Shown in pieces: positions 1-64,000 of a stretch of DNA of 64,000 nucleotides. Numbering within the stretch: position 1 is the stretch's first letter; each line of letters starts with the position of its first letter. The notes below the pieces were generated by a model that worked only from the letters and a program-made list of their open reading frames with translations, made no database searches and was not told where the DNA came from. The position numbers were made by a program, and so were the translations under genes. The stretch comes from an uncultured Planctomycetota bacterium (GTDB lineage Bacteria; Planctomycetota; JACOTG01; JAUIME01): NCBI GenBank assembly GCA_964597885.1, contig CAZQZX010000001.1, forward strand, positions 9,849 to 73,848. Reading direction: 5' to 3'.

Positions 1-963
1 GACATCGTCCCGGGCGTCTCGGGGGGTACCGTCGCGTTGATCCTCGGGATCTACGCGAGGCTGGTCGGCGCGATCAGCCGTTTCGACGGGCGCCTGGTGA
101 GGCTGGTCCTCGAGCGACGGCTTCTCGAGGCGGCCCGGCACATCGATCTGCGCTTCCTCGTCGGCCTCGGCGCGGGAATCGGCGCGGGCGTGCTCGGGCT
201 CGCGAGCGTGATGAACCGTCTTCTCACCGAAGACGCCACCCGTTCGCTCACCCTCGCCGCGTTCTTCGGGCTGATCCTGGCGTCCTCGGCGATCGTCGGT
301 CGCCTCGCCCTGCGGGATACGAAGCTGCCGGCGTTCGGCGCCCTGGCCGTGCTCGCGGCGGGCTTCGCGTTCTGGCTGACGGGCCTCGAGGCGGTCTCGG
401 GAGGGGATCCGTCGCTGCCGTACGTGTTCTTCTCCGGCGCGATCGCGATCTGCGCCATGATCTTGCCCGGCATCAGCGGAGCGTTTCTGCTTCTTCTGCT
501 CGGGATGTACGTGCCAATCACGGGCATCCTGAAGCGCCTGCCGAAGCTCGACGTCACGACGAACGACGTCGTCACGGTGGCGGTGTTCTCGCTGGGCTGC
601 GGGATCGGGCTTCTCGCGTTCAGTCGCGTGCTCCGCATCCTGCTCGACAAGCGCTTCGGCCCGACGATGTCCGTCCTCGCCGGCTTCATGATCGGGAGCC
701 TCCGCAAGATCTGGCCGTTCCAGCGCGACGTGACGCTCGAGAATCTCGATCGCGCCGGGCTCCCGGCCGAGGAGATGGACGAGCTTCGCGCGCACCCGGA
801 GCTCGTCTCGGAGCTCGATCTCAAGCACCGGCTCTTCGAGAACGTCTCACCGACCGGCGACGCGGGCGAGCTCGTCGCGACGCTCGGCGTGGGGCTCGCC
901 GCTGCGGTGGTCGTCCTCGTCGTGGACGCGGTGGTCCGACGGCGCGAGGGATCGTCCCTCTGA
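1..963 (+). CDS. DUF368-family polytopic membrane protein, 5' end truncated by the window edge
   Basis: Frame 1 is open from base 1 (DIVPGVSGGTVALILGIYARL...). The hydrophobic, Gly-rich helices are typical of the DUF368 family. Stop at 961-963. Confidence 0.65.
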   Translation, partial: DIVPGVSGGTVALILGIYARLVGAISRFDGRLVRLVLERRLLEAARHIDLRFLVGLGAGIGAGVLGLASVMNRLLTEDATRSLTLAAFFGLILASSAIVGRLALRDTKLPAFGALAVLAAGFAFWLTGLEAVSGGDPSLPYVFFSGAIAICAMILPGISGAFLLLLLGMYVPITGILKRLPKLDVTTNDVVTVAVFSLGCGIGLLAFSRVLRILLDKRFGPTMSVLAGFMIGSLRKIWPFQRDVTLENLDRAGLPAEEMDELRAHPELVSELDLKHRLFENVSPTGDAGELVATLGVGLAAAVVVLVVDAVVRRREGSSL

Positions 964-1080
964 TCCGGACGCCCTCCGTCGCGGGGCAGGATCTTCCGGC
1001 GCGTTGACCATTCTCCATGCAATGTGGAAGATGGAGCGGTCCGGGACGCACTGACCCCAAGAACCGCAGGAGGGATTGGC

Positions 1081-2214
1081 ATGCAGACACTCCGTGGAAC
1101 GCTCGCGATCTTGCTGACGTTGGGCCTCGCCCTTCCCGTCGCCGCCGGAACCGTTCAGTTCTCGGACGGTGACTTCAACAACGGCGATTGGAACGTGCAG
1201 ACGCTTGTCTCGGGCGGCACCGGGACCGGGAGCTTCGTCCAGCAGTCCTCGGGCGGGAACCCCGATTTCTACCGGCAGCACACGATCGACCTGATCTCGA
1301 ACACGGTCGTCGCGATCGTTGCGGAGTACACGGCGTCGAACTTCGATCCCTCAACGGGCGGCATCGGCGCGATCGACTACTCCGAGGATGCGCGGCTCAC
1401 GTCGGGGAGCGACGAGGGCATGCTCACCTATCCGCTCGTCGTACAGGACGGCGTCAACTACGTCGGGCCGAGCCAGGCGACGCCCGAATCGGGCTGGACG
1501 CCGAAGTCCGCGAACGGGCTGACGTCGGCCGATTTCGGACGGCTCCTCGGGAACCTCAACGTCGACATGAGCGACAACCCGGACTTCGCGCTCGGAGCTT
1601 CCGTCGTGAGCTTCGGCTACGTGCGCCTGGTCGCGGTGGAGGCGGACGCGACGCGGATCGGCGACATCGACAACTGGAGCGTGACCGTGGAAGTCGTCGA
1701 GCCGATCGGAACGTGCGGCGCCGGCCAGATCAACCTGGGTTGCGGCTCGTCGTCGGATGTCCTCTTCGTCAACGGTTCGTCCGGTGGCGTCGATCGCATC
1801 CTCACCGTGTCGACGGGGGATCCGCTCTCGGCGACGATCGCCGAGCCGCCGATCTCGGTCGGCGACGGACGACCGACGGCGGCGTGTGTCTACGTCTGGG
1901 GCGGGGAGCCGCTCGCGAGCGACATCGTGGCGCTTCCGAAGAATCTCGGACCGATGTGCTTCGGACCCTTCATCATCGCGACGCAGGCGCCGGCGCGCAT
2001 CTGGAACGGCATCGGGATCAACCCGAAGCTCGGCACCGACAATGGCCCGGGCGACCCGCCGATCATCGACGGACCCGCGTTCGAGTTCCTGTCGCTGCCG
2101 AACGGCCTCAACCAGACGCTGAACGTGACGTTCCAGGGCATCATCGAAGACCGATGCTCGCAGGGCACGGTGTTTTTCAGCGTGACCAACGGTCTCGTGC
2201 TGCGCATCGAGTAG
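1081..2214 (+). CDS. Secreted protein of unknown function with a conserved C-terminal domain shared with 57051..59258 and 62549..63775
   Basis: The ATG at 1081 gives a signal peptide (MQTLRGTLAILLTLGLALPVAAG). The C-terminal roughly 110 aa (CVYVWGGEP...LPKNLG..CFGP...IWNGIG...QGIIED...SVTNGLVLRIE) aligns with the C-termini of two other secreted proteins in this window. Confidence 0.6.
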   Translation: MQTLRGTLAILLTLGLALPVAAGTVQFSDGDFNNGDWNVQTLVSGGTGTGSFVQQSSGGNPDFYRQHTIDLISNTVVAIVAEYTASNFDPSTGGIGAIDYSEDARLTSGSDEGMLTYPLVVQDGVNYVGPSQATPESGWTPKSANGLTSADFGRLLGNLNVDMSDNPDFALGASVVSFGYVRLVAVEADATRIGDIDNWSVTVEVVEPIGTCGAGQINLGCGSSSDVLFVNGSSGGVDRILTVSTGDPLSATIAEPPISVGDGRPTAACVYVWGGEPLASDIVALPKNLGPMCFGPFIIATQAPARIWNGIGINPKLGTDNGPGDPPIIDGPAFEFLSLPNGLNQTLNVTFQGIIEDRCSQGTVFFSVTNGLVLRIE

Positions 2215-2255
2215 CGCGCGAGCGCTGCGAGGTCGAGCGTTGCGAGGCGACGAAT

Positions 2256-2277
2256 CCCGGGAGTCGGCTAGCCCGGG
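2256..2277. terminator. Short GC hairpin (CCCGGG-N10-CCCGGG) between convergent genes, candidate bidirectional terminator
   Basis: A 6-bp inverted repeat lies between the stop codons of 1081..2214(+) and 2268..2921(-) and overlaps the latter stop. No U-tract follows. Confidence 0.3.
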
Positions 2278-2921
2278 ATGATCTCGGCGAGTCGGTCGTG
2301 ACCGTTCTCGCGCGCGAGGTCCACGGCGGTCTTGCCGTCGCTGGACTCGACGTCGACGTCGCAGTTGTGATGCAGGATGGTGAGAAGCGGTCGCTCATAG
2401 CCGTGGGCGGCCGCGATCATCAACGCCGTCCAGCCATCCGCGCGAAGGGCGTCCGGGTCGGCGCCGCGGTTGAGCAGCGAGTCGATGGCTTCCATCTTGC
2501 CGCTGAGCGCCGCGCAGTGGATGGGCATCATCTTCGACGGGTGCGACGTGACGGCTTCGATATCGGCGCCGTACTCGACGAGGACATCCAGCGTCCGATC
2601 CTGCGAGAAAAACGCCGCGAAGTGAAGGGCCGTGAACCCGTCCTTCGACTCGTTCTTGACGCGCGACGCGTCCTCGTCGCACTGCGCCATCACGGCGTCG
2701 CGATCTCCGCGGATCGTCGAGGCGAAGACAGGATCCTCGCCGCGTGCCTCGAGCAGCGCCAGGACCATTTCTTCCTGATTGGCGACGGCGGCTCGCACCA
2801 GGATCCCGTTCTCGTTCTCGTCGACCGCATCGGCCCAATCGGGATTCTGCTCGAGAAGCTCGCGGAACTTGTCCTGGTCTCCTGCCGTGATGGCATCGAA
2901 GATCGGGGCCGTGTCGCTCAT
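2268..2921 (-). CDS. Ankyrin-repeat protein
   Basis: The ORF 2268..3200 has an internal ATG at 2919-2921 (MSDTAPIFDAI...). The translation has at least four ankyrin repeats (GFTALHFAA, MMPIHCAALSG, DGWTALMIAAAHG, DGKTAVDLAREN). The upstream ORF extension is Arg/Pro-rich and implausible. Confidence 0.7.
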   Translation of the reverse strand: MSDTAPIFDAITAGDQDKFRELLEQNPDWADAVDENENGILVRAAVANQEEMVLALLEARGEDPVFASTIRGDRDAVMAQCDEDASRVKNESKDGFTALHFAAFFSQDRTLDVLVEYGADIEAVTSHPSKMMPIHCAALSGKMEAIDSLLNRGADPDALRADGWTALMIAAAHGYERPLLTILHHNCDVDVESSDGKTAVDLARENGHDRLAEIIPG

Positions 2922-3201
2922 CGGGTCGTACGTCCTTTCCGGCTCGCAGGGGGCTGGCGTGTGCCGGGGCCGAGTCGTCCAAACGTGACCTGGCCCCCGG
3001 GCGCCCGGGATTGTGGCAAAGAGCGGCCTACGCGGCAAGATTGCGCGGGCGGCCCGTCGAACGCGGCGCGATTCTGATAGAATTCCCCGTGCCGTGGCCG
3101 AGACGCACTCGGCACGGGAATCTGCCGGCGAAGGAACCGCTCGAGCTGCCCCGAGGACCGGGTGAGGCAGCCAGCGGTGGGGCAAGGACCGGGGATGCAT
3201 C

Positions 3202-3846
3202 TTGAAGATCCTCCTCGTTGACGATCAGGCGATGTTCCGGGAGATGCTCCGCGATCGGCTCGCGCAAGAGTACGAGTCCGCGGAGATCTTCGTGGCGAGC
3301 GAGGCCGCCGAGGGCGCCGAGCTGGCACATGAACACGACTTCGAGCTCGTCGTGCTCGATATCGATATGCCCGGCACCGACGTCTTCGACTCGGCCAGCC
3401 GCATCGCCAAACGCGCTCCCTCGGCCCGGATCGTCTTCCTGAGCGCCCACACCTACGACAGCCACATCGAGCGGGCGCTCGCGGTGGGCGCGCGCGGGTT
3501 CATCTCGAAGGACGAGCCGGCGGACGCGGTGGTGGAAGCGCTCGGCCGGGTCCTCGACGGGAAGGCGTTCTTCTCGAAGACGATCCTCGCCCGGCTCGTG
3601 CTCGAGGACGGAGAGGCACGACTCCCGGACGACCCGAAGACGAAGTTCCAGACGCTGACGCCGCGCGAGCGCGAGGTGCTCGTCTACATCGCGCGCGGTT
3701 ACACGAAGCGCGAGATCGGCGAGATGATGCACGTCGGAACCAAGACCGTCGAGAAGCACACCGAGAACGTGATGGCGAAGCTCGACATCCACGATCGTGT
3801 GCGGCTCGCGCGTTTCGCGATCCGGGAACAGCTCATCGATCCGTAG
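3202..3846 (+). CDS. NarL/FixJ-family response regulator (REC + LuxR-type HTH)
   Basis: TTG start at 3202 (MKILLVDDQAMFREML). The phosphoacceptor is in ELVVLDIDMPG. The C-terminal LTPREREVLVYIARGYTKREIGEMMHVGTKTVEKHTENVMAKL is a LuxR/GerE HTH. Confidence 0.8.
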   Translation: MKILLVDDQAMFREMLRDRLAQEYESAEIFVASEAAEGAELAHEHDFELVVLDIDMPGTDVFDSASRIAKRAPSARIVFLSAHTYDSHIERALAVGARGFISKDEPADAVVEALGRVLDGKAFFSKTILARLVLEDGEARLPDDPKTKFQTLTPREREVLVYIARGYTKREIGEMMHVGTKTVEKHTENVMAKLDIHDRVRLARFAIREQLIDP

Positions 3847-3891
3847 CCCGGTCGGGGGGATGCGGCTGCACGTCGCGCTCGGGTCGCGTGC

Positions 3892-5310
3892 TCAGAGCGA
3901 TTCGTGAACGGCGCGTCCGGCTTCGTCGAGGCCGAACGGCATCACGATCGTTCGAACGCCGGAAGGCTCGTCGGTCGCTTCGGCTTCGAGCTCGACCTTC
4001 GAGAGGACGATCACCGGTACGTCGATGCCTTTCTCCCGTAGGCGTCGGATGCGCTCATGAGGATGCCCGCGCTGCGCTTCGAGCATCACGAGGTCGAAGT
4101 TTCCGTCGGCCGACTCCGTCAGACGCTCGAGGAGACGATCGGGATCCTCGTGGGCGATCTCGTAACCGAGCATCGAGAGCCCGGTCGACAGGACGGCGCG
4201 GCTCTGCGAGTCCGGCGCCGCGAGAAGGATCCGCTGGCCCGCGCCGCGAGGCACCGGCTCGGCATCGTTCTCGCCTTCGGGCTCGTGAACGGGAAGCTCG
4301 ACGATGAAGGTGCTCCCGGCCCCCGGCGTCGAGTCGACCTCGATCGTGCCGCCGTGGTCCTCGACGACGCCCTTCACGACCGCGAGCCCCATCCCGGTGC
4401 CGCCGATCACCTCCTTCGTCGTCACGAACGGCTGGAAGATCGTCGGCAGGACGTCGGGGTCGATCCCGGACCCGTCATCCTCCACGGAAAGGCGTGCGCG
4501 CGGTTGCCCGTCCTTCTCGACCCGCTCGATGCGGATGCGAATCGAGCCGCCCTCCGAGCCGAGTGCGTCCTTCGCATTGAGTCCGAGATTGAGCAGCACC
4601 TGCTGGATCTGCACCCGATCCGCGAGCACCCACACCTCGCGCCCGTCGCATTCCACCGACAGTCGAACGGAGGGCGGGCTGCTGCGCTCGATGAGCCGCG
4701 CGATCGGACGCAGCGTCACCCCGAGCTCGAGCGGTCGCTTCGACGGCCGACGCTTCTCGCTGAAATCCAGGAGCGATCGCGCGACGTCGCCGGCCTGGTC
4801 GATCGCACCGCGCACCGCTTCGATCGATCGCTCCAGGCGCTCGGGATCGGCGTCGCGCTTCTCGATGAGGAGCAGGTGGTTCGAGATGACCGTCAGCAGG
4901 TTGCGGAAATCGTGGGCCACGCCCGACGCGAGCTGCCCGACCGATTCCATCTTCTGCGATTGGCGCAGCTGGTCGAGAAGGCTGTTGCGCTCGCGGCGCT
5001 CGGCGAAGAGCTGCAGCGCCATGCGCACGGCGGGCGCGAGCCTCGTGAGGTTCTCCTTGAGGATGTAGTCGTCGGCGCCCTTTTTCAGGCATCGGACGGC
5101 GGTCTCTTCGTCGAGCGAGCCCGTGACCACGAGGAAGGGGATCTCGATGCCGGTCGTGTGCAACAAGTCGAGCGCCTCCATCCCCGTGTTGAAGCGGGGG
5201 AGCGAATAGTCGCTGAGGACGATGTCCCAGTCGCTGCCGTGGAGCTCTTCGAGGAAACGTTCGGGCGTCTCGACGCGAACGGCTTCGCAGTCGAGTCCCT
5301 CGCGGTTCAT
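3892..5310 (-). CDS. Hybrid sensor histidine kinase (N-terminal REC, HisKA, HATPase_c, degenerate C-terminal REC-like domain). Canonical-start coordinates are given, but the REC N-terminus continues in frame up to 5427.
   Basis: H-box (ESVGQLASGVAHDFRNLLTVI), N-box (LLNLGLNAKDAL), and G1/G2 boxes (DDGSGIDPD, GGTGMGLAVV). The N-terminal REC has DIVLSDYSLP. The in-frame upstream sequence (IRVLIVEDCQEDAELVLRA) has no ATG, GTG or TTG. Confidence 0.75.
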   Translation of the reverse strand: MNREGLDCEAVRVETPERFLEELHGSDWDIVLSDYSLPRFNTGMEALDLLHTTGIEIPFLVVTGSLDEETAVRCLKKGADDYILKENLTRLAPAVRMALQLFAERRERNSLLDQLRQSQKMESVGQLASGVAHDFRNLLTVISNHLLLIEKRDADPERLERSIEAVRGAIDQAGDVARSLLDFSEKRRPSKRPLELGVTLRPIARLIERSSPPSVRLSVECDGREVWVLADRVQIQQVLLNLGLNAKDALGSEGGSIRIRIERVEKDGQPRARLSVEDDGSGIDPDVLPTIFQPFVTTKEVIGGTGMGLAVVKGVVEDHGGTIEVDSTPGAGSTFIVELPVHEPEGENDAEPVPRGAGQRILLAAPDSQSRAVLSTGLSMLGYEIAHEDPDRLLERLTESADGNFDLVMLEAQRGHPHERIRRLREKGIDVPVIVLSKVELEAEATDEPSGVRTIVMPFGLDEAGRAVHESL

Positions 5311-5427
5311 GGCGCGAAGGACCAGCTCGGCGTCTTCCTGGCAGTCCTCGACGATGAGGACACGAATCGGCGCTCGGTCGGAGATCTCCGGACCTCCTTG
5401 TAGAGGGGACCGTTGACGGGCGGTCGG

Positions 5428-5850
5428 TCAGGGGGCGTTCTCGTTCAGCGTCATCCAGTACAGGCCCACGCTCGTGAGGACCTGGTCGAATGCGGCGAAC
5501 TCGACGGGCTTGCAAAGGTAACTGTTGGCGCCGAGCTCGTACGCTGTGCGCAGATCGCTCGACTCCTTGGACGACGTGAGGATGACTACGGGAAGCAGCC
5601 GCGTCGATTCCTCGTTGCGGATGCGCTTCAGGACTTCGAGGCCGTTGATCTTCGGCAGCTTCAGATCGAGCAGGACGAGTCGCGGCCGGAGGGGCGCCGT
5701 GGTGTCGGCGGGGAAGAGCATCTCGAGGGCTTGCGCGCCATCGCGGGCGACCTCGATATTGCGAGCGACGTTGCTCTTACGAAAGCTCCGGAGTGCCAGG
5801 TCGACGTCGTGGACGTCGTCTTCCACAAGCAGGATTTCCACCTGACTCAT
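5428..5850 (-). CDS. Single-domain CheY-like response regulator
   Basis: MSQVEILLVEDDVHDVDLALRSF...LVLLDLKLPKINGLEVLKRIR...YLCKPVEF. It is a complete REC domain with no output domain. Confidence 0.8.
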   Translation of the reverse strand: MSQVEILLVEDDVHDVDLALRSFRKSNVARNIEVARDGAQALEMLFPADTTAPLRPRLVLLDLKLPKINGLEVLKRIRNEESTRLLPVVILTSSKESSDLRTAYELGANSYLCKPVEFAAFDQVLTSVGLYWMTLNENAP

Positions 5851-6124
5851 GCTCGCGCTCGCGATGCTTGCCCACGCTCCCGCGCGAGCGAACCGTGCTA
5901 CCAGGCCCCGTCGGGCCCGCGATCTTTCTCGAGGCTAACCCCGAGAGAAGAAAAGAGCGACTCGAGAATTGGGACTGCTGCCGGGCATTTGGAGGGTGAC
6001 CCAATATCTCGAGCCGCAGTGATGAAGCTTTGTTCGGGTGCCGCGTCGAGTGATGCCCGGGAGGTCGGTGAACCTCGCCGCTCGACATGGCAGATTATCG
6101 AATCCTTCGCTGTAGCACGGTATT

Positions 6125-6145
6125 AGGGATAATACTGATATCCCT
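6125..6145. promoter_or_regulatory. AT-rich hairpin (AGGGATA-N7-TATCCCT) inside an unusually low-GC intergenic island
   Basis: A 7-bp perfect inverted repeat sits in the 550-nt intergenic region between endoQ-like (-) and the response-regulator/kinase operon (-). Local GC is far below the window average. Confidence 0.3.
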
Positions 6146-6397
6146 TTCGCCGGTCACGAGCGGACTTTGCCGTTTCTTCGCGACCCGCGTGTGGATTTCT
6201 GTTATTCGCTTGTGACCAATAGGTTAGACGTTCGGTTGCGACAAGCGCGATCTCGACCGTCTGACGGGAATGGTCACCCGCTGTCCGACAAAATGTCGTC
6301 CACTGGGAAAGATCCTAGCGGAACAGATCGAGCTGAGCAACATCCGAGTTGCGACCTCGGGAACGAGCGACCTTGCGGCGAAGGAGCTCGGCCTCGA

Positions 6398-7777
6398 TCA
6401 CGGAGAGGAACACGTCTCGTCCGCGGGGGAACTCTCCATCGGGGCCTCGGCGCGGGATGAGGACGCCTCGTCGATCGTCTTCGGCTCCCCGGGAAGCTCC
6501 ACCAGCACGCCGACCCGACTGTCCTTGGTGAGCTCGCCCTCGTCGAAGACGCGGATCACGCCGTACTCGCCGTCGTAGCCGGAATCGCGTCGCACGCGAC
6601 CCGCGCGCAGCCGATCGATGGCTTCGGCGACGAGCTCCGAGCCGCGATGCTCCAGCTCGTCGCGGGGCATCGTCTCGAGGATGTCGAGCTCGGAGCCGAG
6701 CCGCGCCACGAGCTTCTCGTAGGTGCGTCCGACCGTCTTGCTCTTCGGGCCGACGCCGTGGATCTCGCTCAGGATCTCGGGCAGCGGGACCAGGCTCCGG
6801 TAGGGCGCGGCCGTTTCCGGTGAAGCCGGCTCGTCGCGATCCGCGAGCTGGTCCACACGGTTCATCACGCCGACCGTGATCGGCTTCCCGCAGGCCGGGC
6901 ACGCGCCGCCGTGACGCCGCGTCTCGTCCGGGTCGAGTCGCATGCCGCACTTGCGATGCCCGTCGAGGTGGTACTTCCCTTCCTCGGGGAAGAACTCGAC
7001 GGTGCCTTCGTAGCCGACGCCCGTCTCGAGAGAGCGCCGCACGGCCATGTAGTCGAGGTCGCAGTCGAAGACGCTCGCTTCGCGGCCGATCTTGCCGGGC
7101 GAGTGCGCGTCGGAATTCGACACGAGTCGATACCGATCGAGGAACGACACGCGCCAGTTCATCGGCGGGTCCGAGGACAGTCCCGTCTCGACCGCGAAGA
7201 TGTGCGGCGTGAGATCGTCGTAGCACTCCTCGATCGAATCGAAGCCGGACTTCGAGCCGAGCGTCGAGAACCACGGCGTCCAGATGTGCGCCGGGATGAG
7301 GTAACAATCCTCGCCACACTCGAGCGTGATCTCGAGGAGGTCGCGCGAATCGAGTCCGAGGATCGGTCGCCCGTCGGACTTCAGGTTGCCGATGCGCGAG
7401 AGCTTCTCGATCAGCCGATCGGCTTCGTCGAGCCCCGGCACGTAGATCAGGTGATGGTTCTTTCGGGTCTTCTCGCCCTTCTTGTAGATGGTCGAGATCT
7501 CGACCTGCAGGAGAAAGCGAATCGGGCCGACGCACGACGGCGGGAGCCACGAATCGACCTCACGCTGGAGATCATCCCGCAGCCGGAACAGCCCGGGCTC
7601 GGCGGGGACGAGCTTCTCGCGGATCTCCTGGATCCACGCGGGGTGCGTGAAGTCACCGGTGCCGAGAAGCGAGACGCCCTTCTTGCGGGCCCAGTACGCG
7701 TTGTGCTCGAGGTCGAGATCCCGGCTGGTCGCGCGCGAGTACCTGGAGTGGATGTGCAGATCCGCGTAGAAACGCAT
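6398..7777 (-). CDS. PHP-domain protein, endonuclease Q-like (TIGR00375-type)
   Basis: The N-terminal MRFYADLHIHSRYSRATS is a PHP metal-binding motif. It has a conserved His/Asp pattern and a Cys cluster (CGMRLDPDETRRHGGACPACGK) like the EndoQ zinc finger. Confidence 0.55.
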   Translation of the reverse strand: MRFYADLHIHSRYSRATSRDLDLEHNAYWARKKGVSLLGTGDFTHPAWIQEIREKLVPAEPGLFRLRDDLQREVDSWLPPSCVGPIRFLLQVEISTIYKKGEKTRKNHHLIYVPGLDEADRLIEKLSRIGNLKSDGRPILGLDSRDLLEITLECGEDCYLIPAHIWTPWFSTLGSKSGFDSIEECYDDLTPHIFAVETGLSSDPPMNWRVSFLDRYRLVSNSDAHSPGKIGREASVFDCDLDYMAVRRSLETGVGYEGTVEFFPEEGKYHLDGHRKCGMRLDPDETRRHGGACPACGKPITVGVMNRVDQLADRDEPASPETAAPYRSLVPLPEILSEIHGVGPKSKTVGRTYEKLVARLGSELDILETMPRDELEHRGSELVAEAIDRLRAGRVRRDSGYDGEYGVIRVFDEGELTKDSRVGVLVELPGEPKTIDEASSSRAEAPMESSPADETCSSP

Positions 7778-7813
7778 CGCGCGATTCCCCTCCCGTCTTC
7801 GTGCTGTCGTGCG

Positions 7814-8596
7814 CTAGCGCTGCCAGATCGCCTTCGTGGCGGCCAGTCGCAGGCCGGCGCGCGCGAGGTTGCGGTGCGCCGGATCTCCGAACTGCGACCA
7901 CGCGACGACCAGCTTGCAGCCCGCCTCCTGAGCGCGGACGAGCCGGTGGTGAAGCACGGCCGTGTGGCCTCCCTGACGGCGCAGCACGTGGGTCGATGCG
8001 GCATCGGCAAGCGACGCTGTCTCGCCGTCGACGTGCAGCCACCCCGCGGCGACCGCCGTTCCGTACAGGCGTCCGAGACACAGCTCGATGCCCTCGATGC
8101 TCCGCCAGTGCGCGAGATCGTCCGTGGACTGGTGGTCGCCGGCCGGGATGTCCCAACCCTGCTGGTACACCTCGATGAACTCGCGGAACGCCCAGTCGGC
8201 TTCCACGGCCGTCACCTCGACTCCCGGGTTCGGCTGCAGGGCCGACGGATCGGGGACGCCGTAGTGGAGCGCGGTGAATCCGGTGTGGCGGAATCCGTGC
8301 TCGGCAAGCGTGGAGGCCGTGGCGGCATCGAGCGATCCGGGCAGGATCTCGACGCGCGCGGACGCGGCGCTGTCCCCGAGCGAATCGAGCGCGGGGGCGA
8401 GGTCGCCGGCGGTCTTCGGCGAGAGGCCGAGGACGCGCGGTTCGCCCGTCGCGGGATCTTCGGGTCCGTGAATGACCGTGAGGTCGCCGTGCTCGGTCAC
8501 CGCGTCGGCGCCCAGCCGAGCGCGATGGAACGCGGCGTCGGCAGCTTCGATGCGGGCGAGCAGTCTCGTATCCAGATCGGGTAGCGAAGTCGTCAT
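7814..8596 (-). CDS. GNAT-family N-acetyltransferase-like protein
   Basis: The C-terminal segment is a motif-A-like HVLRRQGGHTAVLHHRLVRAQEAGCKLVVAW. The amino-acid composition is consistent with a real gene. Confidence 0.45.
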   Translation of the reverse strand: MTTSLPDLDTRLLARIEAADAAFHRARLGADAVTEHGDLTVIHGPEDPATGEPRVLGLSPKTAGDLAPALDSLGDSAASARVEILPGSLDAATASTLAEHGFRHTGFTALHYGVPDPSALQPNPGVEVTAVEADWAFREFIEVYQQGWDIPAGDHQSTDDLAHWRSIEGIELCLGRLYGTAVAAGWLHVDGETASLADAASTHVLRRQGGHTAVLHHRLVRAQEAGCKLVVAWSQFGDPAHRNLARAGLRLAATKAIWQR

Positions 8597-8629
8597 CGCG
8601 ACAAGGATAGCGCCGCGCGGACGGGTTGC

Positions 8630-9031
8630 CTAGCCCGCGGCGATCGGGTCGGCGCTCAGGATCATCGCGGTACCGGTCACGGCGGTCAGCACCGTCAGCA
8701 GCAGCACGAGATAGGCGAACCGCGCGTGGATCTTGCGGAGACCCTGCCGGCCGCGGAACGTCAGCCAGCCCGTGATGATCGGAGGCAGGTAAGCGAAGAC
8801 CGTGATCTTCGCGATCAGGAGATGGACCGGCGTGATCCAGCCGGCGGACTCGAGGTCGTAGAGCTCGCCCAGCTGCTCGGCAAACCAGATCGTGATCCCG
8901 AGCGACAGAACGGTCGTGATCACCGTCGCGAGGTGAGCGCGCCGCCGGCCCGTACGGCCGGTCACGACGACCACGCCGAGGAGCGAGACGGTCAGAACGA
9001 GAAACAACACGAAGCCTGTCGTGGTGGACAC
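8630..9031 (-). CDS. Small integral membrane protein (DUF420-like, 4 TM)
   Basis: The 133-aa translation has four hydrophobic helices. Confidence 0.4.
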   Translation of the reverse strand: MSTTTGFVLFLVLTVSLLGVVVVTGRTGRRRAHLATVITTVLSLGITIWFAEQLGELYDLESAGWITPVHLLIAKITVFAYLPPIITGWLTFRGRQGLRKIHARFAYLVLLLTVLTAVTGTAMILSADPIAAG

Positions 9032-9135
9032 CGGATTCTCCGCGCCGAGAGGGGAAAGTTAGGAGCATACTTAATCGGCGCCGCGCTGGGGCAGGGCGTC
9101 GCAACGCGCGGTGGGTTGTGCGAGAATGAGGGGGG

Positions 9136-10977
9136 ATGCGATCTCCGCTCGATACCACCCGCCGATTCGCGACACGGTCGCTCCGCGCCGGCCCCACGGG
9201 CTTTGCCGCGGCCGCGCTCTGGGTTTCCGCGCTCGCCGCCATCGAAGTGCTCGGACGCCATTCGCCCTCGGATCTCGGCGACGCGCTCGGCGTCCTCGGG
9301 CTCGCCGGTCTCACACTCGTGACGATCGTGTGGCACCGCGATGTCGGCATCGCGTGGGTCGGGTTCCTGCTGCGAGCGGGGCGCCGCGTGATGCGCGCGG
9401 TCGTGCATCGACAGGCCACCGTCGGCGTCGACTTCCGGGCCGGCTCGCTCGATCCCTTCGGCTACCCGACGTTCCTCGCGCACGTGTTCGTGGCGTGCAC
9501 GCTGCTGGCGCTGTTCGGCTGGTTCTGGCCGGGCGTCCCCATCGAGGACCTGCGGGCCGCGCTCGCGCCGCGCCTCTACGTCGGCTACCTCGCGATCCTT
9601 ACCCTGCTGTGGGCGGGAGTGCTGTTCCTGTCGCTCGGGACGATCGTCCTGTTCTGCATGATGGTGCACGACGCGTTCGTGTGTCGCTCGAAGGACCCCG
9701 CCAAGCGTTCGCTCCGGCCCGAGATCCTGACGCTTCTCGGATCGGGAGTCGCGCTGCTGATCGCGGCCGTGGCTGTGAATCCTCGAATCGCGGTGACGGC
9801 GACGATGCTCCTTCTCGGCGTGCTCATCTGCGCGGCGATCCTTCCCGTGTCGCATCCCGTTCGGCTGGTGTGGAAGTCGAAGGCGACCGGCGGTGCGCTG
9901 CGCGCGGTGTCCGTGCGCTTCATGTCGGCGATGGAGGGCATCCACCTGGTGCTCGCGGTCTCGGCGTTGCTGTTCATCGCGCTCGGGAACGTCGTGCTGC
10001 AGGGCTCGGACGGGATCTCGGAAACGACGCCGGTCTCGAGCATTCTCGGGCGATGGCTCGCGTGGACGGGCGCACTCGGCGGCGGCTCGTACCTGCTCTA
10101 CGTGCTGTCGATCCTCTGGCTCGGCGTGCGACTCGATCCGAGACGGGCGCCTCGCCCCTCGATTCACGTGGACGGGCTCGACTCGTTCGTCGAACGGCGA
10201 CGGCTGTCGCGGTTGCTCGGCGCGCTCGGCTGGAAGACGCGCTTCACGAAGACGGCGCGCCGTGCGGACGTGCGCGTGCAGCTCGTTTCCGAAGCGGAGG
10301 CCGCGCAGGCTGCCGACGAGGCGGACCGATGGCCGGCCCGCGTCTCGGCGCAATCGATTCTCCGCCCTGACACGCTGCGCCGGCTCGCCCGCCGCGACGA
10401 GGTCCAGCGCCGACGTCGACTGATCAAAGGGCTGGAGACGCTCTACAAGAAGGCCTCGTCGCGTTCGTTCAAGAAGGGCGAGGGCTTCTGGATCGGCGTC
10501 CACCACTGGTTCATCCTGGGCCTGTCGCGCGACGAGAGCGAGGATGACTTCGATCTGTACCGCGACACCTGGCTGCGGCAGCATGTCGGCCCGCCGGTGG
10601 AGCGTGCGATCGACTGGCCGGCGCGCCAGCACCTGCATCACGTGCTTTGGTGTCTCGACCTCGACCTCATCTTCCTCGAGGACGGCGTCGGGTTCCGGGG
10701 ACTCAGGCGAGTGCTTCGCATCCTGTTCGAGATCCACGACACCTACGGCGGGATGCAGCGAGCCGAAGAGCGCATGATGAGCGGGATCCCGGGCGTTCGC
10801 GTCCTGATCCAGGAGGTCGGTCTGGAGCGCTCGCTCGACGCCTCCAACTACCCCGAGCCGGACTACGAGGACATCGGCCGGGCGCGTGTGCTCCACGTGT
10901 TCCGCGACCGCGGAGGCGACGAGGAGACCTTCGACGTGCCTGCGGACTTCGACCACGTGCCGCTGCTCGTCCCCTAG
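9136..10977 (+). CDS. Large polytopic membrane protein of unknown function (N-terminal multi-TM region, C-terminal soluble domain)
   Basis: 613-aa ORF with at least eight predicted TM helices and a C-terminal domain rich in W/Y/F/K that looks like a real protein. The exact start is uncertain. Confidence 0.4.
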   Translation: MRSPLDTTRRFATRSLRAGPTGFAAAALWVSALAAIEVLGRHSPSDLGDALGVLGLAGLTLVTIVWHRDVGIAWVGFLLRAGRRVMRAVVHRQATVGVDFRAGSLDPFGYPTFLAHVFVACTLLALFGWFWPGVPIEDLRAALAPRLYVGYLAILTLLWAGVLFLSLGTIVLFCMMVHDAFVCRSKDPAKRSLRPEILTLLGSGVALLIAAVAVNPRIAVTATMLLLGVLICAAILPVSHPVRLVWKSKATGGALRAVSVRFMSAMEGIHLVLAVSALLFIALGNVVLQGSDGISETTPVSSILGRWLAWTGALGGGSYLLYVLSILWLGVRLDPRRAPRPSIHVDGLDSFVERRRLSRLLGALGWKTRFTKTARRADVRVQLVSEAEAAQAADEADRWPARVSAQSILRPDTLRRLARRDEVQRRRRLIKGLETLYKKASSRSFKKGEGFWIGVHHWFILGLSRDESEDDFDLYRDTWLRQHVGPPVERAIDWPARQHLHHVLWCLDLDLIFLEDGVGFRGLRRVLRILFEIHDTYGGMQRAEERMMSGIPGVRVLIQEVGLERSLDASNYPEPDYEDIGRARVLHVFRDRGGDEETFDVPADFDHVPLLVP

Positions 10978-11088
10978 CGTCGCGGCCGGCGCGGTTCCTC
11001 TCACCCTCCTCGCGATTCCTCCTGGCGATTTCCCCACCCGGCGCCTACAATCCGTGCGTTGCCCCACTTCCGCAGACGGAGAATCGAC

Positions 11089-12426
11089 ATGACACGCGAA
11101 TCGACGACTCGACGCACCTTTCTGAAGACGTCGGCCGCTGCGGCCGGCTTCGCCATGCTCCCCGGCCCGGTCTTCGGCTGGAGCGGATCGAGTCCGAACG
11201 ACAAGTTGCGCATCGCGTGCATCGGTGCCGGCGGCCGCGGCGGCTCGGCGGTCGATGCGGCCGTGAACAACGAGACGCTGGTCGCGTTCGCCGACGTCGA
11301 CGACGACATGGCCGCCAAGGCCAAGCAGAAGGCTCCGAAGGCGAAGGTCTTTCGCGACTACCGCCTGATGTTCGAGCAGATGGGCGACCAGATCGATGCG
11401 GTGACGATCTCGACGCCGGATCACATGCATTTCGCCCCGGCCTATGCGGCCCTGCAGATGGGCAAGCACGTCTTCTGCGAGAAGCCTCTGACGCATTCGA
11501 TCTGGGAAGCGCGGCAGCTGCGGACGGCGGCACGCAAGGCGGGCGTCGCGACGCAGATGGGCAACCAGGGGCACGCGAACGAAGGCACGCGCCGCGTGGT
11601 GGAGATCGTTCGTTCGGGAGTCCTCGGGGTCGTGCGCGAGGTGCATCACTGGACGAACCGCCCGATCTGGGCGCAGGGCATGGGACGTCCCGATCACAGT
11701 GAGTGCGTCCCCGTCGTTCCGAAGAATCTCGACTGGGACCTCTGGCTCGGCGTCGCTGCCGACCGTCCGTACGATCCGGCGTACTGCCCGTTCAACTGGC
11801 GCGGATGGTGGGATTTCGGGACCGGCGCTCTCGGCGACATGGGCTGTCACATCATGGACTCGGCATACTGGGCGCTCGATCTCGGCGCGCCGAAGACCGT
11901 CGAGGCGGTCGCCACCGCGCGCAACGCCGAGTCGGCCCCGAAGGCGTCCATGGTTCGCTACCGCTACGGCAAGAAAGGCGGCCGTCCCGGGCTCGACGTC
12001 GTCTGGCACGACGGCGGGCTGCGTCCGGTCGTTCCGATCTCGCTCGGCCCGAAGTGGAAGTGGAAGGCGAACGGCACGCTGATCGTCGGGGACAACGCTT
12101 CGCTCCTTTGCGACACGTACAGCGACAACGTGCAGATCGTTCCGGAAGCGAAGGAGAAGGAGCTCGAGTCGTCGCTTCCGGCACCGACGCTTCCGCGCGT
12201 CGAAGGCGGACACTACGCCGAGTGGTTCCGGGCGTGCCGGGGCGGCACGCCGGCCGGTTCGAACTTCGAGTATGCGGCGCCGTTCACCGAAGCGGTGCTG
12301 CTCGGGAACCTCGCCGTGCGCTCCGGCCGGCCGATCGAGTGGGATTCGAAGAACCTCAGGGCTACCAACTTCGAGCCCGCGAACCGGTTCGTCCGCAGGG
12401 CCTATCGCAAGGGGTTCGGCGTTTGA
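11089..12426 (+). CDS. Gfo/Idh/MocA-family oxidoreductase with a Tat signal peptide
   Basis: ATG at 11089 gives MTRESTTRRTFLKTSAAAAGFA, a twin-arginine motif. The Rossmann motif is IACIGAGGRGG and EKP is present (FCEKPL). Confidence 0.8.
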   Translation: MTRESTTRRTFLKTSAAAAGFAMLPGPVFGWSGSSPNDKLRIACIGAGGRGGSAVDAAVNNETLVAFADVDDDMAAKAKQKAPKAKVFRDYRLMFEQMGDQIDAVTISTPDHMHFAPAYAALQMGKHVFCEKPLTHSIWEARQLRTAARKAGVATQMGNQGHANEGTRRVVEIVRSGVLGVVREVHHWTNRPIWAQGMGRPDHSECVPVVPKNLDWDLWLGVAADRPYDPAYCPFNWRGWWDFGTGALGDMGCHIMDSAYWALDLGAPKTVEAVATARNAESAPKASMVRYRYGKKGGRPGLDVVWHDGGLRPVVPISLGPKWKWKANGTLIVGDNASLLCDTYSDNVQIVPEAKEKELESSLPAPTLPRVEGGHYAEWFRACRGGTPAGSNFEYAAPFTEAVLLGNLAVRSGRPIEWDSKNLRATNFEPANRFVRRAYRKGFGV

Positions 12427-13241
12427 GCGACGAGCCGAAGGATCAACCCGACGGCCAGGACGTTCTGCGCGGTCTCGTCCGGGAGGCCAGGCAGTTCCCC
12501 GAGATCCGCATCCTCGTCGGTCTTGGCGGATTGACACTGGGGATCTCACTGTTCTTCGTGGAGCTCGTGCGGTGGACGCCGATCGAGGCGGGCACCCTCC
12601 AGAAGATCAGCCTCAGCCTGGTAGGCCTTGCGGTGCTCGCGATGGTGTTCTCGGTCGTGCGCCGCGCGCTGAACCTGTCTTTCCGACCCGAGTCGAAGCA
12701 GAGGCTCCTTACCACGATTCTCGTGTCGTACGCGGTGCTTGCCGTCACGTTCACCGCGCTCTACTACAGCCTCGCGGTCGCCGGTGACTGGGAGGATTCG
12801 CGCTACAGCTACCGCTTCTACGAAGCCGAACGTCAGCGTCTCGAAGCCGGCGAAATCGACGCGCCCGCTCTGCGAACGAAGACGCGCCGTGCACTCGGCG
12901 GGTACTTCAACCGCTCGTGGCTCGGGGTCGAGGAGTTCGTGGTGGAGGAGACCGGGCGCGAGGTGGCGCACCCGCCCGAGGTCTACGTGGACGTGACGCG
13001 CCGGAAGTCGATCGAGGAGGTCGTCCGGTTCGACACGAGGACGCGCTTCGTCACGTTCGTGGACTGCGCGCACCTCGCCGTCGCGACGATGACGACCCTC
13101 GGGTACGGGGACATCTATCCGCTGAGCTGGATGGCCCGCCTTTCGGCGATCATCCACGTCATGTCGAGCACGTTCTTGCTCGGCGTCGGGCTGTCGCTCG
13201 TTCTCGGCGACTTCTGGGAGCGCAGCCACAAGGGGAAGTAG
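12423..13241 (+). CDS. Potassium channel (2-TM pore-loop ion channel)
   Basis: Selectivity filter TTLGYGD (VATMTTLGYGDIYP) flanked by TM helices. The TTG start at 12423 overlaps the upstream stop (TTGA). Confidence 0.65.
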   Translation: MSDEPKDQPDGQDVLRGLVREARQFPEIRILVGLGGLTLGISLFFVELVRWTPIEAGTLQKISLSLVGLAVLAMVFSVVRRALNLSFRPESKQRLLTTILVSYAVLAVTFTALYYSLAVAGDWEDSRYSYRFYEAERQRLEAGEIDAPALRTKTRRALGGYFNRSWLGVEEFVVEETGREVAHPPEVYVDVTRRKSIEEVVRFDTRTRFVTFVDCAHLAVATMTTLGYGDIYPLSWMARLSAIIHVMSSTFLLGVGLSLVLGDFWERSHKGK

Positions 13242-13259
13242 CCGCTCGCCGCGACGGGA

Positions 13260-14714
13260 TCAGAGGACCGGGCTGAACAGGCGCAGCACGTTCTCGGCCA
13301 CGCGCCGCCCGCGGCTCCGCGCGAGCCATCGCTTCTCGTCGAGAGGCTCGCACGACTCCATGTAGTCGTTCTGCAGGGTGACGATCTGCTGTGTGAAGTT
13401 GGGGCAGTACACGAACAACGTGAGCTCGAAGTTGAGCCAGAAGCTCCGCATGTCGAGGTTCACCGAACCAATCAGCCCGATAGAGCGGTCGACGGTAACC
13501 GTTTTCGAGTGCAAGAGCCCGCCTTCGTAGAGCAGGATGCGTACGCCGGCCGCCAGAAGCTCGTCGTACGTCGAGGCGCTCGCGTAGCGGACGAGGAACG
13601 AGTTGACCTTGCGCGGCACCACGATCGTCACGTCGACTCCCCGCCGCGCAGCCGTGACGAGCGCGGTCAGCATCGCGGCGTCGGGAACGAAGTACGGCGT
13701 CGTCATGATGAGCTCTCGACGTGCGGCGTACACCGTCGAGAGCAGCATCTGATGGATCGCTCCGGGGGCGTGCTGGGGGCCCGAAGGGAAGGCCTGGACG
13801 ACGGTCGGCCCGGCGTCGTCGGCGGGGCGGAGGTCTCCCGTTCGTCTCAGCTCTTCGATGCTCTCGGCGCCGTCGAGCCTCCAGTCCGCGAGGAAGATCG
13901 CATTCAGCGCTTCGACCGAGGGCCCCTCGACGCGAACCATCGTGTCGATCCATTCGCCGAAGTCCTCGTCCTGCTTGAAGAATCGGGGATCGACGAGGTT
14001 GAGGCTTCCCGTGTACCCGATGAGGCCGTCGATGACGGCGATCTTCCGATGGAGCCTCAGGTCGAGGCGTCGGAACAGACCTCGGAACATGCCGACGGGA
14101 AGCGCGCCGCGCACGTTCACTCCCGCATCGCGCAGCTGCGAGGCCTGCTTCGAGCGGAGGAATCTCTTGCTGCCGAGAGCATCCACGAGGATCCGGCAGC
14201 GAACGCCTCGCTGGGCGGCGCGGACGAGGGCCTCGACGACTTCATCCGCCATGCCGCCGTTCGACCAGATGTAGAACTCGAAGTGGCACGTGCTGCGCGA
14301 AGCGTCGATGTCGCGGATCATCGACCGGAGGGCTTCCTCGCTGTCATCGATGAGCTTCAGGAGGTTGCCGTTCAGCGCGGGAAGGCCGACGAGCGAGGTG
14401 CCGAGCCGTTCGAGCGAAGCGCTCGCCGGGTGGAACTGCGACCAGTCGACGTCGCGCTCGGTCGCGAGCGTGATCAGCCACCGCATGAGGGGTTCGCGGA
14501 GCTCTCTCGCGCGGGCCGCGCGCTCCGATCCGAGCCGGTTCTCGCCCACGAGGAGGTAGAGGATGGGCCCGCCGATCGGTAGCAGCACCACGAGCGCGAT
14601 CCACGCGTGGCTGACCCCGATCGCCCGCCGCCGCCAGATCACGCGAAACGTGATTCCCACGACGAACAGCCAGTAGGCGACGAGGAGAAGCTCGCCCCAG
14701 AAGTCCTCCATCAT
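13260..14714 (-). CDS. cls: Cardiolipin synthase (PLD superfamily, two HKD motifs)
   Basis: Tandem ATG ATG at 14709-14714 (MMEDFWGELLLVAYWLFVV). N-terminal TM helices and two HKD motifs (HRKIAVIDG and HSKTVTVD). The upstream ORF extension is Arg/Ser-rich and rejected. Confidence 0.8.
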   Translation of the reverse strand: MMEDFWGELLLVAYWLFVVGITFRVIWRRRAIGVSHAWIALVVLLPIGGPILYLLVGENRLGSERAARARELREPLMRWLITLATERDVDWSQFHPASASLERLGTSLVGLPALNGNLLKLIDDSEEALRSMIRDIDASRSTCHFEFYIWSNGGMADEVVEALVRAAQRGVRCRILVDALGSKRFLRSKQASQLRDAGVNVRGALPVGMFRGLFRRLDLRLHRKIAVIDGLIGYTGSLNLVDPRFFKQDEDFGEWIDTMVRVEGPSVEALNAIFLADWRLDGAESIEELRRTGDLRPADDAGPTVVQAFPSGPQHAPGAIHQMLLSTVYAARRELIMTTPYFVPDAAMLTALVTAARRGVDVTIVVPRKVNSFLVRYASASTYDELLAAGVRILLYEGGLLHSKTVTVDRSIGLIGSVNLDMRSFWLNFELTLFVYCPNFTQQIVTLQNDYMESCEPLDEKRWLARSRGRRVAENVLRLFSPVL

Positions 14715-14790
14715 GTGGATCGGTGCCTCGGCGTCGCGTTGCCGGCGCGCGTGACTGACGCGTCGTTTCCCGCTTCCTTCGATCCGGACT

Positions 14791-15654
14791 CTACCCTGTG
14801 GAGTCCGATTCGCGCAACCAGACGCCGATCGTGCGTTCGTGCGGCGTCCCGAGATCGAGCCATCGGACGGGGCCGCCCGGCCAGGCTTCAGGGGCCGAGA
14901 GAGACAGCTCGGCGAGTGCGGCCGGATCGCCCGGAGCCAGCAGGAATGCGCAGGGGCCCTCGCCGTGGCGTTCGAGTCGTTCCTCGAGCCACGACTCGGT
15001 CCCGTGGCTCGTGGCCAGAAGCACCGGGCCGTCGCCGATCCGCGCGATTCGCGCCCCGAGCTCATCGACCGTTCCGAGATCCGTCGGCGGGCCCCAGGCG
15101 TGCGCGAGGTGGAAGCGGTCGGCGAGATCGGACAGGGCTCGGGTCGCGAGCACCACCGCAGCGACGCCCGCGAAGGGACCGTCGACCGGAGCTTCGACGC
15201 GCAGTTCCCGCGGCGTCTCGTCCTGGATGCGAAACGGAAGCGTTACGCCCATACCCTCGACGAACGCGAGCGACCACGCGAGCGCCACGCCGTCCGGCCG
15301 TTCGCGTCGCATCGGCGCCGGGCCGACGACATCGATGCCGGCTTCGACGAGAGCCTCGGCCTCGGCGGCGAGATCGTCGGACTCGACGGCCCACGCGCAC
15401 GGCCCGGCCTCATGGCGGATCGCCGCGTCCCAGATGGGCGAGGGCGCCCCGGGCTCGATCGTGGAGATCAGCTCGAGGTAGGAGCCGTCCGGGAACGGGA
15501 CGAGGTCCATGTGCGTGATGCCGTTGTCGTGCGGGCCTCCCCAACGAGGCGTCAGTCCCGCGCGACCGAATCGCTGCCGCAGGTCGGCGAGCGACGCTCC
15601 CGCGAACGTGACGTGATCGAGAAGCCGCGGAAGCGGATCTCGCCCGCGGCTCAC
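14791..15654 (-). CDS. VOC/glyoxalase-family protein
   Basis: LLDHVTFAGASLADLRQRF is a glyoxalase/bleomycin-resistance fold signature. The GTG start at 15654 overlaps the upstream stop (GTGA). Confidence 0.5.
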   Translation of the reverse strand: MSRGRDPLPRLLDHVTFAGASLADLRQRFGRAGLTPRWGGPHDNGITHMDLVPFPDGSYLELISTIEPGAPSPIWDAAIRHEAGPCAWAVESDDLAAEAEALVEAGIDVVGPAPMRRERPDGVALAWSLAFVEGMGVTLPFRIQDETPRELRVEAPVDGPFAGVAAVVLATRALSDLADRFHLAHAWGPPTDLGTVDELGARIARIGDGPVLLATSHGTESWLEERLERHGEGPCAFLLAPGDPAALAELSLSAPEAWPGGPVRWLDLGTPHERTIGVWLRESDSTG

Positions 15655-16625
15655 GGCGTGGCGCGGCGGCGGGCGACGTCGGCCTCGGCCGCGATCGAAC
15701 CGAAGGCAGCCCACTGCGCACCCGAAGCGAGATCCTCCATCAGCGCGTTGGCGGAGTCGCGATCTCCTTCGACGAGGAGCCAGTTGGCCACGCCGAAACC
15801 GGTCGACGCGGTCTCGATCGTGCCGTTGTCGCCGCGAACCTCCGCCAGCAGCCGATCCGGATCGATCTCGCCCTTGTACATCAGGAGCAGCCGGTGGTAG
15901 GCGGTGTTCTCGATGACGTCCATCTCGGCGCGAATGGGCTCGAGGGTCGCTCTCGCTTCATCGTCTTCTCCGAGGCGCCGCAGCGTCATGTACAGCCAGT
16001 GCGTCGTCGCGCAGAGCATGTCCGGGTTCCGCGAGACCTTGCGGCACTCGAGGTAGCAGCGCTTGGCGGATTCGTAGTCGGCCTGCACGAAGTACGCGAG
16101 CCCGAGGTGGTACCAGATGTTCGAGTGCAGGGTGCTGGTCGGCTGGTTGCGCGCGTTCGGGAGCCCGTCCTGCTCGACGACGTCCGCCTTGCCCTCGATG
16201 AGACGAGCGGCCTGCTCGAGATCCCACACGGCCTCGTCGAACTTGCGAAGCGTGATGTAGCGATGCCCACGGTGGCGATAGAGCTCGGGGCTCCCCGGGT
16301 GTAGCTTCAAGCCGCCCGAGTAGATGGCGACGGCGTCGCGGTAGCGTCCGAGATAGGCGGTGCGGCGGCCGTACCAGATGAGCGCGTCGAGGTTGTCGGG
16401 CTCGGACTCGTAGCGCGCGAGCGCCGCGGCGAGCTTCGCGTTGCGATCCTCGAGGACGGCTTCCGGGAGGGTCGGCGCGAAGAGCGGCTTGCCGAGAAGC
16501 GAGCGGGCCTCGGCGCCTTCGGGCAGCGGGGGCTCCGAATCGTTCTTCGAGGGTCCGGCGCAGGCTACAGTCAGCCCGAGGGTCATGTCGACGAGAAGGA
16601 CGGTGCCGAGGGCATCGTGACGCAT
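15651..16625 (-). CDS. TPR-repeat lipoprotein
   Basis: ATG at 16625 gives MRHDALGTVLLVDMTLGLTVACAG, a signal peptide plus lipobox. Several TPR-like helical repeats follow (YHLGLAYFVQADYESAKRCYLE). Confidence 0.6.
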   Translation of the reverse strand: MRHDALGTVLLVDMTLGLTVACAGPSKNDSEPPLPEGAEARSLLGKPLFAPTLPEAVLEDRNAKLAAALARYESEPDNLDALIWYGRRTAYLGRYRDAVAIYSGGLKLHPGSPELYRHRGHRYITLRKFDEAVWDLEQAARLIEGKADVVEQDGLPNARNQPTSTLHSNIWYHLGLAYFVQADYESAKRCYLECRKVSRNPDMLCATTHWLYMTLRRLGEDDEARATLEPIRAEMDVIENTAYHRLLLMYKGEIDPDRLLAEVRGDNGTIETASTGFGVANWLLVEGDRDSANALMEDLASGAQWAAFGSIAAEADVARRRATP

Positions 16626-16742
16626 CGAGGGGCTCCTTTCGAGATACCGGCGACGAAGGATCGTACACTGTCGCGGATCGGATGGCGACGCTTCCGCAAC
16701 CGGACCGGACGACGCCACTCACGAAGGCCGAGGAACGAGACG

Positions 16743-17567
16743 ATGGTGAGCGAACGACACGAGCTGCGGAGCGGGTGCCGGGAATTCCGGTCCTCGGCGA
16801 TCGTCGTGTCCGTGCTGATCCTCTCCTCGGTTCTCGCGATCGCTTGTGCGTCCGGCAACGGCGACGCGAGCCGGACCGTCCCCACCTACGGCTACGAGAT
16901 CGTCGAGCGCTTCCCCCATGACGAACGGGCTTTCACGCAGGGCCTCGTCATGCACGAGGGTCGGCTGTTCGAAGGCACCGGGCAGGAGGGCTTCTCCACG
17001 GTTCGCGAGGTCGAGCTCGAGAGCGGTCGGGTGCTGCGGCGCGTCCCGATCGAGAAGGAATACTTCGGCGAGGGGATCACGATCCTCGGCGATCGCGTGT
17101 ACCAGCTCACGTGGCGTGCGCAGAAGGCGTTCGTCTACGATGTCCGCACGTTCAAACGCGTCGGACAGTTCTCGTACCCGGGCGAGGGGTGGGGGCTCAC
17201 GCACGACGGCGAGCGGCTCATCATGAGCGACGGCACGGATGTCATCCGATACCTCGATCCCGCGTCCTTCAAGGAGATCGGTCGGGTCTCGGTGAAGGAC
17301 GGCGGCCGCCGCGTCTCGCGGCTCAACGAGCTCGAGTTCATCGACGGCGAGATCTGGGCCAACGTTTGGGAGACGGACCTGATCGTCCGGATCGACCCCG
17401 AGAGCGGCCAGGTGAACTCGTGGATCGACCTCGCCAATCTGCTGGGCGTGGCCCGCATCCCGGGGGACCGCGTGCTGAACGGTATCGCCTGGGACGCGGC
17501 CGAAGAGAGGCTCCTCGTCACCGGCAAGAACTGGCCGTACCTCTTCCACATCCGCCTGACCGACTGA
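16743..17567 (+). CDS. Glutaminyl-peptide cyclotransferase (bacterial/plant beta-propeller type)
   Basis: Signal peptide and lipobox-like LAIACAS. Conserved TQGLVMHEGRLFEGTGQ, GEGITILGDRVYQLTW and GWGLTHDG blocks match the Glu_cyclase_2 family. Confidence 0.7.
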   Translation: MVSERHELRSGCREFRSSAIVVSVLILSSVLAIACASGNGDASRTVPTYGYEIVERFPHDERAFTQGLVMHEGRLFEGTGQEGFSTVREVELESGRVLRRVPIEKEYFGEGITILGDRVYQLTWRAQKAFVYDVRTFKRVGQFSYPGEGWGLTHDGERLIMSDGTDVIRYLDPASFKEIGRVSVKDGGRRVSRLNELEFIDGEIWANVWETDLIVRIDPESGQVNSWIDLANLLGVARIPGDRVLNGIAWDAAEERLLVTGKNWPYLFHIRLTD

Positions 17568-17708
17568 CTTTTCCACGAGAAAGTCGGCATCTCCCGATCA
17601 AGCCGCGCCCGTTTCGGCCGAAAATGGAAATCGGAGCGTGGAATCCCCTCCAAGTGTCTCTTCAGACCTCCTTCCTCGGGAACTGCAACTGTCGGGCAAA
17701 ACGTACTC

Positions 17709-18551
17709 ATGACGAATCATCTGGAACAAATCCGTACTCATCTGGCCACGAACCTCGAATCCAGTGACATCGACCTTCCCGTCCTGCCTCAGGTCGCTAC
17801 AGAAGTCCTGCAGCTGACCACGGACAGCAGGGTCGACGCCGCGAAGCTCTCGGGGTTGATCCACAAGGACCAGGCGCTGGCCGGCCACATCCTGAAGATC
17901 GCGAACTCGGTCGCCTACTGCGGCCGCGTCCCGATCGTCTCGCTGCAGCAGGCCGTCGCGCGCCTCGGCATGAACCTGATCGGTGAGATCGCGTTCGCCG
18001 CGTGCGTCCGAAACCGCGTGTTCCACCTTCCGGGACACGAAAGGGAGATGCGCGAGCTGTGGCGTCACTCGATCGCGAGCGGCGCCTACGCCAAGGAAAT
18101 CGCGCGGCTCCTGCGTCGTAACGTCGAGGGCGCTTTCCTCTGCGGCCTCCTCCACAACGTCGGGAAGCCCATCGTTCTCCAGGTGGTCGCGGACGTCGAG
18201 AAGGATCTCGGCGAGACCGTGGCCTACGAAGAGGCGATCGAGCTCATGAACGAGTTCCATCTGCCGTACGGCAGGCTCCTCGGCGAGAAGTGGGAGCTCC
18301 CGGATTCGGTGCAGGAAGCGATCATCCACTACGGCGCCTACGCCGAAGCGGAATCCTTCGTCGAAGAAGCGAAGATCACCTGCCTCGCCGATCGACTCGG
18401 CACGTACGTGGCGGTGGTCGACATCTACGACGAAGAGAGCGTGCGTCACCATCCCGTTTACGAAGCGCTGAACCTGTATCAGGACGACGTCGACGACCTC
18501 CTCGGCATGAAGGAGAACGTGCTCGAGGTCGTTGATTCCATGGCCCTGTGA
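17709..18551 (+). CDS. HDOD-domain signalling protein
   Basis: LPVLPQVATEVLQLTTDSRVDAAKLSGLIHKDQALAGHILKIANSVAY and HSIASGAYAKEIA are typical of HDOD. Confidence 0.7.
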   Translation: MTNHLEQIRTHLATNLESSDIDLPVLPQVATEVLQLTTDSRVDAAKLSGLIHKDQALAGHILKIANSVAYCGRVPIVSLQQAVARLGMNLIGEIAFAACVRNRVFHLPGHEREMRELWRHSIASGAYAKEIARLLRRNVEGAFLCGLLHNVGKPIVLQVVADVEKDLGETVAYEEAIELMNEFHLPYGRLLGEKWELPDSVQEAIIHYGAYAEAESFVEEAKITCLADRLGTYVAVVDIYDEESVRHHPVYEALNLYQDDVDDLLGMKENVLEVVDSMAL

Positions 18552-18580
18552 TTTCCGTATTCCTGTGATCTGATGGCCCC

Positions 18581-19978
18581 ATGATCCAGTCGAATCTCAA
18601 CTTTGATGTCGTCGTGCTCGGCAGCGGCCCGGCCGGGCAGAAGGCGGCCGTTCAGGCGGCCAAAGCCGGTCGTCGAGTCGCGGTCGTCGAGCGCGAGCGC
18701 GACGTCGGAGGTGCCTGCGTGCATCGCGGCACGATCCCCAGCAAGACGCTGCGGGAGAGTGCGCAGCAGATGTCGCGCATGCAGCGATCGGCGAAGATCT
18801 TCGACTTCCGGCTGAAGGACGATATCCAGGTTCGGACGCTCGTCGAGCGCATGGAAGAGGTCGTCTCCGCACACGTCGACTTCATGGGCGATCAGCTCGT
18901 GCGTAACGAAGTCACGCAGTATCACGGCCGGGCCCGGTTCCTCTCCGAGCACGTCGTCGAGGTGACGGCGCTCGACGGCTCGAGCACGATGATCTACGGC
19001 GACGTGATCGTGATCGCCACCGGCTCGCGACCGCGCACGCCGGACACGATCCCGATCGACCACGAGCACGTCCTCGACAGCGACTCGCTGCTCTCGCTGA
19101 TCTACCTTCCCGAGTCGCTCACCGTGCTCGGTGGCGGAGTCATCGGAAGCGAGTACGCGTCGATCTTCGGATTCCTGGGCGTGAAGGTCACGCTGATCGA
19201 TCGGGCGGACCGTCCGCTGAAGTTCATGGACGGCGAGCTCGTCGGCCGCTTCCAGCGCTCGTTCGAGAATCAGGGCGGCACGTACATCGGCGACGCGTCG
19301 ATCGAGTCCGTCCAGTGGGACGGAATCTCGCAGGTCGTCACCCGCCTCGAAGACGGACGCGAGATCAGCTCCGACAAGCTGCTCGTGGCGCTCGGCCGCG
19401 TGGCGAACGTCGACCGGATGCACGTCCAGTCGGCGGGGCTCGAGGTCAGCGATCGCGGGCTGCTCCCGGTCGACGAGCATTGCCGCACGTCGGTCGAGCA
19501 CATCTACGCGGTCGGCGACGTGGCCGGTCACCCGGGCCTCGCCTCGTCCGCGATGGAACAGGGCCGCCGCGCCATTCGCCACGCTCTCGGCATCCCCGCC
19601 GGTGCGCCGTTCGAGACGATTCCCGTGGGCATTTACAGCGTCCCCGAGATGTCGAGCGTGGGTCTCAGCGAAGAAGCCGCCGTGGAGCGCTACGGAGCGG
19701 CCGTCATCGGACGCGCCCGATTCGGCGAGATCGCTCGCGGGCTCGTGTCCGGCGTCGAGGACGGCATGCTGAAGATCGTCGCTTGCCCCGAAGGCCGGCG
19801 GCTTCTCGGCATCCACATCATCGGCGACAGCGCCACCGAGCTGATCCACGTGGGTCAGATGGCGCTGGTGGCCGAGAGCGACGTCGACGTGTTCATCGAG
19901 AACATCTTCAACTTCCCGACGCTCGCCGAAGCGTACCGGGTCGCGGCTCTCGACATTCTGAACCGTCGCCCGCAGTAG
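18581..19978 (+). CDS. sthA: Soluble pyridine nucleotide transhydrogenase SthA-like flavoprotein
   Basis: FAD-binding GSGPAG. The single-Cys active site GGACVHRGTIPSK resembles SthA GGGCTHWGTIPSK. An NAD-binding GGGVIGSEYA motif and a C-terminal dimerisation domain are present. Confidence 0.7.
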   Translation: MIQSNLNFDVVVLGSGPAGQKAAVQAAKAGRRVAVVERERDVGGACVHRGTIPSKTLRESAQQMSRMQRSAKIFDFRLKDDIQVRTLVERMEEVVSAHVDFMGDQLVRNEVTQYHGRARFLSEHVVEVTALDGSSTMIYGDVIVIATGSRPRTPDTIPIDHEHVLDSDSLLSLIYLPESLTVLGGGVIGSEYASIFGFLGVKVTLIDRADRPLKFMDGELVGRFQRSFENQGGTYIGDASIESVQWDGISQVVTRLEDGREISSDKLLVALGRVANVDRMHVQSAGLEVSDRGLLPVDEHCRTSVEHIYAVGDVAGHPGLASSAMEQGRRAIRHALGIPAGAPFETIPVGIYSVPEMSSVGLSEEAAVERYGAAVIGRARFGEIARGLVSGVEDGMLKIVACPEGRRLLGIHIIGDSATELIHVGQMALVAESDVDVFIENIFNFPTLAEAYRVAALDILNRRPQ

Positions 19979-19993
19979 TCGCGGGGATCGGCC

Positions 19994-20749
19994 TCAGCCC
20001 TTTCCGCCGAGCGTCCGCTCGACGTAGCCCCGGATCGCGGCCCGCGTGTCTTCGGACTTCCAGGAGTTGCGCACGCGCCGGTCGAAGACTTCCTGCCCCC
20101 TCCGAATCTGCTCGAGAACCGGAGCGATGTTTTGCTCCTTGGCCAGGCGAAACGTCGGCGGGTGGATGGCGCCGAGCTCCCCGGCGATCGAGGTCGCGCG
20201 ATCCATCAGGTCGTCGGCCTCGGCGAGCTCCTGCACAAAGCCGCGCGCGAGAGCCTCGTCGGGAAGGAACGCACCGCCGCGAAGGACGGCTTCGCGGAAG
20301 CGGTCGGCCGGCAGCACACCGCGCAGGATCTCGAGTGCACTCGACGGGAACGGCACGCCGACCAGAAGCTCGGGGACGCCGATCCGTCCTTTCCCGGTCG
20401 CCATCACGCGATGGTCGCACGCCGCAGCGAGGATGCAGCCGCCGGCGATCGCGTGCCCGTTGCCCGCGGCCACCAGCGGCCCGGGGTAGGCGAGCGTCGC
20501 GAGGAAGCATCGGTCGAGTGCATCGAGGAACGCGGCGAGCTCGTCTTCGGAGGCGTCGAGGATCCGCTTCAGATCGACGCCGGCCGAGAAGATGGAGCCG
20601 CTCCCGGTGAGCACCGTCGGCGCCGCGTCTCCGGCGGACTCCTCGAGCGCTCGGGTGATCGCGTCGCAGAATTCCGTGTCGAGCGCGCTCGCCTTTCCGT
20701 GGGCCAGCCGCAGGATCGTCACGCCGTCTCGGGCTTCTCTCTCGATCAT
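19994..20749 (-). CDS. Enoyl-CoA hydratase/isomerase-family protein
   Basis: Crotonase fold motifs (FSAGVDLK, AAGNGHAIAGGCILAAACDHRV). Confidence 0.75.
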   Translation of the reverse strand: MIEREARDGVTILRLAHGKASALDTEFCDAITRALEESAGDAAPTVLTGSGSIFSAGVDLKRILDASEDELAAFLDALDRCFLATLAYPGPLVAAGNGHAIAGGCILAAACDHRVMATGKGRIGVPELLVGVPFPSSALEILRGVLPADRFREAVLRGGAFLPDEALARGFVQELAEADDLMDRATSIAGELGAIHPPTFRLAKEQNIAPVLEQIRRGQEVFDRRVRNSWKSEDTRAAIRGYVERTLGGKG

Positions 20750-20820
20750 GTCCGTCCTCGTGATTTTTCGGTCCGGCGGACACGATACCGCCGCCCCGGA
20801 CTTTTTTCTATCTTCCCGCC

Positions 20821-21336
20821 ATGAAGATCGGACTCTTCTACGGATCGACCTCGGGCAAGACCGAAGAAGTCGCGCAGCAGATCCGCGACCGAATCGGGGA
20901 GGAGCGCCTCGCGCGCTTCGACTCGATCCGCGGGATCGCGCCCGACGAGCTCTGCGGCTACGACGTCCTCATCGTGGGCATCCCGACGTGGAACATCGGC
21001 GAGCTGCAGGCGGACTGGGACGACCTGTTCCCCAAGCTCGACTCGATCGATCTGAACGGGACGCGCGTCGTGATGTTCGGCCTCGGAGACGTGGGCGGCT
21101 ACCCGGATACCTATCAGGACGCGATGGGCATCGTCTACACGAAGCTGCTCGAGCGGGGGGCGACGGGAGGCGTCGGCTTCATCGATCCCGCCGACTACGA
21201 TCACTTCGATTCGAAGGCCCTGATCGACGGCAAGTTCTGCGGCCTGTGCGTCGACGAGGATACCGAGCCGGAGCTCACCGAGGAACGGGTCGAGCGCTGG
21301 TGCGCGCAGCTTCGGCAAGAGCTCGAGCTCGGCTGA
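20821..21336 (+). CDS. Flavodoxin
   Basis: MKIGLFYGSTSGKTEEVA is the FMN phosphate-binding loop. The 171-aa length fits a long-chain flavodoxin. Confidence 0.8.
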   Translation: MKIGLFYGSTSGKTEEVAQQIRDRIGEERLARFDSIRGIAPDELCGYDVLIVGIPTWNIGELQADWDDLFPKLDSIDLNGTRVVMFGLGDVGGYPDTYQDAMGIVYTKLLERGATGGVGFIDPADYDHFDSKALIDGKFCGLCVDEDTEPELTEERVERWCAQLRQELELG

Positions 21337-21363
21337 GCTCGAGCGGGGCGGAACCGTTTCGAA

Positions 21364-22815
21364 TCAGCTCGACGAGCCCGCCAGCATCGCGGACTCGCAT
21401 TCCTTCCCCAGCGCGACGATCTTCTCGAGCAAGCTGTCGAGATCATCCTTCATGAGGTCGGGGTGCGCGATCACCAGCCGGATCGTGACCCGGTCGCCGA
21501 TGTAGGCGTAGTTGACGAGCGCGTCCCCCGAAGCGGCCAGGCGGTCGCGGATGGCGATGTTCAGCCGGTCGACGGTCGCGTTGTCGGCGTTTCCGCTCGG
21601 GTTGTAGCGGAAGCAGAGGTTGAGGAAGGTCGGCTCGGCCATCATCTCGAGGGACGGTTCGGCGTCCACGCGCTCGCGCGCAGCGGTGGTGACCTTCATC
21701 AGGCGGTCGATCCGGTCGGCGTAGCCCTTCTCGCCGTTGTGCTTCCACGCGAGCCACAGCTTCAGCACGTCGACGCGGCGGCCGCACTGCAGCGACATCG
21801 GCCCGAGATCGCGAGACTCCTCGGGGTTGTCGTGATAGATGTAGTCGGTGCCCTCTGTCGGGCAGCACGTCGAGACCAGGGATCCCGTGTCGCGCACGAG
21901 GAGCGCCGTGCACAGCAGCGGCACGCCCATGAGCTTGTGCGCGTCCCACGCGAAGGAGTCCGCGAGCTCGTGTCCCGCGAGGAGCTCGCGGTGAGTCTCG
22001 CTGAAGAGGACCGGGGCTCCCCAGGCGCCGTCGATGTGGAGCCACGCTCCGTGGCGCTTCGCGATGTCGGCGATCTCGCGGACGGGGTCGAACGCGCCGA
22101 GCACGGTCGTTCCCGCCGTTGCCGCGACGAAGAACGGGGTGCGGCCGGCGAGCCGGCTGCGGTTCATCGCCTCTTCGAGCTTCTCGGGGACCATGCGTCC
22201 GAGCGAATCCGACTCGATCCGGACCACTGAGCGCGCGCCGATGCCGAGCACGTTCGCGGCGGTGAGGAACGAGTAGTGCGCCTGGTCCGAGACGAACGCC
22301 TCGAGCCGAAGGCCGCGCAGCCCCTCGTCCTTGATGTTGGTGTCGGCGCGATGGCGAGCGCAGAGTATGGCGACCATGTTCGCGTTGCTGCCGCCGTTGA
22401 CGAAGATTCCCTCGCCGCCATGGAACCCGACGATCCGCGCCATCCGTCGGACGAGGTCCTGCTCCATCACGGTCGCCACCGGCGCGACCTCGTACGTGTA
22501 CATCGAGGTATTCGTGACGGCGGTGACGATCTCGCCGAGCACGCCCGCCATGTCGATTCCCGAGAAGAGCTGATTCAGGAACTTGCGGCTGCCCGTCTTG
22601 ACGCTGTGGCGAAGGTACGACTCGATGACCGGGAGGAGGCCCTCGAGTGCGGTCCCATCCTCCGAGAGCGTCAGATCCATGGAGTCCGCGAGCTGGTCGG
22701 GCGACAGGCGATCCGTGACGGGCGCCGCGGGATCGTTCAGGACACGCAGGTGCTCGGCGATGAGATCCATCGCCCGCCTGAGGGTCTTCTCCGCTTCGTC
22801 CGGTCCGGTCGTCAT
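21364..22815 (-). CDS. PLP-dependent group II amino-acid decarboxylase (glutamate/diaminobutyrate/cysteine-sulfinate decarboxylase-like)
   Basis: PLP lysine in DAHKLMGVPL and a conserved HIDGAWGA block. The ATG at 22815 is preceded by GAGGAGG 11 nt upstream, which I favour over the ATG at 22860. Confidence 0.7.
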   Translation of the reverse strand: MTTGPDEAEKTLRRAMDLIAEHLRVLNDPAAPVTDRLSPDQLADSMDLTLSEDGTALEGLLPVIESYLRHSVKTGSRKFLNQLFSGIDMAGVLGEIVTAVTNTSMYTYEVAPVATVMEQDLVRRMARIVGFHGGEGIFVNGGSNANMVAILCARHRADTNIKDEGLRGLRLEAFVSDQAHYSFLTAANVLGIGARSVVRIESDSLGRMVPEKLEEAMNRSRLAGRTPFFVAATAGTTVLGAFDPVREIADIAKRHGAWLHIDGAWGAPVLFSETHRELLAGHELADSFAWDAHKLMGVPLLCTALLVRDTGSLVSTCCPTEGTDYIYHDNPEESRDLGPMSLQCGRRVDVLKLWLAWKHNGEKGYADRIDRLMKVTTAARERVDAEPSLEMMAEPTFLNLCFRYNPSGNADNATVDRLNIAIRDRLAASGDALVNYAYIGDRVTIRLVIAHPDLMKDDLDSLLEKIVALGKECESAMLAGSSS

Positions 22816-22962
22816 GTTACCGCTGGCCTCCTCGGTCTCGTTCTCGAGCTCCCCGCGCAATCCAAGAGTCTACCTCAAGGGCACTTGGATACAAAACCGG
22901 GGTGCTGATCTTCCGGGTTCCGACGACGCTCCCCCGGGCTCGGCGCCCGGATGCCGTCAATT

Positions 22963-25224
22963 CTACTTGCGGCGGACCTTCAGGCGCCGGATGAGCCGAT
23001 GCGCCCGCAGGGACTGCGACGAGCCCGGTTCGCGCTCGGCCACTTCCTCGAGGAACGCGAGCAGCTTCCCGCGGTCGTCGAAGCGCATGGCGATCCCGAG
23101 CAGCGCGTTCTCGACAAGGCTCTCCTTGCCGCGGTCGGCCTCGACGGCGCGACACCAGTTGTCGTACGCGCGGTCCCGGTCGAGGTATTCGGGGTGGGCA
23201 TCGAAGAACTCGACACAAGCCGCGCAGCCCGGAAGGGACCCGCCCTGGAACAGATGGGCGAGGCTCGTGAAGCAGCGCGGGTCCGGTTCGTCCCCGGCCA
23301 GTTCGATGGCTTTCTCGTAGGCCTCCACCGCCTCGATCACGCGATGGTCGGTGTCGAGGGACAGCGCTAGGTTGAACCAGACCTGCGCGCTCTCGGGCTC
23401 GTGGACGAGGATCTGCCGGAACAGCTCCTGGGCGTCGCCGTGCCGGCCCGCGTCGTCGAGGATCGCGGCCTCGATGTTCAGCAGATGAAGATCGCCTCCG
23501 GGTCGGATCTTGCCCCCGTCGGCCAGTTGTCGGCGCGCGGTCTGGATGGCCGCGAGCCCTTCGTCGAGGCTCCCGCGCCGGGCGTGGATCTTGGCGAGGA
23601 GCGACCATGCCCGCGCCGAGTCGCCGCGCAGCTCGAGGGATCGGTCGATCCGCTCGAGAGCCTCATCGAAACGTTTCTGTTTCTCCTGCACCCAGGCGAG
23701 GGCGTAGTGGACGTGCGCGCATTCGTCGAGGGGACCGGAGGCAGCATGGAAGAACTGCTCGGCGTCGGTGAGGTTGTCGTACTCGCGTGCGATCTCTCCG
23801 AGCAGCACCAGCGCGAGCGGGTTGGCGGGCTCTCGTTCGAGGGTGCTCCTCGCTCGGTCTCCCGCCTCGTCGAACCGTTCGGCCTCGAAGTCGAGGAGCG
23901 CGTGCCCGAGCTCGCGGACCGTCGCATCGTCTTCGTCCTCTCGAGGGGCCCGGCCTTGCATGCCACCCTCGAGGGCCCGCGCGATCGAGTCTTCGGGATC
24001 GAGCGAGAGGGCGGTGCGAAGCTCGCGTGCGGCCGCGTCGTCGTCGTCGTCGAGCCAGCGCTCGATCGCCCGTGCGGCCGCGGCGTCGGCCCGGCGCATC
24101 TCTTCCTCGGTCGGGGGTCGGTCGAGCATCGTCCTCGCTAGCAGAAGGACGAGCACGAGGGCGGCAAGGCCCGTGACGGCTCGCAACGGATGTCGGCGCA
24201 GGGCGGCCGCCGCGAGGCGAGCCGGTCCCGGGGGGCGTCCCTTCACGGGCTGGCCGTCGAGGAACCGACCGAGGTCGTCGGCGAGTTCACGCGCGGTCTC
24301 GTAGCGGTGCTTCGGATCGTGCGCCGCCGCCTTCATGACGATCCGGTCGAGATCCCGAGGCACGTTGCCGAAGAGCCGGCGCGGCGGCGCGAAACCGCCT
24401 CGAATCACCGCCTGGATGATCATCTCGCGCGATTGCTGCTCGTACGCGGGCTGGCCGACGAGCAGCTCGTACAGGATCATCCCGATGCCGTAGACGTCGG
24501 TGCGAGGGTCGGCGGGCTCGCCTCGGATGCGCTCCGGCGCCATGTAGCGCGGCGTCCCCACGAGGTCCCCGGTGGAAGTGAGCGAGGGGAGATCGTCGGC
24601 GGCCATGAGGCCGAAGTCGAGGAGGACCGGCGTCCCGTCGCGCCGCAGCATCACGTTCTGCGGCTTCAGGTCGCGATGCAGGATCCCTTGATCGTGGGCG
24701 GCCTGCACGGCGTCCGAGAGCGTGCGCGCGATCTCGGCGGCGCGTCGCCCGGATTCGGTTCCCGTGATCGACGAGAGCGACTCGCCCTCGATGAGGTCCA
24801 TCACGATGTAGGGCGTGCCGTCCTCGATGCCCGACTCGTGGACGGCGACGATGTTCTCGTGCTCGAGCCGCGCGAGCGTCTGCATCTCGCGACGGAAGCG
24901 CTCCATCGCTCTCGGCCCGGAGAGCGGTGCGAACGGAAGCAGCTTGATGGCGTACGATCGCTCGCCGTGCTCCCCTTCGTACACGACGCCCATGCCTCCG
25001 CGTCCGATCTCGCGAAGGATGCGGTAGGGGCCGATGAGCTTCTGCTCGGCCGGCGCAGCATCGCACACCGCGTCGAACGTCCGGAGCGTCGCGCGGATCG
25101 CTTCGAGCAGTCGTGGGTGCGTCGACTCGTGGTTCGATGCGAACGCTTCGGGAGAGAGTGACGGATCCTCGTCGCGCGCGTCGAGAAAGTCGGCGACGAG
25201 ATCCTCGAGCGACGGTTCAGTCAT
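22963..25224 (-). CDS. Ser/Thr protein kinase with a C-terminal TPR-repeat domain
   Basis: Hanks kinase motifs GRGGMGVVY, HRDLKPQNVML, DFG and GTPRYMAPE. A TM segment and TPR repeats are in the C-terminal half. Confidence 0.8.
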   Translation of the reverse strand: MTEPSLEDLVADFLDARDEDPSLSPEAFASNHESTHPRLLEAIRATLRTFDAVCDAAPAEQKLIGPYRILREIGRGGMGVVYEGEHGERSYAIKLLPFAPLSGPRAMERFRREMQTLARLEHENIVAVHESGIEDGTPYIVMDLIEGESLSSITGTESGRRAAEIARTLSDAVQAAHDQGILHRDLKPQNVMLRRDGTPVLLDFGLMAADDLPSLTSTGDLVGTPRYMAPERIRGEPADPRTDVYGIGMILYELLVGQPAYEQQSREMIIQAVIRGGFAPPRRLFGNVPRDLDRIVMKAAAHDPKHRYETARELADDLGRFLDGQPVKGRPPGPARLAAAALRRHPLRAVTGLAALVLVLLLARTMLDRPPTEEEMRRADAAAARAIERWLDDDDDAAARELRTALSLDPEDSIARALEGGMQGRAPREDEDDATVRELGHALLDFEAERFDEAGDRARSTLEREPANPLALVLLGEIAREYDNLTDAEQFFHAASGPLDECAHVHYALAWVQEKQKRFDEALERIDRSLELRGDSARAWSLLAKIHARRGSLDEGLAAIQTARRQLADGGKIRPGGDLHLLNIEAAILDDAGRHGDAQELFRQILVHEPESAQVWFNLALSLDTDHRVIEAVEAYEKAIELAGDEPDPRCFTSLAHLFQGGSLPGCAACVEFFDAHPEYLDRDRAYDNWCRAVEADRGKESLVENALLGIAMRFDDRGKLLAFLEEVAEREPGSSQSLRAHRLIRRLKVRRK

Positions 25225-25822
25225 CCTGGATGCCGCTCATCGCGATGCCGAGGCGGGAGAGCGCCCGGTTGTACAGCTTCGAGACGGCCTCGGGCGTCTT
25301 GCCGAGCGCTTGCGCCGCCTCCTGATTCGACTGGTTTTCGAACGCGCGCAGGAAGAGCACTTCGCGCATGTTCTCGGGAAGCTTTCCGATGCACAGCTCG
25401 AGCTTCTCGTAGAGCGCCGAATCCCAGTACGTGAGCTCGTCGTCGTCGCCGGGGACGCGGCTGAGCATCGAGTCGGAGAGCGGGACGTCGCCGGCTCGCT
25501 TCTGCGCTTTGAAGTAGTCGAACTTCTTGCGGATCTTGTTCAGCACGCACACGTGGAGGTAGCGGTTGAACGAGTCGCGGCCTTCCGGCTGGAAGTGGTC
25601 GATGTCGTCGACCACGTCCTTGAAGACGCTCTGCAGGATGTCCTCCGATTGGAGGCGGGTGCGCAGAGCCGGACCGAGGCGGCAGCGGGTGTAGAGCAGC
25701 AGCCGATCGCGGTAGCGCAGGTACAGCGCATCCCAGGCCTTCGGATCGCCGTCCTTGGCTCGATGGACGAGGTCGGTCGAGACTTCGCCGTCCGGGATCG
25801 GGGAAGTGGGTTCGCGCTCCAT
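25217..25822 (-). CDS. ECF-type sigma-70 factor, operonic with the Ser/Thr kinase (8-nt overlap)
   Basis: ATG at 25822 (MEREPTSPIP). Region 2 is LVHRAKDGDPKAWDALYLRYRDRLLLY. Region 4 is LPENMREVLFLRAFENQSNQEAAQALGKTPEAVSKL. Confidence 0.7.
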   Translation of the reverse strand: MEREPTSPIPDGEVSTDLVHRAKDGDPKAWDALYLRYRDRLLLYTRCRLGPALRTRLQSEDILQSVFKDVVDDIDHFQPEGRDSFNRYLHVCVLNKIRKKFDYFKAQKRAGDVPLSDSMLSRVPGDDDELTYWDSALYEKLELCIGKLPENMREVLFLRAFENQSNQEAAQALGKTPEAVSKLYNRALSRLGIAMSGIQDD

Positions 25823-25936
25823 GGGGACTCCTGCTGGCCATTGTAGCCGCCTCGCCGGGGGGAGGAAAGAACGCACACTTTGTTGCAACCGGCGGGGAGG
25901 CAAGCCGGTATGCTGCGTTGAACCGCGAGGATCTGC

Positions 25937-26434
25937 ATGAGCTCGAACCGTTCCACGCCGCTCGCGACGGACCTCGATCGACGCATCGTCGACGAGATTC
26001 CGCGGGTGCGCGCGTTCCTCAGAAGGCTGTGCGCCGAGGAAGCCGAGGACCTCGTCCAGGAGGTGGCGGCCCGGGCCCTGCGATCGCGGGACTCGTTTCG
26101 CGACGAGGGCACGCTACGGGGCTGGCTCCTGCGGACGGCCTTTCGCGCGTATCTCGATCATCGGGAGCGCGAGCGGCGGAGCCCGATCCGGCTGGGCGAG
26201 CACGACACCGAGCTCGAGGATGAGAAGAGGCCGTCGTCGCCAAGCCCGGAGCTGCGCGAAGAGGTCGCGAAGCTGCTCGATCGGCTCCCTGCGATCGAGA
26301 GGGAGATCCTCGAGCGGTTCCATCGAGAGGGGCAATCCGTCCGCGAGATCGCGCGGGCGATATCGATGCCCGAAGGCACGGTGAAGTCGCACTTGCACCG
26401 GGCACGACGGCGATTGGCGAGGCGAGAAGGATGA
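25937..26434 (+). CDS. ECF sigma factor (cassette 1)
   Basis: Region 2 is AEDLVQEVAARALRSRDSFRDEGTLRGWLLRTAFRAYLD. Region 4 is LPAIEREILERFHREGQSVREIARAISMPEGTVKSHLHRARRRL. Confidence 0.75.
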   Translation: MSSNRSTPLATDLDRRIVDEIPRVRAFLRRLCAEEAEDLVQEVAARALRSRDSFRDEGTLRGWLLRTAFRAYLDHRERERRSPIRLGEHDTELEDEKRPSSPSPELREEVAKLLDRLPAIEREILERFHREGQSVREIARAISMPEGTVKSHLHRARRRLARREG

Positions 26435-26946
26435 CGATGGACGAGCACGGCTATCGCGAACGGCTTCAGGCCTGCCTCGACGAGCGGCGCGACCCGCTCG
26501 ACGATGCCGTTCTCTGCGATTGGCTACTGGAGCATCCCGAGCACCTCGAGGAGCTGGCTCGGTTGCGGGAGACGCTCGCGGTGCTCGAATCCGCGGACGA
26601 GACCCCCGCGACCTTGGCGCCTCCGAGCGATCGGCGAGACGGCATCGGCCGAGGATGGAAGCGCGTCGCCGCGGTGGCGGCGGTGCTCGCGCTTTGCGTC
26701 TTCGGCTGGCGTCTTCTGGAATTGTCCGCCCCGCCACCGCGGACGGAAGAAGAAGTGCCACTCGTCGGCATCGTGCCTCCGGGCCGGGTGCTCGACTACC
26801 GGATGTCGGTCGTGGTGGAGCGCCCGAGCGAACGCGTCGCGACGACGTCGAGCGCGAGCGGACGCACCCGCAGCCGAACCTACGATCACGGCTCGAGCCG
26901 ACTCGAGGTGGTCACCGAAGAACGACGAATCGTCAGCGCTCGCTAG
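26431..26946 (+). CDS. Membrane-anchored anti-sigma factor (cassette 1)
   Basis: ATGA start/stop overlap with the sigma gene. It has an N-terminal anti-sigma helix domain, one TM helix (VAAVAAVLALCVFGW) and a short periplasmic tail. Confidence 0.55.
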   Translation: MTMDEHGYRERLQACLDERRDPLDDAVLCDWLLEHPEHLEELARLRETLAVLESADETPATLAPPSDRRDGIGRGWKRVAAVAAVLALCVFGWRLLELSAPPPRTEEEVPLVGIVPPGRVLDYRMSVVVERPSERVATTSSASGRTRSRTYDHGSSRLEVVTEERRIVSAR

Positions 26947-26974
26947 CGTGGCGAAACTGGAGAGGAGAGTCCGA

Positions 26975-27886
26975 ATGCGACGAATCGAACCCTGCGTCCT
27001 CGCGATGTTGATGGCCCTGTGGATGGCGTCCGCGGCGACCGCTCAGAGCGTGGAGCCCACGCTGCAGATCTACGATGTTCGCGATCTCGTGCAGTCTGCC
27101 GACGTCGAAGGTGAGGTGGACGAAGTTCGCGCGAAGAGGATCGAGGAGGCCACCGAGCATCTGGCCGAGGTGATCCGCGAATACGTGCAGCCCGAGTTCG
27201 AAGCCGGGCGAGAGGAGACGAAGGCGATCCTGACCGGCTCGATCGCCGTGATCGGCCGACCCGAGCAGCACCAGTGGACGCGTCGGTTCCTCGAGCACCA
27301 GAGGAAGAGCCAGGGCGTGTACTTCGACATCTCGGCGCGGTTCATCACGGTCGATGATGGCACGTTCGAGTTCGTCTTTCCGGAGCTCGAGCCGCAGGTC
27401 TTCGACGACGAAGAGGCCGGCGCGCTCGTGTCTCGGTTGCTCGAGCAGCAGGGCGCCGACGTCCTCAGTGCTCCGCGACTGCTCGTCCTGAACCGCCAGA
27501 AAGCCATGATCAGCGTCGGCAAGCAGATCAAGTACGTCCGCGACTACGAGGTCCACGAGAACGTACTGCCGGGAGATCGAACGCTCGAGGTACCGATCGT
27601 CGATTCGATCTTCGAGGGCATCGAGTTCGGGGGGCGGGTGACGAGGCTCGACGGATCGCTCGGTCTCGAAGTGTCGCTCGACGTGTCCGATCTCGAGCGA
27701 CCGATCCCGACGCTCGACACGCCCTACGGCCCGGTCGCGCTGCCCGAGCTGACGAAGGTGCGGCTGGAGTCGACGCTCCACATGGCCGACGGCGCCACCG
27801 CGGTCTTCCCCGGTCGGCGCGATGACGGGCGCAACCTGCTGATCGTCATCCGGGTGGCCCGCGTGGATCTCGACGAGCACCGGTAA
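26975..27886 (+). CDS. Mini-secretin: secreted 303-aa protein with one Secretin_N-like domain and a secretin-family C-domain
   Basis: ATG at 26975 with a GGAGAGGAG RBS. Signal peptide MRRIEPCVLAMLMALWMASAATAQS. GADVLSAPRLLVLNRQKAMISVGKQIKYV matches the secretin-domain core (vLs.P.l.tlnnq.A.i.vG). The C-terminus is NLLIVIRVARV. Confidence 0.55.
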   Translation: MRRIEPCVLAMLMALWMASAATAQSVEPTLQIYDVRDLVQSADVEGEVDEVRAKRIEEATEHLAEVIREYVQPEFEAGREETKAILTGSIAVIGRPEQHQWTRRFLEHQRKSQGVYFDISARFITVDDGTFEFVFPELEPQVFDDEEAGALVSRLLEQQGADVLSAPRLLVLNRQKAMISVGKQIKYVRDYEVHENVLPGDRTLEVPIVDSIFEGIEFGGRVTRLDGSLGLEVSLDVSDLERPIPTLDTPYGPVALPELTKVRLESTLHMADGATAVFPGRRDDGRNLLIVIRVARVDLDEHR

Positions 27887-27937
27887 CCGGTATCGGGCGG
27901 GCACGGCCGCGACGCCGTGCCCGGCCCGAGCGCATCC

Positions 27938-28022
27938 CCGCCCTCGGCCCGGCCTTTCCCTGCCTGCCTGCCTCCCCTGGCCTGCCCCGGCCTGGCTTGG
28001 CCTTTCCTTTCCTCCCTTCCCG
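27938..28022. repeat. Pyrimidine-rich low-complexity tract built from degenerate GGCCT/TGCC units
   Basis: The 85-nt tract between the cassette-1 stop and cassette-2 sigma start is almost all C and T on the + strand, with G only in GG dinucleotides (cccgccctcggcccGGCCTttccctGCCTGCCTGCCTcccctGGCCTgccccGGCCTGGCTTGGCCTttcctttcctcccttcc). Confidence 0.6.
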
Positions 28023-28185
28023 GCTGGCGCCACTCCAACCCCCGCCACAGAAGCCGGTTGCGTTCCCCCGTCGCGATCCGCGAAACTTCCTGGAAGAAAC
28101 CGCTAAGCGCCGGAAGCCTCTACGTCGTCCATGGCGTGGAACTGCAAAGAGGCAAGCGCGCGCCGGAAACGACCCGGACGCGTCC

Positions 28186-28768
28186 GGTGGATGCGAACGG
28201 GGCAGGAGAGACGGTGCTCGGACGCCGGAAGACGCGAGATTCGATCGACGAGACAGCCGGGGAGTGGGAGCGTCGGGCCCTCGAGGCACGACCGCGCCTG
28301 GTCTCGATCGCCGAGCGTGTCTTGCGGCATCGCGGAGACGCGGAGGACACGGCGGACGAAGCGATCAGCCGTCTCGCCCGCGAGCTTCGCGGGGGCGTCC
28401 AGTTCGTCGAGATCGAGCCCTGGCTCGTGAGGACGACCCTGCATCTCGCGATCGACCGCGCGCGTCAGTGGGTTCGGCGCAACGCGAAGCTTCACGATCT
28501 GTGGCGCTCGCGTCGGGCCGAGTCGGATCCGCGGGCCGAGGCCGAGAAGGCGGAGGCTCGCGAGGAAGTCTGGCGGCGGATCCTCGAGCTGCCCGAGAAG
28601 CGCCAGCAGGTCGTGGTGCTTCGGGACATGGAAGGGCTCGCGTACGCGGAAGTCGCTCGGATCCTCGGGATCCGGGAGTCGACGGCCCGGGCGCACGTCT
28701 ACGCGGCGCGCGAAGAGCTTCGCCGCAAGCTCGCACGATACGTGCGAGCGGAAGGGAATGACGGATGA
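28186..28768 (+). CDS. ECF sigma factor (cassette 2), start uncertain (GTG 28186 or GTG 28134)
   Basis: Region 2 is EWERRALEARPRLVSIAERVLRHRGDAEDTADEAISRLARELRGG. Region 4 is LPEKRQQVVVLRDMEGLAYAEVARILGIRESTARAHVYAAREELRRKL. It is a paralogue of 25937..26434. Confidence 0.6.
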
Positions 28769-29241
28769 AAGAAGAACACGAAGAGTCGAGCCGACGAGCG
28801 ATCGATGAGCGGTTGCACCGCGCGGTCGACGGCGAGCTGTCGGACGCGGAGTCGAGGGCCCTCGACGAAGCGCTCGATCGCGAACCGGAGCTGCGTGGCG
28901 AGCTGACCGAGCTCGAGAGCCTGCGCGATCTCATCTCCGACGTCGGGAGCTCGCCTCGCTTCGAGGCGGCCCCCGAGGGCCGTGCGCCGCTGCACGTTGG
29001 GTTACGCCGCTTCACGTCTTTTGCGGCAGCTGCGGCCGTGCTGCTGCTCGCGGGTGTGCTCGTGCTGCGTACGGATCGCGACCGCACCTCGCCGGACGGC
29101 GTCGAACCGGTCGGCCCGGACGCGCCGGCGGCCTCGCTCGAGATGCGCGTTGCGGAAGGAGAGGCGAGCCCGATGGTCGTCCCGCTGCCGAGTCGGCAGC
29201 CGGATGTCCACATCTTCTGGGTCTACCCCTTCGAGTCCTGA
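28765..29241 (+). CDS. Membrane-anchored anti-sigma factor (cassette 2)
   Basis: ATGA overlap with the sigma gene. Acidic N-terminal helix, TM helix (FAAAAAVLLLAGVLVL) and a short periplasmic tail. Confidence 0.55.
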   Translation: MKEEHEESSRRAIDERLHRAVDGELSDAESRALDEALDREPELRGELTELESLRDLISDVGSSPRFEAAPEGRAPLHVGLRRFTSFAAAAAVLLLAGVLVLRTDRDRTSPDGVEPVGPDAPAASLEMRVAEGEASPMVVPLPSRQPDVHIFWVYPFES

Positions 29242-29299
29242 GACTGACAAGACGAATCAATTCGCTCTCTCCCGAGAGAAGAGAAAGGAGCTTGGACCG

Positions 29300-30232
29300 A
29301 TGAAGTCACCGAGAACCGCGGTTTGGATGCTGCTCGTGGTGCTGCTTGGAACGTTGCCGTCGACGCTGTGCGCGCAGGATGGGCAGGGCAACGGGATCGA
29401 AGAGCTCGTCATCAAGACCTATGCGCTCGAGCACGCCCGTGCCTCCGATGTGGCCGGCGTCCTCGAGAGCGTCATCATCGGAAACTTCCGGATCGTGCCC
29501 GAGATGCGAACCAACCGCCTCATCGTGTCGGCCGGTGCTTCGCTTCACGCGAAGATGGTGGACACCATCACGACGCTCGATCGGCCGGTGAAGCAGGCCG
29601 CGGTGGCGCCGGGGACGGTCACCGAGATCCTCACGCCGCGGCATCGTCCGGTGAGCGCGCTCCTCGAGACGCTGCAGATGAACCTGTCGCGCGGCGGCCG
29701 CATCGTCGCCGACGAAGCGCGCAACGCGATCGTCGTCCGGGACGAAGCCGACAACGTGCGCTCGGTGAAGGCGCTCATGAACGACCTCGACGTCGCTTCG
29801 CGAGGGCTGTCGCTGCAGTTTCTGATCCTCGGCCCGGGCGGGCAGGATATGTCGAAGGTCCCGGATGCGAAGAAGGTGACCTCGGAGCTCGAATCCCTCG
29901 GCCTGAGCGGCTACGGGATCCGCGGGCGGGCGGCCGTCCGCTCCGTCGAGATGTCGAAGTTCGGCGCCGAGGGAATGTTCGACCGCGGCATGGTCTCGAT
30001 CGACGGGCGCGTGCGGCTGGTCCCGGATGGCGGCATCGCCGAGCTCGATCTGCGGGCGAAGATCAGCCTCGACATCGAGGTCGAGGACGCCCGCAAGATG
30101 GTCCCCGCGGTGGCGCAGATCACTTCGACGCTTCGGGTTCCGCTCGGGCATCTCGTGGTCGTCGGCCTGGCGCCGGCCGGGGGCGAGCCGAGCGAGCCGC
30201 TGGTCCTCGTGGTGCGCGCGGTCGCGGAATAG
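29300..30232 (+). CDS. Mini-secretin: secreted 310-aa protein with two Secretin_N-like domains and a secretin-family C-domain
   Basis: ATG at 29300 with an AAAGGAG RBS. Signal peptide [26 protein letters not shown]. The two Secretin_N-like repeats are [24 protein letters not shown]...[23 protein letters not shown] and LETLQMNL...[23 protein letters not shown]. The C-terminus is HLVVVGLAP...LVLVVRAV. Confidence 0.6.
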
Positions 30233-30332
30233 CCGCTCGCGGCGGGAAGCCGTATACTGGTCCGTCGGTGGCTCGCCGCCGGCGGGCCGGTCGCTACGGA
30301 TACACTTCCCCCGTTTTCGCGGAGCTGATTCC

Positions 30333-31043
30333 ATGATTTCCACGCGCGGACCCCTCGTATCGCTGCTTGCGATGATCGCCGTTCTCGTCCTCGCCCCGAG
30401 CGCCGTGCGCGCGCAGGGCGACGTCGACCTTTCGAAGCTGCCGCCGGATCCGGCGAAGCTCGAGAAGAAGCTCTCCTCGTCGCCGACGTCCCTCGCGAAG
30501 GCCATCGAGCTCGCGAAGGCGTCGTTCGACGGTGCAAGCGCGGCCGTCGGCTCGGCGCGCGCCTACCAGAAGACCGGCAAGTCGCTGATCGACGTGATCG
30601 TGTACAGCGGCGGCGGCAAGTGGCGCGTCACGATCGACGCGGCGGCGGGCAAGGTCCTCACGAAGGATCCCGTGTCGCGATTCCCGGGCGCGCCCACGAA
30701 GGGCGAGATGGTCACGACCGACTCGGGTCTCATGTACTACGACATGGTCGTCGGCGACGGGAAGAAGCCCGCGAGCGCCACGTCGCGCGTGAAGGTGCAC
30801 TACTCGGGCTGGACCGTCGACGGCAAGATGTTCGACAGCTCCGTGGAACGCGGTCGCCCGGCGTCGTTCGGCCTGAATCAGGTCATCAAGGGGTGGACCG
30901 AAGGCGTGCAGTCGATGAAGGTCGGCGGCAAGCGCAAGCTCATCATCCCGTACCAGCTCGCCTACGGTGAGCGCGGTCGTCCGGGCGCGATCCCGCCGAA
31001 GGCGATGCTCGTCTTCGACATCGAGCTGCTCGACATCCTCTAG
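30333..31043 (+). CDS. FKBP-type peptidyl-prolyl cis-trans isomerase (periplasmic, FkpA/Mip-like)
   Basis: Signal peptide, then a C-terminal FKBP domain ([63 protein letters not shown]...[11 protein letters not shown]). Confidence 0.8.
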
Positions 31044-31073
31044 GAACGAGCGTCTCTTCTCAGCCAGAACTCG

Positions 31074-31109
31074 AGCGCACGCTCTCAGCTCTTCTTGAGA
31101 GCGTGCGCT
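31074..31109. terminator. Bidirectional terminator hairpin (14-bp perfect stem AGCGCACGCTCTCA / TGAGAGCGTGCGCT, 8-nt loop)
   Basis: It lies between the convergent FKBP (+, stop 31041-31043) and DUF2237 (-) genes. The stem includes the DUF2237 stop codon at 31085-31087. Confidence 0.5.
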
Positions 31110-31450
31110 TGCAGGTCCTCGAGATCGATGAACTCGAGCGTCGACACGTGCGTCGCCTCGAGATGAACGGGCGGCGCGATGTCGTTCTCGAGGGCTTCCC
31201 TCCAGCGCAGCGCGCACAGGCACCATCGATCGCCGGGCTTGAGCCCGGGGAACTCCGCAGCCGGCACCGGCGTGGTGAGATCGTTGCCCCGGGACTTCGA
31301 GAACTCGAGGAACTCCGCCGTGACCTCCGCGCAGACGGTGTGCAGGCCGACGTCGCCGCGTCCCGTGTTGCAGCATCCGTCCCGGAAGAAGCCGGTCTTG
31401 GGCGAGAGGCTGCAGGTTTCGAGCTTGGTGCCGAGTACGTTGCGGGCCAT
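31085..31450 (-). CDS. DUF2237-family protein
   Basis: MARNVLGTKLETCSLSPKTGFFRDGCCNTGRGDVGLHTVCAEVTAEFLEFSKSRGNDLTTP...GDRWCLCALRWREA matches the conserved DUF2237 pattern. Confidence 0.6.
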   Translation of the reverse strand: MARNVLGTKLETCSLSPKTGFFRDGCCNTGRGDVGLHTVCAEVTAEFLEFSKSRGNDLTTPVPAAEFPGLKPGDRWCLCALRWREALENDIAPPVHLEATHVSTLEFIDLEDLQAHALKKS

Positions 31451-31556
31451 GGAGATGTCACCTCGGTCTGCGGGGGGCCAGGAGTCGCGATCGTCGAGCG
31501 CCTAGCCTACGGATCGCAGCCGTGTCTGGCAAACGCGAAGGCGCGGTTCGTGCGAG

Positions 31557-32474
31557 TCAGCCCCGGAGGTGCTCGAGGGACGTGCGCGCTTCGCGAACGA
31601 GCTCGCGATCGTCGATGTCGGCGCCGTAGAGCAGGATCATGATCGCGGAGAAGAGCGCCTTGAAGCGAGCGACGCGCCAGGTATCGGGGTCGACGGGTCC
31701 GTAGGCGTCGAGAAAGGCCTCGGAGGCCGAGGGCGGAAGGAACCCGCGGGCGACCGACAGATCGATGGCCCGATCGCCGACGTGGACGTCGCCCCAGTCG
31801 ATGACGCCGCAGGGATCGCCCGTCTCATCGACGAGAAGATGGCGCGCGTAGAGGTCGCCATGGACGAGCGTCGTGCGTGCCGGCGTCCAGTCCGCGGGGA
31901 TATCGTCCGCGAGGCGGCTCCACTCGTCGGTGCGATCGAGCAGCCCGTTCTCGCGGCACTGCGCGAGCCGTTCTTCGACCTGCTCGCGCCGGTAGGGGAG
32001 GTCGAGGCGGCGCCAGGTATCGTGCGGCGCGCCCGCACCGACGGCATCGGCTTCCGGTACTGCGTGCAGCGTGCGGAGGAAGCGGCCGATCGGAGCGGCG
32101 ATGCGCCGACGCGTATCCTCGTCGAGGTCGGCGCGGCAGGCGGTCGTTCCCGGGATGCGTTCGTATCCGGCAAACGGCCAGTCGTCGTCCTCGTCGGGTT
32201 GTCCGACGAACGTCGCGGCCGAGATGGCGATCGGCAGCCGATCGACCAGGCTCGGCAGCAGACGCGTCTCGGCGTGGAGGAGCTCCACGGCAACCTCGCG
32301 GCGCGGGAAGCGGAAGACGAACCGATCGTTCACGAGGAACGCCCGGTTGTCCCAGCCCTCGCTGAACAGCGTCGCGCTCGTCGGCCGCAGCTCGGGAAAC
32401 TGGCGTTCGATCCGGCGTACGGCGGTTTCGGTCGACGTTTCGCGATCGGCGAGCCAGGGCTTCCCGTCGCTCAC
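31557..32474 (-). CDS. Aminoglycoside/choline kinase-type phosphotransferase (APH family)
   Basis: Brenner motif HGDLYARHLLVD and DWGDVHVGD (DxGD). FSEGWDNRAF is the N-lobe motif. Confidence 0.7.
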   Translation of the reverse strand: MSDGKPWLADRETSTETAVRRIERQFPELRPTSATLFSEGWDNRAFLVNDRFVFRFPRREVAVELLHAETRLLPSLVDRLPIAISAATFVGQPDEDDDWPFAGYERIPGTTACRADLDEDTRRRIAAPIGRFLRTLHAVPEADAVGAGAPHDTWRRLDLPYRREQVEERLAQCRENGLLDRTDEWSRLADDIPADWTPARTTLVHGDLYARHLLVDETGDPCGVIDWGDVHVGDRAIDLSVARGFLPPSASEAFLDAYGPVDPDTWRVARFKALFSAIMILLYGADIDDRELVREARTSLEHLRG

Positions 32475-33205
32475 CGCGCGTTCATCTCCTCGAGTCGACG
32501 CTTTGCGGCGTCGCGCCCCGGAACCGAGAAGATCGCGCGAACGTCATCGCTCACGATGTCGCTCATCGGCTCCTGCGTCCACTCGGCGTCCGAGCTCGGC
32601 TTGCTGTATTGCGTGCCGAAAACCTGTCCTTGCCCGAGGCTCTGCAGGTAGCGATCGAGGGCGGCGGCGCTCAGCCACTTGCCGGGCTCGTGACCGAGAA
32701 CCGCGGACGTGCTCGAGAGGATGTGAGCGAGGAGGAAATCCTCGGGCTCGCTTCCGTGCTGGAGCACCATCGCCGCGTGGTAGTAGTCTTGCGGCTGGGA
32801 AAGACCGCCTCGTTCGAGAATCTCACGGACGCGAGCCCGACGGTCGCGATCCGACTGCACGATCTCCTGGATCTCCTGCTGCGTCAGGTTGGACCAGTCC
32901 TTCTGACGGATTCCCTGGTCGGCCTCGAACAATCCGCGGAGGGCCAGCGAGACTTCAGAGGCGGTGTCGATGGCGCGAGGGGCCGCCTCCCGGGCAGGGC
33001 GCTCGGCGGTATCCTCGGTGAAGGTTCCGGTCGAGGGAGCCTCGGCGGGCTCCTTGGGCTCGGCACTCGTCTCGTCGGGGTGTTCGACCGCGGCCGAGGC
33101 TTCGGGGATGGCGGGCGCGGTCCGGCATCCGCCGATCAGGGCGGTCAGGACGATCAGGACGACTGTCGCCAGCGCGGTCCGTGGAGCGAGAATCGGGGGT
33201 CTCAT
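32471..33205 (-). CDS. Lipoprotein of unknown function
   Basis: ATG at 33205. The signal plus lipobox is MRPPILAPRTALATVVLIVLTALIGGC. The stop overlaps the APH start (ATGA). Confidence 0.55.
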   Translation of the reverse strand: MRPPILAPRTALATVVLIVLTALIGGCRTAPAIPEASAAVEHPDETSAEPKEPAEAPSTGTFTEDTAERPAREAAPRAIDTASEVSLALRGLFEADQGIRQKDWSNLTQQEIQEIVQSDRDRRARVREILERGGLSQPQDYYHAAMVLQHGSEPEDFLLAHILSSTSAVLGHEPGKWLSAAALDRYLQSLGQGQVFGTQYSKPSSDAEWTQEPMSDIVSDDVRAIFSVPGRDAAKRRLEEMNAR

Positions 33206-33283
33206 GGAAATCTCCGCATCAGGGCCCGTCTCGATGATCCGAACTCGCACCGATCGGGGCAAGAGGCTGATAGAATCGGGACC

Positions 33284-36200
33284 ATGAGCCGCATCGTCAA
33301 GCGCATCGCGAAGATCGCCGTCCTCGGGCTCCTGGTCGTGCTCCTGATCGGGGGGCTGCTCGGGCCTCGACTCGCGTCGGGTCTCGTGAAGTCGAAGGTC
33401 GTCGCGCTCCTCTCGGAGAAGGTGGACGGTTCCGTCACGATCGACGGTCTGTCGCTCGGGTGGCTCTCGGGGGTCTCTCTCCGCGGTCTCGTGGTGGAAG
33501 ATCCGGAAAGCGGAGCGCCCGCGCTCACGGTGACGAAGGCGACGGCGCATCCCGAGATCTTGCGGCTGATCGGTGGCGACATCATCGTGCGCGGCGTCGA
33601 GATCGAGGGAGTCGACGTCCACGCGGTGCGTCGCGACGGTGAGTGGAATCTCGCGCGGATCCTCGTACCGAGCGACGGCGGTGAGGCGCCGCCCGCAAAG
33701 CCGCGGCGCGGTCGACCCGGATCGATGCCGCAGACGCGCAATCCGACCGAGGTGCCGCCGCTCAGGATCGACGCGACGGTCCGCGACGTCACCGTTCGAC
33801 TCGACGAAGGCGACGGAGCCGAGCCGGTCACGATCCGGGCGATCGATCGGATGGAGGTCGACGTCAAGACGGGCGAGCCGATCCGCATCGATCTCGCGGG
33901 CCTCGACGGCGTCACGATCGACGGGACGCTCGACTTGTTCGACGGCGCGACGTTGCGCGACGAGCTCACGCGCAGCGGAAGCTTCGAGGTGCGCGCCTCG
34001 GATCGAGATCTCGAGTGGCTGCTCGCGCTCTTGCCCTCGAGCCTTCGGTCGCAGTTCGTGAATGAGGACGACGGCACTCCGCGGGTCGCGTTCGAGCGAG
34101 CGGATCTCGATCACACCGTGACGCTCGAGGGTTCCTCCCTGCGAGTGGCCGGCACCGCGGGCCTGAGCGATGTCGTCCTCGCGGCTGCGCGCGCCGCGTT
34201 CGAGGAAGGCGAGTCCGCCGAAGACGGTTCGGAAGGCGACGACTCGGCAAGCCGAGAGCCCGCGGCCCCGCGCGAGATCGACGCCCTCACGCTCACCGTG
34301 GATCTCGCGATCGCGCTCGGCGAGGATCCCTGGCCGACGGGCGATGTCCGACTCTCGACCGGCGAGGCGCTCGTCCCGATGGAGGGAGGCTCCGAACCGC
34401 TGCGCGTCGATTCGGTGGCCGCGCATGTCGTGCTCGGCGAGCGCAAGCAGATCCGGCTGAAGTCGTCGCGTATCGAGAGCGATGTGCTGGTCGCCGAGGT
34501 CACGGGTGCGCTCTCGCTCTTCGGCGAGTCTCCGAGCGGGACGGCCAACGTTCAAGGTTCGCTCGAGCTCGGAACGCTTTCGAAGGCGATGGCCGCGATT
34601 CCGGAATCGGGGGGCGAGGTCGAGCTCGAGGCGACGCTCCTTCCGGGCGATGCCGACGGGCGATTCGAGCTGCGCGGGACCGTACGGTCGGAAGCCGTCG
34701 AGACTCGCGCCGGCGAGGCGACGATCCGGGACGGGAACGTCGACCTGCAGTACGTCTTGATGTTCGACCCGGCCGAGATGTGGATCGGTATCGATCGCGT
34801 GACCTGGACATCGGATTTGCTGACGCTGCGGACGGAGGGCGGGGAGTTCCGTTCGATCGATGACTTCGACAACATGGCGGGGGTCGTCAAGATCGCGGCC
34901 GAGACCGAGCTCGCTCCGATCCGCGAGATGCTGCCCGAGGTTCTTCCGCGGGCGCTGCGTGGCCGCACGACGGTCCGAGGCGAGCTGTGGTCAGGGGTGG
35001 GGAAGAAGGCCGTCGACCTCTCCTTCACGGGGACGGGTCTCGCTCTCGAGGATGCCGAAGGACAGCCGCTCGAGCTGGGCGACGCCTCCGCGAAGGCCAC
35101 GATGTCGGTCGAAGGCCGCGAGCTCGACGTGCTCGAGCTGACCGCGGAGACGTCGGCCGCGAGCGTAACGGCGAAGGGGAAGCTCACGGGCCGCAAGGAG
35201 GCGCTGCCTCGCGGGGAGCTCGCGATCACCGCGCGCGCGTCGATCGAGCCGCTCCGCGCGATGCTCCCGACGGCACCCATCCCCGAGGGCCTGGCCGGGA
35301 TCTTCACGGTGGAGGGCACCGCGAAGTCGACGAAGAAGGTTGCGCTCGACCTCGGCGTCATGGGCTCGCGAGTCCGCCTCGCGGTGGACGACGAGGCCGA
35401 CAAGACGCTCGCCACGCGCGTGCGCGGTACGGTCGACCCCGAGACGCTGGCGATCGACTGCCCTCAGGTGCCGTTCTCGATCGACGGCATGAAGGGCACC
35501 GCTTCGGTCCGGATGACGCCGGGCGAGGATCTGGCGCTTGCGGGCCGCTTCGATCTGGGGCTGGAATCGCTTCGCGATGCGTTCGCGGTATATGCGCCCG
35601 ACGGCATCACGGCGACCGGCGATGGAACGATGACCTTTGACGTCTCGCTTCCGCTCGCGGAGGAGAGCACGCCGTCCGACCTGGTCGTCGACGCGACGCT
35701 CGCGGTCGAGCGGCTCGAGGTCGCGGACTGCGTCCTCGACGGGGCGAGCCTCGAGCTCGGCGTCGCGGACGGCGTCGCCGAGGTGCGCAACGGCAAGGCT
35801 CGGGTGAACGGCGGCGCCACGACGTTCGGCGGTCAGCTGCAGTACGCCGCGACCCCGCGCGTCGTGTTCGCGGAGCTCGATGCGAAGGGCGTCGGCGTTT
35901 CGGGCGAGACGCAGGGCATCCTCGCGCGCGTGATCCCGCTCTTCGCCGGAATCGGCGTCGTCGTCGAGGCGGCCACCGATCTGGACGTGGAGCTGACGGC
36001 ACAGGGCGCGGACGTCGAGGCCATGAAGCGATCGTTGCGCGGCGGGGGAACGATCGCCGTCCGGCAAGGGACGATTCGCGGCAACTCGCGGCTGACGCGC
36101 ATCCTCTCCGACCTCGGAGAGGAGGGGGACTTCGAGTTCGAGGAGTTCGCGTCCCGTTTCACGATCATGGACGGCGCCGTCCTGCAGGATCCGTTCGCGA

Positions 36201-36601
36201 TCCGTGCGAGGCAGGCCGAGCTCCGGTTGTCGGGTGTCGTGGCCTTCGACGGTCGACTCGACTACGCGATCGACGTGAAGCCGCTCGGCCAGAGCGCTCG
36301 CAACGTGCGGCGCTACGCGCGCATCCTCGACCCGGACGGCTACATCCCGTTCGGGCTCGGCGGCACGCTCGCCTCGCCGGCCGTCCGTGTTCCGAGCCCG
36401 GAGGATGTCGTGGAGAATGTCCTCGACGGCCTCCTCGATCGCGGCGTCGATCGGCTCCTTCGAGATCGTGATCGAGACGAGGAACGCGACAAGGAGCGCC
36501 GGAAGAAGCCCAAGGCCAACCCGAACAAGAAGAAGAAGAACGACAAGAAGAAGGAAGATCAGGAGAAGAAGAAAAAGAAGAAGAAGGACAAAGACGGCTA
36601 G
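33284..36601 (+). CDS. AsmA-family large exported protein (N-terminal TM anchor, AsmA_2-like C-region) with a poly-lysine C-terminal tail
   Basis: ATG at 33284 (MSRIVKRIAKIAVLGLLVVLLIGGLLG is a TM helix). 1105 aa rich in beta-strand character. The C-terminal block GTIRGNSRLTRILSDLG...LRLSGVVAFDGRLDYAIDVKPLG resembles AsmA C-terminal regions. The tail is KKKKNDKKKEDQEKKKKKKKDKDG. Confidence 0.5.
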   Translation: MSRIVKRIAKIAVLGLLVVLLIGGLLGPRLASGLVKSKVVALLSEKVDGSVTIDGLSLGWLSGVSLRGLVVEDPESGAPALTVTKATAHPEILRLIGGDIIVRGVEIEGVDVHAVRRDGEWNLARILVPSDGGEAPPAKPRRGRPGSMPQTRNPTEVPPLRIDATVRDVTVRLDEGDGAEPVTIRAIDRMEVDVKTGEPIRIDLAGLDGVTIDGTLDLFDGATLRDELTRSGSFEVRASDRDLEWLLALLPSSLRSQFVNEDDGTPRVAFERADLDHTVTLEGSSLRVAGTAGLSDVVLAAARAAFEEGESAEDGSEGDDSASREPAAPREIDALTLTVDLAIALGEDPWPTGDVRLSTGEALVPMEGGSEPLRVDSVAAHVVLGERKQIRLKSSRIESDVLVAEVTGALSLFGESPSGTANVQGSLELGTLSKAMAAIPESGGEVELEATLLPGDADGRFELRGTVRSEAVETRAGEATIRDGNVDLQYVLMFDPAEMWIGIDRVTWTSDLLTLRTEGGEFRSIDDFDNMAGVVKIAAETELAPIREMLPEVLPRALRGRTTVRGELWSGVGKKAVDLSFTGTGLALEDAEGQPLELGDASAKATMSVEGRELDVLELTAETSAASVTAKGKLTGRKEALPRGELAITARASIEPLRAMLPTAPIPEGLAGIFTVEGTAKSTKKVALDLGVMGSRVRLAVDDEADKTLATRVRGTVDPETLAIDCPQVPFSIDGMKGTASVRMTPGEDLALAGRFDLGLESLRDAFAVYAPDGITATGDGTMTFDVSLPLAEESTPSDLVVDATLAVERLEVADCVLDGASLELGVADGVAEVRNGKARVNGGATTFGGQLQYAATPRVVFAELDAKGVGVSGETQGILARVIPLFAGIGVVVEAATDLDVELTAQGADVEAMKRSLRGGGTIAVRQGTIRGNSRLTRILSDLGEEGDFEFEEFASRFTIMDGAVLQDPFAIRARQAELRLSGVVAFDGRLDYAIDVKPLGQSARNVRRYARILDPDGYIPFGLGGTLASPAVRVPSPEDVVENVLDGLLDRGVDRLLRDRDRDEERDKERRKKPKANPNKKKKNDKKKEDQEKKKKKKKDKDG

Positions 36602-36642
36602 CCGCATCGCCGAATCTACGCTCGATGTCCCGGCGACTCTTC

Positions 36643-39642
36643 CTACTTCCGGATGTCGACCTCGATGGTGACTTCGAGATCTTCCTCTTGCAGACGCACC
36701 GTGCCACGGTAGAGCGGCACCCGATCCATCTTCGAATAAGCCCCGATGTCGGCCATGTTCGATGGCAGTGCCGGAATCTCGAGGATGTACTCGCCCGGAG
36801 CGATGTCCCGCATCGCGAACTTGCCGGTGGGCTGCACCATCCCCACTCCGCACTGGTATCGCGCGGCGTCGATCGCGGCATCCATGTCGAGCGGATCGTA
36901 GTCTTCGGGGCCGGGACCGCCAGGCCGACGGAGCGTGACGAGCTGCGCGATTCCGGGTGCGAAGTTCGAGATCGTGCCGCGGACGTTGAGGCCGGTGCCG
37001 AGGATGAACTCGATCTCCTTGGTCTCGCCGGGCTCGATGGTGAACTGACGCTGCCGATAGCGGAACGAACCATCGACCGCCATCTTCGACATGTCGGTGA
37101 CTGCGAGCGAGTACGACCCGGGGCCGAGACCTTCGAACGTGAACGTGCCGTCCGTTCCGGTGTTCGCCATCTTCATGGGGCCGCTCCCCATGAGCTGCGT
37201 CATGACGCCCATGAGACCCTTGCCGTTCTCGAGGACGCGTCCACGCACCGTCGCGCCGGGGTGGAGGACCAGATCGGGAACGGTGACTCGGGCGCCCACT
37301 GCGACGCGCACGATCTCCTGCTGCGAGGGTGCGACGCCTTCCTTGCTGGCGGACACGCGGTACTCGCCCGGTTCGAGCGGACCGGCCCGGTAGATCCCGC
37401 CGGTGTTCGTGCTGACGGAATCGGTGTCGCCGAGCAGCCCGGGCATGAACCGCTTCATGGCTTCTGCGGTCTTGTCGGTGCCGATGCGGCTCACGGAGAC
37501 CGCGGCTTGCGACGCGACCGTACCGTCAGCATGGAGGACGCGTCCCGCGACGAACGCTCCGCTGGCCAGCAGGATCTCGATGCCCTCATGGACGGACCTC
37601 GGCTCGAGGAAGAGCTCGCCGGAAGTTCCCTCGGCATAGCCGGGAGCCTTGGCGATGATTTCGACGCGACCGGAGGGCGCGGCAGGAATCTCGAACGTGC
37701 CGTCCTCGCGTCCCTCGATCCAGTTCTCGCCGGGACGGAGGGGGTTGAACAGCTCGGTCACGTCGAGCTCGGGCTCGGCGTCGGAGATGCGGCGCGCGCA
37801 CACCTGGAAGCCCCCGTTCGGCGGCACCCCGTCGGGAGTCAGCACCAGGCCCGAGACGACGGCCGGCCGCGGCAGCGTGATGACGATGTCGCGCGAGCTT
37901 CCGGTGGTTTCGACGGCCTTTTCGTCGAAGCCTTCCTGCTTGGCCTCGAGCTTCACGAAACGATCCTCGAATCCTTCGAACGAGAAGGCTCCGTCGGCGC
38001 CGGTCGTTTGGGTCTCGACCTTGCGAAAGTCGGTCTGGAGACACGAGGCCTCGACGCGGATTCCCTCGAGCGGCCCGCCCGTCTCGTCGACGACGCGGCC
38101 GGTCAGGAGTCCCTTGGCACCGCCGGCGCCGACGATGAGCTCGATGCCGGTGACCTCTCCTTCTTCGGGGACCTCGACGTTCGTCCCGCCGACGTCGAAC
38201 ATCATGTAGGGATTCTGCTCTCCGGCGACGAGCGTGACCTTGCCCGGAGGGAGATGCTCGAAGACGAAGCGGCCTTCGTCGTCAGTCGTCTCCGTCGTGA
38301 TGCCGGCGACGGACGCGGTCGAGACGCCGCCCGAGATCAGATCGACGTAGCTCGGGATCACCGTCACGCGTTCCTCGGGTGCTGGCGTCCGGTCCGGGCG
38401 CAGAACGATTCCGCGCAGGGTCCCGCCCTGGGTCATCGTCAGATCGACGCGGCGTTCGCGCTCGCCATCCGCGAGTGTGATCCCGGTGGCCTGCGCCGGG
38501 GCGAAGTCGCCGGAGCGTGCGAGGAGCGTGAACTCCCGATCGTAGGGGATTCCCAGGATCCGGTAGCGCCCGTCGTCATCGGTCGCGGCTTTCCACTCGG
38601 TGGCCATGTCCGCGATGACGCCGGTGTTCCCGGAGAAGATCTCGTTGAGGAAGGATGAAGGCACGCCGCTCAGGCCGGCACCGACGACCGGTGTCCCGTC
38701 GCTCGCGGTGACCCGACCGAACAGGACGCCGCCGCGCGTGACCTGGAAGTCGACGCCGTCGGCATCGACGCCGCGCTCGGGCACGACGTGTCGCGCGAGG
38801 TTCAGGGACAGGCCGAGGAACTCGGTGCCGCCCGACCTCGGGACGACGCGATACTCCTGCTCGAGGAGTCCGACGAGCGAGTAGCTTCCGTCGGGGCGGA
38901 CCACTGCGCGAGGACCGCGGATGGTCTCGCTGAACGCGCCTTCGTCGGGTCCGACCGGGCTCGCGACGACGATCATGCCGGCGGCGGGCACTCCGGTACC
39001 GGCTTCGAGGACCTCGCCGCGGATGGCGAAGCCCACACCGAGCGAGATCGTCAGCCGGATCTCCAGCTCGCCGCTGTCGTGAACCGAACGGATCGCGGTC
39101 GACAGCCCGGGGCCTCCGGCGATCAGCGTGCCGGGAAGATCGACCTTGCGAAGCTCGAAGGCGAATGCGCCGTCGTCGCCGGTGCGTACGGTCTGGGCAT
39201 CGAGGAGGGCGTCGCGGATCTCGGCGGGTGCGAGCGTGGTGTCGATGGTCTCGTCGAGCAGCAGAGCGTCGTGCGTTCGCGACGCGAGCATCGGCCGCGG
39301 CGTCGGCAGGAAGCGCACGAGCGCTCCGGGGAGAGGATCGGACGTGGCCGAGGAAAGCACGGTGCCGACCAGGCGGATCCGGATCCCGTCGTCGAGGAGG
39401 CGGTCGCGCTCGTCGGCCAGCTCGGCGCGAGCGTTCGCCGCGCTGTCGGCCGCGGGATCGAACGGTGCCGGAGCGGCCGAGTCGCCCGATCGGGCGGGCG
39501 TCGCGGGGTCGGTCTCGCCGGACGTCCCGGGCGCGCGCAGGAATAGCAGCACGGCGACGGCGATGCCGGCAAGAAGCACCAGGCCCGCGAAGAGAAGGTA
39601 GAGCGACGCATTTCCGGCTTGTCGGTCGTACGCGTGCTTCAT
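36643..39642 (-). CDS. Large secreted protein with multiple carboxypeptidase-regulatory-like (CarboxypepD_reg) beta-sandwich repeats
   Basis: ATG at 39642 with an AAGGAG RBS 7 nt upstream. Signal-anchor LYLLFAGLVLLAGIAVAVLLF. Repeated G-x-V-x-D-x-x-G-x-P-(L/V) blocks (GRVVDETGGPLEGIRV, GRVLHADGTVAS, GRVLENGKGLMGV) are typical of the family. Confidence 0.6.
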   Translation of the reverse strand: MKHAYDRQAGNASLYLLFAGLVLLAGIAVAVLLFLRAPGTSGETDPATPARSGDSAAPAPFDPAADSAANARAELADERDRLLDDGIRIRLVGTVLSSATSDPLPGALVRFLPTPRPMLASRTHDALLLDETIDTTLAPAEIRDALLDAQTVRTGDDGAFAFELRKVDLPGTLIAGGPGLSTAIRSVHDSGELEIRLTISLGVGFAIRGEVLEAGTGVPAAGMIVVASPVGPDEGAFSETIRGPRAVVRPDGSYSLVGLLEQEYRVVPRSGGTEFLGLSLNLARHVVPERGVDADGVDFQVTRGGVLFGRVTASDGTPVVGAGLSGVPSSFLNEIFSGNTGVIADMATEWKAATDDDGRYRILGIPYDREFTLLARSGDFAPAQATGITLADGERERRVDLTMTQGGTLRGIVLRPDRTPAPEERVTVIPSYVDLISGGVSTASVAGITTETTDDEGRFVFEHLPPGKVTLVAGEQNPYMMFDVGGTNVEVPEEGEVTGIELIVGAGGAKGLLTGRVVDETGGPLEGIRVEASCLQTDFRKVETQTTGADGAFSFEGFEDRFVKLEAKQEGFDEKAVETTGSSRDIVITLPRPAVVSGLVLTPDGVPPNGGFQVCARRISDAEPELDVTELFNPLRPGENWIEGREDGTFEIPAAPSGRVEIIAKAPGYAEGTSGELFLEPRSVHEGIEILLASGAFVAGRVLHADGTVASQAAVSVSRIGTDKTAEAMKRFMPGLLGDTDSVSTNTGGIYRAGPLEPGEYRVSASKEGVAPSQQEIVRVAVGARVTVPDLVLHPGATVRGRVLENGKGLMGVMTQLMGSGPMKMANTGTDGTFTFEGLGPGSYSLAVTDMSKMAVDGSFRYRQRQFTIEPGETKEIEFILGTGLNVRGTISNFAPGIAQLVTLRRPGGPGPEDYDPLDMDAAIDAARYQCGVGMVQPTGKFAMRDIAPGEYILEIPALPSNMADIGAYSKMDRVPLYRGTVRLQEEDLEVTIEVDIRK

Positions 39643-39983
39643 CGTGATTCTCCTTCGCAACCCGGCCCGGACCGCCGTTCCCATGAGGACGAAGGCAACC
39701 GCTATGCCCTCGAGTCTCCGGTATTCGTCCGATTTGCGGGAATGTCGCAACGCGGGCGGCCTCATCTGCTTGTACGGCCGAGCGATCCGGACCTTTCCCC
39801 GGGACGACAGCAGGGCAACGGAGGCCCGTGTCGACCGAAGCGGCGAGACTGGCCCACGCGGGTCAATTTCGCACGGGAACGACCGGTCGTCGACCTCCCG
39901 GCGGCGCCCTTCGAAAACTACCCTCTGCGCAGCCGGCGGAAACGAGGCCCATCGCCGGAGAGACGAACCCGACGAGGCCGAGG

Positions 39984-40820
39984 ATGCCCGAGCTACCGGA
40001 AGTGGAGCGCGGACGGCGAATCGCGGAACGAACCGCGGTGGGCCGTCGCATCGAACGCGTGCGCTGTGACGACGACCCGATCGTGTTTCACGGCGTGACG
40101 CCCCGTTCGTGTCGCCGGGCTCTTACCGGGGGGGAGGTCCGCGGGACCGGCCGACACGGGAAGTATCTCTGGCTCGAGCTCGACTCTCGGCCGTGGCCGG
40201 TGATCCACTTCGGGATGACGGGCGCGCTGCGTGCGAAGGACGAGCCGCCGCTCCAGCTCGAGTCCGGGCCCGACGAGTCGCCGGGGGCCTGGCCTCCGCG
40301 ATTCTCGAAGCTGCATCTCTTCCTGGACGACGGCGGTGAGCTCGTGTTCACGAACGCGAGACGCCTCGGTCGCGTGCGGATGGTGAACGACCCGCGCGCC
40401 GAGTCTCCGATTCGTGACCTCGGGTTCGACCCGCTGCTCGACCTGCCGTCCGCACGCGACCTCTCCGCTGCGATCGGCCGGCGTACTGTCACGCTGAAAG
40501 GGCTGCTGCTCGATCAGTCCTTCGCGGCCGGTGTCGGAAACTGGATCGCGGACGAGGTCCTGTACCAGGCCGGGCTCGACCCGCGTCGCCGAGCCTGCTC
40601 CCTCGATCCCGACGAGGTGCGGCGACTGCGAACGAAGCTCGGGCATGTCGTGCGGACCGCGGTCCGCGTCGACGCGGACAACCGAAGGTTCCCGAAAGGG
40701 TGGCTCTTCCACCGTCGCTGGCATCGCGGAGGATCGGACGTCACCTCGGACGGGCTGTCGATCCGTCGGGATACCGTCGCCGGTCGGACGACCGCCTGGG
40801 TACCCGAACGGCAGCGCTGA
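39984..40820 (+). CDS. Fpg/Nei-family DNA glycosylase (zincless-finger type)
   Basis: MPELPEVERGRRIAERT has the catalytic N-terminal Pro2/Glu3. An H2TH region is present. The C-terminus lacks the CxxC-x-CxxC zinc finger. Confidence 0.7.
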   Translation: MPELPEVERGRRIAERTAVGRRIERVRCDDDPIVFHGVTPRSCRRALTGGEVRGTGRHGKYLWLELDSRPWPVIHFGMTGALRAKDEPPLQLESGPDESPGAWPPRFSKLHLFLDDGGELVFTNARRLGRVRMVNDPRAESPIRDLGFDPLLDLPSARDLSAAIGRRTVTLKGLLLDQSFAAGVGNWIADEVLYQAGLDPRRRACSLDPDEVRRLRTKLGHVVRTAVRVDADNRRFPKGWLFHRRWHRGGSDVTSDGLSIRRDTVAGRTTAWVPERQR

Positions 40821-40919
40821 CGCTAGCCGCTGGTGGACGCCGCGCCGCGACGATAGAATCCCCTCGGGCTGCGGCCCCTGGAGAATGAGCGGGTACGAAG
40901 CGGATCGGAGTCCGAGGGC

Positions 40920-43067
40920 ATGAGTCGCATCGTGGTCCTGGGCGCCCTGCTGCTGCTGGTCGCCGGGCTTGGGAATTTGTGGAACGCACCGGGCGCTCTC
41001 GCCGTCTCGACCGAGGAGTCGAGCGCGTCGCAAGGTGCGCGAGTCGGAGTGGACGTCGAGCGCGTCTACCCCCGGCTGCGCTTTCAGCGGCCCGTCTTTC
41101 TGACGCACGCGGGGGACGGGAGCGGACGCGTCTTCGTCGTCGAGCAGCACGGCGTCGTGCACGTCGTCCCGGATGCGGAAGATCCCGTCGCGGGCTCCGT
41201 GTTCCTCGATATCTCGGATCGCGTCAGCCGGATCGGAAACGAAGAGGGCCTGATCGGGCTCGCGTTCCATCCGAGATTCGAGGAGAACGGAACGTTCTTC
41301 GTGCACTACTCGTCCTCGGCGAAGGACCGCACGGGAGTGGTCTCGAGATTCCGCGTCGCGAAGGACGATCCGAACCGCGCCGACCCGAAATCCGAAGAGG
41401 TGATCCTCGAGCAGCCTCAACCCTACCGCAACCACAACGGTGGGATGATCGAGTTCGGCCCCGACGGATTCCTTTACATCGCCTTCGGCGACGGCGGGTC
41501 GGCCAACGATCCGAACAACAACGCGCAGAACCTGACGAACTGGCTGGGCACGATCCTGCGTATCGACGTGGATCGCAAGGAAGCCGGCCGGGCGTACGCA
41601 GTGCCGGAGGACAACCCCTTCGTCGGGCGTGAGGACGCGCGTCCGGAGATCTGGGCCTACGGTCTTCGCAACGTGTGGCGATTCTGCTTCGACCCGGAGA
41701 ACGGCGATCTCATCGCGGCCGACGTCGGGCAGGATCGGTTCGAGGAGATCGACCTCATCGAGAAGGGCGGGAATCACGGCTGGCGCGCCTACGAGGGCGA
41801 CCACCGGTTCTTCCGTCGCACGCGGATTCCACCCGAGGAGCACGTGATTCCGATCGCCGAGTACGGCCGCTCGGACGGCATCTCCGTGACGGGCGGGTTC
41901 ATCTACCGCGGATCGCGTCATCCTGCGCTCGCCGGGCGATACTTCTACGGCGATTACGTGTCCGGGAATCTGTGGAGCCTCGAGCGCGATGCGAAGGGCG
42001 AATGGAAGTCGACGCTCGAGCGACGTACCGGCAAGAGCATCGCGTCCTTCGGCATGGACGAGGACGGCGAGATCTATCTGCTGAGCTTCGACGGAGGCGT
42101 GTATCGAATCACGGCGTCGAACGAGCCGGTGGCGGATCCGCTCGCGGGCTGGCCCGAGAAGCTCTCCGAGACGCGGCTCTTCGCCTCGGTCGAAGGCCAC
42201 GTACCGGCCGGGGATCTGATCCCCTACGAAGTGAATGTCGGCTTCTGGTCGGACCGCGCGCAGAAGAAGCGCTACATCCATCTGCCCCGTGGCGGGAAGA
42301 TCGGCTTCCGTGCCGAGGGGCCGTGGGAGCTGCCGGTCGGCGCGACGATCGTGAAGACTTTCATCGGGAACGATTTCGGGCGCGAACGGATCCTCGAGAC
42401 GCGCTTGATCAAGCGAACGGCCGAAGGATGGGAAGCCGCCTCGTACATGTGGGATCGCGATCAGAAGGAAGCGCGGCTGGTTCCGGAAGGATCCCAGTTC
42501 GAGCTGATTCATCGCGGTGGCGTCGACACGTGGCATGTCCCGTCGGTATCCGAGTGCGCCGCGTGTCACACCGACTCGGCGGGCTTCGTGCTCGGCCTGA
42601 CGACGGCGCAGCTCAACCGACCGGGTGCGGAAGGCGGAACCAACCAGCTCGTCGAGTGGTCGGCGCGACGCCTGCTCGATCCCCCGGTCCCCGACGCCTC
42701 GAAGCTTCCGCGGCTGGCGAGTGCGAAGGACGAGAGTCGACCGATCGGGGCGCGTGCGCGCGCGTGGCTCGACGTGAACTGCGCGATGTGCCATCGCCCC
42801 GACGGCCCCGGCAACGCGGCGATCGACCTGCGATACGAGACGTCGATCGCCGACACGGGGACGCTCGACGTGCCGCCCGCCCAGGGCGATCTCGGTCTGC
42901 CGAACGCTCGCATCGTGGCGCCGGGCGCGCCGGGACGATCGGTGCTGGTCGAGAGGGTGCGCACGCTCGGCGCCGGTCGCATGCCGAATCTCGCCTCCAA
43001 CCTGGTCGACAGCGAAGGCGTGGAACTGCTCGAGCGATGGATCGCGACCCTGAAGCGGGACCGATGA
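40920..43067 (+). CDS. PQQ-dependent sugar dehydrogenase (GSDH beta-propeller) fused to a C-terminal di-heme cytochrome c domain
   Basis: Signal peptide. GSDH blocks LAFHPRFEENGTFFVHYS, NHNGGMIEFGPDGFLYIAFGDGG and GLRNVWRFCFDPENGDL. Two CxxCH motifs (CAACH, CAMCH) in the C-terminal roughly 200 aa. Confidence 0.75.
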   Translation: MSRIVVLGALLLLVAGLGNLWNAPGALAVSTEESSASQGARVGVDVERVYPRLRFQRPVFLTHAGDGSGRVFVVEQHGVVHVVPDAEDPVAGSVFLDISDRVSRIGNEEGLIGLAFHPRFEENGTFFVHYSSSAKDRTGVVSRFRVAKDDPNRADPKSEEVILEQPQPYRNHNGGMIEFGPDGFLYIAFGDGGSANDPNNNAQNLTNWLGTILRIDVDRKEAGRAYAVPEDNPFVGREDARPEIWAYGLRNVWRFCFDPENGDLIAADVGQDRFEEIDLIEKGGNHGWRAYEGDHRFFRRTRIPPEEHVIPIAEYGRSDGISVTGGFIYRGSRHPALAGRYFYGDYVSGNLWSLERDAKGEWKSTLERRTGKSIASFGMDEDGEIYLLSFDGGVYRITASNEPVADPLAGWPEKLSETRLFASVEGHVPAGDLIPYEVNVGFWSDRAQKKRYIHLPRGGKIGFRAEGPWELPVGATIVKTFIGNDFGRERILETRLIKRTAEGWEAASYMWDRDQKEARLVPEGSQFELIHRGGVDTWHVPSVSECAACHTDSAGFVLGLTTAQLNRPGAEGGTNQLVEWSARRLLDPPVPDASKLPRLASAKDESRPIGARARAWLDVNCAMCHRPDGPGNAAIDLRYETSIADTGTLDVPPAQGDLGLPNARIVAPGAPGRSVLVERVRTLGAGRMPNLASNLVDSEGVELLERWIATLKRDR

Positions 43068-43092
43068 CCGAAGCGCGGCTTCCGGCGAGAGG

Positions 43093-43866
43093 CTAGCGGC
43101 GCTCTTCGATCGCCAGCTTCGCGAGCTCGTCGACGCGTTCGTTCAGCTCGATGCCGGCGTGACCCTTCACCTTGACGAGGGCGAGGTCGTCGAACTGGGA
43201 GGCGACTTCGCGGAGCGCGGCGACGATCTCCTTGTTCTCCTTTGCCTTCCAGCCTCGCGTGAGCAAGCCGATCACGTAGGTCGAATCGCTGAACACGCGG
43301 ACCGGCAAGGAGCGGTCCTTGATCGCCTCGAGAGCGATCCGCACCGCCTGCAGCTCGGCGATGTTGTTCGTCCCGTGGTCGCCGAGGTACTGCGAGATCT
43401 CGCGTCGGTTGTTGCCGAAGATCAGGACGACGCCGGCGCCCATCGGGCCGGGGTTCCCGAAGCACGCGCCGTCGGTGTAGACGACCACCGCGCCGTCCGG
43501 CACATCGCTCTCATCGGCCATCTTCGCGACCGTGCCGGCGCTCGACGGAAATCCGCCGACCGGCCCGACCCCGCTCGAGCGGGCACCCGACGAGGAAGAA
43601 GAAGAGCTCCGCGTGGATTTCTTCTTCGTCTTCTTCTTGGCCGCTCGCGCCGCGGCGATGCGGCTCTCGTCGATCTCCGACACGGCGCTGGCTCGCGCCG
43701 AGTACTCGCGATCGTCGTTCTCGCGGTACCGGATCTTCACGACGCCGTCCCGGACCACGAGCTCGCCCTGCTCGTCGACCTCGGCGTAGACCTTCCCATC
43801 CTTGAACATCATTCGTTTCCAGCCCATGTCGGGCATGCTAGCACACGGAGGGCCACCGCTTTTCAT
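43093..43866 (-). CDS. rnhA: Ribonuclease HI with an N-terminal extension and a Lys/Ser-rich linker
   Basis: RNase H core VVVYTDGACFGNPGPMGAGVV...NNIAELQAV...RVFSDSTYVI...GHAGIELNERVDELA has the DEDD residues. Alternative starts at 43836 and 43812 are possible. The linker is KKKTKKKSTRSSSSSSSG. Confidence 0.75.
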   Translation of the reverse strand: MKSGGPPCASMPDMGWKRMMFKDGKVYAEVDEQGELVVRDGVVKIRYRENDDREYSARASAVSEIDESRIAAARAAKKKTKKKSTRSSSSSSSGARSSGVGPVGGFPSSAGTVAKMADESDVPDGAVVVYTDGACFGNPGPMGAGVVLIFGNNRREISQYLGDHGTNNIAELQAVRIALEAIKDRSLPVRVFSDSTYVIGLLTRGWKAKENKEIVAALREVASQFDDLALVKVKGHAGIELNERVDELAKLAIEERR

Positions 43867-43886
43867 CGGGGCCGCGATCCTTCACA

Positions 43887-44534
43887 ATGAGCCCCATGGC
43901 TACCCTGATCCTGGTCCCGACCGCCTTCGAAGCGGAGCGCCTGAGCGCGCTCGGTGGTTTTTCGATTCCGGCGTGCCGAGTGGAGCTCTGCGGCTTCGGC
44001 GCCATCGCGGCGGCGGCGAGGACCCGCTCGGTGCTCGCGACGGGCTCGTGGGATCGCGTGATCCTTGTCGGGCTTGCCGGCACTTTCGACGAGAGCCGGG
44101 CGCCGGTCGGCGAGGCGCGGTGGTTCTCGGAAGTCGCGATCGACGGGATCGGCGTCGGTGAGGGGCCGGAGGCCGAGGGAATCCGGGCGACGGGGTTCCC
44201 GATGTGGGAGCCGACCGACGGCCCCGCGATCGTCGACCGAATCCCGCTCGCGTCCTCGGACGTCCGCTGCGAGCGAGCCTCGGGTGTGCTGCTCTCGACG
44301 TGCGCGGCGTCGAGCTCGGACGACCACGCGGCGCTTCGCCGGGAGCGTTTCCCGGATGCCGTCGCGGAGGACATGGAGGGATTCGGCGCGGCCCTCGCGT
44401 GCAGCTTGGCGGGCGTGTCCCTCGAGGTCGTGCGGGGGATCTGCAACCGCGTCGGCGATCGGGACCACGCCGGATGGCAGATCGACCGCGCGCTCGAGGC
44501 CGTGCTGCGCGCTCTCGACGAATCGGCGGAGTGA
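43887..44534 (+). CDS. mqnB: Futalosine hydrolase / MTA-nucleosidase-family protein (menaquinone futalosine pathway)
   Basis: PNP_UDP_1 fold. LILVPTAFEAERL, VGLAGTF and VAEDMEGFGAALACSLAGVSLEVVRGICNRVGDRD match the MqnB pattern. Confidence 0.6.
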   Translation: MSPMATLILVPTAFEAERLSALGGFSIPACRVELCGFGAIAAAARTRSVLATGSWDRVILVGLAGTFDESRAPVGEARWFSEVAIDGIGVGEGPEAEGIRATGFPMWEPTDGPAIVDRIPLASSDVRCERASGVLLSTCAASSSDDHAALRRERFPDAVAEDMEGFGAALACSLAGVSLEVVRGICNRVGDRDHAGWQIDRALEAVLRALDESAE

Positions 44535-44630
44535 ACCGAATCACGGAAGAAGATCGATACCGGCGTCGTCCAACCGATGTCCGGAAGTTTGCCCTCCCGG
44601 ATCGATCCGGGGGCGGAGAGGAGACGTGAC

Positions 44631-45242
44631 ATGAAACATCGCCTGCTTGCGGCGGGAGCCCTGCTGGCCACGGTATTCGCCTCGGCCGGCTTCGTGATGC
44701 AGGACAACCGAGCCCCGACTTCGGGCCTGATCACGCTGTTTGCCGAGGACGATCGGACGTGCTCGTTCAGCTTCGAGGACGGCGACTTCGGGCCGATCAT
44801 CGATAACGTGCTGCGGCTCGATCTCGCGCAGATGGTCTACCACCGCTACGAGCCGGGCCGCCTGTCGTTCGGGCTCGTTCGCAACGAGAAGGTCAACGTG
44901 GTCGACCTCGGGGACGTGCGCGTCGACTCCGGCGCCCAGCCGACGGACGTGGCCGTCCGTTCCCCGATCAGCGTGTTCCACTCGCTGTTCCTCGACCGCC
45001 GCCGCATCTTCTACACCGATGCGGAGGGACGACCCAAGCACTACGGCGTCGGACAGAAAGTCATGAACACGTTCGACCGCGAGGGAGTCCAGCATCTGGA
45101 TCCGGTCGTGGGGCACACGTATCTCGTGCGCTATCGGCTGGCGCCGCTCGGGCGCGGGCAGGACGGCCGGATCGTTCGGCTGCACGTCATCGACGTCGAG
45201 CCGGGCCGCTTCGTCACGCTCCGCTGGGGCTTCGTGGACTAG
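44631..45242 (+). CDS. Secreted protein of unknown function
   Basis: ATG at 44631 with a GGAGAGGAG RBS. Signal peptide MKHRLLAAGALLATVFASAGFV. The amino-acid composition is plausible. Confidence 0.45.
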   Translation: MKHRLLAAGALLATVFASAGFVMQDNRAPTSGLITLFAEDDRTCSFSFEDGDFGPIIDNVLRLDLAQMVYHRYEPGRLSFGLVRNEKVNVVDLGDVRVDSGAQPTDVAVRSPISVFHSLFLDRRRIFYTDAEGRPKHYGVGQKVMNTFDREGVQHLDPVVGHTYLVRYRLAPLGRGQDGRIVRLHVIDVEPGRFVTLRWGFVD

Positions 45243-46359
45243 CGAGGGGCGCGGAGAGCACCGCGTCGGCGGCGCGACGGACGGCGAGGGCGTTTCGATC
45301 CCAGCCTTCGTAGCGGCGCGCATGCTCGAGGCCGACCGCGCCCCGGCGATCCCGCTCGGCTGCCGGCAGGGCGAGCAGCTCGTCCATCGCGCATGCAAGA
45401 TCGTGCGCGCTCCCGGCGGGGACGACGAGGCCTCCGGTCTTCGCGACGGTCGCGGCTTCGTCGAATGCCTCCGTGACGACGGCGGGTCGACGGAACGCGC
45501 GCGCGAGGTTCAGCACACCGCTCTGCGAGATCGCGTGATAGGGCAGGGCGACGATGTCGGAGGCGAGGAAGAGGCTCGCCACTTCTCCGAGCGGCGCGTA
45601 GCCCCGACGGATCCGGATGCGATCGTCCGCGCACTCGATCTCCCGGAGCGCGGCCGCCCAGCCCGGCGTTCGATGCGCGTGCGTCTGGATGAGCAGAACG
45701 GCTCGCGGCCGGTCCTCGCGCAGCCGGGCGAAGGCGTCGAGAAGTACCTGAAGGCCCTTGTCGGGGCGAAGTCGTCCGAAGAAGAGCACCGCCTCGGCGT
45801 CCGGCGGCAGATCGAGCGACTCTCTCGCCTGGGCGCGCGTTCGCGTGACGTTCGCGAAGGATTCGTAGGGCCCGTGCGGCGCTTCGAAGATCGGTCGGCC
45901 GTCGAGGTCGATATCGGCGAGAAGGCGCTCTCGTTCGCGGCGATTGCCCACCACGAATCCATCGGCGAGTCGGTACAGATCGTGGATGCGGGCGATATCG
46001 ACGGGCAGGGTCGCGGGTGGCCGGACGTTGTGGATCGTCTGCAAGATCGGGATTCCCCGCAGCCGCAGATCGGTCATCCAATCCCGGAAGAAGTCGGCGT
46101 TCAGTCCGACGGTGTTGCCGACCTGCACGTTCACCAGATCGATGCTCGGTTCGACCAGGCTTTGCGTGATCGCGTCGGCGCTGGCCGCGTGAGCGAGGTC
46201 GAGGCACGGCTCGATCGACGGCACGGCGGCCCGGACCAGCTCGTCCGGCGTCTGATCCGTGAACGTGAGGAAGCGAACGTCGAAGTGGGCGCGGAGGGGG
46301 GCGTACAGGTGCGCGACGTAGTGGCCGAGCCCGCCGTCGGCGTTCGTCACGATCGCCAT
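45214..46359 (-). CDS. Glycosyltransferase family 4 (GT-B, retaining)
   Basis: ATG at 46359 (MAIVTNADGGLGHYVAHL). The C-terminal EX7E-like region is LFLASDIVALPYHAISQSGVLNLARAFRRPAVVTE. The 3' end overlaps the convergent gene by 29 nt. Confidence 0.7.
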   Translation of the reverse strand: MAIVTNADGGLGHYVAHLYAPLRAHFDVRFLTFTDQTPDELVRAAVPSIEPCLDLAHAASADAITQSLVEPSIDLVNVQVGNTVGLNADFFRDWMTDLRLRGIPILQTIHNVRPPATLPVDIARIHDLYRLADGFVVGNRRERERLLADIDLDGRPIFEAPHGPYESFANVTRTRAQARESLDLPPDAEAVLFFGRLRPDKGLQVLLDAFARLREDRPRAVLLIQTHAHRTPGWAAALREIECADDRIRIRRGYAPLGEVASLFLASDIVALPYHAISQSGVLNLARAFRRPAVVTEAFDEAATVAKTGGLVVPAGSAHDLACAMDELLALPAAERDRRGAVGLEHARRYEGWDRNALAVRRAADAVLSAPLASPRSPSGA

Positions 46360-46514
46360 CGATCGTTTCGCATCGGCCGTCCGTCGCTCGTTCCCGATCA
46401 CTCCTGCTCCCTCCTTCCCGTGTGCCTCGGCTACCGAAGTCTGCCAGACGGCGCACGGGGATGCAACGCGCATCGGCGTCACGATTCCGGAAGACGAGGG
46501 TGCGGCGGTCGATC

Positions 46515-47537
46515 CTAGATCGTGAGGAACGCGACCTTGAGCGGGGGGCGGTCGTCGAAGCTCGGAAAATCCGATTCGGGCGGGAGTACTTCGATCTCGC
46601 GGAGCGGGCGACCGGCTTTGACGGCGGCGCGTTCCAGGATGCCGAGCCAGTCTTCGAGCGTGACGCGCGGCGAGTGATTCGTGACGATCATCGCGCCTCC
46701 GGGCTCGGTGGCGAGTAGCGCCGGCTTGAAGACGCCCGGATAGTCGCGCACGACGTCGACCGCTCCGTAGGGACCGGTCGCCCAGCTCGGCGGATCGAGC
46801 ACGACGAGATCGAATGTCTGCGGCTCGATCGAGGGCCGCGGTCGCGGGCGGCGACGCCGGTCGGTCAGGGCAAGGCCCGCGAGCTGTCGCGCGGTCGGCA
46901 AGACGTCGTCCTGCCACGTCTCGAAAACCGACTCCACGCCGTTGCGACGAGCGTTCTCGCGGCCGATGGTGAGCGACGAAGAGGCGAAGTCGACGTTCAC
47001 GACCTTCTCGGCACCCCCGGCCGCTGCGGCGATGCCCACGCCGCACGTGTAGGCGAACAGGTTCAACACGCGCTTGCCCGCCGCTTCGGAGCGCACGCGT
47101 CGGCGTGCGACCCGCAGATCGAGGAAGAGCAGCGGATCGAGGCCTCGGTGGCGAGGCCGGACGTCGAACGCGAGCCCGATCTCGTGCCCGGTCGCCGGCT
47201 CGATCGGTTCGATCGCGTGCCAGTCGGAGAAGGACTCCCGAGGCCCCTTGCCGCGATGATTCCAGACGGCGTGCAGCTCGGCGCCGACGACGCGTCCGGC
47301 GATCCGGGCGAGGGAATCGAGCGCGTCCGGCGAGATGGGCTCCCGCCAGGTCTGCACCAGGAGGACGGGGCCGTAGCGGTCGATCGTCAGTCCTGGGCAG
47401 CCCTCGGCCGGGCCGTGAAGCAGCCGGTAGCAGTCGGTGCGCTCCGCGTGGAGCTCCTCGAGGAGGCTCGCCCGCGCCTCGAGTCCCTCCTGGAGGGCGC
47501 GCTCGAGGTCCGTCGGCGGAAGGGTCGCATCTGTCAT
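46515..47537 (-). CDS. Class I SAM-dependent RNA methyltransferase, RlmI/RlmK-like
   Basis: ATG at 47537 (MTDATLPPTDLERALQ). SAM motif I is VLNLFAYTCGVGIAAA and motif IV is DLVVLDPP. Confidence 0.65.
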   Translation of the reverse strand: MTDATLPPTDLERALQEGLEARASLLEELHAERTDCYRLLHGPAEGCPGLTIDRYGPVLLVQTWREPISPDALDSLARIAGRVVGAELHAVWNHRGKGPRESFSDWHAIEPIEPATGHEIGLAFDVRPRHRGLDPLLFLDLRVARRRVRSEAAGKRVLNLFAYTCGVGIAAAAGGAEKVVNVDFASSSLTIGRENARRNGVESVFETWQDDVLPTARQLAGLALTDRRRRPRPRPSIEPQTFDLVVLDPPSWATGPYGAVDVVRDYPGVFKPALLATEPGGAMIVTNHSPRVTLEDWLGILERAAVKAGRPLREIEVLPPESDFPSFDDRPPLKVAFLTI

Positions 47538-47629
47538 GAACTTGGGAGTTTCCTGGCGTGAAGTGCGGGGCGATCCGGCCGGCATTCTAGCAGCCGCGTG
47601 GGCCGGATCCGTCACCCGTTGGGGGGCGG

Positions 47630-47649
47630 GTGTCAACGATCGTTGACAC
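47630..47649. promoter_or_regulatory. Perfect 20-bp palindrome GTGTCAACGATCGTTGACAC, candidate dimeric regulator or enhancer-binding-protein site
   Basis: Exact reverse-complement symmetry. It lies in the 360-nt divergent intergenic region, about 110 bp upstream of a sigma-54-like -24/-12 element. Confidence 0.5.
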
Positions 47650-47755
47650 TCGTTACAGCGCAGTGACGAGCCCACCCGGCCGTGCCGGCCTCCGTCTGAT
47701 GTGCTGTGTGTCATAAGTGCTTTCATGTAAGTGTCTTGACTGGCTTTCAGGCCGT

Positions 47756-47771
47756 TGGCATCACGCTTGCA
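47756..47771 (+). promoter_or_regulatory. Putative sigma-54 (RpoN) promoter TGGCAT-cacgc-TTGCA
   Basis: GG and GC are at the canonical -24/-12 spacing (TGGCAC-N5-TTGCW consensus). It is about 125 nt upstream of the phosphatase gene start, and an AT-rich stretch (47700-47735) separates it from the upstream palindrome. Confidence 0.4.
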
Positions 47772-47897
47772 AACCAGTGGATTCGCCCAGGCGACGCGCG
47801 GGGCGAGTCGTTTCTGATCGGGAACGACGAATGACCGGCCAAGAAGGGACGCGGCCAAGTATCTGGCCAGGACGGTGAGAGCAAGGAAGGATTCGGG

Positions 47898-48962
47898 ATG
47901 GGAAGTGCCATGAAGAAGACGGCTCTCGGATTGATGGGCGCGCTGCTCCTCGTCGCCACCGCGATGGCGATCGCGGCGAAGTCGTCGAGCGTGGACACGG
48001 TGGTCGACCGAGCGGAGTCCGCCGGCGCGGCGGACGGCCAGGTGCCGGCCCCCCTGCTCCTCGACGAGTCGCCGTACGAGCTTGCCGGCAAGCTGGCCAT
48101 CGGTGAGGCCGTTCCCGAGAACCATCCCGAAGTCGAAAACGTGTTCCAGCTGAGCCCCAACATCGCCTCCGGCAGCGAGCCGCTCGGACGAGCCGGCCTC
48201 GAGCGAGTCGCGGCGATGGGCGTGAAGACGATCCTCTCGGTCGACGGGAAGACCCCGGACGCCGAGACCGCCGCCGAGCTCGGCATGCGCTACGTCCACA
48301 TCCCAATCCAGTACAAGACCATCACCGACGAACAGATCGAGCGCATGGCGAAGACGTTCCGCGAGCTCGACGGCCCGTTCTTCGTCCACTGCTTCCACGG
48401 TCGGCACCGTGGACCGGCGGCCGCCGCGATCGGACGCATCGTCGTCGATGGCGCCCCGCGAGAGCAGGCGATGGCCGAGATGCGGCAGTGGTGCGGAACC
48501 GCGCCGAACTACGAAGGTCTGTACGACACGGTGGCGTTCGCGCGGATTCCGAGCGCGAGCGAGTCGACCGCGCTCGAGTGGGACTTCCCGGCAGCGCATC
48601 CCTTCGAGGGCTTCCGTCACTCGATGGTGGAGATGGCCCGCGTTTCCGATCGCATCAAGGCATTCCAGCGCCGAGGATGGGCGATCGATCCGGAGCACCC
48701 GGACGTCGACCCGGTCAACGAGGCGGCGATCCTTCTCGGCCACTTCGTCGAATCGGGCAAGCTCGACTACGTGAAGGAGCAGCCGGAAGACTTCCAGAAG
48801 CGGTTCGCGCTCTCGCTCGAGGACGTCGAGCTGCTGCACGAGAAGCTCCAGTCGTGGAAGGCGGACGGCGGCGCCGGCGTGGCCGACCACTCGGAGCTCG
48901 ACGAGACCTTCACGCGGATCTGGCGTTCCTGCAAGGAATGCCACCAGGCCTACCGCAACTGA
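47898..48962 (+). CDS. Secreted protein-tyrosine/dual-specificity phosphatase-fold protein (CX5R P-loop) with a C-terminal helical domain
   Basis: ATG at 47898, 5 nt after AAGGAAGGA. Signal peptide MGSAMKKTALGLMGALLLVATAMA. The active site HCFHGRHRG has the C-x5-R spacing. Confidence 0.6.
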   Translation: MGSAMKKTALGLMGALLLVATAMAIAAKSSSVDTVVDRAESAGAADGQVPAPLLLDESPYELAGKLAIGEAVPENHPEVENVFQLSPNIASGSEPLGRAGLERVAAMGVKTILSVDGKTPDAETAAELGMRYVHIPIQYKTITDEQIERMAKTFRELDGPFFVHCFHGRHRGPAAAAIGRIVVDGAPREQAMAEMRQWCGTAPNYEGLYDTVAFARIPSASESTALEWDFPAAHPFEGFRHSMVEMARVSDRIKAFQRRGWAIDPEHPDVDPVNEAAILLGHFVESGKLDYVKEQPEDFQKRFALSLEDVELLHEKLQSWKADGGAGVADHSELDETFTRIWRSCKECHQAYRN

Positions 48963-49147
48963 CACCCCCGCTTTTTTGATCGGCGAACGGCTCCTGCGCA
49001 TCGCGTGAGCCGCCGATTCCCACAGGCGAGTCGCTTCGACCCCTACCCAACCTCACGGGGACCGCGTACACTACGCGATCCGACGCCGGGACGGTCCGAC
49101 GCCGACCGGTCCGGGCGCTGATCGAGTCCGCAATCCGAGGAATCACC

Positions 49148-49999
49148 ATGGGCAAGCGACGAACGACCATCCACGACCTCCGAACGATGAAAGAGGAGGG
49201 TCGCAAGATCGCGATGGTCACCAGCTACGACTACACCTCCGCCAAGATCCTGGACGAGGTCGGCGTACCGATGCTGCTGGTGGGCGATTCCCTCGGCATG
49301 GTGGTGCTCGGCCACGACTCGACGCTGCGCGTGACGCTCGACATGATGATCCACCACTGCGGAGCGGTGGCTCGCGCGGCGCACAAGGCGATGATCGTGA
49401 TCGACCTGCCGTTCGCGACCTACTCGGCGTCCGACCTGCCGCTCTCCCTTCGCACCGCCAAGCGCGCGATCGCCGAGGGCGGGGCGCAGGCCGTCAAGAT
49501 CGAGGGCGGTCGCCGCATGGGTCCGGTCGTTGGAACGCTGGTCGCATCCGGTATCCCCGTGATGGGACACATCGGTCTCACGCCCCAGTCGATCCACATG
49601 ATCGGAGGCTTCCGGGTGCAGGGACGCGGCGACGAGGCCGCCGAGCGGTTGATGCTCGCCGCCAAGGCGCTCGAGAAGGCGGGCGCGTTCGCCATCGTGC
49701 TCGAGCTCGTGCCGGCGCCGCTCGCGAAGAAGATCTCGGAGAGCCTCAGCATCCCGACGATCGGGATCGGTGCCGGCCCGCACTGCGACGGCCAGGTGCA
49801 GGTGTTCCACGACATCATGGGAATGTACGAGGACTTCCTGCCGAAGCACGCGAAGCGTTACGCCAACGTCGCGCAGGTGATCCGGGACAGCGCGCGCTCC
49901 TTCGTCGAGGATGTCGCGAACGAGAAGTTCCCCGGCGAGGAAAACTCGTTCGACCTCGACACGATCATCCAGGAGAGCGGTCCGAAGACCGAGTCCTAG
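49148..49999 (+). CDS. panB: 3-methyl-2-oxobutanoate hydroxymethyltransferase (ketopantoate hydroxymethyltransferase)
   Basis: KIAMVTSYDYTSAKILDEVGVPMLLVGDSLGMVVLGHDST, AVKIEGG and GHIGLTPQS are canonical PanB blocks. Confidence 0.85.
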   Translation: MGKRRTTIHDLRTMKEEGRKIAMVTSYDYTSAKILDEVGVPMLLVGDSLGMVVLGHDSTLRVTLDMMIHHCGAVARAAHKAMIVIDLPFATYSASDLPLSLRTAKRAIAEGGAQAVKIEGGRRMGPVVGTLVASGIPVMGHIGLTPQSIHMIGGFRVQGRGDEAAERLMLAAKALEKAGAFAIVLELVPAPLAKKISESLSIPTIGIGAGPHCDGQVQVFHDIMGMYEDFLPKHAKRYANVAQVIRDSARSFVEDVANEKFPGEENSFDLDTIIQESGPKTES

Positions 50000-50033
50000 G
50001 AAGCGTGTCGGAATTGCGTCGTGATGCGAGCGA

Positions 50034-52307
50034 TCAACCCGTCGAGTAGCGGGGCGGGAGCCACGACCAGCCGCTGGTGCCGCCGCCCGTCTTCATGTCG
50101 ATCACTTCGCGCGAGGCCTGCGCCACGTCCCGATCGGTGAGCACCGTCGCGTCCTCGAGGACGTGCGACTGCGCGATGCCGGGAACGTTCTTCTGACCGA
50201 TCGCTCGCGTCGGGAGCCCCGGGAATCGATCCACCGCGGCGCCCTGGATCGCGCGGACGAAGCCGGCGAACGGACGGTCCTCGGCGGCGACGACCAGGCG
50301 CTTGGTGCGCGTCAGGCTCTCGAACACGGTGTCGAGATCGGGCGGAACCAGCGTTCGCAGGTCGATGACCTCGGCCGAAATCCCCTTGGCCTCGAGGGCC
50401 TTCGCCGCTTCCATCGAAGTCCACACCGCGCGGCCCCAGGCGACGATCGTGACGTCGCTACCCGGCCGACGGATCGCGGCTCGCTGGAACGGTACTCGCA
50501 CGCTCGGATCGATCTCGGGGATCTCGCCTCGCGTGACGCGCTTTTTCAGCGCGTTGATCGCGTCCTTCTCGGTGGGCTCGCCCGGGAATGCCGGACCGAG
50601 CGCCATTCGGTACATCCACTTCGGCTCGAGGAAGACGACCGGCCCGCGGTACTCGGCCGCCGTCATCAGCAGGCCGTACACGTCGAAGCTCGTCGACGGC
50701 ATCACCAGGACGAGCCCGGGGATGGCCGAGAAATAGCCGTCGAGGCTCATCGAGTGGTACATCGCGCCACCGCCGAACGGATCGGTCGGCATGCGAACGA
50801 TCGTCGCGTACGTCTGCTGGCCGTTGGTCGCCCAGTAGAGGTTGCCCATGTGCACCAGCCAGTGCACGGTGTTGAGCGAGTAGTCGCCGAACTGGATCTC
50901 CGGCATCGAGACGATCGAATCGTGAAGACCGGCGCCGCATCCCGTTCCGACGGCCATCGGCTCGTTGAGCGGCGTGTCGAGGATGCGATCGGGATGCTTG
51001 GCCTTCAGGCCGGCGGTCGCGGTCATGACGCCGCCGAGATCGCCGACGTCCTGGCCCCACAAGAGGCCGCCGTGGTTCGTCACGATATTGTCCACGGCCG
51101 CGCGAATCGCGCCCGCGTAGGTGATGACCGTCTGTCCTTCGCCCCACTTCTCTTCGACGGCGGGGAAGGGACGGTAGATGTGATCGAGGACGGAATCGAC
51201 GGGTGGATCGGGCTCGGCCCGGACCTGGTCGATCGTCTGCTTCACCATGTCGATCTCGACCTGCATGATCGATCCCGGCTCGTGGTGCGCGAAGAAATCT
51301 CGGCCTTCGCCGGGCACGCGCTTGAGGATCTCGCTCTCCTCGAGGTGGCCGAGCTCGACGAGCTTCTGGCCGAACGAGACGAGCGGGTCGTCCTGCGAGA
51401 GGTCGAAAGTGACGTCGGCCGCCGAGCTGTGGCCGTTGAAGCGCGGCAGGTCGCGCACGTGCATGAGCGCCGGCTTCTGCTCTTCGGTGATGTAGCGCGC
51501 GGCTTCGAGGGTCGTCTGGAACGTATCCCAGAAGTCGCGGCCGTCGCACTGGAAGTGGCGCACGCCGAACCCACCGGCGTACGACTCGAAGTTCTTGATG
51601 CCACGCCCGTCGTCGGGGTTCGTGCTGATGGCGACGCCGTTGTCGGTGACGAGCACGAGGAGCGGGAGGCTCCACACGCTCGCGGCGTTCATGGCGTCGT
51701 GCATGTCGCCCTCGGCCGTGGTGCCGTCGCCGACGATGCCGATCGCCATGCCCTTCTCGACGCCGACGTATCGGTAGCCCATCGCATAGCCGGCCGCCTT
51801 GCCGAGCTGCATGCCGACGGGGCTCTGCACGGGCAGGATGCCCATGTCCGGCAGATGGAGGTGATAGACCATCTGCCGACCGCGGCTCATCGCGTCGGTG
51901 TCCTTGGAGAACTGCTGGCGCAGTACCGAGAGCGTGAACTCGTTCCAGCCGTTCAGCTCGCACCACATCGAGCACAGGCAGCCCGACCGGTAGTGCGGGA
52001 CCAGCCCGAATCGCGAGGGGTCGACCACCTTCGAGAGCGCGAGCGCCGTCGCCGATCCGTGGACCTCTTCACCCGGTCCCCAGATGGCGAACTTCACCTC
52101 GCCCTTGCTGACGAGCCGGACGATGTACTCTTCGGTGGCGCGCGATCGAACCGCGACGCGGTACGCGTGGAGCAGCTCTTCCTTCGTGGGCTGTAGACCG
52201 GTCGAGGCGGCCTTCGAGCTCTTGGCGGTCGCCTTGCTCTTCGACGGGGAGCTCTTCGTCGAACGCGTGGTCTTCGAGGTACGGGAAGCGGTCTTCGGTC
52301 GTGCCAT
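50034..52307 (-). CDS. 2-oxoacid dehydrogenase E1 component, fused alpha+beta subunits, with a basic low-complexity N-terminal tail
   Basis: The TPP-binding region is GIVGDGTTAEGDMHDAMNAASVW. The beta-subunit transketolase-like C-terminal half is GWGRAVWTSMEAAKALEAKGISAEVIDLRTLVP. The N-terminal 45 aa are MARPKTASRTSKTTRSTKSSPSKSKATAKSSKAAS. Confidence 0.8.
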   Translation of the reverse strand: MARPKTASRTSKTTRSTKSSPSKSKATAKSSKAASTGLQPTKEELLHAYRVAVRSRATEEYIVRLVSKGEVKFAIWGPGEEVHGSATALALSKVVDPSRFGLVPHYRSGCLCSMWCELNGWNEFTLSVLRQQFSKDTDAMSRGRQMVYHLHLPDMGILPVQSPVGMQLGKAAGYAMGYRYVGVEKGMAIGIVGDGTTAEGDMHDAMNAASVWSLPLLVLVTDNGVAISTNPDDGRGIKNFESYAGGFGVRHFQCDGRDFWDTFQTTLEAARYITEEQKPALMHVRDLPRFNGHSSAADVTFDLSQDDPLVSFGQKLVELGHLEESEILKRVPGEGRDFFAHHEPGSIMQVEIDMVKQTIDQVRAEPDPPVDSVLDHIYRPFPAVEEKWGEGQTVITYAGAIRAAVDNIVTNHGGLLWGQDVGDLGGVMTATAGLKAKHPDRILDTPLNEPMAVGTGCGAGLHDSIVSMPEIQFGDYSLNTVHWLVHMGNLYWATNGQQTYATIVRMPTDPFGGGAMYHSMSLDGYFSAIPGLVLVMPSTSFDVYGLLMTAAEYRGPVVFLEPKWMYRMALGPAFPGEPTEKDAINALKKRVTRGEIPEIDPSVRVPFQRAAIRRPGSDVTIVAWGRAVWTSMEAAKALEAKGISAEVIDLRTLVPPDLDTVFESLTRTKRLVVAAEDRPFAGFVRAIQGAAVDRFPGLPTRAIGQKNVPGIAQSHVLEDATVLTDRDVAQASREVIDMKTGGGTSGWSWLPPRYSTG

Positions 52308-52432
52308 GGAATCCCTCGAACGGGTCTAGAATGTGGGGTGAGACGGGGGACCAGCCTAACTTTTCGGCCGTTTTCGGACAATCCTCCGGCCCGTAAGCAG
52401 TCGAGAGGGCAAGCGTTTGCGGGGACGAGGGG

Positions 52433-53866
52433 TCAGCGCGGCTCGTCGTTGTCGAGGAGTTGCTCGGGCACCGGCACGACGCGCGTCAGGTCGTCGTCGA
52501 TCACCAGGATGCCGACGAGCTTTCCGTCGCTTCGGGCCAGCACCGCCGCGCCGTTCCAGTCCCGGCCGACGGAGACGGAGTCGTCGAGCACCCAGATCCC
52601 GTCCTTCTCGACGAGGCGATCCGCGGCGAGGGGAACGACGTCGGCGTTCGGGTCGCCGCACAGGACGCAGTCCTCGACCTCTTCGAACCCCCGGATGCGC
52701 TGGACCGACCACAGCCGAATCTCGTCGAGAAGCTCGAGCTGCGCGAGCGCCAGGCCGTTCTCGGTCCAGATCGGTTCGGTGAGCGGCACCATCTCACCCG
52801 CGATCTCGAGGACGACGGACTCCTCGCGCGCTCGTTCGCTCGGTTCGAGCAGATCGAGCGGGATCAGGACGCCGCGCTCGGTAGGCAGGATCCATCCCTG
52901 TCGGGATCGCGCGCCGGCGAAGATGCGCCCCTGCTTCCAGGCAAGTTTCGCTCGCACGTTGCGGGGCAGCGAGGCGCCGGGTGGCAGGAGCGTGCTGCCG
53001 ACGGCCACGAGCGGTTCCCATCGCAGCCACTCCGACTGCGCGGCCGGCGCGAGCGTGAAACGATGTCCGGTGCGCACCGGCTCGCCGGCCCGATCCTGCG
53101 GCGGCGTCGCGATGCCCACCCCGCCCTTGAGGAGCGTGGGCAGAGAATCGATATCGAGCTCGACGCCGCTGATGCCGAGCTCGGCCTTCACGCCTCCGAC
53201 GCGCCAGAAGCGCGAGTTCTGCCGGATGAGTGGCGCATACCTCGACTCGATGTGCAGGCGTGCTTCCACGGCGCCGCCGTCGCTCGTGAGCCCGACACTC
53301 GTGATGACCCCGACGTCGATCCCGCGGAACATGACAGGTCCGCCGGGGAGCAGGTTGCCCTGGCGCGGCGTCCGCACGAGTACCTCGAGGTCGTCCGGGT
53401 CGACCTCTTCGACGATGGGCGCCTCCTCGAGCCCGACGAATTGCCGGATTCGGCGTCCCTCGCCTGGAAGAACCGCGAGGTAATGCGGCCCCATCAGTGT
53501 CTCGAGCCCCTCGATGCCCTCGAGGCGGATCTCGGGCCGGACGACCCAGAAGCGGGCTCCGCGACGGGCGATGCGATCGCCCTGCTTCGTCAGGTTCACC
53601 ACGAGCCGCACCGACTGCAGGCTGTCGAGCAGCTCGACGGTGCGAACGCGTCCGACGTCGATGCCTCGATAGCGCACGGCGTCGCCCGACTTGATGCCGC
53701 GACCCTCCTGCAGGACGACGGTGACCCGCACGCCCCGCATGCTGACCGATCGATACGCGAGGAAGCCGGCGAGGGCCACCGCGATGACGGGGATGATCCA
53801 GGCGATCGAAACGCGCCGTCTCGGCTCGGCGAGGGCCACGGGGATCTCGGGGCGGGGTTCGCTCAC
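52433..53866 (-). CDS. PqiB/MlaD-family protein with multiple MCE domains
   Basis: GTG at 53866 with GAGGAG 8 nt upstream, overlapping the pqiA stop (GTGA). N-terminal TM (IAWIIPVIAVALAGFLAY). Repeated MCE blocks (GIKSGDAVRYRGIDVGRV, GGPVMFRGIDVGVITSV). Confidence 0.7.
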   Translation of the reverse strand: MSEPRPEIPVALAEPRRRVSIAWIIPVIAVALAGFLAYRSVSMRGVRVTVVLQEGRGIKSGDAVRYRGIDVGRVRTVELLDSLQSVRLVVNLTKQGDRIARRGARFWVVRPEIRLEGIEGLETLMGPHYLAVLPGEGRRIRQFVGLEEAPIVEEVDPDDLEVLVRTPRQGNLLPGGPVMFRGIDVGVITSVGLTSDGGAVEARLHIESRYAPLIRQNSRFWRVGGVKAELGISGVELDIDSLPTLLKGGVGIATPPQDRAGEPVRTGHRFTLAPAAQSEWLRWEPLVAVGSTLLPPGASLPRNVRAKLAWKQGRIFAGARSRQGWILPTERGVLIPLDLLEPSERAREESVVLEIAGEMVPLTEPIWTENGLALAQLELLDEIRLWSVQRIRGFEEVEDCVLCGDPNADVVPLAADRLVEKDGIWVLDDSVSVGRDWNGAAVLARSDGKLVGILVIDDDLTRVVPVPEQLLDNDEPR

Positions 53867-54498
53867 GTCGGCTGCTCCTCGGAGTCCCAAAGGCTGTGCG
53901 GATCGAAGAAGGCCGTCGCGAGGAGGCTCAGGATGACGACGCTCGCGAACGCCAGCGCGCCCGATCCCGGTTTCACCTCGACGAGATCGCCGAGCTTGAG
54001 GACCGCGACGAGGACCGCGACGACGAGGACGTCGAGCATGCCCCAGCGACCGGTCCATTCGACGAGGCGATAGGTCACCGCGCGATGGTGTCCCGCGAGG
54101 TCGAATACACGCGAGGTCAGGGTGAGGATCGCCAGGAGCTTGCCGAGAGGAATGACGACGGAGCAGAGCAGCACGATGGTCGCGACCGCGACGTCTCCGT
54201 GTGCGTAGAGGCTCGCGACGCCGTCGATGACGCTCGTGTCTCGCAGGTAGCCGTACTGCTCGACGCGCAGCATCGGTAGCCCGATGCCGAACGGGTACAG
54301 GATCAGCGCGGCGGTGGCGAAGGCGGACGCCCGCGAATCGGAGCGGATCGACTTACGCCGGTCGGGCAGGGGGGTCCGGCACCGTGCACATCGGAAGCGG
54401 TGGTCCGGACGCAGATCGGGGAGCTCCTGCAGCAGTCCGCAGCACGAGCAGGCCTCGAGCACGCCGGTCGCGCCGCCCTGACCGATCGAATCTTGCAT
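53863..54498 (-). CDS. PqiA-family inner-membrane protein (single PqiA repeat, N-terminal Cys4 ribbon)
   Basis: CSCCGLL...CARC zinc-ribbon, then hydrophobic PqiA-domain helices. 211 aa, about half the size of two-repeat E. coli PqiA. Confidence 0.65.
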   Translation of the reverse strand: MQDSIGQGGATGVLEACSCCGLLQELPDLRPDHRFRCARCRTPLPDRRKSIRSDSRASAFATAALILYPFGIGLPMLRVEQYGYLRDTSVIDGVASLYAHGDVAVATIVLLCSVVIPLGKLLAILTLTSRVFDLAGHHRAVTYRLVEWTGRWGMLDVLVVAVLVAVLKLGDLVEVKPGSGALAFASVVILSLLATAFFDPHSLWDSEEQPT

Positions 54499-54959
54499 AC
54501 GCTTCTCTCACGCCGACCCGGATACCCGAAAGATCCATGGTATCGCATGGCCGCGAGCGAGGAAAGCCGCGCGAGCGAGAGGGGTTGCGGTCACCCTCGA
54601 CCCCGGGGAGGGTCGAGGGCGAGGCCGCCTCTGCGGGGCTTGCCGCGCCCGTTCCGCCAGCCGTGACCGTGGCCGATCTCGTTTAGGAAGGAAGTCGTCC
54701 GGCCGTCCGCGCGTTGTTTGGATCGCGTCGGTACGTTTTCACGGTCCGGACGGCGTCGGAGCACGACGAAGCCCGGCGAGGACCAGGGAAGCACGCACCG
54801 TGCCGAACCGAACGGTGCTTCGACGGGCTTCGTCGCAGATGATTGCGGCAACGGTAGTTCGGCGCGTCGAGGAACGCTCGTCGAGAACCGCGCCCGGCGG
54901 AGGTCGCGGACTTCGCGTCCGCGAGTGCAACCTTTCGTGACACCGGGTACACTGCCGGG

Positions 54960-57035
54960 ATGGACTTGAATCGAGAGCAGAGGGCGGCGGCCGAGGCGGA
55001 TCCGAAGGAGCCTCTCCTGATCATCGCCGGCGCCGGAACGGGAAAGACCACCACGCTGGCGCATCGTGTGGCGTGGCTCGTGGCGAGCGGGGCCGACCCG
55101 GGACGGATCCTGCTCCTGACGTTCACGCGGCGTGCGGCGGCCGGGATGACGCGCCGAGCCGAGCACATCGCCGCGCGATCCTACGAAGCGGCGGCGGCCG
55201 TCGCGGGATCCGGTGCCGGCGAAGCCGAGACCCCGGGGGCACGCCCGGCATCTCCGGGACGCATTCGCTGGTCGGGTACGTTCCACGCCATCGCCAATCG
55301 ATTGCTCCGCATGCACGCCGAGAGCGTCGGTCTCGATCCGACGTTTACGGTTCTCGATCGCTCGGATTCCGCGGACCTCATGAATCTCGTGCGTAACGAT
55401 CTCGGGCTTGGCCGCAGCGAGACGCGGTTCCCGCGCAAGGGTACGTGCCTCGCGATCTACTCCCACGCGGTCAACACGCAGCTCCCGCTCGAGAAGACGC
55501 TCGAGACGGAGTACCCGTGGTGCGAGAAGCACGCCGAGGATCTGCGCGGTCTGTTCAAGGCGTACGTCGAGGCCAAGCAGAAGCAGAACGTTCTCGATTA
55601 CGACGATCTGCTGCTGTACTGGTACTACCTGATGGCCGAGCCCGCGCTTGCCGCGCGCGTGCGAGAGCGATTCGACCACGTGCTCGTGGACGAGTACCAG
55701 GACACGAACACGCTGCAGGCGTCCATCCTCCTCGGTCTGTGCCCCGATGGGCAGGGGGTGACGGTCGTGGGCGACGACGCGCAGTCGATCTACTCGTTCC
55801 GTGCCGCGTCCGTTCGCAACATCCTCGACTTCCCCGAGCACTTCGATCCGCCGGCGCGCGTGCAGACGCTCGAGCAGAACTATCGCTCCACGCAGTCGAT
55901 CCTCGATGCCTGCAACGCGGTCATCGAGCAAGCCGACGAACGGTTCACCAAGAACCTTCGTTCGTCGCGGCGCTCGGAGCAGAAGCCGGTGCTCGCTTCG
56001 GTCGCCGATGAGGTCGGCCAGGTCGATCATGTCGTCGAGCAGGTACTGCAACACCGCGAGTCGGGTGTTCCGCTGAAGAAGCAGGCCGTCCTGATGCGCG
56101 CGGCGCACCACTCCGACGCGCTCGAGGTGGAGCTCGCGAGGCGGAACATCCCTTTCGTGAAGTACGGGGGCCTGAAGTTCCTGGAGGCGGCGCACGTGAA
56201 GGACGTGATGTGCGTGCTTCGCTTTGCCGAGAATCCGCGCGATCGGATCGCGGGCTTCCGCATGCTGCAGCTCCTTCCCGGTGTCGGCCCGGCCAACGCG
56301 TCGCGGTGCCTCGACGAGGTGGCCGAGCGCGGGTTCGACGCCGCGGCCGTCGCGCACTTCCGGCCTCCGGCCTCGGCCGCGGCCGACTGGCCGGCGCTCG
56401 TCGAGATGTTGCAATCGCTCGCGGGCGGGGAATGGGGCGGCCAGGTCGGGCTGGTGCGCGAGTGGTACCGACCGCACCTCGAGCGCCTTCACGAGGCGCC
56501 GCACCTGCGGGACAGCGACCTCGAGCAGCTCGAGCACATCTCGGCGCAGTACGCATCGCGCGAGCGCTTCCTGACCGATCTCACGCTCGATCCGCCGAAC
56601 GCGACGGGCGACGAGGCCGGGCCTCCGCATCTCGACGAGGACTGGCTCGTGCTGTCGACGATCCACTCGGCCAAGGGACAGGAATGGGACGTCGTCTACG
56701 TGCTGAACGTGGTCGACGGTTGCATCCCGTCCGACATGTCGACGGGGAACACGGAGCAGATCGAAGAGGAGCGGCGACTGCTCTACGTCGCCATGACAAG
56801 GGCGCGCGATCGGCTCATCCTCGTGCAGCCGCTGCGCTACTACGTGCGACAGCAGTCGCGTCGCGGCGATGCTCATCTGTACGCGCCACGGAGCCGATTC
56901 CTGCCGGACGGCATGCTCGATCGACTCGAGCGCGTTGCCGTCGGTCCCGAAGCTCCGGAAGACGAGGCGGCGCCGACGTCGGCAAAGGTGGATGTAGCGT
57001 CGAGGCTCCGCGGAATGTGGGACGCTTCGCCCTGA
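54960..57035 (+). CDS. UvrD/Rep-family ATP-dependent DNA helicase
   Basis: Walker A is GAGTGKTTTL. Also present are DEYQDTN, the motif II-VI series (QNYRST) and the C-terminal VAMTRARDRL. Confidence 0.85.
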   Translation: MDLNREQRAAAEADPKEPLLIIAGAGTGKTTTLAHRVAWLVASGADPGRILLLTFTRRAAAGMTRRAEHIAARSYEAAAAVAGSGAGEAETPGARPASPGRIRWSGTFHAIANRLLRMHAESVGLDPTFTVLDRSDSADLMNLVRNDLGLGRSETRFPRKGTCLAIYSHAVNTQLPLEKTLETEYPWCEKHAEDLRGLFKAYVEAKQKQNVLDYDDLLLYWYYLMAEPALAARVRERFDHVLVDEYQDTNTLQASILLGLCPDGQGVTVVGDDAQSIYSFRAASVRNILDFPEHFDPPARVQTLEQNYRSTQSILDACNAVIEQADERFTKNLRSSRRSEQKPVLASVADEVGQVDHVVEQVLQHRESGVPLKKQAVLMRAAHHSDALEVELARRNIPFVKYGGLKFLEAAHVKDVMCVLRFAENPRDRIAGFRMLQLLPGVGPANASRCLDEVAERGFDAAAVAHFRPPASAAADWPALVEMLQSLAGGEWGGQVGLVREWYRPHLERLHEAPHLRDSDLEQLEHISAQYASRERFLTDLTLDPPNATGDEAGPPHLDEDWLVLSTIHSAKGQEWDVVYVLNVVDGCIPSDMSTGNTEQIEEERRLLYVAMTRARDRLILVQPLRYYVRQQSRRGDAHLYAPRSRFLPDGMLDRLERVAVGPEAPEDEAAPTSAKVDVASRLRGMWDASP

Positions 57036-57050
57036 GCAAAGCAGGCGGCG

Positions 57051-59258
57051 CTATCCGTCCTTCGGATCGGTGATGTCGAGGACGATCGCGTTGGTGACGC
57101 TGAGGGGAGCGTCCGCCGCCGAGCCGAGATCCTGGATGAAGCCCTGGACGGTGAGCACGACGGGGAAGGGCGCGCCGCCGGGCACGTGGATCGGCATCGA
57201 AGGCGCCGGCCCTGAATCGAAGTCGGGCTCGCCGAGGTTCTTGCGGAAGCCGAGGTTGTTCCAGACCTTCGTCGGCTGGTTCTGCGGGTTCGCGATCAGC
57301 GGGGTCGGAAGCGCCGTCCAGCCGAGACCGCGTGGATAGGGCGTCACGGTCGCGGGGTCCGGGGCCGAGCGCCACACGTAGAGCACGTAGCGCGCCGAGG
57401 CCGGGCCGGCGGGTGGAGCATCGACGTGGATCGAGAACGGCTCGCGCGTGTCGAGGCGGACCACGCGCTCGTGATCGGGGACGCGACCCTCCACGCGGAC
57501 GACATCGGCCAGGTCGGGCGAGGCGTCGTTCACCGTACCGTAGAGTGCGGCGATCTCGATCCGCATCTCGTCGGCGCCGATGTCGACGCGGGCGGTGCCG
57601 TCGCCATCACCCTCGATGCGACGATCATCGCCGTCGATGTCGAAATCGTTGAGCATCGCGCTGTCGTCACCGGCATCGATGCACGGGGAGTCGATGCGCA
57701 GGTGCAGATCGTGGCGGCCGGGCGCGACGAATCGCGGATCGGCTTCGAGGTTTCCGACTCCCGGCCAGTCTCCCTCGACAACGCTCATCGAGACCGTGGC
57801 CGATCCGCCGTGCATGTCGATCTGCGGATCCTGGACACACTCGTTGCCCCAGAAGATCGAGTTCACGACGGTGACGATGGAAGTATCCGCGAAGAGCCCA
57901 CCGCCGGACGTCGTCTCCGGCTCGGGCGCGCGAGCATGGTTGTACGCGATGGTGTTGTTCGCGAGCGTCGCTTCCGTTTGACCGACGTAGACCCCGCCGC
58001 CGTGGCCGCGCCGCGCGTCGTTGAAGGCGATGACGTTTCCGGCAAGGGTGAGGATCGAGTCGAGACAGTGGAGGCCGGCGCCGCTTCCCTGGGCGAGGTT
58101 GTTCTGGATCCGGTTGGCGATGACCTTCACGTCGCACTCGTCGCCTACGAGGATTCCCGCGCCGACGCGAGCTTCGTTGTCTCGGATGAGATTGCCCTGG
58201 ATGCGGGCGCTGCTGCGTTCGTCGCAGGCGATCCCACCGCCGAAGGCGAGGATCTGAACGTGTTCGACGATCTCGTTGTCGAGGAGCTCCGCGTTCGATC
58301 GGCGGCAGTAGATACCGCATCCCGAGAGCGCCGAGTTGCGTTGCAGGAAGTTGCCCTGGATGAGGGAATCGGTGTCGCCGACGAGCGCGATGCCGCCACC
58401 CGTGCCGCTGTTGCGGTTGTTCACGATGGCATTGCCGACGGCAACCAGCGTCGCGCCGTCACCGCAGTAGATGCCGGCTCCGGTTTGCGCGCCGTTGAGC
58501 TCGACGAGGTTCTCTTCGGCCCAGCAGATGGCGTTCGACGTGACGCCGACGCCCCCGCCGATCGCGCTGGCGGGCCCAGCGTGGTTGCTGCGGATGACGT
58601 TCTCGACGAGAAGCGCCGAGGAGCTCGCCGTGATCGCGACCGCTCCGCCGATCGCGCTCGCCTGGTTGTCTTCGAACGTGTTGCGTCGAATCTCGGGCGA
58701 GGAGCCGTCGCAGTACAGGGCGCCCCCCATCGTGGGCATCTGGACGCCGTGCAGGCTTCCGTTCTCTTGGAATCGATTCGAGAGAATGCGCGGGCTCGCG
58801 CCGCGGATGCAGGCGATGCCTCCACCGAATGTCGCGGTGTTGTCGCGGATGACGTTGTCGCGAAGAGTCGGGGAGGCGCCGTCGCACAGAACCGCGCCGC
58901 CGTAGACGGTGTTCACCACGACGGTGCCGGAACCGGCGGTCAGCGTGAAGCCTTCGAGAACGGCTTCCGAGTCTTCGCCGCTCTGGAACACGACGACGCT
59001 TCCGGCGCGACCGGCATCGATGATCGTGGATGCAGGGCCGTGCGAGCTCAGGACGTGGATGGCCTTGCCGAGGAAGTCAATCGATTCGGCGAAGCGGCCG
59101 GGGTTGACCAGGATGATGTCGCCGTCACGGGAGGCCTGAATCGCGGCCTGGATCGTGGCATGGTCGCCGGGAACCGAAAGCGTACCGGCTGCTGCCGTCG
59201 TCGCGAAAGCTGCGACGGTGAGCAGGAGCATGAGTACGAGAACGTTCCGGGCCGACAT
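57051..59258 (-). CDS. Secreted right-handed parallel beta-helix protein (pectate-lyase-like fold) carrying the shared C-terminal domain
   Basis: ATG at 59258 with an AAGGAGA RBS. Signal peptide MSARNVLVLMLLLTVAAFATTAAAG. There are many NxxxxN/IxxNxI beta-helix rungs. The C-terminal roughly 110 aa align with 62549..63775 and 1081..2214. Confidence 0.65.
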   Translation of the reverse strand: MSARNVLVLMLLLTVAAFATTAAAGTLSVPGDHATIQAAIQASRDGDIILVNPGRFAESIDFLGKAIHVLSSHGPASTIIDAGRAGSVVVFQSGEDSEAVLEGFTLTAGSGTVVVNTVYGGAVLCDGASPTLRDNVIRDNTATFGGGIACIRGASPRILSNRFQENGSLHGVQMPTMGGALYCDGSSPEIRRNTFEDNQASAIGGAVAITASSSALLVENVIRSNHAGPASAIGGGVGVTSNAICWAEENLVELNGAQTGAGIYCGDGATLVAVGNAIVNNRNSGTGGGIALVGDTDSLIQGNFLQRNSALSGCGIYCRRSNAELLDNEIVEHVQILAFGGGIACDERSSARIQGNLIRDNEARVGAGILVGDECDVKVIANRIQNNLAQGSGAGLHCLDSILTLAGNVIAFNDARRGHGGGVYVGQTEATLANNTIAYNHARAPEPETTSGGGLFADTSIVTVVNSIFWGNECVQDPQIDMHGGSATVSMSVVEGDWPGVGNLEADPRFVAPGRHDLHLRIDSPCIDAGDDSAMLNDFDIDGDDRRIEGDGDGTARVDIGADEMRIEIAALYGTVNDASPDLADVVRVEGRVPDHERVVRLDTREPFSIHVDAPPAGPASARYVLYVWRSAPDPATVTPYPRGLGWTALPTPLIANPQNQPTKVWNNLGFRKNLGEPDFDSGPAPSMPIHVPGGAPFPVVLTVQGFIQDLGSAADAPLSVTNAIVLDITDPKDG

Positions 59259-59449
59259 TGCGGGTCTCCTTGTTGTGACCTCCCGTTTGTCGCTACCCCG
59301 AAGAATCGGGGTCCCCCAGTCTCTTCTCGGAGAGACGGACGTCGGCTGAAGCGGGTTTCTCCGATCGGTGCGGTTTTTTGTCTCGGGGAAGGCAGAGCGC
59401 GACCTCGTGCGAGGGTTTCCGACCGAGGCAGGGAGGGGAGGCTCGTGCT

Positions 59450-59941
59450 CTAGTCGAGCACCGTGTCCCAGTTCGAGGGAGGACGGTATCCGCGGTAGGC
59501 GAGGTGCCGATCGGGCGTCAGGACGACGAGGGCGGGGATGCCGGCGAGGTACAGGTTGTTGACCAGCGCGAGGTCCGAATCCCGGAGCAGGGGAACGTCG
59601 AGCTTCCAGTCGGAGGCGGCCTTGCGAATTCGGTCCGCGGAGATGGCATTCGACGGGCCCGGGGTGATGCCGAGGATTCGGACGCGATCGCGGAACGGTT
59701 CGACCGAGGTGCGAAGGTCGCCGGCGAGCGCTTCGCTGGTGGGGCTCGACGGGCTGAAGAAGAACAGCGCGATCGTCTCGCCCTGATCGAGGTGGCGCGC
59801 TCCGAGGTCGTATTCCTGATCGTCGAGATCCTGAACGGCGAGCGAGAACGGGAGGCGCGCCGGATCGTCGCCGCTCCCGGGCGTCGAGCAGGAGACCGCG
59901 AGGAGGACGCACACCATCAAGAGGACCGGAGTCCTCGCCAT
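59450..59941 (-). CDS. Thioredoxin-fold (TlpA/redoxin-like) lipoprotein with the CxxC motif replaced by SxxS
   Basis: ATG at 59941 gives MARTPVLLMVCVLLAVSC, a lipobox. The thioredoxin-like layout has SPSSPTS (ALFFFSPSSPTS) where TlpA proteins have WCGPC. Confidence 0.45.
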   Translation of the reverse strand: MARTPVLLMVCVLLAVSCSTPGSGDDPARLPFSLAVQDLDDQEYDLGARHLDQGETIALFFFSPSSPTSEALAGDLRTSVEPFRDRVRILGITPGPSNAISADRIRKAASDWKLDVPLLRDSDLALVNNLYLAGIPALVVLTPDRHLAYRGYRPPSNWDTVLD

Positions 59942-60040
59942 CGATCGCCAGTCGTTCGTCAGGATCATCGTTGTTCCCTCGGGCCCGCTTGAAGGCGACA
60001 GCGTACTAGCTGCGCCGGCCGGCGGCGAGCAGGGCCGATC

Positions 60041-61915
60041 CTAGAACGTCGCGATCCAGCGCACCCCGATCAGGTCGACGCTGTCCAGATCGTCGGGCAT
60101 GGTCCAGTGCTCGTGGTTCAGGACGAGCGAGCTGCCGAACGGAAGCGCGAATCGAAAGCCCCACGTAACGCGCCGGACCCCGAAGCTCGGGTCGGTCAGC
60201 GAGCTGCCGGCGGGGACGATGTCGCCGTCGTTTCGGATCGCGTCCCAGCGGGCGATCAGGGAGATGCCGGGATCTTCGATGAGCAGGAGATCTCCCTCGA
60301 TGGAGTATCCCTCGACATCCGTGTTGCCTCGGGGATTCCCGTCCGCGAAGGTGAACTGATCGTTGGAGCGCTTCGCCCACTCGGCCTGGACGCGCACACG
60401 GTTCCGATATCGCGCCGTGAGATCGACGCCGATGATGTCGTAGTTGAGGCGCTTCTCGAACTCGTCGTCGTCCATGCGTCCGGAGATGAGCGAGGCGCCG
60501 GCGCGCAGATAGGGCGTCCCGAAGGTGACGCGGCCTCCGACGGAGGGATCCGAGTTGTTGTCGTTGTAGTCGCGGCTCTCGAAGAAGTTGACGTCGGTCA
60601 CGCCCTGGAGGCCGTTGACCACGTACGCATCGAACGTCGCGTTGACGTCCGCCACGAGCGGCAGCGCGAACGTGGCGAGGACACCCTCGTCCGAGTACGG
60701 CATCGGGATGACCGCCGGTCCGATGTCGTCGCGGTTGACGCCCTGTCCCATGTTGTAGATCAGCGGCATCGTCACCGTGCGGGAGGCCGCCGGATGGGCC
60801 TGCGCGCCGAGGCCGCCGAACGGCACGAGGAAACGGCCTGCGTCGACGGCGGCCTGCGGGCCGTCTTCGTTGAGATCGAGGGCGCGGTCGATATCGAATC
60901 GGAAGGCCCCTTCGACCAGCTCCAGCCGATCGCCCTCGGGCTCGTTCGAGCGGTGGCACGTGTAGCACGCGGTGATCCGAGCCGTGAAGGGGCCGGTGGC
61001 GTGCCATTCGGCGCCGATCCAGAGCTCGGTTTGAAAGCCGTCGTTCTGAACGGCGTCATCGCGTGCGCTCTGGCGGAAGGTCGTCCCGAAGGTCGCGCTC
61101 ACGTCGAGGTTGTCGATGAACGAGCGGAGCTCCGACTTGATGTCTTCGCCGAGTCCGAGGTCCCCCTCCTTGCGATCCAGCGATGTCAGGTACACCGCGA
61201 TCGGTTCGAGCTCGCGTGACGGGATGTGGGCGCCGGACTTGGAAGCCATGCGTCGGACCGTCGTTCGCCACCCGGCAAGATCCTTCGTCTTGTCGAGGGA
61301 CCTCGCGGCGTCGTGGCACTGCAGGCAGTAGTCGTTGAAGGCTCCCTCGCCGCGATCGATGAGATCGGGATCGAGCTCCTCGAGCTCCGCGATGTCGGGG
61401 AGGTCGTCGAGCGCCTCGGCGTCGTCCGAGTCCGCGTGCTCTCGGTCGGCGCGACGGAGCGAGTCGGCGGGTGCCGGGGCGCCGGCGCGGATCCAGGCGA
61501 GGACCGTGGCCGACTCGGCCGCGTTCAGCAGCCGAGACATGCCGTCGCGTACGGCCCGCGCGTCGGGCATCTCGCCGTCGCGGATGACGAGGTAGAGCTC
61601 CGATTGCTCCGGCGTCTCGAGATCCACGAAGTCACTGTCCCGCAGGCGATCGAAATCGAGGATGAAGTTCAGCTCGCCGCGGTAGCGCACACCGGCGAAC
61701 GCGTTCGACTCCTTGGTGTGGCAGGCCGCGCAGTGATCGAGGAACAGCGTGTGTACGGCGGCAGCCAGGCGGGACGTCGACGTCGTATCGCCGTCGCGCT
61801 GATCTTGGTCGGTGTTCGAGGCCTCTGCGCTTGTGAGGAGAAGTCCGAAGAGCCACAGGCCGACCAGGATCGACCGCACGGCCACGCCGGAACGCGGAGG
61901 CCTCGCGCCGATCAT
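60041..61915 (-). CDS. Tri-heme c-type cytochrome fused to a C-terminal beta-barrel-like (outer-membrane-type) domain
   Basis: Signal peptide, then three CxxCH motifs (CAACH, CLQCH, CYTCH) in the N-terminal half. The C-terminal roughly 300 aa have alternating hydrophobic beta-strand periodicity and a terminal aromatic residue (IGVRWIATF). Confidence 0.6.
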   Translation of the reverse strand: MIGARPPRSGVAVRSILVGLWLFGLLLTSAEASNTDQDQRDGDTTSTSRLAAAVHTLFLDHCAACHTKESNAFAGVRYRGELNFILDFDRLRDSDFVDLETPEQSELYLVIRDGEMPDARAVRDGMSRLLNAAESATVLAWIRAGAPAPADSLRRADREHADSDDAEALDDLPDIAELEELDPDLIDRGEGAFNDYCLQCHDAARSLDKTKDLAGWRTTVRRMASKSGAHIPSRELEPIAVYLTSLDRKEGDLGLGEDIKSELRSFIDNLDVSATFGTTFRQSARDDAVQNDGFQTELWIGAEWHATGPFTARITACYTCHRSNEPEGDRLELVEGAFRFDIDRALDLNEDGPQAAVDAGRFLVPFGGLGAQAHPAASRTVTMPLIYNMGQGVNRDDIGPAVIPMPYSDEGVLATFALPLVADVNATFDAYVVNGLQGVTDVNFFESRDYNDNNSDPSVGGRVTFGTPYLRAGASLISGRMDDDEFEKRLNYDIIGVDLTARYRNRVRVQAEWAKRSNDQFTFADGNPRGNTDVEGYSIEGDLLLIEDPGISLIARWDAIRNDGDIVPAGSSLTDPSFGVRRVTWGFRFALPFGSSLVLNHEHWTMPDDLDSVDLIGVRWIATF

Positions 61916-62448
61916 CGTTCTTCCTCCTCTTCGACCATGTCGCGGTACTTCAGGTGTCCCGCTCTCTCGAGCTCGCGCATCCGGTCGAAGTGCTTCTGCG
62001 CGGATTCGGTATCGCCTTCGAGGACGGCCATCTCGAGGTCGAGCAGCGCGCGGATCGTCTCGATCAGAACCTTGCGGTAGCCGACGAGGAAGGCCGGACG
62101 CTCCGCCTCGGGGACGACCTCGAGCGCCGACGGGCTGTAACGCTTCGACACGACGAGCGCTTCCTGGATCGTGGTGATGAGCGCGAGGTTGGCTTCCTTC
62201 TTCGAGTCATCCGCGATCTGACGTCGCAGCCTTCGCACGGCGCGGTTGACGCGCACCATCGAGTCCATCAACACGTCGGGCTCGACTTCGCTTTCGGTCA
62301 CCTCTTCTTGCGCCGGGGCGCTCGTGCGCGGCGAGCTCGCGACGACGGGCTCGAGCGCCGCCCAGCCGACCAGTGCGATCAGGCTCAGCATCACGAGCGC
62401 GGTCCAGGGGGCGGAAAGGAGGGCGAAGGTCTTCGTTCGGGGGTTCAT
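61912..62448 (-). CDS. Cytochrome b562-family four-helix-bundle protein
   Basis: The stop overlaps the downstream cytochrome c start (ATGA). The C-terminus AGHLKYR resembles the E. coli cytochrome b562 His-ligand region (HQKYR). The N-terminal signal-like helix has Met candidates (VLMDSMVRV). Confidence 0.5.
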   Translation of the reverse strand: MNPRTKTFALLSAPWTALVMLSLIALVGWAALEPVVASSPRTSAPAQEEVTESEVEPDVLMDSMVRVNRAVRRLRRQIADDSKKEANLALITTIQEALVVSKRYSPSALEVVPEAERPAFLVGYRKVLIETIRALLDLEMAVLEGDTESAQKHFDRMRELERAGHLKYRDMVEEEEER

Positions 62449-62548
62449 CGCGGGGAGTCTCCTGAGTTTCGATGGAAGAAGGCGCCGCCCCGGTCGTCGC
62501 CGGGGCGGCGCGTGGATCGTTTGCAGAGGGCAGCGCGCGGCCGTCGAC

Positions 62549-63775
62549 TCACTGCACGCGCAGGATGATGGCGTTCGTCACGCTTGCGGGCCCGTCGGCC
62601 GCCGAGCCGTCGTCGAGAAGGATCGCCTGCAGCGTCGCGGTGACTGCGTTCGGCGCTCCGGCGGGAGCGTTCAGCACCACGGAAGGCGCCGGAGTCGACG
62701 GGAAGTCGGGGTTACCGAGCTGCTGCTGGCGGCCGATGTTGTTCCAGATCTTGAACGGCTGCGGGTTGCCGCCGGTCGGCGGGATCGGGAAGCAGAACAG
62801 CCCGAGGTTTCGCGGAAGCGTCACGACCGGCGTCTGCGGGACGGGCTCTCCGATGTGCAGGTACATCACGAACGGTCCGGGGCTCGGCCCTCCGGGCGAG
62901 GCCTGCATCGAGACCGAGATCGGCGCTCCCGTCGCGAGGTTGACCACGCCGTTGCCGTTCCCGGTCGACCCGTTCAGGGTCAGGACGTCCACCGCGTTGC
63001 CGTTGCCGGCGTTGACCCGGCTGCGCCGGCACGCGAGGAAGTCCTCCTCGCGGGTGAATTCGATGGTGAGCGTCGGTCGGTTGGCCGGCGTTCCCGATTC
63101 GCGGCTATCGAGTCGCTTGGCGGTACGCTGCTGGGACTCGTCGGTGACGAGGATCCAGCCGGCGTTCACGTTCGGGTTGTCGACCCACCGCTGGACATCC
63201 GAGATGAGGGCCGCGGTCGAGCTCACCGTGTACGAGCCCGGTCCCGAGATGGCGACGGTACCGGAGGCTTCCGAAACGAAGTCGCCGCCGGCCGCGTTCC
63301 ACGTCGTGTCGGAGAAGAACCGGTGGATCCACGTGGCGTCGTTCGTGCGCGAAGAGGCTCCGGCCCCCTCGCCGCGACCCGCATTGGACGTGCCCTCGCC
63401 CCAGCTCCCGAGTACGCGATGCACGCCGACGGTGCGGGAGGAGCCGTTCGCGACGTTGTTGCAGTTCACCGACAGGGTCACCGAGTCGATGCGGGCGCGG
63501 TCGGGCAGCGAGGTCACGTCGAAGAAGAGCAGCGCGCGGCGCTTGTTGCCGCTCGACTGCCCGGTGGTGCCCACGAAGACGTGGTTGCCCGCGCCGTTGC
63601 TCAGGTTTCCACTCGTGTCCTCGTACAGCGTGTTGTCCCGGGACGCGATGATCGTGGCCGTATCGGCTGCGGCGTTCGCCTGGAACAGAAGCGTCCCGAG
63701 GACACCCAAGGCGAGCAAGGTCAGGGGCAAGTGGGACCGGATCGAACGATCGGAACGAAGGTTGGAACGCACCAT
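62549..63775 (-). CDS. Secreted DNRLRE-like domain protein carrying the shared C-terminal domain
   Basis: Signal peptide MVRSNLRSDRSIRSHLPLTLLALGVLGTLLFQANAAA. The N-terminal region has a DNRLRE-like ASRDNTLYED motif. The C-terminal roughly 110 aa (FVMYLHIGEP...LPRNLGLFCFP...IWNNIG...SVTNAIILRVQ) are shared with 57051..59258 and 1081..2214. Confidence 0.6.
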   Translation of the reverse strand: MVRSNLRSDRSIRSHLPLTLLALGVLGTLLFQANAAADTATIIASRDNTLYEDTSGNLSNGAGNHVFVGTTGQSSGNKRRALLFFDVTSLPDRARIDSVTLSVNCNNVANGSSRTVGVHRVLGSWGEGTSNAGRGEGAGASSRTNDATWIHRFFSDTTWNAAGGDFVSEASGTVAISGPGSYTVSSTAALISDVQRWVDNPNVNAGWILVTDESQQRTAKRLDSRESGTPANRPTLTIEFTREEDFLACRRSRVNAGNGNAVDVLTLNGSTGNGNGVVNLATGAPISVSMQASPGGPSPGPFVMYLHIGEPVPQTPVVTLPRNLGLFCFPIPPTGGNPQPFKIWNNIGRQQQLGNPDFPSTPAPSVVLNAPAGAPNAVTATLQAILLDDGSAADGPASVTNAIILRVQ

Positions 63776-64000
63776 GGTCGGGCCTCCTCTTCACCTCGGC
63801 CAAGCGACGACGCCTCGGCAAGCCCGTCGCTGGCGGATCCTTTTCGACTGCCCCGTGGGTGGCTCTCCCCATCGAGGCTCTCACATCCTCGATGTCGTAC
63901 GCAAGAACCGGGTCGGGAAGCCGTCCCCCAAAAATCCCGGATTTGACGTCACGAAATCGCGGATCGTGTGCGTATGCAACCCTGCCGGGGCCCCCGACCG

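Follow-up and report, generated by a model that had tools for sequence, protein, structure and literature searches.

Three secreted proteins of the locus end in one homologous domain

The 64-kb stretch of DNA analyzed here (the window) raises the question of whether three secreted proteins with different N-terminal regions end in the same domain and, if so, what this domain does for its carriers. Apart from the Bacteroidota and Proteobacteria, little is understood of how bacteria place large folded proteins on or beyond the outer membrane, with the Planctomycetota and related uncultivated lineages as a clear example. An earlier note, made from the sequence alone, had proposed that three genes, here designated A, B and C, share a C-terminal domain of 100-150 residues. 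Their open reading frames were recovered where it had placed them, with the following features.

1081..2214, plus strand: gene A (open reading frame and translation); 377 aa, predicted to be secreted; a signal peptide is followed by an uncharacterised N-terminal domain, and the C-terminal domain belongs to the cysteine-rich sub-type ("type A")
1081..1149, plus strand: predicted Sec signal peptide of A (MQTLRGTLAILLTLGLALPVAAG), read from the sequence; cleavage site approximate
1708..2211, plus strand: C-terminal domain of A, residues 210-377 (alignment and HMM), with an extra Cys pair and the loop LGtDnGPGdPPiIDg
57051..59258, minus strand: gene B; 735 aa, predicted to be secreted; signal peptide, right-handed β-helix, choice-of-anchor Q segment (sub-threshold) and C-terminal domain
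57564..57707, minus strand: segment of B resembling choice-of-anchor Q, residues 518-565 (NCBIfam NF041518)
57054..57551, minus strand: C-terminal domain of B, residues 570-735 (profile match to residue 729, then a 6-residue tail; DPKDG-type)
62549..63775, minus strand: gene C; 408 aa, predicted to be secreted; signal peptide, DNRLRE domain and C-terminal domain
63059..63601, minus strand: DNRLRE domain of C, residues 59-239 (NCBIfam NF033679)
62552..63034, minus strand: C-terminal domain of C, residues 248-408 (alignments); the sequence used for modelling

A, B and C carry one homologous C-terminal domain. When the full-length proteins were compared pairwise by blastp with composition-based statistics, the alignments were confined to the C-terminal parts, with E-values of 1.6e-14 for A and B (27% identity over 198 aa), 7.8e-22 for A and C (31% over 218 aa) and 5.6e-33 for B and C (37% over 219 aa). 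The C-terminal location claimed in the earlier note was upheld, but the length was not, as the boundaries drawn from profile matches give about 160-170 aa. In A, the HMM match covers model positions 2-165 and reaches the last residue of the open reading frame. Exactly three copies were found in the window by tblastn and a six-frame HMM search. The consensus of 143 domains reads C.xGxVN..G...DVLxVNGSxG...R ... LYaW.G.P ... P..LG.MCFPTPl.GG.P.P..IWNN.G....LG.P..PS.PAPS ... TlQG.I.D.GS.A..P.S.TNAvvL.V, in agreement with the motif string that had been read from the three proteins. The window has a GC content of 67% and contains many long spurious open reading frames on both strands, which is what an origin of the similarity in chance, in the low-complexity composition of a GC-rich genome or in artefactual gene calling would draw on. 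This explanation is refuted by blastp E-values down to 5.6e-33, by 1,401 clusters of relatives at E≤1e-10, by a GC3 of 0.87-0.89 in the frames of A, B and C, by a domain model with a pLDDT of 97.4 and by syntenic orthologs in another genome, and we regard its probability as practically nil.

Each of the three proteins opens with a typical predicted Sec signal peptide (read from the sequence), and an AGGAGG lies about 8 nt 5' of the ATG of gene A at position 1081. The N-terminal regions differ, as had been noticed earlier. The N-terminal part of A gave no family match by hmmscan against Pfam-A and NCBIfam, and among the best 150 family members it has one relative (P0029, 39% identity). The part of B ahead of the domain (its passenger) matches Beta_helix (PF13229) of Pfam in 5 stretches (E 2.4e-31, 109 bits, above the gathering cut-off of 25.9 bits) and also NosD (E 6.6e-13). 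The match of NF041518 to residues 518-565 of B scored 20.2 bits (E 5.1e-4), under the curated cut-off of 25 bits, and this segment stops 4 residues ahead of the C-terminal domain. The match of NF033679 to C scored 70.3 bits (E 1.9e-19), over the curated cut-off of 34 bits. The proteins end in ...SVTNGLVLRIE, ...SVTNAIVLDITDPKDG and ...SVTNAIILRVQ, an ending predicted to be a β-strand, without a hydrophobic helix.

The domain is predicted to be an Ig-like β-sandwich with conserved loops

The isolated domain of C was modelled with AlphaFold2 (model m424fbc00fb7b), which gave a confident β-sandwich (pLDDT 97.4, pTM 0.92) when 60 sequences were supplied and a pLDDT of 31 when the three window sequences were supplied alone. 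The predicted fold has about 10 strands in 161 residues and ends in a β-strand. The domain appears in the model as an Ig-like β-sandwich whose long loops are strongly conserved and rich in Pro and Gly. Superposition on Ig-like structures covers only about 80-100 of the 161 residues, and a Foldseek search of the model against the PDB and BFVD gave no match at E≤1e-3. Among 60 diverse sequences, 5 positions are invariant and a further 18 nearly so, and the conserved aromatic and polar residues of the loops are Y58, W60, W97-N98-N99, Q136, D141, S144, S151 and T153-N154. In three ortholog pairs, the domain is better conserved than the passenger (63 vs 49%, 54 vs 48% and 54 vs 38%).

We also examined the cysteines of the 143 domains. 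Columns 12 and 107 both hold a cysteine in 76 domains and neither does in 57 (10 discordant), while for columns 21 and 193 the respective numbers are 24 and 119 (0 discordant). The cysteines are thus gained or lost in pairs, which argues for facultative disulfides and an extracytoplasmic fold. The copy in B lacks the Cys pair; that of C has one Cys at domain residue 2 and a second within its LGLFCFP motif. Two sequence sub-types, which differ mainly in one conserved loop, were found, and both are present in one genome.

A large family of terminal, single-copy domains on diverse passengers

When 1.84 billion representative proteins were searched with a profile of the domain, 1,809 clusters were returned (E≤1e-3), with 1,401 remaining at E≤1e-10 and 278 at E≤1e-30. 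A word-indexed homolog search returned no match with the single domain of C and only 14 short, unnamed metagenomic proteins with the 60-sequence profile, so the family becomes visible only through an exhaustive profile search. No model of Pfam-A (2025) or NCBIfam 20.0 covers the domain, either in A, B and C at E≤1 or in 81 relatives, and a sequence search of the PDB gave no match to it, which bears out the view that the C-termini belong to none of the known sorting families. Literature searches retrieved no relevant description of such a domain. What A, B and C share is a family-level domain without an existing model, and a profile of it could label a whole class of "hypothetical" secreted or surface proteins in metagenomes.

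Position, copy number and signal peptides were scored in the best 150 of the 1,809 matches. The domain stops 0-7 residues from the C-terminus in 149 of these 150, and it never occurs twice in one protein. A signal peptide was detected in 109 of the 150 by a crude test, the remainder being mostly fragments. The expectation that the domain is always C-terminal on secreted proteins therefore holds among these 150 with one exception, P0008, in which a signal peptide is followed by the domain and then by an FGE-sulfatase, so that a free C-terminus is not obligatory. The passengers are very diverse and comprise Beta_helix/NosD (27), Chlam_PMP (11), FG-GAP (9), SBBP (8) and DUF7948 (7), together with PQQ, LamG, CBM96, FGE-sulfatase, multicopper oxidase, GSDH, M23, a PETase-like domain and TIG. 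At E≤1e-3, the choice-of-anchor Q model (NF041518) has matches in 19 of the 81 full-length relatives, the lowest E-value being 5.6e-7. The 30 residues upstream of the domain are rich in Gly and Asp, and this region shows no evident conserved cleavage motif at the domain boundary.

These data bear on three other functions that such a domain might have. A lectin-like or carbohydrate-binding module would tether enzymes and adhesins to an external substrate (polysaccharide, mineral or prey surface) and not to the cell's own envelope. The predicted β-sandwich, whose long loops carry conserved aromatic and polar residues, would fit such a module, as would the existence of two sub-types set apart mainly by one conserved loop, the N-terminal position in P0008 and the LamG or CBM96 among the passengers (CBM96 matches occur in 2 of the 81 relatives, in the passenger part). 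However, modules of this kind usually stand at either end, internally or in tandem, whereas 149 of the 150 copies scored here are terminal and no protein has two; carbohydrate-active enzymes do not dominate the passengers, with no glycoside hydrolase family among the 25 most frequent Pfam families of the relatives; and the domain has no match to a Pfam CBM. We consider a binding module unlikely. Even if it were merely that, it would be a new, large domain family deserving a Pfam or NCBIfam entry.

Alternatively, the domain could be a C-terminal pro-domain or a folding or stability cap (cf. PPC), which would assist the protein during export or folding, be removed afterwards and play no part in addressing. 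Its strictly terminal place on secreted proteins, enzymes included, and its position directly after the end of β-helix passengers would be expected of such an element. Against it, the passenger folds are unrelated (β-helix, propellers, cupredoxin, M23), which makes a common chaperone unlikely, the domain is better conserved than the passengers, the boundary has no evident cleavage motif, and neither PPC (PF04151) nor any other pro-domain model matches. We regard this explanation as improbable, and give equally little credence to an oligomerisation or self-association domain that would join secreted proteins in an extracellular or periplasmic lattice (a matrix or S-layer-like array). The single copy per protein and the high sequence conservation among paralogs would suit the latter, but nothing demands self-association over the binding of a separate partner.

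Proposed role in sorting or anchoring

A strictly terminal, single-copy, highly conserved module that is found in at least about 1,800 protein clusters on unrelated passengers is the usual sign of a dedicated sorting or anchoring pathway. The earlier note had proposed that the shared C-termini may serve sorting, attachment or oligomerisation, and each of these possible roles is read from the architecture. That diverse secreted proteins each end in a single copy would point to sorting or anchoring, and we give an even chance to the reading that the domain is a new sorting or anchoring module, outside the known sorting-domain families and similar in its working to the C-terminal domains of the type 9 secretion system (T9SS). 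This reading draws on the terminal position, the diversity of the passengers and the choice-of-anchor Q slot; the absence of an adjoining sorting gene and the arrangement of P0008 speak against it. The NCBIfam "choice-of-anchor" families are defined by the alternative C-terminal sorting signals that come after them, and by its sequence context the domain appears to occupy the slot where a sorting signal normally follows choice-of-anchor Q.

In such a scheme, the protein would be exported by Sec and its signal peptide removed, after which the domain would fold in the periplasm, stabilised in many copies by one or two disulfides. The folded domain would then dock on one common envelope partner, either a receptor or translocon protein or a conserved envelope glycan, and very different passengers would thereby be brought to, and held at, one location of the envelope. 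The carriers would be uncultivated bacteria with an outer membrane, in which the domain is attached once, at the C-terminus, to unrelated Sec-exported proteins. We lean somewhat towards non-covalent retention (an anchor) over a pure signal for translocation across the outer membrane. Among the passengers are several enzymes that are classically found in the periplasm (multicopper oxidase, GSDH, M23), which makes surface display a possibility rather than a given. With 160 aa and invariant loop residues, the domain is bigger and much better conserved than classical sorting tags, which would also suit a ligand-binding module.

The mechanism favoured here resembles that of dockerin/cohesin and SLH, which are non-catalytic and attach diverse secreted proteins to one surface partner. 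The present fold is unrelated to those of dockerin (helical and calcium-binding), SLH (helical) and cohesin (a jelly-roll), and the domain matches none of their Pfam models. The tags of PEP-CTERM/exosortase, LPXTG/sortase, MYXO-CTERM and GlyGly-CTERM take the same slot after choice-of-anchor, β-helix and DNRLRE regions. Short CTERM tags comprise about 25-35 residues, in which a motif is followed by a transmembrane helix and then a basic tail, whereas the present domain is a soluble fold of 160 residues that ends in a β-strand, has no hydrophobic helix and gives no NCBIfam tag match. Unlike the β-domain of autotransporters (T5SS; a 12-stranded β-barrel of about 250-300 residues, PF03797), the domain is modelled as a sandwich of about 10 strands and gives no Pfam match to it. 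PPC (PF04151), PKD, Big, FN3 and MG likewise show no sequence match, with the superposition limited to the same 80-100 or so of 161 residues, and PPC and Ig-like accessory domains are commonly internal or tandem, whereas the present domain is single and terminal.

Comparison with secretion systems, gene neighbourhood and carriers

Like the C-terminal domains of the T9SS, the present domain is the last element of Sec-exported proteins, is found once, at the C-terminus, on diverse passengers, and is modelled as a β-sandwich, perhaps an Ig-like one. As in the T9SS, a genome has many paralogous cargo genes, which lie scattered or in tandem without adjoining machinery genes, and two sequence sub-types stand side by side in one genome. 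T9SS C-terminal domains have roughly 70-100 aa; the present domain is about twice as long (160 aa) and far more conserved, and neither the type A (TIGR04183/PF18962) nor the type B (TIGR04131/PF13585) models match A, B, C or the 81 relatives. Moreover, the carrier MAGs are labelled Planctomycetota or unclassified, not Bacteroidota/FCB group. No T9SS core gene (PorK/L/M/N, Sov, PorU/V) was found in the 64-kb window or in the flanks of related loci up to 20 kb. GldK/GldJ matches of NCBIfam among the relatives were due to the FGE-sulfatase passenger and not to T9SS machinery.

Cargo of the type 11 secretion system (T11SS; Slam/DUF560) carries a folded C-terminal domain of about 150 aa behind diverse N-terminal effectors and uses a dedicated outer-membrane translocon, and the present family may resemble it in size and logic. 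T11SS cargo domains are 8-stranded β-barrels (TbpB-like) whose genes commonly lie beside the Slam gene, unlike the β-sandwich predicted here and the lack of a recurrent neighbour gene. The sole "TPR_Slam" match of Pfam in the window lay in a Ser/Thr kinase and was a weak TPR match that fell below the threshold. A more specific proposal is that the domain marks cargo for an outer-membrane protein-sorting or secretion system, so far undescribed, in Planctomycetota-related uncultivated bacteria. Such a system would be analogous to the T9SS or T11SS, other parts of the genome would encode a translocon or processing enzyme of its own, and the two loop sub-types would be read by different adaptors; we regard this as rather unlikely. 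The defined family offers a handle for phylogenetic profiling toward the partner machinery, and the domain, which is compact and confidently modelled, is suited to expression and testing.

A dedicated processing or sorting gene, whose co-occurrence had been considered in the earlier note, did not turn up beside the domain genes, either in the window or at about 12 related loci. All-against-all blastp of the open reading frames and Pfam searches of the flanks across these loci showed no recurrent neighbour; the sole recurrences were the synteny between the window and locus L001 (UvrD and a thioredoxin-fold protein) and one unknown secreted protein beside domain genes in two Co_bin.8 loci. Secretin-like genes at 26.5-30.2 kb were rejected as partners, being more than 25 kb from all three genes and inside ECF sigma/anti-sigma modules. 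Rfam, promoter and terminator scans returned nothing near genes A, B and C.

The domain genes are multi-copy and often in tandem, with three in the 64-kb window, two each in L001, L008 and L013, three adjacent in L009 and three in tandem in L012, and one MAG has at least 8 in the loci examined. A scan of a genome collection with 7 close sequences and two narrow peptide patterns gave 9 loci in 3 genomes, and a metagenome scan gave 3 loci with the domain; because two narrow patterns were used, taxonomic breadth and copies per genome are underestimated. The carriers found were a MAG labelled "bacterium" and MAGs labelled Planctomycetota. The L001 orthologs of B and C are 50% and 55% identical to them, respectively, and a gene lying between B and C also has its counterpart there:

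59450..59968, minus strand: thioredoxin-fold neighbour gene, between two C-terminal-domain genes (Pfam Thioredoxin_8, E 5.1e-5, 24 bits, below the cut-off of 27)

Its product is 37% identical to that of L001:8522-9199, which itself lies between the orthologous C-terminal-domain genes, and the usual CxxC position reads SPSS. This gene is of interest solely for the arrangement conserved in L001 and not as a proven part of a system. Outer-membrane-related functions encoded in the window are AsmA, MlaD, PqiA and secretin.

A shared C-terminal domain in three secreted proteins

The earlier note, made by a model from the sequence alone, had proposed that three secreted proteins of the window, here called A, B and C, end in the same domain of 100-150 residues and are unrelated in their N-terminal parts.

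1081..2214 (+): A, 377 aa; AGGAGG box upstream of the ATG
57051..59258 (-): B, 735 aa; right-handed beta-helix
62549..63775 (-): C, 408 aa; DNRLRE domain

The three frames have a GC3 of 0.87-0.89, high as in real genes (window GC, 67%), and each opens with a Sec-type signal peptide as read by eye. The proposed homology was borne out by blastp (E of 1.6e-14 for A/B, 7.8e-22 for A/C and 5.6e-33 for B/C), with similarity limited to the C-terminal 180-220 residues; the domain itself is longer than proposed, at ~160-170 residues. Chance or artefact was excluded as the source of the similarity. The window holds exactly three copies, as determined by tblastn and a six-frame HMM search. The N-terminal parts were indeed unrelated: that of B matched Beta_helix (E 2.4e-31) and also NosD in Pfam, that of C matched DNRLRE (70.3 bits), and that of A matched no Pfam or NCBIfam family. 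This N-terminal domain of A (residues 24-209; window 1150-1707, +) has one related cluster among the best 150 members of the family, P0029 (39% identical), which, like A, has a C-terminal domain of the cysteine-rich sub-type.

With a cut-off of E<=1, hmmscan of A, B and C against NCBIfam 20.0 and the 2025 copy of Pfam-A returned nothing for the C-terminal regions, in agreement with the earlier claim that they match none of the sorting or anchoring tags familiar to that reader. A scan of 81 full-length relatives against the same two libraries found no family common to all, a profile search of PDB chain sequences gave nothing (best E 0.07), and literature searches did not find a description of such a domain. 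The relatives in public sources are 'hypothetical protein' or nameless, without precomputed Pfam annotation. Judged by Pfam-A, NCBIfam and PDB sequences, the domain is thus no named family.

Family size and architecture

An exhaustive search of 1.84 billion representative proteins with a profile of the three window domains yielded 1,809 clusters at E<=1e-3; of these, 1,401 reached E<=1e-10 and 278 reached E<=1e-30. Among the best 150 of the 1,809 matches, from which all architecture figures come, the domain ended 0 residues from the protein end in 80, 1 in 47, 2 in 11, 3 in 8, and 4, 5 and 7 in one each, and never occurred in two significant copies per protein. A signal peptide was found by a crude rule in 109 of the 150, most of the others being evident fragments. 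The expectation that matches would always be C-terminal on secreted proteins therefore held for 149 of the 150 as to position and failed for a single outlier, P0008, a 487-aa metagenomic representative with 302 residues beyond the domain, in which a signal peptide is followed by the domain (residues 25-185) and then by an FGE-sulfatase-like domain, either as a true architecture or possibly through the fusion of two genes.

Glutamine occupied position +1 of the predicted cleavage site in 28 of 105 signal-peptide family proteins under a crude -3/-1 rule (background 2.8%; binomial p about 1e-19), including P0003, P0006, P0008, P0025 and P0028; A, B and C themselves lack it. A glutamine cyclotransferase is encoded in the window as well (16617-17567, +; PF05096, E 1e-95). 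Together, the excess and this gene resemble the 'Q-rule', which is described as Bacteroidetes-specific (PMC5837995, PMC10653852).

The passengers of the 81 scanned relatives were Beta_helix/NosD (27), Chlam_PMP repeats (11), FG-GAP (9), SBBP (8) and DUF7948 (7), together with DUF4394, PQQ propellers, LamG, CBM96, FGE-sulfatase, multicopper oxidase, GSDH, M23 peptidase, PETase-like hydrolase and TIG. A removable pro-domain or folding cap would hardly be expected on such a variety of folds, and we consider this explanation improbable. A substrate-binding, lectin-like module is somewhat less improbable, but carbohydrate-active enzymes are nearly absent among the passengers, and the strict terminal, single-copy rule further weakens it. 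The NCBIfam family 'choice-of-anchor Q' matched 19 of the 81, and in B it lies at residues 518-565 (sub-threshold, 20.2 bits), ending four residues before the domain. The name of the 'choice-of-anchor' families reflects the alternative C-terminal sorting signals that follow them, so the domain appears to occupy the slot of a sorting signal.

Predicted fold and sub-types

The consensus of 143 copies reads as follows.

Part 1: C.xGxVN..G...DVLxVNGSxG...R ... LYaW.G.P ...
Part 2: P..LG.MCFPTPl.GG.P.P..IWNN.G....LG.P..PS.PAPS ...
Part 3: TlQG.I.D.GS.A..P.S.TNAvvL.V.

Among 60 diverse sequences, 5 positions were invariant and 18 conserved at >=90%; many of these fall in predicted loops and are Gly, Pro or polar. 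A structure of the isolated domain, which the earlier note had called for, was obtained as a confident AlphaFold2 model with the 60 sequences (pLDDT 97.4, pTM 0.92; ~ten strands and two short helices); with only three sequences the pLDDT was 31. The modelled domain folds as an Ig-like beta-sandwich to which long, conserved loops are added. Foldseek gave no match at E<=1e-3 against PDB and BFVD, the fold searches returning generic relatives only, and no specific solved relative was found there or among PDB chain sequences.

The Cys near the start and that of 'MCFP' occur together in 76 copies and are both missing from 57, while 10 copies are discordant; for a second Cys pair the figures are 24 present, 119 absent and 0 discordant. 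This co-variation indicates facultative disulfides, and hence that the domain probably folds outside the cytoplasm. Copies with the second pair form a sub-type (24/143, A included) whose central loop reads LGtDn.PGP.PvIpD, versus LG.PDFPS.PAPS in the others, and whose passengers among scanned members are enzymes and propellers (GSDH, M23, multicopper oxidase, LamG, FG-GAP). Both sub-types occur in the window.

Genomic context

The window from 54.9 to 63.8 kb is syntenic with locus L001 (contig JAUIME010000005.1) of the MAG 'bacterium Co_bin.8', with identities of 73% for UvrD, 50% for beta-helix plus domain, 37% for a thioredoxin-fold protein and 55% for DNRLRE plus domain. In ortholog pairs the domain was more conserved than its passenger (63 vs 49%, 54 vs 48% and 54 vs 38%). 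The following genes lie between those for B and C:

59450-59968 (-): thioredoxin-fold protein; L001 counterpart at 8522-9199
60041-61915 (-): 624-aa cytochrome c protein; three CxxCH haem-binding motifs, N-terminal and central
61912-62448 (-): cytochrome b562-like; overlaps the start of the gene for the 624-aa protein by 4 nt

The place of the thioredoxin-fold gene between the beta-helix and DNRLRE genes is kept in both genomes. Its product has a possible lipoprotein signal (…LLAVSC) and carries SPSS at the usual CxxC position, so it is probably redox-inactive. The cytochrome pair (60.0-62.4 kb), which sits between two C-terminal-domain genes, is missing from L001; the C-terminal half of the 624-aa protein ends in ...GVRWIATF, a sequence reminiscent of an outer-membrane beta-barrel signal.

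Two narrow peptide patterns retrieved nine loci from the species-representative genome collection, seven in Co_bin.8 and two in MAGs labelled Planctomycetota, and the metagenome collection gave three more. Family genes cluster in L001 (2), L008 (2), L009 (3 adjacent), L012 (3 tandem) and L013 (2 tandem). The flanking genes are unrelated housekeeping genes (MMPL, LysE, guanylate kinase, YicC, CHAT, FtsX/MacB), and all-against-all comparison of flanking ORFs across loci revealed no recurrent partner gene. In two Co_bin.8 contigs (L002:3076-4242, +; L007:8422-9390, +) a C-terminal-domain gene is directly adjoined by one whose secreted product lacks annotation and has the motif ILFFPLYDS...VTNT; identity between the two copies of this product is 37% over 256 aa, and the window has no homolog.

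A candidate sorting or anchoring domain

A C-terminal sorting or anchoring domain, which one common partner would recognise to sort or anchor the cargo, has in our view about an even chance of being correct. It is suggested by the single copy at the very end of the protein, the unrelated passengers on signal-peptide proteins, the many paralogs per genome, the position directly after a choice-of-anchor segment, the extracytoplasmic fold and the stronger conservation of the domain than of its cargo. The earlier proposal of an undescribed sorting or attachment domain thus stands as to terminal single copies, diverse secreted passengers and the lack of a named family, while P0008 and the lack of a recurrent neighbour speak against it. 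An oligomerisation module might be considered instead, with a low probability. Within the sorting or anchoring reading, we lean slightly towards a domain that would keep its cargo on an envelope component rather than act purely as a signal for outer-membrane translocation, given its N-terminal position in P0008, the conserved loops that look like a putative binding site and the coexistence of two loop-defined sub-types.

Functionally, the closest known system is the T9SS C-terminal domains, although the domain has no sequence match to their models. Nor did it match PEP-CTERM, LPXTG, autotransporter, PPC, dockerin or CBM models; it differs from all these families in size and conservation, its likeness in fold is generic only, and by sequence it fails to belong to any family tested. 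T11SS cargo carries a folded C-terminal targeting domain, which the present domain also resembles. Given this likeness without membership, we place the domain among the C-terminal addressing modules of secreted proteins, neither as a member of an existing family nor, on present evidence, as something categorically new.

Other genes of the window

The AsmA, MlaD, PqiA and secretin-like proteins encoded in the window show that the source organism possesses an outer membrane. More than 25 kb separates the secretin-like genes from each of the genes for A, B and C; they lie in what are apparently two consecutive modules (25937-30232, +) of ECF sigma, anti-sigma-like and secretin-like genes, with two further genes just upstream:

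22963..25224 (-): Ser/Thr kinase with TPR repeats
25217..25903 (-): further ECF sigma
26504..27886 (+): secretin-like (Secretin, E 8.8e-8)
28982..30232 (+): secretin-like (Secretin_N, E 1.6e-22)

Three neighbouring genes within 6398-10977 matched nothing in Pfam, and a gene for a small membrane protein lies among them:

6398..7777 (-): 459 aa
7814..8596 (-): 260 aa
8630..9031 (-): small membrane protein, recognised from its translation
9136..10977 (+): 613 aa, multi-pass membrane protein whose C-terminal part is large and soluble

Follow-up and report, generated by a model that had tools for sequence, protein, structure and literature searches.

Two three-gene ECF sigma factor operons with secretin-superfamily proteins in an uncultured planctomycete

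A 64-kb stretch of DNA from an uncultured Planctomycetota bacterium (the window) carries two independent, putatively autoregulated three-gene operons, both of which encode an ECF sigma factor, a translationally coupled single-pass anti-sigma factor and a secretin-superfamily protein that is exported by the Sec route and is not a lipoprotein. Cassette 1 represents a widespread module without a name, which combines one ECF group, one promoter, one anti-sigma family and a lip-less secretin. Cassette 2 follows the same logic with an unrelated ECF group, promoter and anti-sigma factor.

Organisation of the two operons

The six genes lie on the forward strand as two consecutive triads, each in the order sigma factor, anti-sigma factor, small exported protein. 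In cassette 1, sigma1 (25937..26434; 165 aa) is followed by anti-sigma1 (26431..26946; 171 aa, one transmembrane helix at about residues 78-95) and by sec1 (26975..27886), which encodes a 303-aa exported lip-less mini-secretin. Cassette 2 consists of sigma2 (28214..28768; 184 aa, with a GTG start and an AGGAGA Shine-Dalgarno site), anti-sigma2 (28765..29241; 158 aa, one transmembrane helix) and sec2 (29300..30232; a 310-aa exported protein). ATGA overlaps join the sigma and anti-sigma genes of both cassettes, and good Shine-Dalgarno sites, GGAGAGGAG and AAGGAG, precede the two small genes, whose products have Sec-type signal peptides without a lipobox. In other assemblies of this organism, gene calls made independently have lengths of 165, 171, 303 and 184 aa, and of 158 aa for anti-sigma2; the 184-aa calls fix the sigma2 start at the GTG at 28214, which sigma2 orthologues of 183 and 179 aa also fit. 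The layout described in an earlier note on this DNA is therefore borne out by gene calls and junction sequences, but its paralogy of the two cassettes is not, and the secretin C-domain that it saw in both small proteins holds for sec1 only.

Conserved ECF-type promoters precede both operons. That of cassette 1 (25884..25910, forward strand) reads TGCAACC (-35), 15 nt and CGGTA (-10), and is the single such site in the window, where 0.07 are expected by chance. With a spacer of 15 or 16 nt the motif stands upstream of the sigma gene in eight triad loci. Seven fetched loci (L004, L007, L008, L011, L012, L014 and L016, with L011 and L012 being the same sequence in two assemblies) have it once each, directly 5′ of the sigma gene that opens a sec1-type triad, and L009 carries the variant TGCAACC-N15-AGGTA. 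The cassette 2 promoter (28101..28130, forward strand; CGCTAAGCG, 16 nt, CGTCC) recurs, its spacing unchanged, ahead of the sigma2 orthologues of L001 and L008, and a looser form of its motif has one match in the window.

Both sigma factors contain Pfam Sigma70_r2 and Sigma70_r4_2 domains, at 46.5 and 54.5 bits in sigma1 and 23.8 and 53.9 bits in sigma2. Sigma1 also scores 77 bits against NCBIfam TIGR02937. It clusters with the sigma factors that accompany other sec1-type genes, which form one group (67-164 bits), and apart from sigma2 (~30 bits). The best NCBIfam model for sigma2 is a GFO_1088/PG0214-type ECF, at 88.6 bits and below its cut-off of 130. No Pfam family was found for anti-sigma1, and its NCBIfam anti-sigma match is weak. 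However, its N-terminal motif LDERRDPLDD and the motif PGRVLDYRxxV in its periplasmic tail of ~75 aa are kept across an alignment of six triad orthologues, and both also occur in L014. Anti-sigma2 has a zf-HC2-like N-terminus (17.1 bits, below the Pfam cut-off of 22.2), weak NCBIfam anti-sigma matches and a periplasmic tail ending in PDVHIFWVYP, conserved in an alignment of three orthologues. The tails of both cassettes carry conserved beta-type motifs.

Upstream, on the reverse strand, Pfam confirms the sigma and kinase pair pointed out in the earlier note, an ECF sigma gene of the planctomycete PF07638 type (25217-25822) overlapping the gene of a Ser/Thr kinase with TPR repeats (22963-25224). 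This pair, together with a PLP decarboxylase gene beyond it, is kept beside cassette 1 in L008 and L011. It resembles the ECF43-type kinase-linked ECFs (EcfK-PknS, PMC13147305), in which the ECF gene overlaps a Hanks-type Ser/Thr kinase gene. In contrast to the triads, it has no anti-sigma gene and no secretin-like gene, and it belongs to a different ECF group. It is a conserved neighbour rather than a third cassette.

The secretin-like proteins

Secretins are giant outer-membrane channels. Sec1 is a genuine, if stripped-down, secretin-fold protein: it matches Pfam Secretin at 33.6 bits (cut-off 27.5) and its AlphaFold2 model reaches a pLDDT of 92, which upholds the earlier proposal of a stand-alone secretin-fold protein of ~300 aa behind an ECF sigma/anti-sigma pair. 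It consists of a signal peptide, one N3-like, ring-building beta-alpha-beta-beta-alpha domain (residues ~29-111) and a compact secretin core (~116-297), in which the motif GADVLSAPRLLVLNRQKAMISVGKQIKY, quoted in the earlier note, occupies residues 160-187. The N3-like domain is visible by structure and profile only, with no Pfam Secretin_N match. Both a Secretin_N and a secretin C-domain had been assigned to each small protein; by Pfam, sec1 has Secretin without Secretin_N and sec2 has Secretin_N without Secretin. Among solved structures sec1 comes closest to the secretins of T4P, Tad, T2SS and phages, and its core can be aligned colinearly with residues 349-490 of BfpB with no large gaps.

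Classical secretins (PF00263: f1 phage pIV, Tad RcpA, T4bP BfpB, PilQ, GspD/PulD, InvG) are 400-750+ aa long, whereas mature sec1 has ~280 aa, and its family lacks the N0 domain, the S domain and the VPxLGDIPxLGxLF tail motif. The beta-lip region of sec1, from the first strand to the AP motif, spans 45 aa compared with ~69 in pIV and ~98 in V. cholerae PilQ, whilst the lip itself has ~12 residues compared with 36 in pIV and 51-60 in T2SS secretins at the same position (pIV lip and hinge positions from PMC8563730). In solved secretins the beta-lip is the portion that enters the outer membrane (PMC8563730, PMC10499894), and lip and AHL have a role in membrane insertion (PMC10499894). At the AHL position the family has its own, nearly invariant ERPIPT loop, and no helix is predicted there in sec1. 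The first Gate-1 hinge glycine occurs in only 16/138 family members, whereas the second (G215) is invariant; from the dG motif to the last strand sec1 has 16 aa.

The family comprises at least ~150-266 clusters at 50% identity, with 266 representatives at E<1e-30 and 1270 at E<1e-10. Among the best 150 members 137 are of ≤400 aa, the typical length of such lip-less secretins being ~300-370 aa, and tandem-fused doubles of 600-640 aa also exist. Identity to sec1 is 24-41% (41% for the L008 orthologue and 36% for that of L011). Members are always annotated as "hypothetical" and the named sources are Planctomycetota MAGs. Pfam, NCBIfam and source names yield no named family covering sec1, only "hypothetical protein", in agreement with the earlier view that the arrangement fits no described family. 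In 9/10 genomic contexts the family gene follows an ECF sigma/anti-sigma pair (L004, L007, L008, L009, L011, L013, L014, L016 and the window), which makes the triad a conserved arrangement, kept at 25-41% identity. The tenth, L005, is a 2.1-kb contig with a Bax1-I gene upstream instead. T2SS, T4P, Tad, T3SS and phage assembly genes were found neither in the examined parts of the window nor beside the fetched loci, and in this too the family differs from classical secretins.

Sec2 has a signal peptide, two ring-building Secretin_N domains (~37-168; 80.1 bits in two stretches, Pfam) that match the N-domains of GspD/PilQ/SctC, and a beta-rich, unclassified C-terminal domain of 140 aa. Taken in isolation from three orthologues, the latter gives no Pfam match, Secretin included, even at E<=10. 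Similarity of sec2 to the sec1 family is weak (score 19.1 against 13.0±2.3 for shuffles, with 2/150 shuffles reaching it), and its AlphaFold2 model, at pLDDT 39, is unusable. The protein ranges over a narrow lineage only.

Function and origin of the cassettes

The likeliest function, which we hold with middling confidence, is envelope signalling by an autoregulated module whose secretin-like protein serves as periplasmic partner and at the same time as target. The protein would form an assembly on the periplasmic side of the outer membrane, beneath it or at its inner face, and would bind the anti-sigma tail, much as the signalling domain of FecA/FoxA shields FecR/FoxR and RseB shields RseA. 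If the complex were disturbed, the anti-sigma factor would become open to proteolysis and the sigma factor would be released to re-induce its own operon, secretin-like protein included. The latter would thus act as sensor-partner and target rather than as a conventional export channel. Trans-envelope signalling, one of the two roles weighed in the earlier note, is plausible. There is precedent for the protection of anti-sigma tails through binding of a small secretin/TonB-type domain (PMC7186176, PMC11637429). However, the L013 anti-sigma is a 605-aa zf-HC2/HEAT protein and not short-tailed, so a single conserved docking mode is not guaranteed.

Two known arrangements resemble the triads. E. 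coli RseB binds the periplasmic domain of its anti-sigma factor and gates its proteolysis. The RpoE-RseA-RseB operon (ECF02; PMC7826278) has the same order of sigma, anti-sigma and exported protein, but the triad proteins are unrelated to RseB in sequence and fold, and sigma group and promoter differ. FecI-FecR-FecA, PupI-PupR-PupB and FoxI-FoxR-FoxA likewise combine an ECF sigma, a single-pass anti-sigma and an envelope protein with a small alpha/beta domain of secretin/TonB type; there the envelope protein is the sigma target and its small domain binds and stabilises the periplasmic part of the anti-sigma factor (PMC7186176, PMC11637429). In contrast, the triads have no TonB-dependent transducer, the putative partner is a secretin-core protein, and the anti-sigmas lack FecR and STN domains and have tails of only ~60-75 aa.

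Shared operon and promoter fit an output-only role equally well. The secretin-like protein could be a minimal gated outer-membrane ring, the main regulon member, produced under envelope stress so that something is released or taken up, and having no part in sensing. Such a pore, close to the export pore suggested earlier, is a possibility that we view with some doubt. The fold, with its long Gate-1-type hairpin and invariant second glycine, and the colinearity with BfpB are in its favour, the tandem-fused doubles suggest subunits that pack next to one another, as they would in a ring, and the sole sigma1-type promoter in 64 kb is that of the triad operon. It is weakened because the sec1 family lacks N0 for coupling to an inner-membrane machine, most of the membrane-entering lip, the pilotin-binding S domain and a conserved first hinge glycine; nor is there an AHL helix in the prediction, a lipobox, or a substrate or ATPase gene nearby. 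A conventional export pore is thus less likely than the signalling module.

It is improbable that the small proteins are the ring component, in outer membrane or periplasm, of a T2SS, type IV pilus or Tad machine encoded elsewhere and merely regulated by the sigma/anti-sigma pair. The nearest solved relatives of sec1, and the resemblance of the sec2 N-domains to GspD N1-N3, are what such a part would lead one to expect, but the N0 contact for GspC/PilP-type partners is missing, T2SS, T4P or Tad genes occur in 0/10 sampled contexts, the steady partner is the regulator pair, and the promoter motif is confined to the triad operon in the sampled regions.

Alike gene order, similar lengths and the secretin-related Pfam matches of both third proteins could suggest that the cassettes arose by recent tandem duplication, or that they are truncated pseudogene leftovers from a complete gspD/pilQ; we consider either most improbable. 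As far as sequence comparison can detect, the cassettes are not paralogues. Sec1 and sec2 show no similarity by BLASTP (best E 5.3) and a probability of 0.5-12% in profile-profile comparison, a sec1-family HMM run over the whole window matches sec1 alone, the anti-sigmas have no significant similarity (E 0.68) and the sigmas are 28% identical. Moreover, ECF groups and promoters differ, and the relatives L008 and L001/L011 (sec1 orthologues 36-41% identical) already carry both cassettes, which are no less distinct there. Sec1 as a pseudogene remnant is rejected, given >130 homologues that are just as short, carry signal peptides and have a compact fold of high confidence, and a GC3 of the cassette genes (0.82-0.85) that matches their neighbours.

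The tandem duplication and expanding family read from this region earlier, the latter partly from its kinase-linked sigma, are therefore not supported, and neither is the secretin C-domain of sec2; the conserved stand-alone secretin-fold triad stands. The near-constant linkage of the sec1 family to a sigma/anti-sigma pair points to an envelope-signalling module that has not previously been described.

Gene layout, promoters and relationship of the two cassettes

Genes were defined as ORFs with high third-position G+C, in a window whose G+C content is 65-70% along its full length. On the forward strand, cassette 1 consists of sigma1 (25937-26434, 165 aa), anti-sigma1 (26431-26946, 171 aa) and the small exported secretin-related product sec1 (26975-27886, 303 aa). 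It is followed, after a 327-nt spacer, by cassette 2 on the same strand, with sigma2 (28214-28768, 184 aa), anti-sigma2 (28765-29241, 158 aa) and a second small exported product, sec2 (29300-30232, 310 aa). Sigma and anti-sigma genes share an ATGA overlap in both cassettes, and sec1 and sec2 each have a strong ribosome-binding site 6-8 nt upstream of the start. In other assemblies of this organism, independent gene calling recovered the same set of products, the 184-aa sigma2 among them. Both sec1 and sec2 carry an N-terminal Sec-type signal peptide; no conserved lipobox was found among their orthologues and they were therefore rejected as lipoprotein secretins. We also rejected them as pseudogene remnants. 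Part of the spacer (27930-28035) is a C/T-rich low-complexity stretch (ccctgcctgcctgcctcccctggcctgcccc...cctttcctttcctcccttccc), and a terminator scan detected no intrinsic terminator 3′ of sec1.

Both cassettes have the make-up of an ECF module: sigma domains 2 and 4 only (Pfam Sigma70_r2 and r4_2 in sigma1 and in sigma2), a co-directional membrane anti-sigma gene and a promoter of their own. Each anti-sigma candidate has a single hydrophobic helix, with 60-75 aa as its C-terminal tail. The putative role of anti-sigma2 rests on position, topology, weak NCBIfam matches and a zf-HC2 match, seen in this protein alone, of 17.1 bits, which is under the cut-off. That of anti-sigma1 rests on position, topology, weak NCBIfam matches and an N-terminal motif that is conserved but unmatched in Pfam. 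This cytoplasmic motif (LDERRDPLDD...L...PE.LEE), encoded at 26431-26600 and present in the orthologues, matched no Pfam anti-sigma domain and may represent an unclassified anti-sigma domain type.

Upstream of sigma1 lies the motif TGCAACC-N15-CGGTA (25884-25910), which occurs once in the 64-kb window against 0.07 occurrences expected. It is also found once each, with spacing ±1 and directly upstream of the sigma gene, in six of the fetched loci that carry relatives of sec1 (L004, L007, L008, L011, L014 and L016), and L009 has a variant of it. Such a pattern is what one expects of an ECF promoter under autoregulation, and it would place sec1 under sigma1 control. The candidate promoter of cassette 2, CGCTAAGCG-N16-CGTCC (28101-28130, upstream of sigma2), differs from it and is kept in the two loci with sigma2 orthologues. 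A sigma-70 promoter scan gave nothing informative.

The earlier note had described the cassettes as tandem paralogues, a view that the following comparisons do not bear out. BLASTP finds no similarity between sec1 and sec2, their profile-profile probability is 0.5-12%, and an HMM built from 138 sec1 relatives matched only sec1 in the six frames of the window. Sigma1 and sigma2 are 28% identical, no relationship was seen on comparing anti-sigma1 with anti-sigma2, and the promoters are distinct. Moreover, in an all-against-all comparison the sigmas accompanying sec1-type genes form one group (67-164 bits), whilst sigma2 orthologues form a separate group that scores about 30 bits against them. 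Judged from sequence, the cassettes are analogous, not paralogous, and a recent duplication was rejected as their origin. Their pairing is nonetheless old: relatives in L008 and L001/L011 carry both. The 45-kb contig L008, with a sec1 orthologue 41% identical, has the gene order of the window: PLP decarboxylase, kinase, ECF sigma, cassette 1, cassette 2 and FKBP. The 213-kb contig L001/L011 has both cassettes with a block of ~11.5 kb in between, encoding NnrS, Rrf2, a molybdopterin oxidoreductase, a 4Fe-4S protein, EB_dh and a chaperone, and shares with the window the downstream genes for AsmA-like, CarboxypepD_reg, Fpg and GSDH proteins. This block (JGI contig Ga0255745_1000102, about 73.4-83.3 kb) parts cassettes that adjoin in the window and in L008.

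A third sigma gene, of the PF07638-type ECF group, lies upstream of cassette 1 and overlaps a Ser/Thr kinase/TPR gene (753 aa); the pair occupies 22963-25822 on the minus strand, divergent from sigma1. ECF genes overlapping kinase genes are a known kinase-linked ECF arrangement (e.g. PMC13147305). The pair (L008 1726-4579; L011 1926-4771) and the PLP-dependent decarboxylase gene beyond it are kept beside cassette 1 in both relatives, and the kinase-controlled sigma may be linked in regulation to cassette 1. The pair noted earlier is thus present, but its supposed kinship with the cassettes does not hold, as it belongs to a different ECF group. Further along the window, an AsmA/DUF748-like giant envelope protein is encoded at 33260-36601 (ORF from 32609) and ends in a poly-lysine tail (KKKKNDKKKEDQEKKKKKKKDKDG); after it, on the opposite strand, is a gene for a 1039-aa protein with repeated CarboxypepD_reg domains, and both genes are syntenic in L001. 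A stretch of ~2.6 kb (45240-47900) contains no ORF that passes the third-position G+C filter, despite long ORFs on both strands. Rfam and tRNA scans found no match anywhere in the window.

Secretin fold of sec1 and domains of sec2

Both small proteins had been proposed to end in a secretin-family domain. For sec1 this was borne out: Pfam Secretin (PF00263) scores 33.6 bits against a cut-off of 27.5, with residues 158-280 aligned to model positions 5-121 of 169 and positions 122-169 unmatched. AlphaFold2, run on a 40-sequence alignment, returned a confident model (pLDDT 91.9, pTM 0.81) with a beta-alpha-beta-beta-alpha domain at residues 29-111 and, after it, a beta-rich core whose strands are 22-24 residues long. 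The top 30 Foldseek matches of the model in the PDB are all secretins, and a viral fold library gave one secretin-like match and nothing else. The two-layer beta core of the model is superposable on solved secretins, with an N3-type domain ahead of it. Moreover, the profile of the sec1 family (the homologues of sec1) matches f1 pIV (E 1.3e-7) over N3 and into the beginning of the secretin domain, and is colinear with BfpB residues 349-490. On this profile and model evidence, sec1 is a real but stripped-down member of the secretin superfamily.

What has been stripped are parts of the channel. Neither Pfam nor NCBIfam finds an STN or N0 match in sec1; the N0 domain, by which a secretin channel couples to its inner-membrane machine, is absent and the mature protein begins straight at the N3-like domain, about residue 29. 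In solved secretins the lip and the amphipathic helical loop (AHL), which lies close to the inner leaflet, reach into the outer membrane (PMC10499894), and the beta-lip measures 36 aa in pIV (residues 199-234) and 51-60 aa in T2SS secretins (PMC8563730, PMC10499894). Against the sec1-family profile, pIV has a 24-residue and Vibrio cholerae PilQ a 52-residue insertion, both at the position of the pIV beta-lip. The distance from R122 to P167 in 138 family members has a median of 45 aa (quartiles 45-46), and the model of sec1 places two short helices at the lip segment; sec1 lacks the beta-lip or inner lip with which secretin channels enter the outer membrane. At the AHL position, set from the Pfam consensus and not by structural superposition, the family has a nearly invariant loop with a family-specific ERPIPT...P motif, and the model has no helix after residue 157. 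Gate 1 of pIV has two conserved hinge glycines, G267 and G297 (PMC8563730). A long hairpin (176-197 / 202-225) occupies the Gate 1 position in sec1; the first hinge position is a glycine in sec1 (G182), yet only in 16/138 family members, whilst the second, G215, is invariant (138/138). No C-terminal VPxLGDIPxLGxLF segment, S domain or lipobox, features that serve pilotin-dependent or self-targeting, is present in sec1. In the family, the distance from the dG motif to the last strand has a median of 16 aa, and the tail beyond it is 21 aa.

In sec2 the proposal held for the N-terminal part only. Pfam Secretin_N (PF03958) matches in two stretches (80.1 bits) and GspD N-domains in the PDB match with E 8e-8, and the two Secretin_N domains are a solid assignment at the level of sequence. 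The last ~140 residues are beta-rich, and the C-terminal 144-148 aa of three sec2 orthologues have no Pfam match even at E<=10, nor does this domain match the sec1-family HMM. In an hhalign comparison with the sec1 family, the alignment was confined to a 23-column strand motif (T.L.VP.GH.VVVG against T.L.ADGAT.V) with a score of 19.1, compared to 13.0±2.3 for column shuffles, of which 2/150 reach 19.1. By eye, the elements of this C-terminal domain come in the order strand, short loop, helix and G-x-x-I/V...RA strand, which recalls both ends of the sec1 core minus the Gate 1 hairpin; we regard this as a lead and not a result. The AlphaFold2 model of sec2, from a two-sequence alignment, was unusable (pLDDT 39). 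Only three members of the sec2 family were found, and scans of genomes and metagenomes with the sec2 alignment returned only irrelevant Secretin_N proteins. One of these, from a Phycisphaerae MAG (L006 22-8571), stands at the opposite size extreme of the superfamily from sec1: in its 2849 aa, dozens of Secretin_N repeats precede a classical secretin domain.

The sec1 family and its genomic contexts

Word-indexed homologue searches gave at least 4, at least 2 and at least 8 matches, and the family came to light when 1.84 billion cluster representatives were searched exhaustively with HMMER: 266 proteins reached E<1e-30 and 1270 reached E<1e-10; the lower-scoring tiers of the 1270 probably include classical secretins. 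Among the best 150 members, 137 are of 228-400 aa and 5 are tandem-fused doubles of 600-640 aa, which hint at side-by-side packing, as in the 12-17-mer rings that secretin channels form in the outer membrane. Two complete mini-secretin units per polypeptide were seen in P0026, P0053, P0075, P0087, P0096 and P0163 (L013 6001-7926). Where a source names a family member, it does so as 'hypothetical protein' and the source is a Planctomycetes or Planctomycetota MAG, and NCBIfam has no model specific to it.

Ten contexts were sampled, in which the members are 25-41% identical to sec1. The earlier note had proposed a survey of relatives for the triad of ECF sigma, anti-sigma and secretin-like genes, and the order ECF sigma, small membrane protein, secretin-like gene recurs in 9/10 (the window, L004, L007, L008, L009, L011, L013, L014 and L016). 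The triad of L013 pairs a fused double with a 605-aa zf-HC2 anti-sigma factor that has HEAT repeats and is not short-tailed; in L014 the anti-sigma gene is broken by masked bases yet recognisable. The exception is L005, where a contig of 2.1 kb has a Bax1-I gene ahead of the secretin-like gene. Triad anti-sigmas have in common an N-terminal LDxRxDPxxD motif and a periplasmic (P)GR(V/I)LxY/W-R-x-x-V motif. The sec1 family is tightly co-inherited with one ECF/anti-sigma family. Neither the 10 contexts nor those parts of the window that were examined contain genes of T2SS, T3SS, T4P, Tad or filamentous phages. The sec1 family thus amounts to a lip-less, minimal branch of the secretins that is hard-wired to an ECF sigma/anti-sigma switch. 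In the literature covered, which does not include the key planctomycete ECF surveys, we found no account of this module. In its main text, the ECF classification paper is silent on secretins.

Possible working of the module

We infer that the secretin-like protein would be both the periplasmic partner of the anti-sigma tail and a target of the sigma factor. The nearest precedents are RseB-RseA and cell-surface signalling, in which the anti-sigma factor is stabilised through binding to a small secretin/TonB-type domain of an outer-membrane transducer (PMC7186176, PMC11637429). As the chief alternative, sec1 would be no more than an output of the switch, a minimal pore controlled by the sigma factor. 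The absence of a lip, an N0 domain and targeting elements speaks against a conventional channel, though sec1 may still form a ring. FecIRA-type cell-surface signalling was rejected for both cassettes, with no adjacent TonB-dependent receptor and no FecR-type anti-sigma factor; the tails of anti-sigma1 and anti-sigma2 are short and neither protein has a FecR, STN or DUF4974 match. As a tentative proposal, which we consider less likely than not, lip-less mini-secretins may serve as a new class of envelope sensors. A secretin-fold ring or smaller oligomer beneath the outer membrane would hold the periplasmic tail of its dedicated anti-sigma factor, and disturbance of this assembly would release an ECF response. 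This would be a TonB-independent form of cell-surface signalling, made from a channel fold stripped of its channel parts, and one that appears widespread in Planctomycetota-like bacteria.

To our knowledge, all described secretins are giant gated portals that serve secretion, pilus or phage-export machines. At ~280 residues when mature, members of the sec1 family would be by far the smallest secretin-fold proteins, without the membrane-entering and machine-coupling parts and tied genetically to a sigma/anti-sigma switch, not to a machine. The family also marks out an ECF group whose promoter, TGCAACC-N15-CGGTA, and set of partners are clear and conserved, and the system is therefore directly testable in a heterologous host. 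Moreover, sec1 offers a minimal model for the folding and oligomerisation of the secretin core, and the module a first functional handle on 'hypothetical proteins' that are common in poorly studied Planctomycetota-like genomes.

Follow-up and report, generated by a model that had tools for sequence, protein, structure and literature searches.

A cluster of five genes on the minus strand

Five consecutive genes, here lettered A to E from the 5' end, lie on one strand of the window (the whole 64,000 nt stretch of DNA that was analysed); a divergent kinase gene (L084) flanks them on one side and a convergent helicase gene on the other. Their ORFs are at the coordinates given by an earlier, sequence-only reading of this DNA, with only small corrections needed:

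62549..63775, minus strand: gene A, secreted DNRLRE/CBM96-like protein of 408 aa, with the domain at residues ~59-239
62482..62511, minus strand: perfect 12 bp GC hairpin in the A-B spacer, arms GCGCCGCCCCGG/CCGGGGCGGCGC with a 6 nt loop, followed by CUUCUUCC
61912..62448, minus strand: gene B, exported four-helix cytochrome b562-like protein of 178 aa (Pfam PF07361 and AF2)
60041..61915, minus strand: gene C, predicted fused cytochrome-porin with three hemes, 624 aa (ORF with domain, alignment and model evidence)
59450..59968, minus strand: gene D, thioredoxin-fold lipoprotein without redox cysteines, 172 aa (Pfam Thioredoxin_8)
57051..59258, minus strand: gene E, secreted right-handed beta-helix protein with NosD-like repeats (Pfam Beta_helix)

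Gene A, which lacks any CxxCH motif, is clearly matched by the NCBIfam model DNRLRE_dom (NF033679; E 1.9e-19, 70.3 bits against a cut-off of 34), and ends in a lineage-specific domain of about 150 aa. The same C-terminal domain is found in the product of gene E (37% identity between the two, E 5e-33), which also matches the Pfam models Beta_helix (E 2.4e-31, 108.9 bits) and NosD (E 8.5e-13); both proteins are therefore as they had been described. Judging from the AAGGAG motif that precedes it, the ATG at 59258 is the probable start of gene E, rather than the long-ORF start at 59912. As a third copy of the shared domain is present in an unlinked gene (1024..2214, plus strand), and another in an FG-GAP protein at the locus of the closest gene C homologue (L001), the domain marks a class of secreted proteins and not this gene cluster.

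The product of gene B resembles cytochrome b562 (PF07361) in being exported, in having a helical domain of ~106 residues and in the positions of its candidate axial heme ligands, M64 (62257..62259) and H165 (61954..61956), which fall at the profile positions of b562 Met7 and His102. AF2 predicts four long helices (pLDDT 64). The candidate ligand positions fit the proposed b562-like character, but the Pfam match (E 1.8e-5, 25.8 bits) is below the gathering score of 30, and a search of 5.8 billion proteins detected no relative outside the protein's own species-level cluster. The match of gene D to Thioredoxin_8 likewise falls short of the cut-off (24 bits against 27); it has a lipobox-like LAVSC sequence and no cysteine outside the signal peptide. 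The cysteine-less thioredoxin-fold lipoprotein of the sequence-only reading thus stands, except that the residues at the CxxC position are S-S-P-T and not the 'SxxS' reported.

Gene C joins cytochrome domains to a predicted porin-type barrel

CxxCH occurs three times in gene C (residues 62, 197 and 317), in agreement with its original description as a three-heme cytochrome c. From the N terminus, a signal peptide is followed by a class I-like heme domain, a cbb3-type heme domain, a linker and a 16-stranded barrel that carries the third heme site:

61817..61915, minus strand: residues 1-33, predicted signal peptide ending ...LLLTSAEA, before S (from direct reading of the sequence)
61466..61786, minus strand: residues 44-150, additional N-terminal monoheme domain, with CAACH at 61718..61732
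61163..61369, minus strand: residues 183-251, cbb3-type class I cytochrome c domain, with CLQCH at 61313..61327
60044..61108, minus strand: residues 270-624, porin-type beta barrel of 16 strands with a terminal Phe (AF2 secondary structure and pLDDT, Foldseek, invariant residues)
60953..60967, minus strand: predicted third heme site, C317-Y-T-C320-H321, where barrel strand 3 ends and loop L2 starts
60749..60751, minus strand: M389, within the L3-like loop (PL.Y.MG motif), invariant in 27/27 superfamily sequences

The first monoheme domain has weak matches to Pfam Cytochrom_C and PSCyt1, is modelled with low to moderate pLDDT and, in the alignment, is found only in the closest relatives, which form a tri-heme subclade. 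The second exceeds the gathering threshold for Pfam Cytochrome_CBB3 (29.2 bits against 27); its residues C197, C200, H201 and M223 are invariant among the 39 sequences aligned, and M223 is the probable sixth ligand of its heme. C-terminal to this domain is a linker of variable kind.

The AF2 model of the whole protein has a mean pLDDT of 79, rising above 90 for most of residues 270-624, which form 16 beta strands with short turns on the side where both termini lie. The top Foldseek matches are 16-stranded general porins, headed by VhChiP (E 1.5e-11) and followed by OmpT, OmpC/F and OprP, whilst no Pfam porin model reached threshold and the region is covered by no Pfam or NCBIfam model. Thus the outer membrane barrel suggested for the cytochrome's C-terminal half is borne out by a predicted porin-type fold, as opposed to a soluble domain. 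It shares with general diffusion porins (OmpF/OmpC, chitoporin, OprP, Omp32) the 16 strands, the C-terminal Phe and a long third loop, represented here by the conserved, L3-like loop between strands 5 and 6 (residues 364-407). We know of no general 16-stranded diffusion porin with a covalent heme.

The third heme site of gene C sits within the barrel domain itself rather than in a separate heme domain, an arrangement that the sequence-only reading did not foresee. C317, C320 and H321 are invariant in 39/39 family members; the same holds for 27/27 sequences from the wider superfamily, barrel-only proteins among them. Canonical porin topology would place this site in the extracellular half of the barrel, and the alternation of residues with R313 suggests that it faces the lumen of the pore. 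On the basis of its invariance, M389 is the probable sixth ligand of the barrel heme; nearby M405 is not conserved in the barrel-only superfamily members. Chance can be excluded as the origin of these features, since dozens of homologues show no variation in the heme motifs or in many of the barrel residues.

A family found mainly in Planctomycetota

At E <= 1e-3, a profile search with the barrel only retrieved 398 clusters (50% identity), 105 of them at E <= 1e-30; most derive from Planctomycetota MAGs. The 79 genomic loci carrying family members are likewise mostly from this phylum; others belong to Pontiella and Sedimentisphaerales, and Anaeromyxobacter and Eisenbacteria gave weak matches. 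The MAGs come from soil, lake, groundwater, peat and marine habitats, and not specifically from iron-rich ones. The closest homologues of gene C are 46-57% identical to it. The family is both widespread and uncurated.

The fusion of cytochrome and barrel in one polypeptide, first proposed for gene C alone, is an architecture conserved across this large family. Members have two, three, four or five CxxCH motifs, which reflects the presence of one to four tandem cytochrome domains tethered at the N terminus. The set of 27 superfamily sequences includes fused forms as well as proteins of 360-470 aa that consist of the barrel only; single-heme, barrel-only forms occur in Myxococcota. At one locus (L091) the layout is unfused, and the barrel-only member has a Big_2 and PSCyt1 cytochrome gene immediately upstream.

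Genomic neighbours of gene C homologues

The gene A family is the only one from the cluster to recur beside gene C homologues. Relatives of gene A (34-45% identity, by tblastn) are found next to them at 23 loci; of the 44 loci flanked by 3 kb or more on each side, 11 have a DNRLRE neighbour, about a quarter. Twenty DNRLRE domain matches lie within 2 kb of the homologues and three beyond this distance (Fisher p = 3e-8). Their orientation varies among Pirellulaceae, Planctomycetaceae and Gemmataceae, yet the DNRLRE domain is always N-terminal in what are secreted, multidomain surface proteins without redox motifs. To our knowledge, no genomic association of DNRLRE/CBM96 proteins with a heme-porin has been described. 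Several of these orthologues also match Pfam CBM96, an alginate-binding module (PMC9971899); gene A itself differs in having no polysaccharide lyase or other catalytic domain attached.

By contrast, no relative of genes B, D or E was found within 8 kb of gene C homologues at 83 loci, the closest homologues included, using tblastn at 1e-3 for all three and phmmer at E 10 for gene B only; the lone exception is one match to the C-terminal domain of gene E at L001. Of the neighbours expected to be conserved in related genomes, therefore, the DNRLRE protein recurs and the other three do not, such that the five genes do not constitute a conserved module.

It is nevertheless conceivable that in this genome they act as one co-transcribed electron conduit, comprising surface proteins A and E, periplasmic b562-like protein B, conduit C and accessory protein D, though we consider this unlikely. 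The genes share a strand, the B-C junction is tight, the C-D spacer is just 72 nt and canonical terminators were not found in the spacers; in addition, A-type proteins recur beside gene C homologues, and A and E have a common C-terminal domain. The previously noted 4 nt overlap of B and C is an ATGA with an RBS-like GAGGAGG just upstream. However, B, D and E are absent from the homologous loci, gene B lacks detectable homologues beyond its species-level cluster, the domain common to A and E occurs outside the cluster too, and the D-E spacer measures 191 nt, with gene E having its own RBS. The hairpin after gene A, which is present in both the MFE and centroid structures, also argues against a single transcript, as it may represent a terminator or attenuator; the A-B spacer as a whole is not significantly more stable than shuffled sequences (z = -1.4), and the hairpin was not among the matches of a consensus terminator scan. 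Position alone links genes D and E to gene C, and they are most likely no more than its neighbours.

Proposed function of gene C

The combination of a barrel with heme domains, conserved in a large family, makes it reasonable to view gene C as an outer membrane electron conduit, as the sequence-only reading had supposed. We favour, with a probability of roughly 0.55, a single-polypeptide outer membrane cytochrome-porin of an undescribed kind that carries electrons across this membrane. It recalls MtrAB, MtoAB, PioAB and the Geobacter-type porin-cytochrome systems, in which the periplasm and the cell surface are joined by hemes inside a barrel, and which in some cases include a dedicated partner protein at the surface. 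These, however, consist of separate polypeptides, with a larger barrel (26 strands in MtrB) through which a wire of 8-10 hemes is threaded, whereas the gene C family has 16 strands and 2-5 hemes, all fused; no multiheme gene accompanies gene C within the 64,000 nt window.

The barrel heme might instead lie outside any conduit, as a catalytic or sensing site (for instance for peroxide or NO at the cell surface) or as a structural plug in a nutrient porin. Respiratory genes, whether for oxidases or other periplasmic cytochromes, do not consistently adjoin gene C homologues; frequent neighbours are instead surface proteins of carbohydrate-binding type, along with a BBP7 porin in nine loci, and superoxide dismutase and CCP_MauG-type genes are found within a few kb at L001. 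Yet this last context is seen at one locus only, the one to four tandem tethered cytochrome domains resemble an electron relay, and the hemes, judging from invariant Met389 and Met223, would be six-coordinate with His/Met ligation, which is typical of electron carriers rather than of ligand-binding hemes and so favours electron transfer over catalysis. Such a role outside a conduit hence appears improbable.

A precedent for a fused cytochrome-porin, not anticipated in the sequence-only reading, is Cyc2, in which a porin of 16 strands is fused to a single c-type heme and which can oxidise Fe(II) (PMC8406198). Gene C resembles the outer membrane Fe(II) oxidases Cyc2 and Cyc572, of Acidithiobacillus, Zetaproteobacteria and Gallionellaceae, in uniting a signal peptide, a predicted covalent c-type heme and a 16-stranded barrel in one polypeptide, and in its probable role of moving electrons across the outer membrane. 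That it is a divergent Cyc2, and thereby an Fe(II) oxidase, is the least probable of the readings considered. The design is common to both, with a porin resembling OprP/PhoE (PMC8406198; PMC10654088), an hhalign comparison of the barrel profile with that of Cyc2 gave 66% probability (E 5.6e-5), and two carrier MAGs, OFTM264 and OFTM151 (L008 and L054), bear the isolate prefix of MAGs from an iron- and manganese-oxidising biofilm in the Oslofjord tunnel (PMC10732223). Nonetheless, the hhalign match comprises 147 columns from the C-terminal barrel halves only, leaving the heme sites unaligned, and the Cyc2 signature PxFAR[Q/K][T/Y] is missing from 39/39 aligned members and from all listed representatives of at least 330 aa; as a positive control, a motif-based metagenome scan recovered 109 ORFs with it, 73 of them complete. 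Furthermore, the single CxxCH of Cyc2 lies between the signal peptide, which it immediately follows, and the barrel, whereas the conserved site of gene C follows three strands, at the end of strand 3 in loop L2; fused family members carry at least one further class I cytochrome domain at the N terminus, giving at least two hemes instead of one; and the family as a whole belongs to other taxa, mainly Planctomycetota, Kiritimatiellota and Myxococcota. Gene C thus lacks the defining features of Cyc2, the motif being absent, the heme site elsewhere and the profile similarity weak and partial.

If gene C is indeed a cytochrome-porin conduit, its product would be exported by Sec and have heme attached at the CxxCH sites, after which a porin-type barrel of 16 strands, formed by the C-terminal 355 residues, would be inserted in the outer membrane. 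One heme, on C317 and C320 at the outer end of strand 3, would be held inside the pore, with H321 and M389 of the inward-folding L3-type loop as its axial ligands. On the periplasmic side, the flexible linker would tether the small cbb3-type domain, with ligands H201 and M223, and, in this lineage, the additional monoheme domain as well. Electrons could then pass between the pore heme and these tethered domains, and onward to soluble carriers, here possibly including the translationally coupled, b562-like protein B. The conduit might serve to export electrons or, in the manner of Cyc2, to oxidise an external reductant such as Fe(II), with the DNRLRE/CBM96-like protein of gene A probably active at the same site on the cell surface.

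A heme site within a porin-type barrel

The sequence-only reading had described five consecutive minus-strand genes at 57051..63775, and all five open reading frames were found. These, and a hairpin lying among them, are:

62549..63775, minus strand: gene A, DNRLRE protein (NCBIfam NF033679, 70.3 bits, cut-off 34)
62482..62511, minus strand: GC hairpin between genes A and B, a perfect 12 bp stem with a 6-nt loop, followed by CUUCUUCC
61912..62448, minus strand: gene B, b562-like protein (Pfam PF07361 cytochrome b562, 25.8 bits, below the gathering score of 30)
60041..61915, minus strand: gene C, cytochrome-porin with three CxxCH motifs
59450..59968, minus strand: gene D, thioredoxin-fold protein with a lipoprotein-type signal (Thioredoxin_8, 24 bits, below the cut-off of 27)
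ATG at 59258, minus strand: gene E, beta-helix protein (Pfam Beta_helix, 108.9 bits)

The CxxCH motifs of the gene C product, protein C, lie at residues 62, 197 and 317. An AlphaFold2 model, for which 39 homologues formed the alignment input, had a mean pLDDT of 79, with residues 270-624 mostly above 90, and contained 16 beta strands and a C-terminal Phe. The best Foldseek match in the PDB was a chitoporin (E 1.5e-11), followed by OmpT, OmpC/OmpF, OprP (2o4v) and Omp32, all of them classical 16-stranded diffusion porins. The earlier suggestion that the C-terminal half of this tri-heme cytochrome is a beta-barrel is thus borne out, this half not being predicted as soluble. Curated porin models (Pfam Porin_1, Porin_4 and Porin_O_P) did not match protein C at E <= 0.1, and relatives consisting of the barrel only gave sub-threshold matches to Porin_O_P and Porin_4; the barrel is covered by no Pfam or NCBIfam model, either in these proteins or in those where it is fused to cytochrome domains. 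PDB sequence searches with proteins C and B returned no useful match.

In the model, the short turns at residues 306-309, 420-424, 467-469, 504-506, 547-550 and 592-594 are on the same side of the barrel as both termini, hence canonical porin topology would place loop L2 on the extracellular side. A 44-residue loop between strands 5 and 6 is the counterpart of the porin constriction loop L3, and is the most conserved stretch of protein C (PFG, PL.Y.MG and P.P.xD.G).

Two heme sites are invariant in the alignment. One, C197-x-x-C200-H201 with M223, belongs to a class I cytochrome domain of the cbb3 type (29.2 bits in Pfam). The other, C317-x-x-C320-H321, has no separate heme domain and is placed where barrel strand 3 (310-318) ends and the next loop, L2, starts. 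Residues R313, T315 and C317 of this strand alternate onto one face, which we infer to line the barrel lumen. Across 27 sequences representing both the fused and the barrel-only proteins, C317, C320, H321 and M389 are invariant, as are G360, G367, P384, L385, G390, P406, G435, N454, R462, G479, R516, R582 and G586. As M389 is kept in both groups, and M405 in the fused proteins only, the barrel heme probably has M389 as its sixth ligand.

Distribution and domain composition of the family

A word-indexed search found 69 relatives, several of them labelled as Pirellulales, Gemmataceae or Planctomycetales. Scanning species-representative genomes gave 79 loci, nearly all in Planctomycetota MAGs; the others were in Pontiella (Kiritimatiellota) and Sedimentisphaerales, with weak matches in Anaeromyxobacter and Eisenbacteria. 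When a profile of the barrel alone was searched against 1.84 billion representatives, 398 clusters reached E <= 1e-3, and 105 reached E <= 1e-30. Of the carrier MAGs, two (OFTM264 and OFTM151; loci L008 and L054) have the same prefix as the Oslofjord subsea tunnel MAGs, which originated from iron- and manganese-oxidising biofilms (PMC10732223); the tunnel study also contains a FeGenie Cyc2 call in one Bythopirellula MAG (PMC10732223). Most other carrier MAGs are from ordinary soils and waters.

Proteins of the strong tier have two, three, four or five CxxCH motifs, because from one to four cytochrome domains stand in tandem at the N-terminus. Two motifs belong to the family core; protein C has three, and this tri-heme form is confined to its closest relatives. 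Four or five occur in the family proteins P0119, P0127 and P0142, where extra tandem cytochrome domains precede the heme-bearing barrel. The weaker tier (E 1e-40 to 1e-20) is made up of proteins of 360-470 aa composed of only a signal peptide and a barrel, with a single CxxCH at the aligned position of the C317 site (C.GCHG[LF]E); those with a name are annotated as hypothetical proteins, in Myxococcota or Planctomycetota MAGs. In one planctomycete MAG (locus L091, 6900..9239), a gene for a 333-aa Big_2 and PSCyt1 cytochrome lies directly before that for a 412-aa barrel-only, single-heme member, and this pair is the unfused counterpart of the fused cytochrome and barrel. Neither this family nor any porin with an internal CxxCH was found described in the searched literature; in that respect the family is an undescribed variant of the fused cytochrome-porin.

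Comparison with known outer-membrane conduits

Known outer-membrane electron conduits are mainly those of Proteobacteria and Desulfobacterota. In complexes of the MtrAB/PioAB type, the 26-strand barrel is separate and goes together with a deca-heme wire. For neutrophilic iron oxidation, Cyc2 is in use as a genetic marker. Cyc2 is itself a fused cytochrome-porin, having a 16-strand porin, a single N-terminal heme and the diagnostic motif PxFAR[Q/K][T/Y] (PMC8406198); in the A. ferrooxidans protein the heme His is residue 16 of the mature polypeptide (bioRxiv 10.1101/2021.03.22.436458). Protein C shares with it a signal peptide and, on the evidence of AlphaFold2 and Foldseek, an outer-membrane porin barrel of 16 strands. 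However, a regular expression for the motif matched none of the 39 aligned members, and none of the family representatives listed.

A control set was assembled by scanning metagenome contigs with the back-translated Cyc2 motif, which identified 109 ORFs containing it, 73 of them complete and 395-580 aa long. All the complete sequences have one CxxCH directly behind the signal peptide, approximately 10 residues past the cleavage site. The single CxxCH of Cyc2 is N-terminal to the barrel, whereas protein C has three, the barrel-associated one following three barrel strands. Alignment with hhalign of the family barrels to 15 diverse Cyc2 sequences gave a probability of 66% (E 5.6e-5) over 147 columns only, corresponding to the C-terminal half of both barrels, with the heme regions unaligned; the two scaffolds may have a remote common porin ancestry. 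Membership of Cyc2 was rejected, as the heme is attached elsewhere and the recognition motif fails. The family would be Cyc2-like in the outline of its working, but is not part of Cyc2. In the Cyc2-type ORFs from metagenome loci L092-L211, three residues separate the motif's [T/Y] from the first heme Cys (e.g. FARQTGMACEACH); the source paper gives the motif as 5 amino acids upstream (PMC8406198).

The family is farther still from the MtrAB/PioAB-type complexes: in place of a separate porin of about 26 strands, protein C has 16 strands in a fused polypeptide, it has no MtrB_PioB-type Pfam match, and no adjacent periplasmic multiheme cytochrome (8-10 CxxCH) was found in the 64-kb window. The only other real CxxCH ORF in the window is a gene approximately 17 kb from gene C (40857..43064, plus strand), which has a glucose/sorbosone dehydrogenase match (GSDH, E 5.5e-48) and two C-terminal CxxCH motifs; its product is probably a sugar dehydrogenase to which a diheme cytochrome c is fused.

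Genes surrounding the cytochrome-porin

Downstream, the run of genes A to E is followed by a UvrD-like helicase gene in convergent orientation (54960..57035); on the upstream side, in near-identical metagenomic contigs (locus L084), a divergent protein kinase gene forms the boundary. The five-gene neighbourhood is not conserved: only A-type genes recur, relatives of genes B, D and E being found near none of the homologues at 83 loci, save for one C-terminal-domain match in an FG-GAP protein at L001, and the genes next to the two closest gene C homologues (57% and 53% identity) are unrelated. The proposal of an electron-conduit module is partly supported, and it is gene C and its family, rather than the five-gene cluster, that are the object of interest. 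A consensus scan for sigma-70-like promoters, and for intrinsic terminators in the spacers, was negative; the hairpin between genes A and B, which is absent from the output of the terminator scan, may be a terminator or attenuator of the gene A transcript.

Gene A, which has a DNTLYE motif at residues 47-52, goes with gene C in a loose but real association. When the window proteins were used as queries, DNRLRE relatives were found at 23 of the 83 homologue loci (flanks of up to 8-10 kb), and an iterated DNRLRE profile detected the domain within 3 kb in 11 of the 44 loci having at least 3 kb on both flanks. Twenty matches fell within 2 kb, as against three in the shells at 2-8 kb (Fisher p = 3e-8, in which independence is overstated because the loci are phylogenetically related). 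The arrangement relative to the gene C homologue differs by clade, being divergent, tandem or convergent. The neighbours are always secreted, with the DNRLRE domain N-terminal and a variable remainder (Ig-like, GEVED, Calx-beta or DUF11 domains) that in many cases ends in a dockerin; a CxxCH is absent from all of them. These surface proteins are CBM96-like (PMC9971899). We can only speculate that the pairing reflects a common surface complex, or a supply of electrons for surface chemistry on polysaccharides.

The remaining recurrent neighbour clusters are mostly antisense shadow ORFs of gene C or of the DNRLRE gene. Genes for TPR, Amt-histidine-kinase and BBP7 proteins each recur in 9-10 loci; in nine, the cytochrome-porin gene is followed directly by a planctomycete porin gene of the BBP7 family, in many cases after a gap of 4 nt or with an overlap (e.g. 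L029, 9311..10972, Pfam E 4.5e-111). Near the closest homologue (57% identity; L001, 3542..9610) are genes for an Fe/Mn superoxide dismutase, in divergent orientation, and for a 774-aa protein of the CCP_MauG type, hinting at an oxidative-stress context at this one locus.

Gene B had been read as cytochrome b562-like. Residues 60-169 match profile positions 2-102, placing M64 and H165 (AGHLKYR) on the ligand positions Met7 and His102 (AYHQKYR) of the E. coli b562 sequence; the ligand positions thus fit, but the family score is sub-threshold. A single-sequence AlphaFold2 model has four long helices (pLDDT 64), for which Foldseek gave no match at E <= 1e-3. Homologue searches returned no relative beyond the protein's own 99%-identity cluster, phmmer (E 10) detected no b562-like ORF among all ORFs of the related loci, and the regions upstream of the two closest gene C homologues and of that at L005 lack a b562-like gene. 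We regard gene B as a lineage-specific addition, probably co-translated with gene C, given the ATGA overlap and the upstream GAGGAGG.

Genes D and E are tied to gene C by position only. For gene D, proposed as a TlpA-like lipoprotein with SxxS replacing CxxC, the lipoprotein-type signal and the absence of redox cysteines stand, there being no Cys outside the signal peptide; however, the CxxC position reads SSPT, and the fold match is below threshold. Gene E probably starts at the listed ATG, behind an AAGGAG site, and so has its own ribosome binding site, with a 191-nt upstream spacer; only the generic Beta_helix model passes, TIGR04247 (NosD_copper_fam) scoring 52.8 bits against a cut-off of 300. 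The description of A and E as DNRLRE-like and beta-helix proteins with a common C-terminal domain is upheld by their family matches and by approximately 150 residues aligning at 37% identity (E 5e-33). A third copy (E 1e-18 and 3e-13) is present in an unlinked 396 aa protein without Pfam matches (1024..2214, plus strand). Searching public data with this domain gave just four short, unannotated matches, so it does not correspond to any recognised sorting signal; it may serve one lineage as a module for surface anchoring or sorting, and a role as an anchor can be guessed at by analogy with the dockerin ends of the neighbour orthologues.

A proposed single-polypeptide conduit

The best-supported interpretation of the sequence and the model is that protein C would by itself, as one polypeptide, conduct electrons across the outer membrane. 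One His/Met heme would sit in the pore, toward the outside, and class I cytochrome domains, at least one and likewise with His/Met hemes, would be held in the periplasm on flexible, low-complexity linkers, from where these tethered domains could exchange electrons with soluble carriers, of which the b562-like protein B is a possible one here. Electron transfer is favoured over catalysis by the invariance of the Met ligands, by tandem cytochromes that vary in number and by the unfused cytochrome-plus-barrel pair. In the full proposal, the heme-in-barrel porins would be a second class of fused cytochrome-porin that evolved independently: a c-type heme in the lumen of a 16-strand barrel would be ligated by His321 and Met389 from loops L2 and L3 and, in Planctomycetota and Kiritimatiellota, would make a complete trans-outer-membrane wire with one to four tethered periplasmic cytochromes. 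To this we assign a probability of roughly 0.4.

The family comprises hundreds of clusters in Planctomycetota, Kiritimatiellota and Myxococcota and, being unseen by Pfam and NCBIfam and without the Cyc2 motif, represents a class that surveys of extracellular electron transfer could miss. As a minimal system with two hemes, it would lend itself to studies of how electrons pass through a porin, and the recurrent pairing with CBM96-like proteins hints that surface carbohydrate binding may be linked to redox chemistry. Even if it were not a conduit, covalent heme in a porin lumen would still constitute a new kind of outer-membrane hemoprotein. Should the proposal be correct, these largely heterotrophic, polysaccharide-degrading phyla would have an unrecognised route of extracellular electron exchange, which might serve metal oxidation or reduction, or supply electrons for the CBM96-like surface proteins encoded by adjoining genes.
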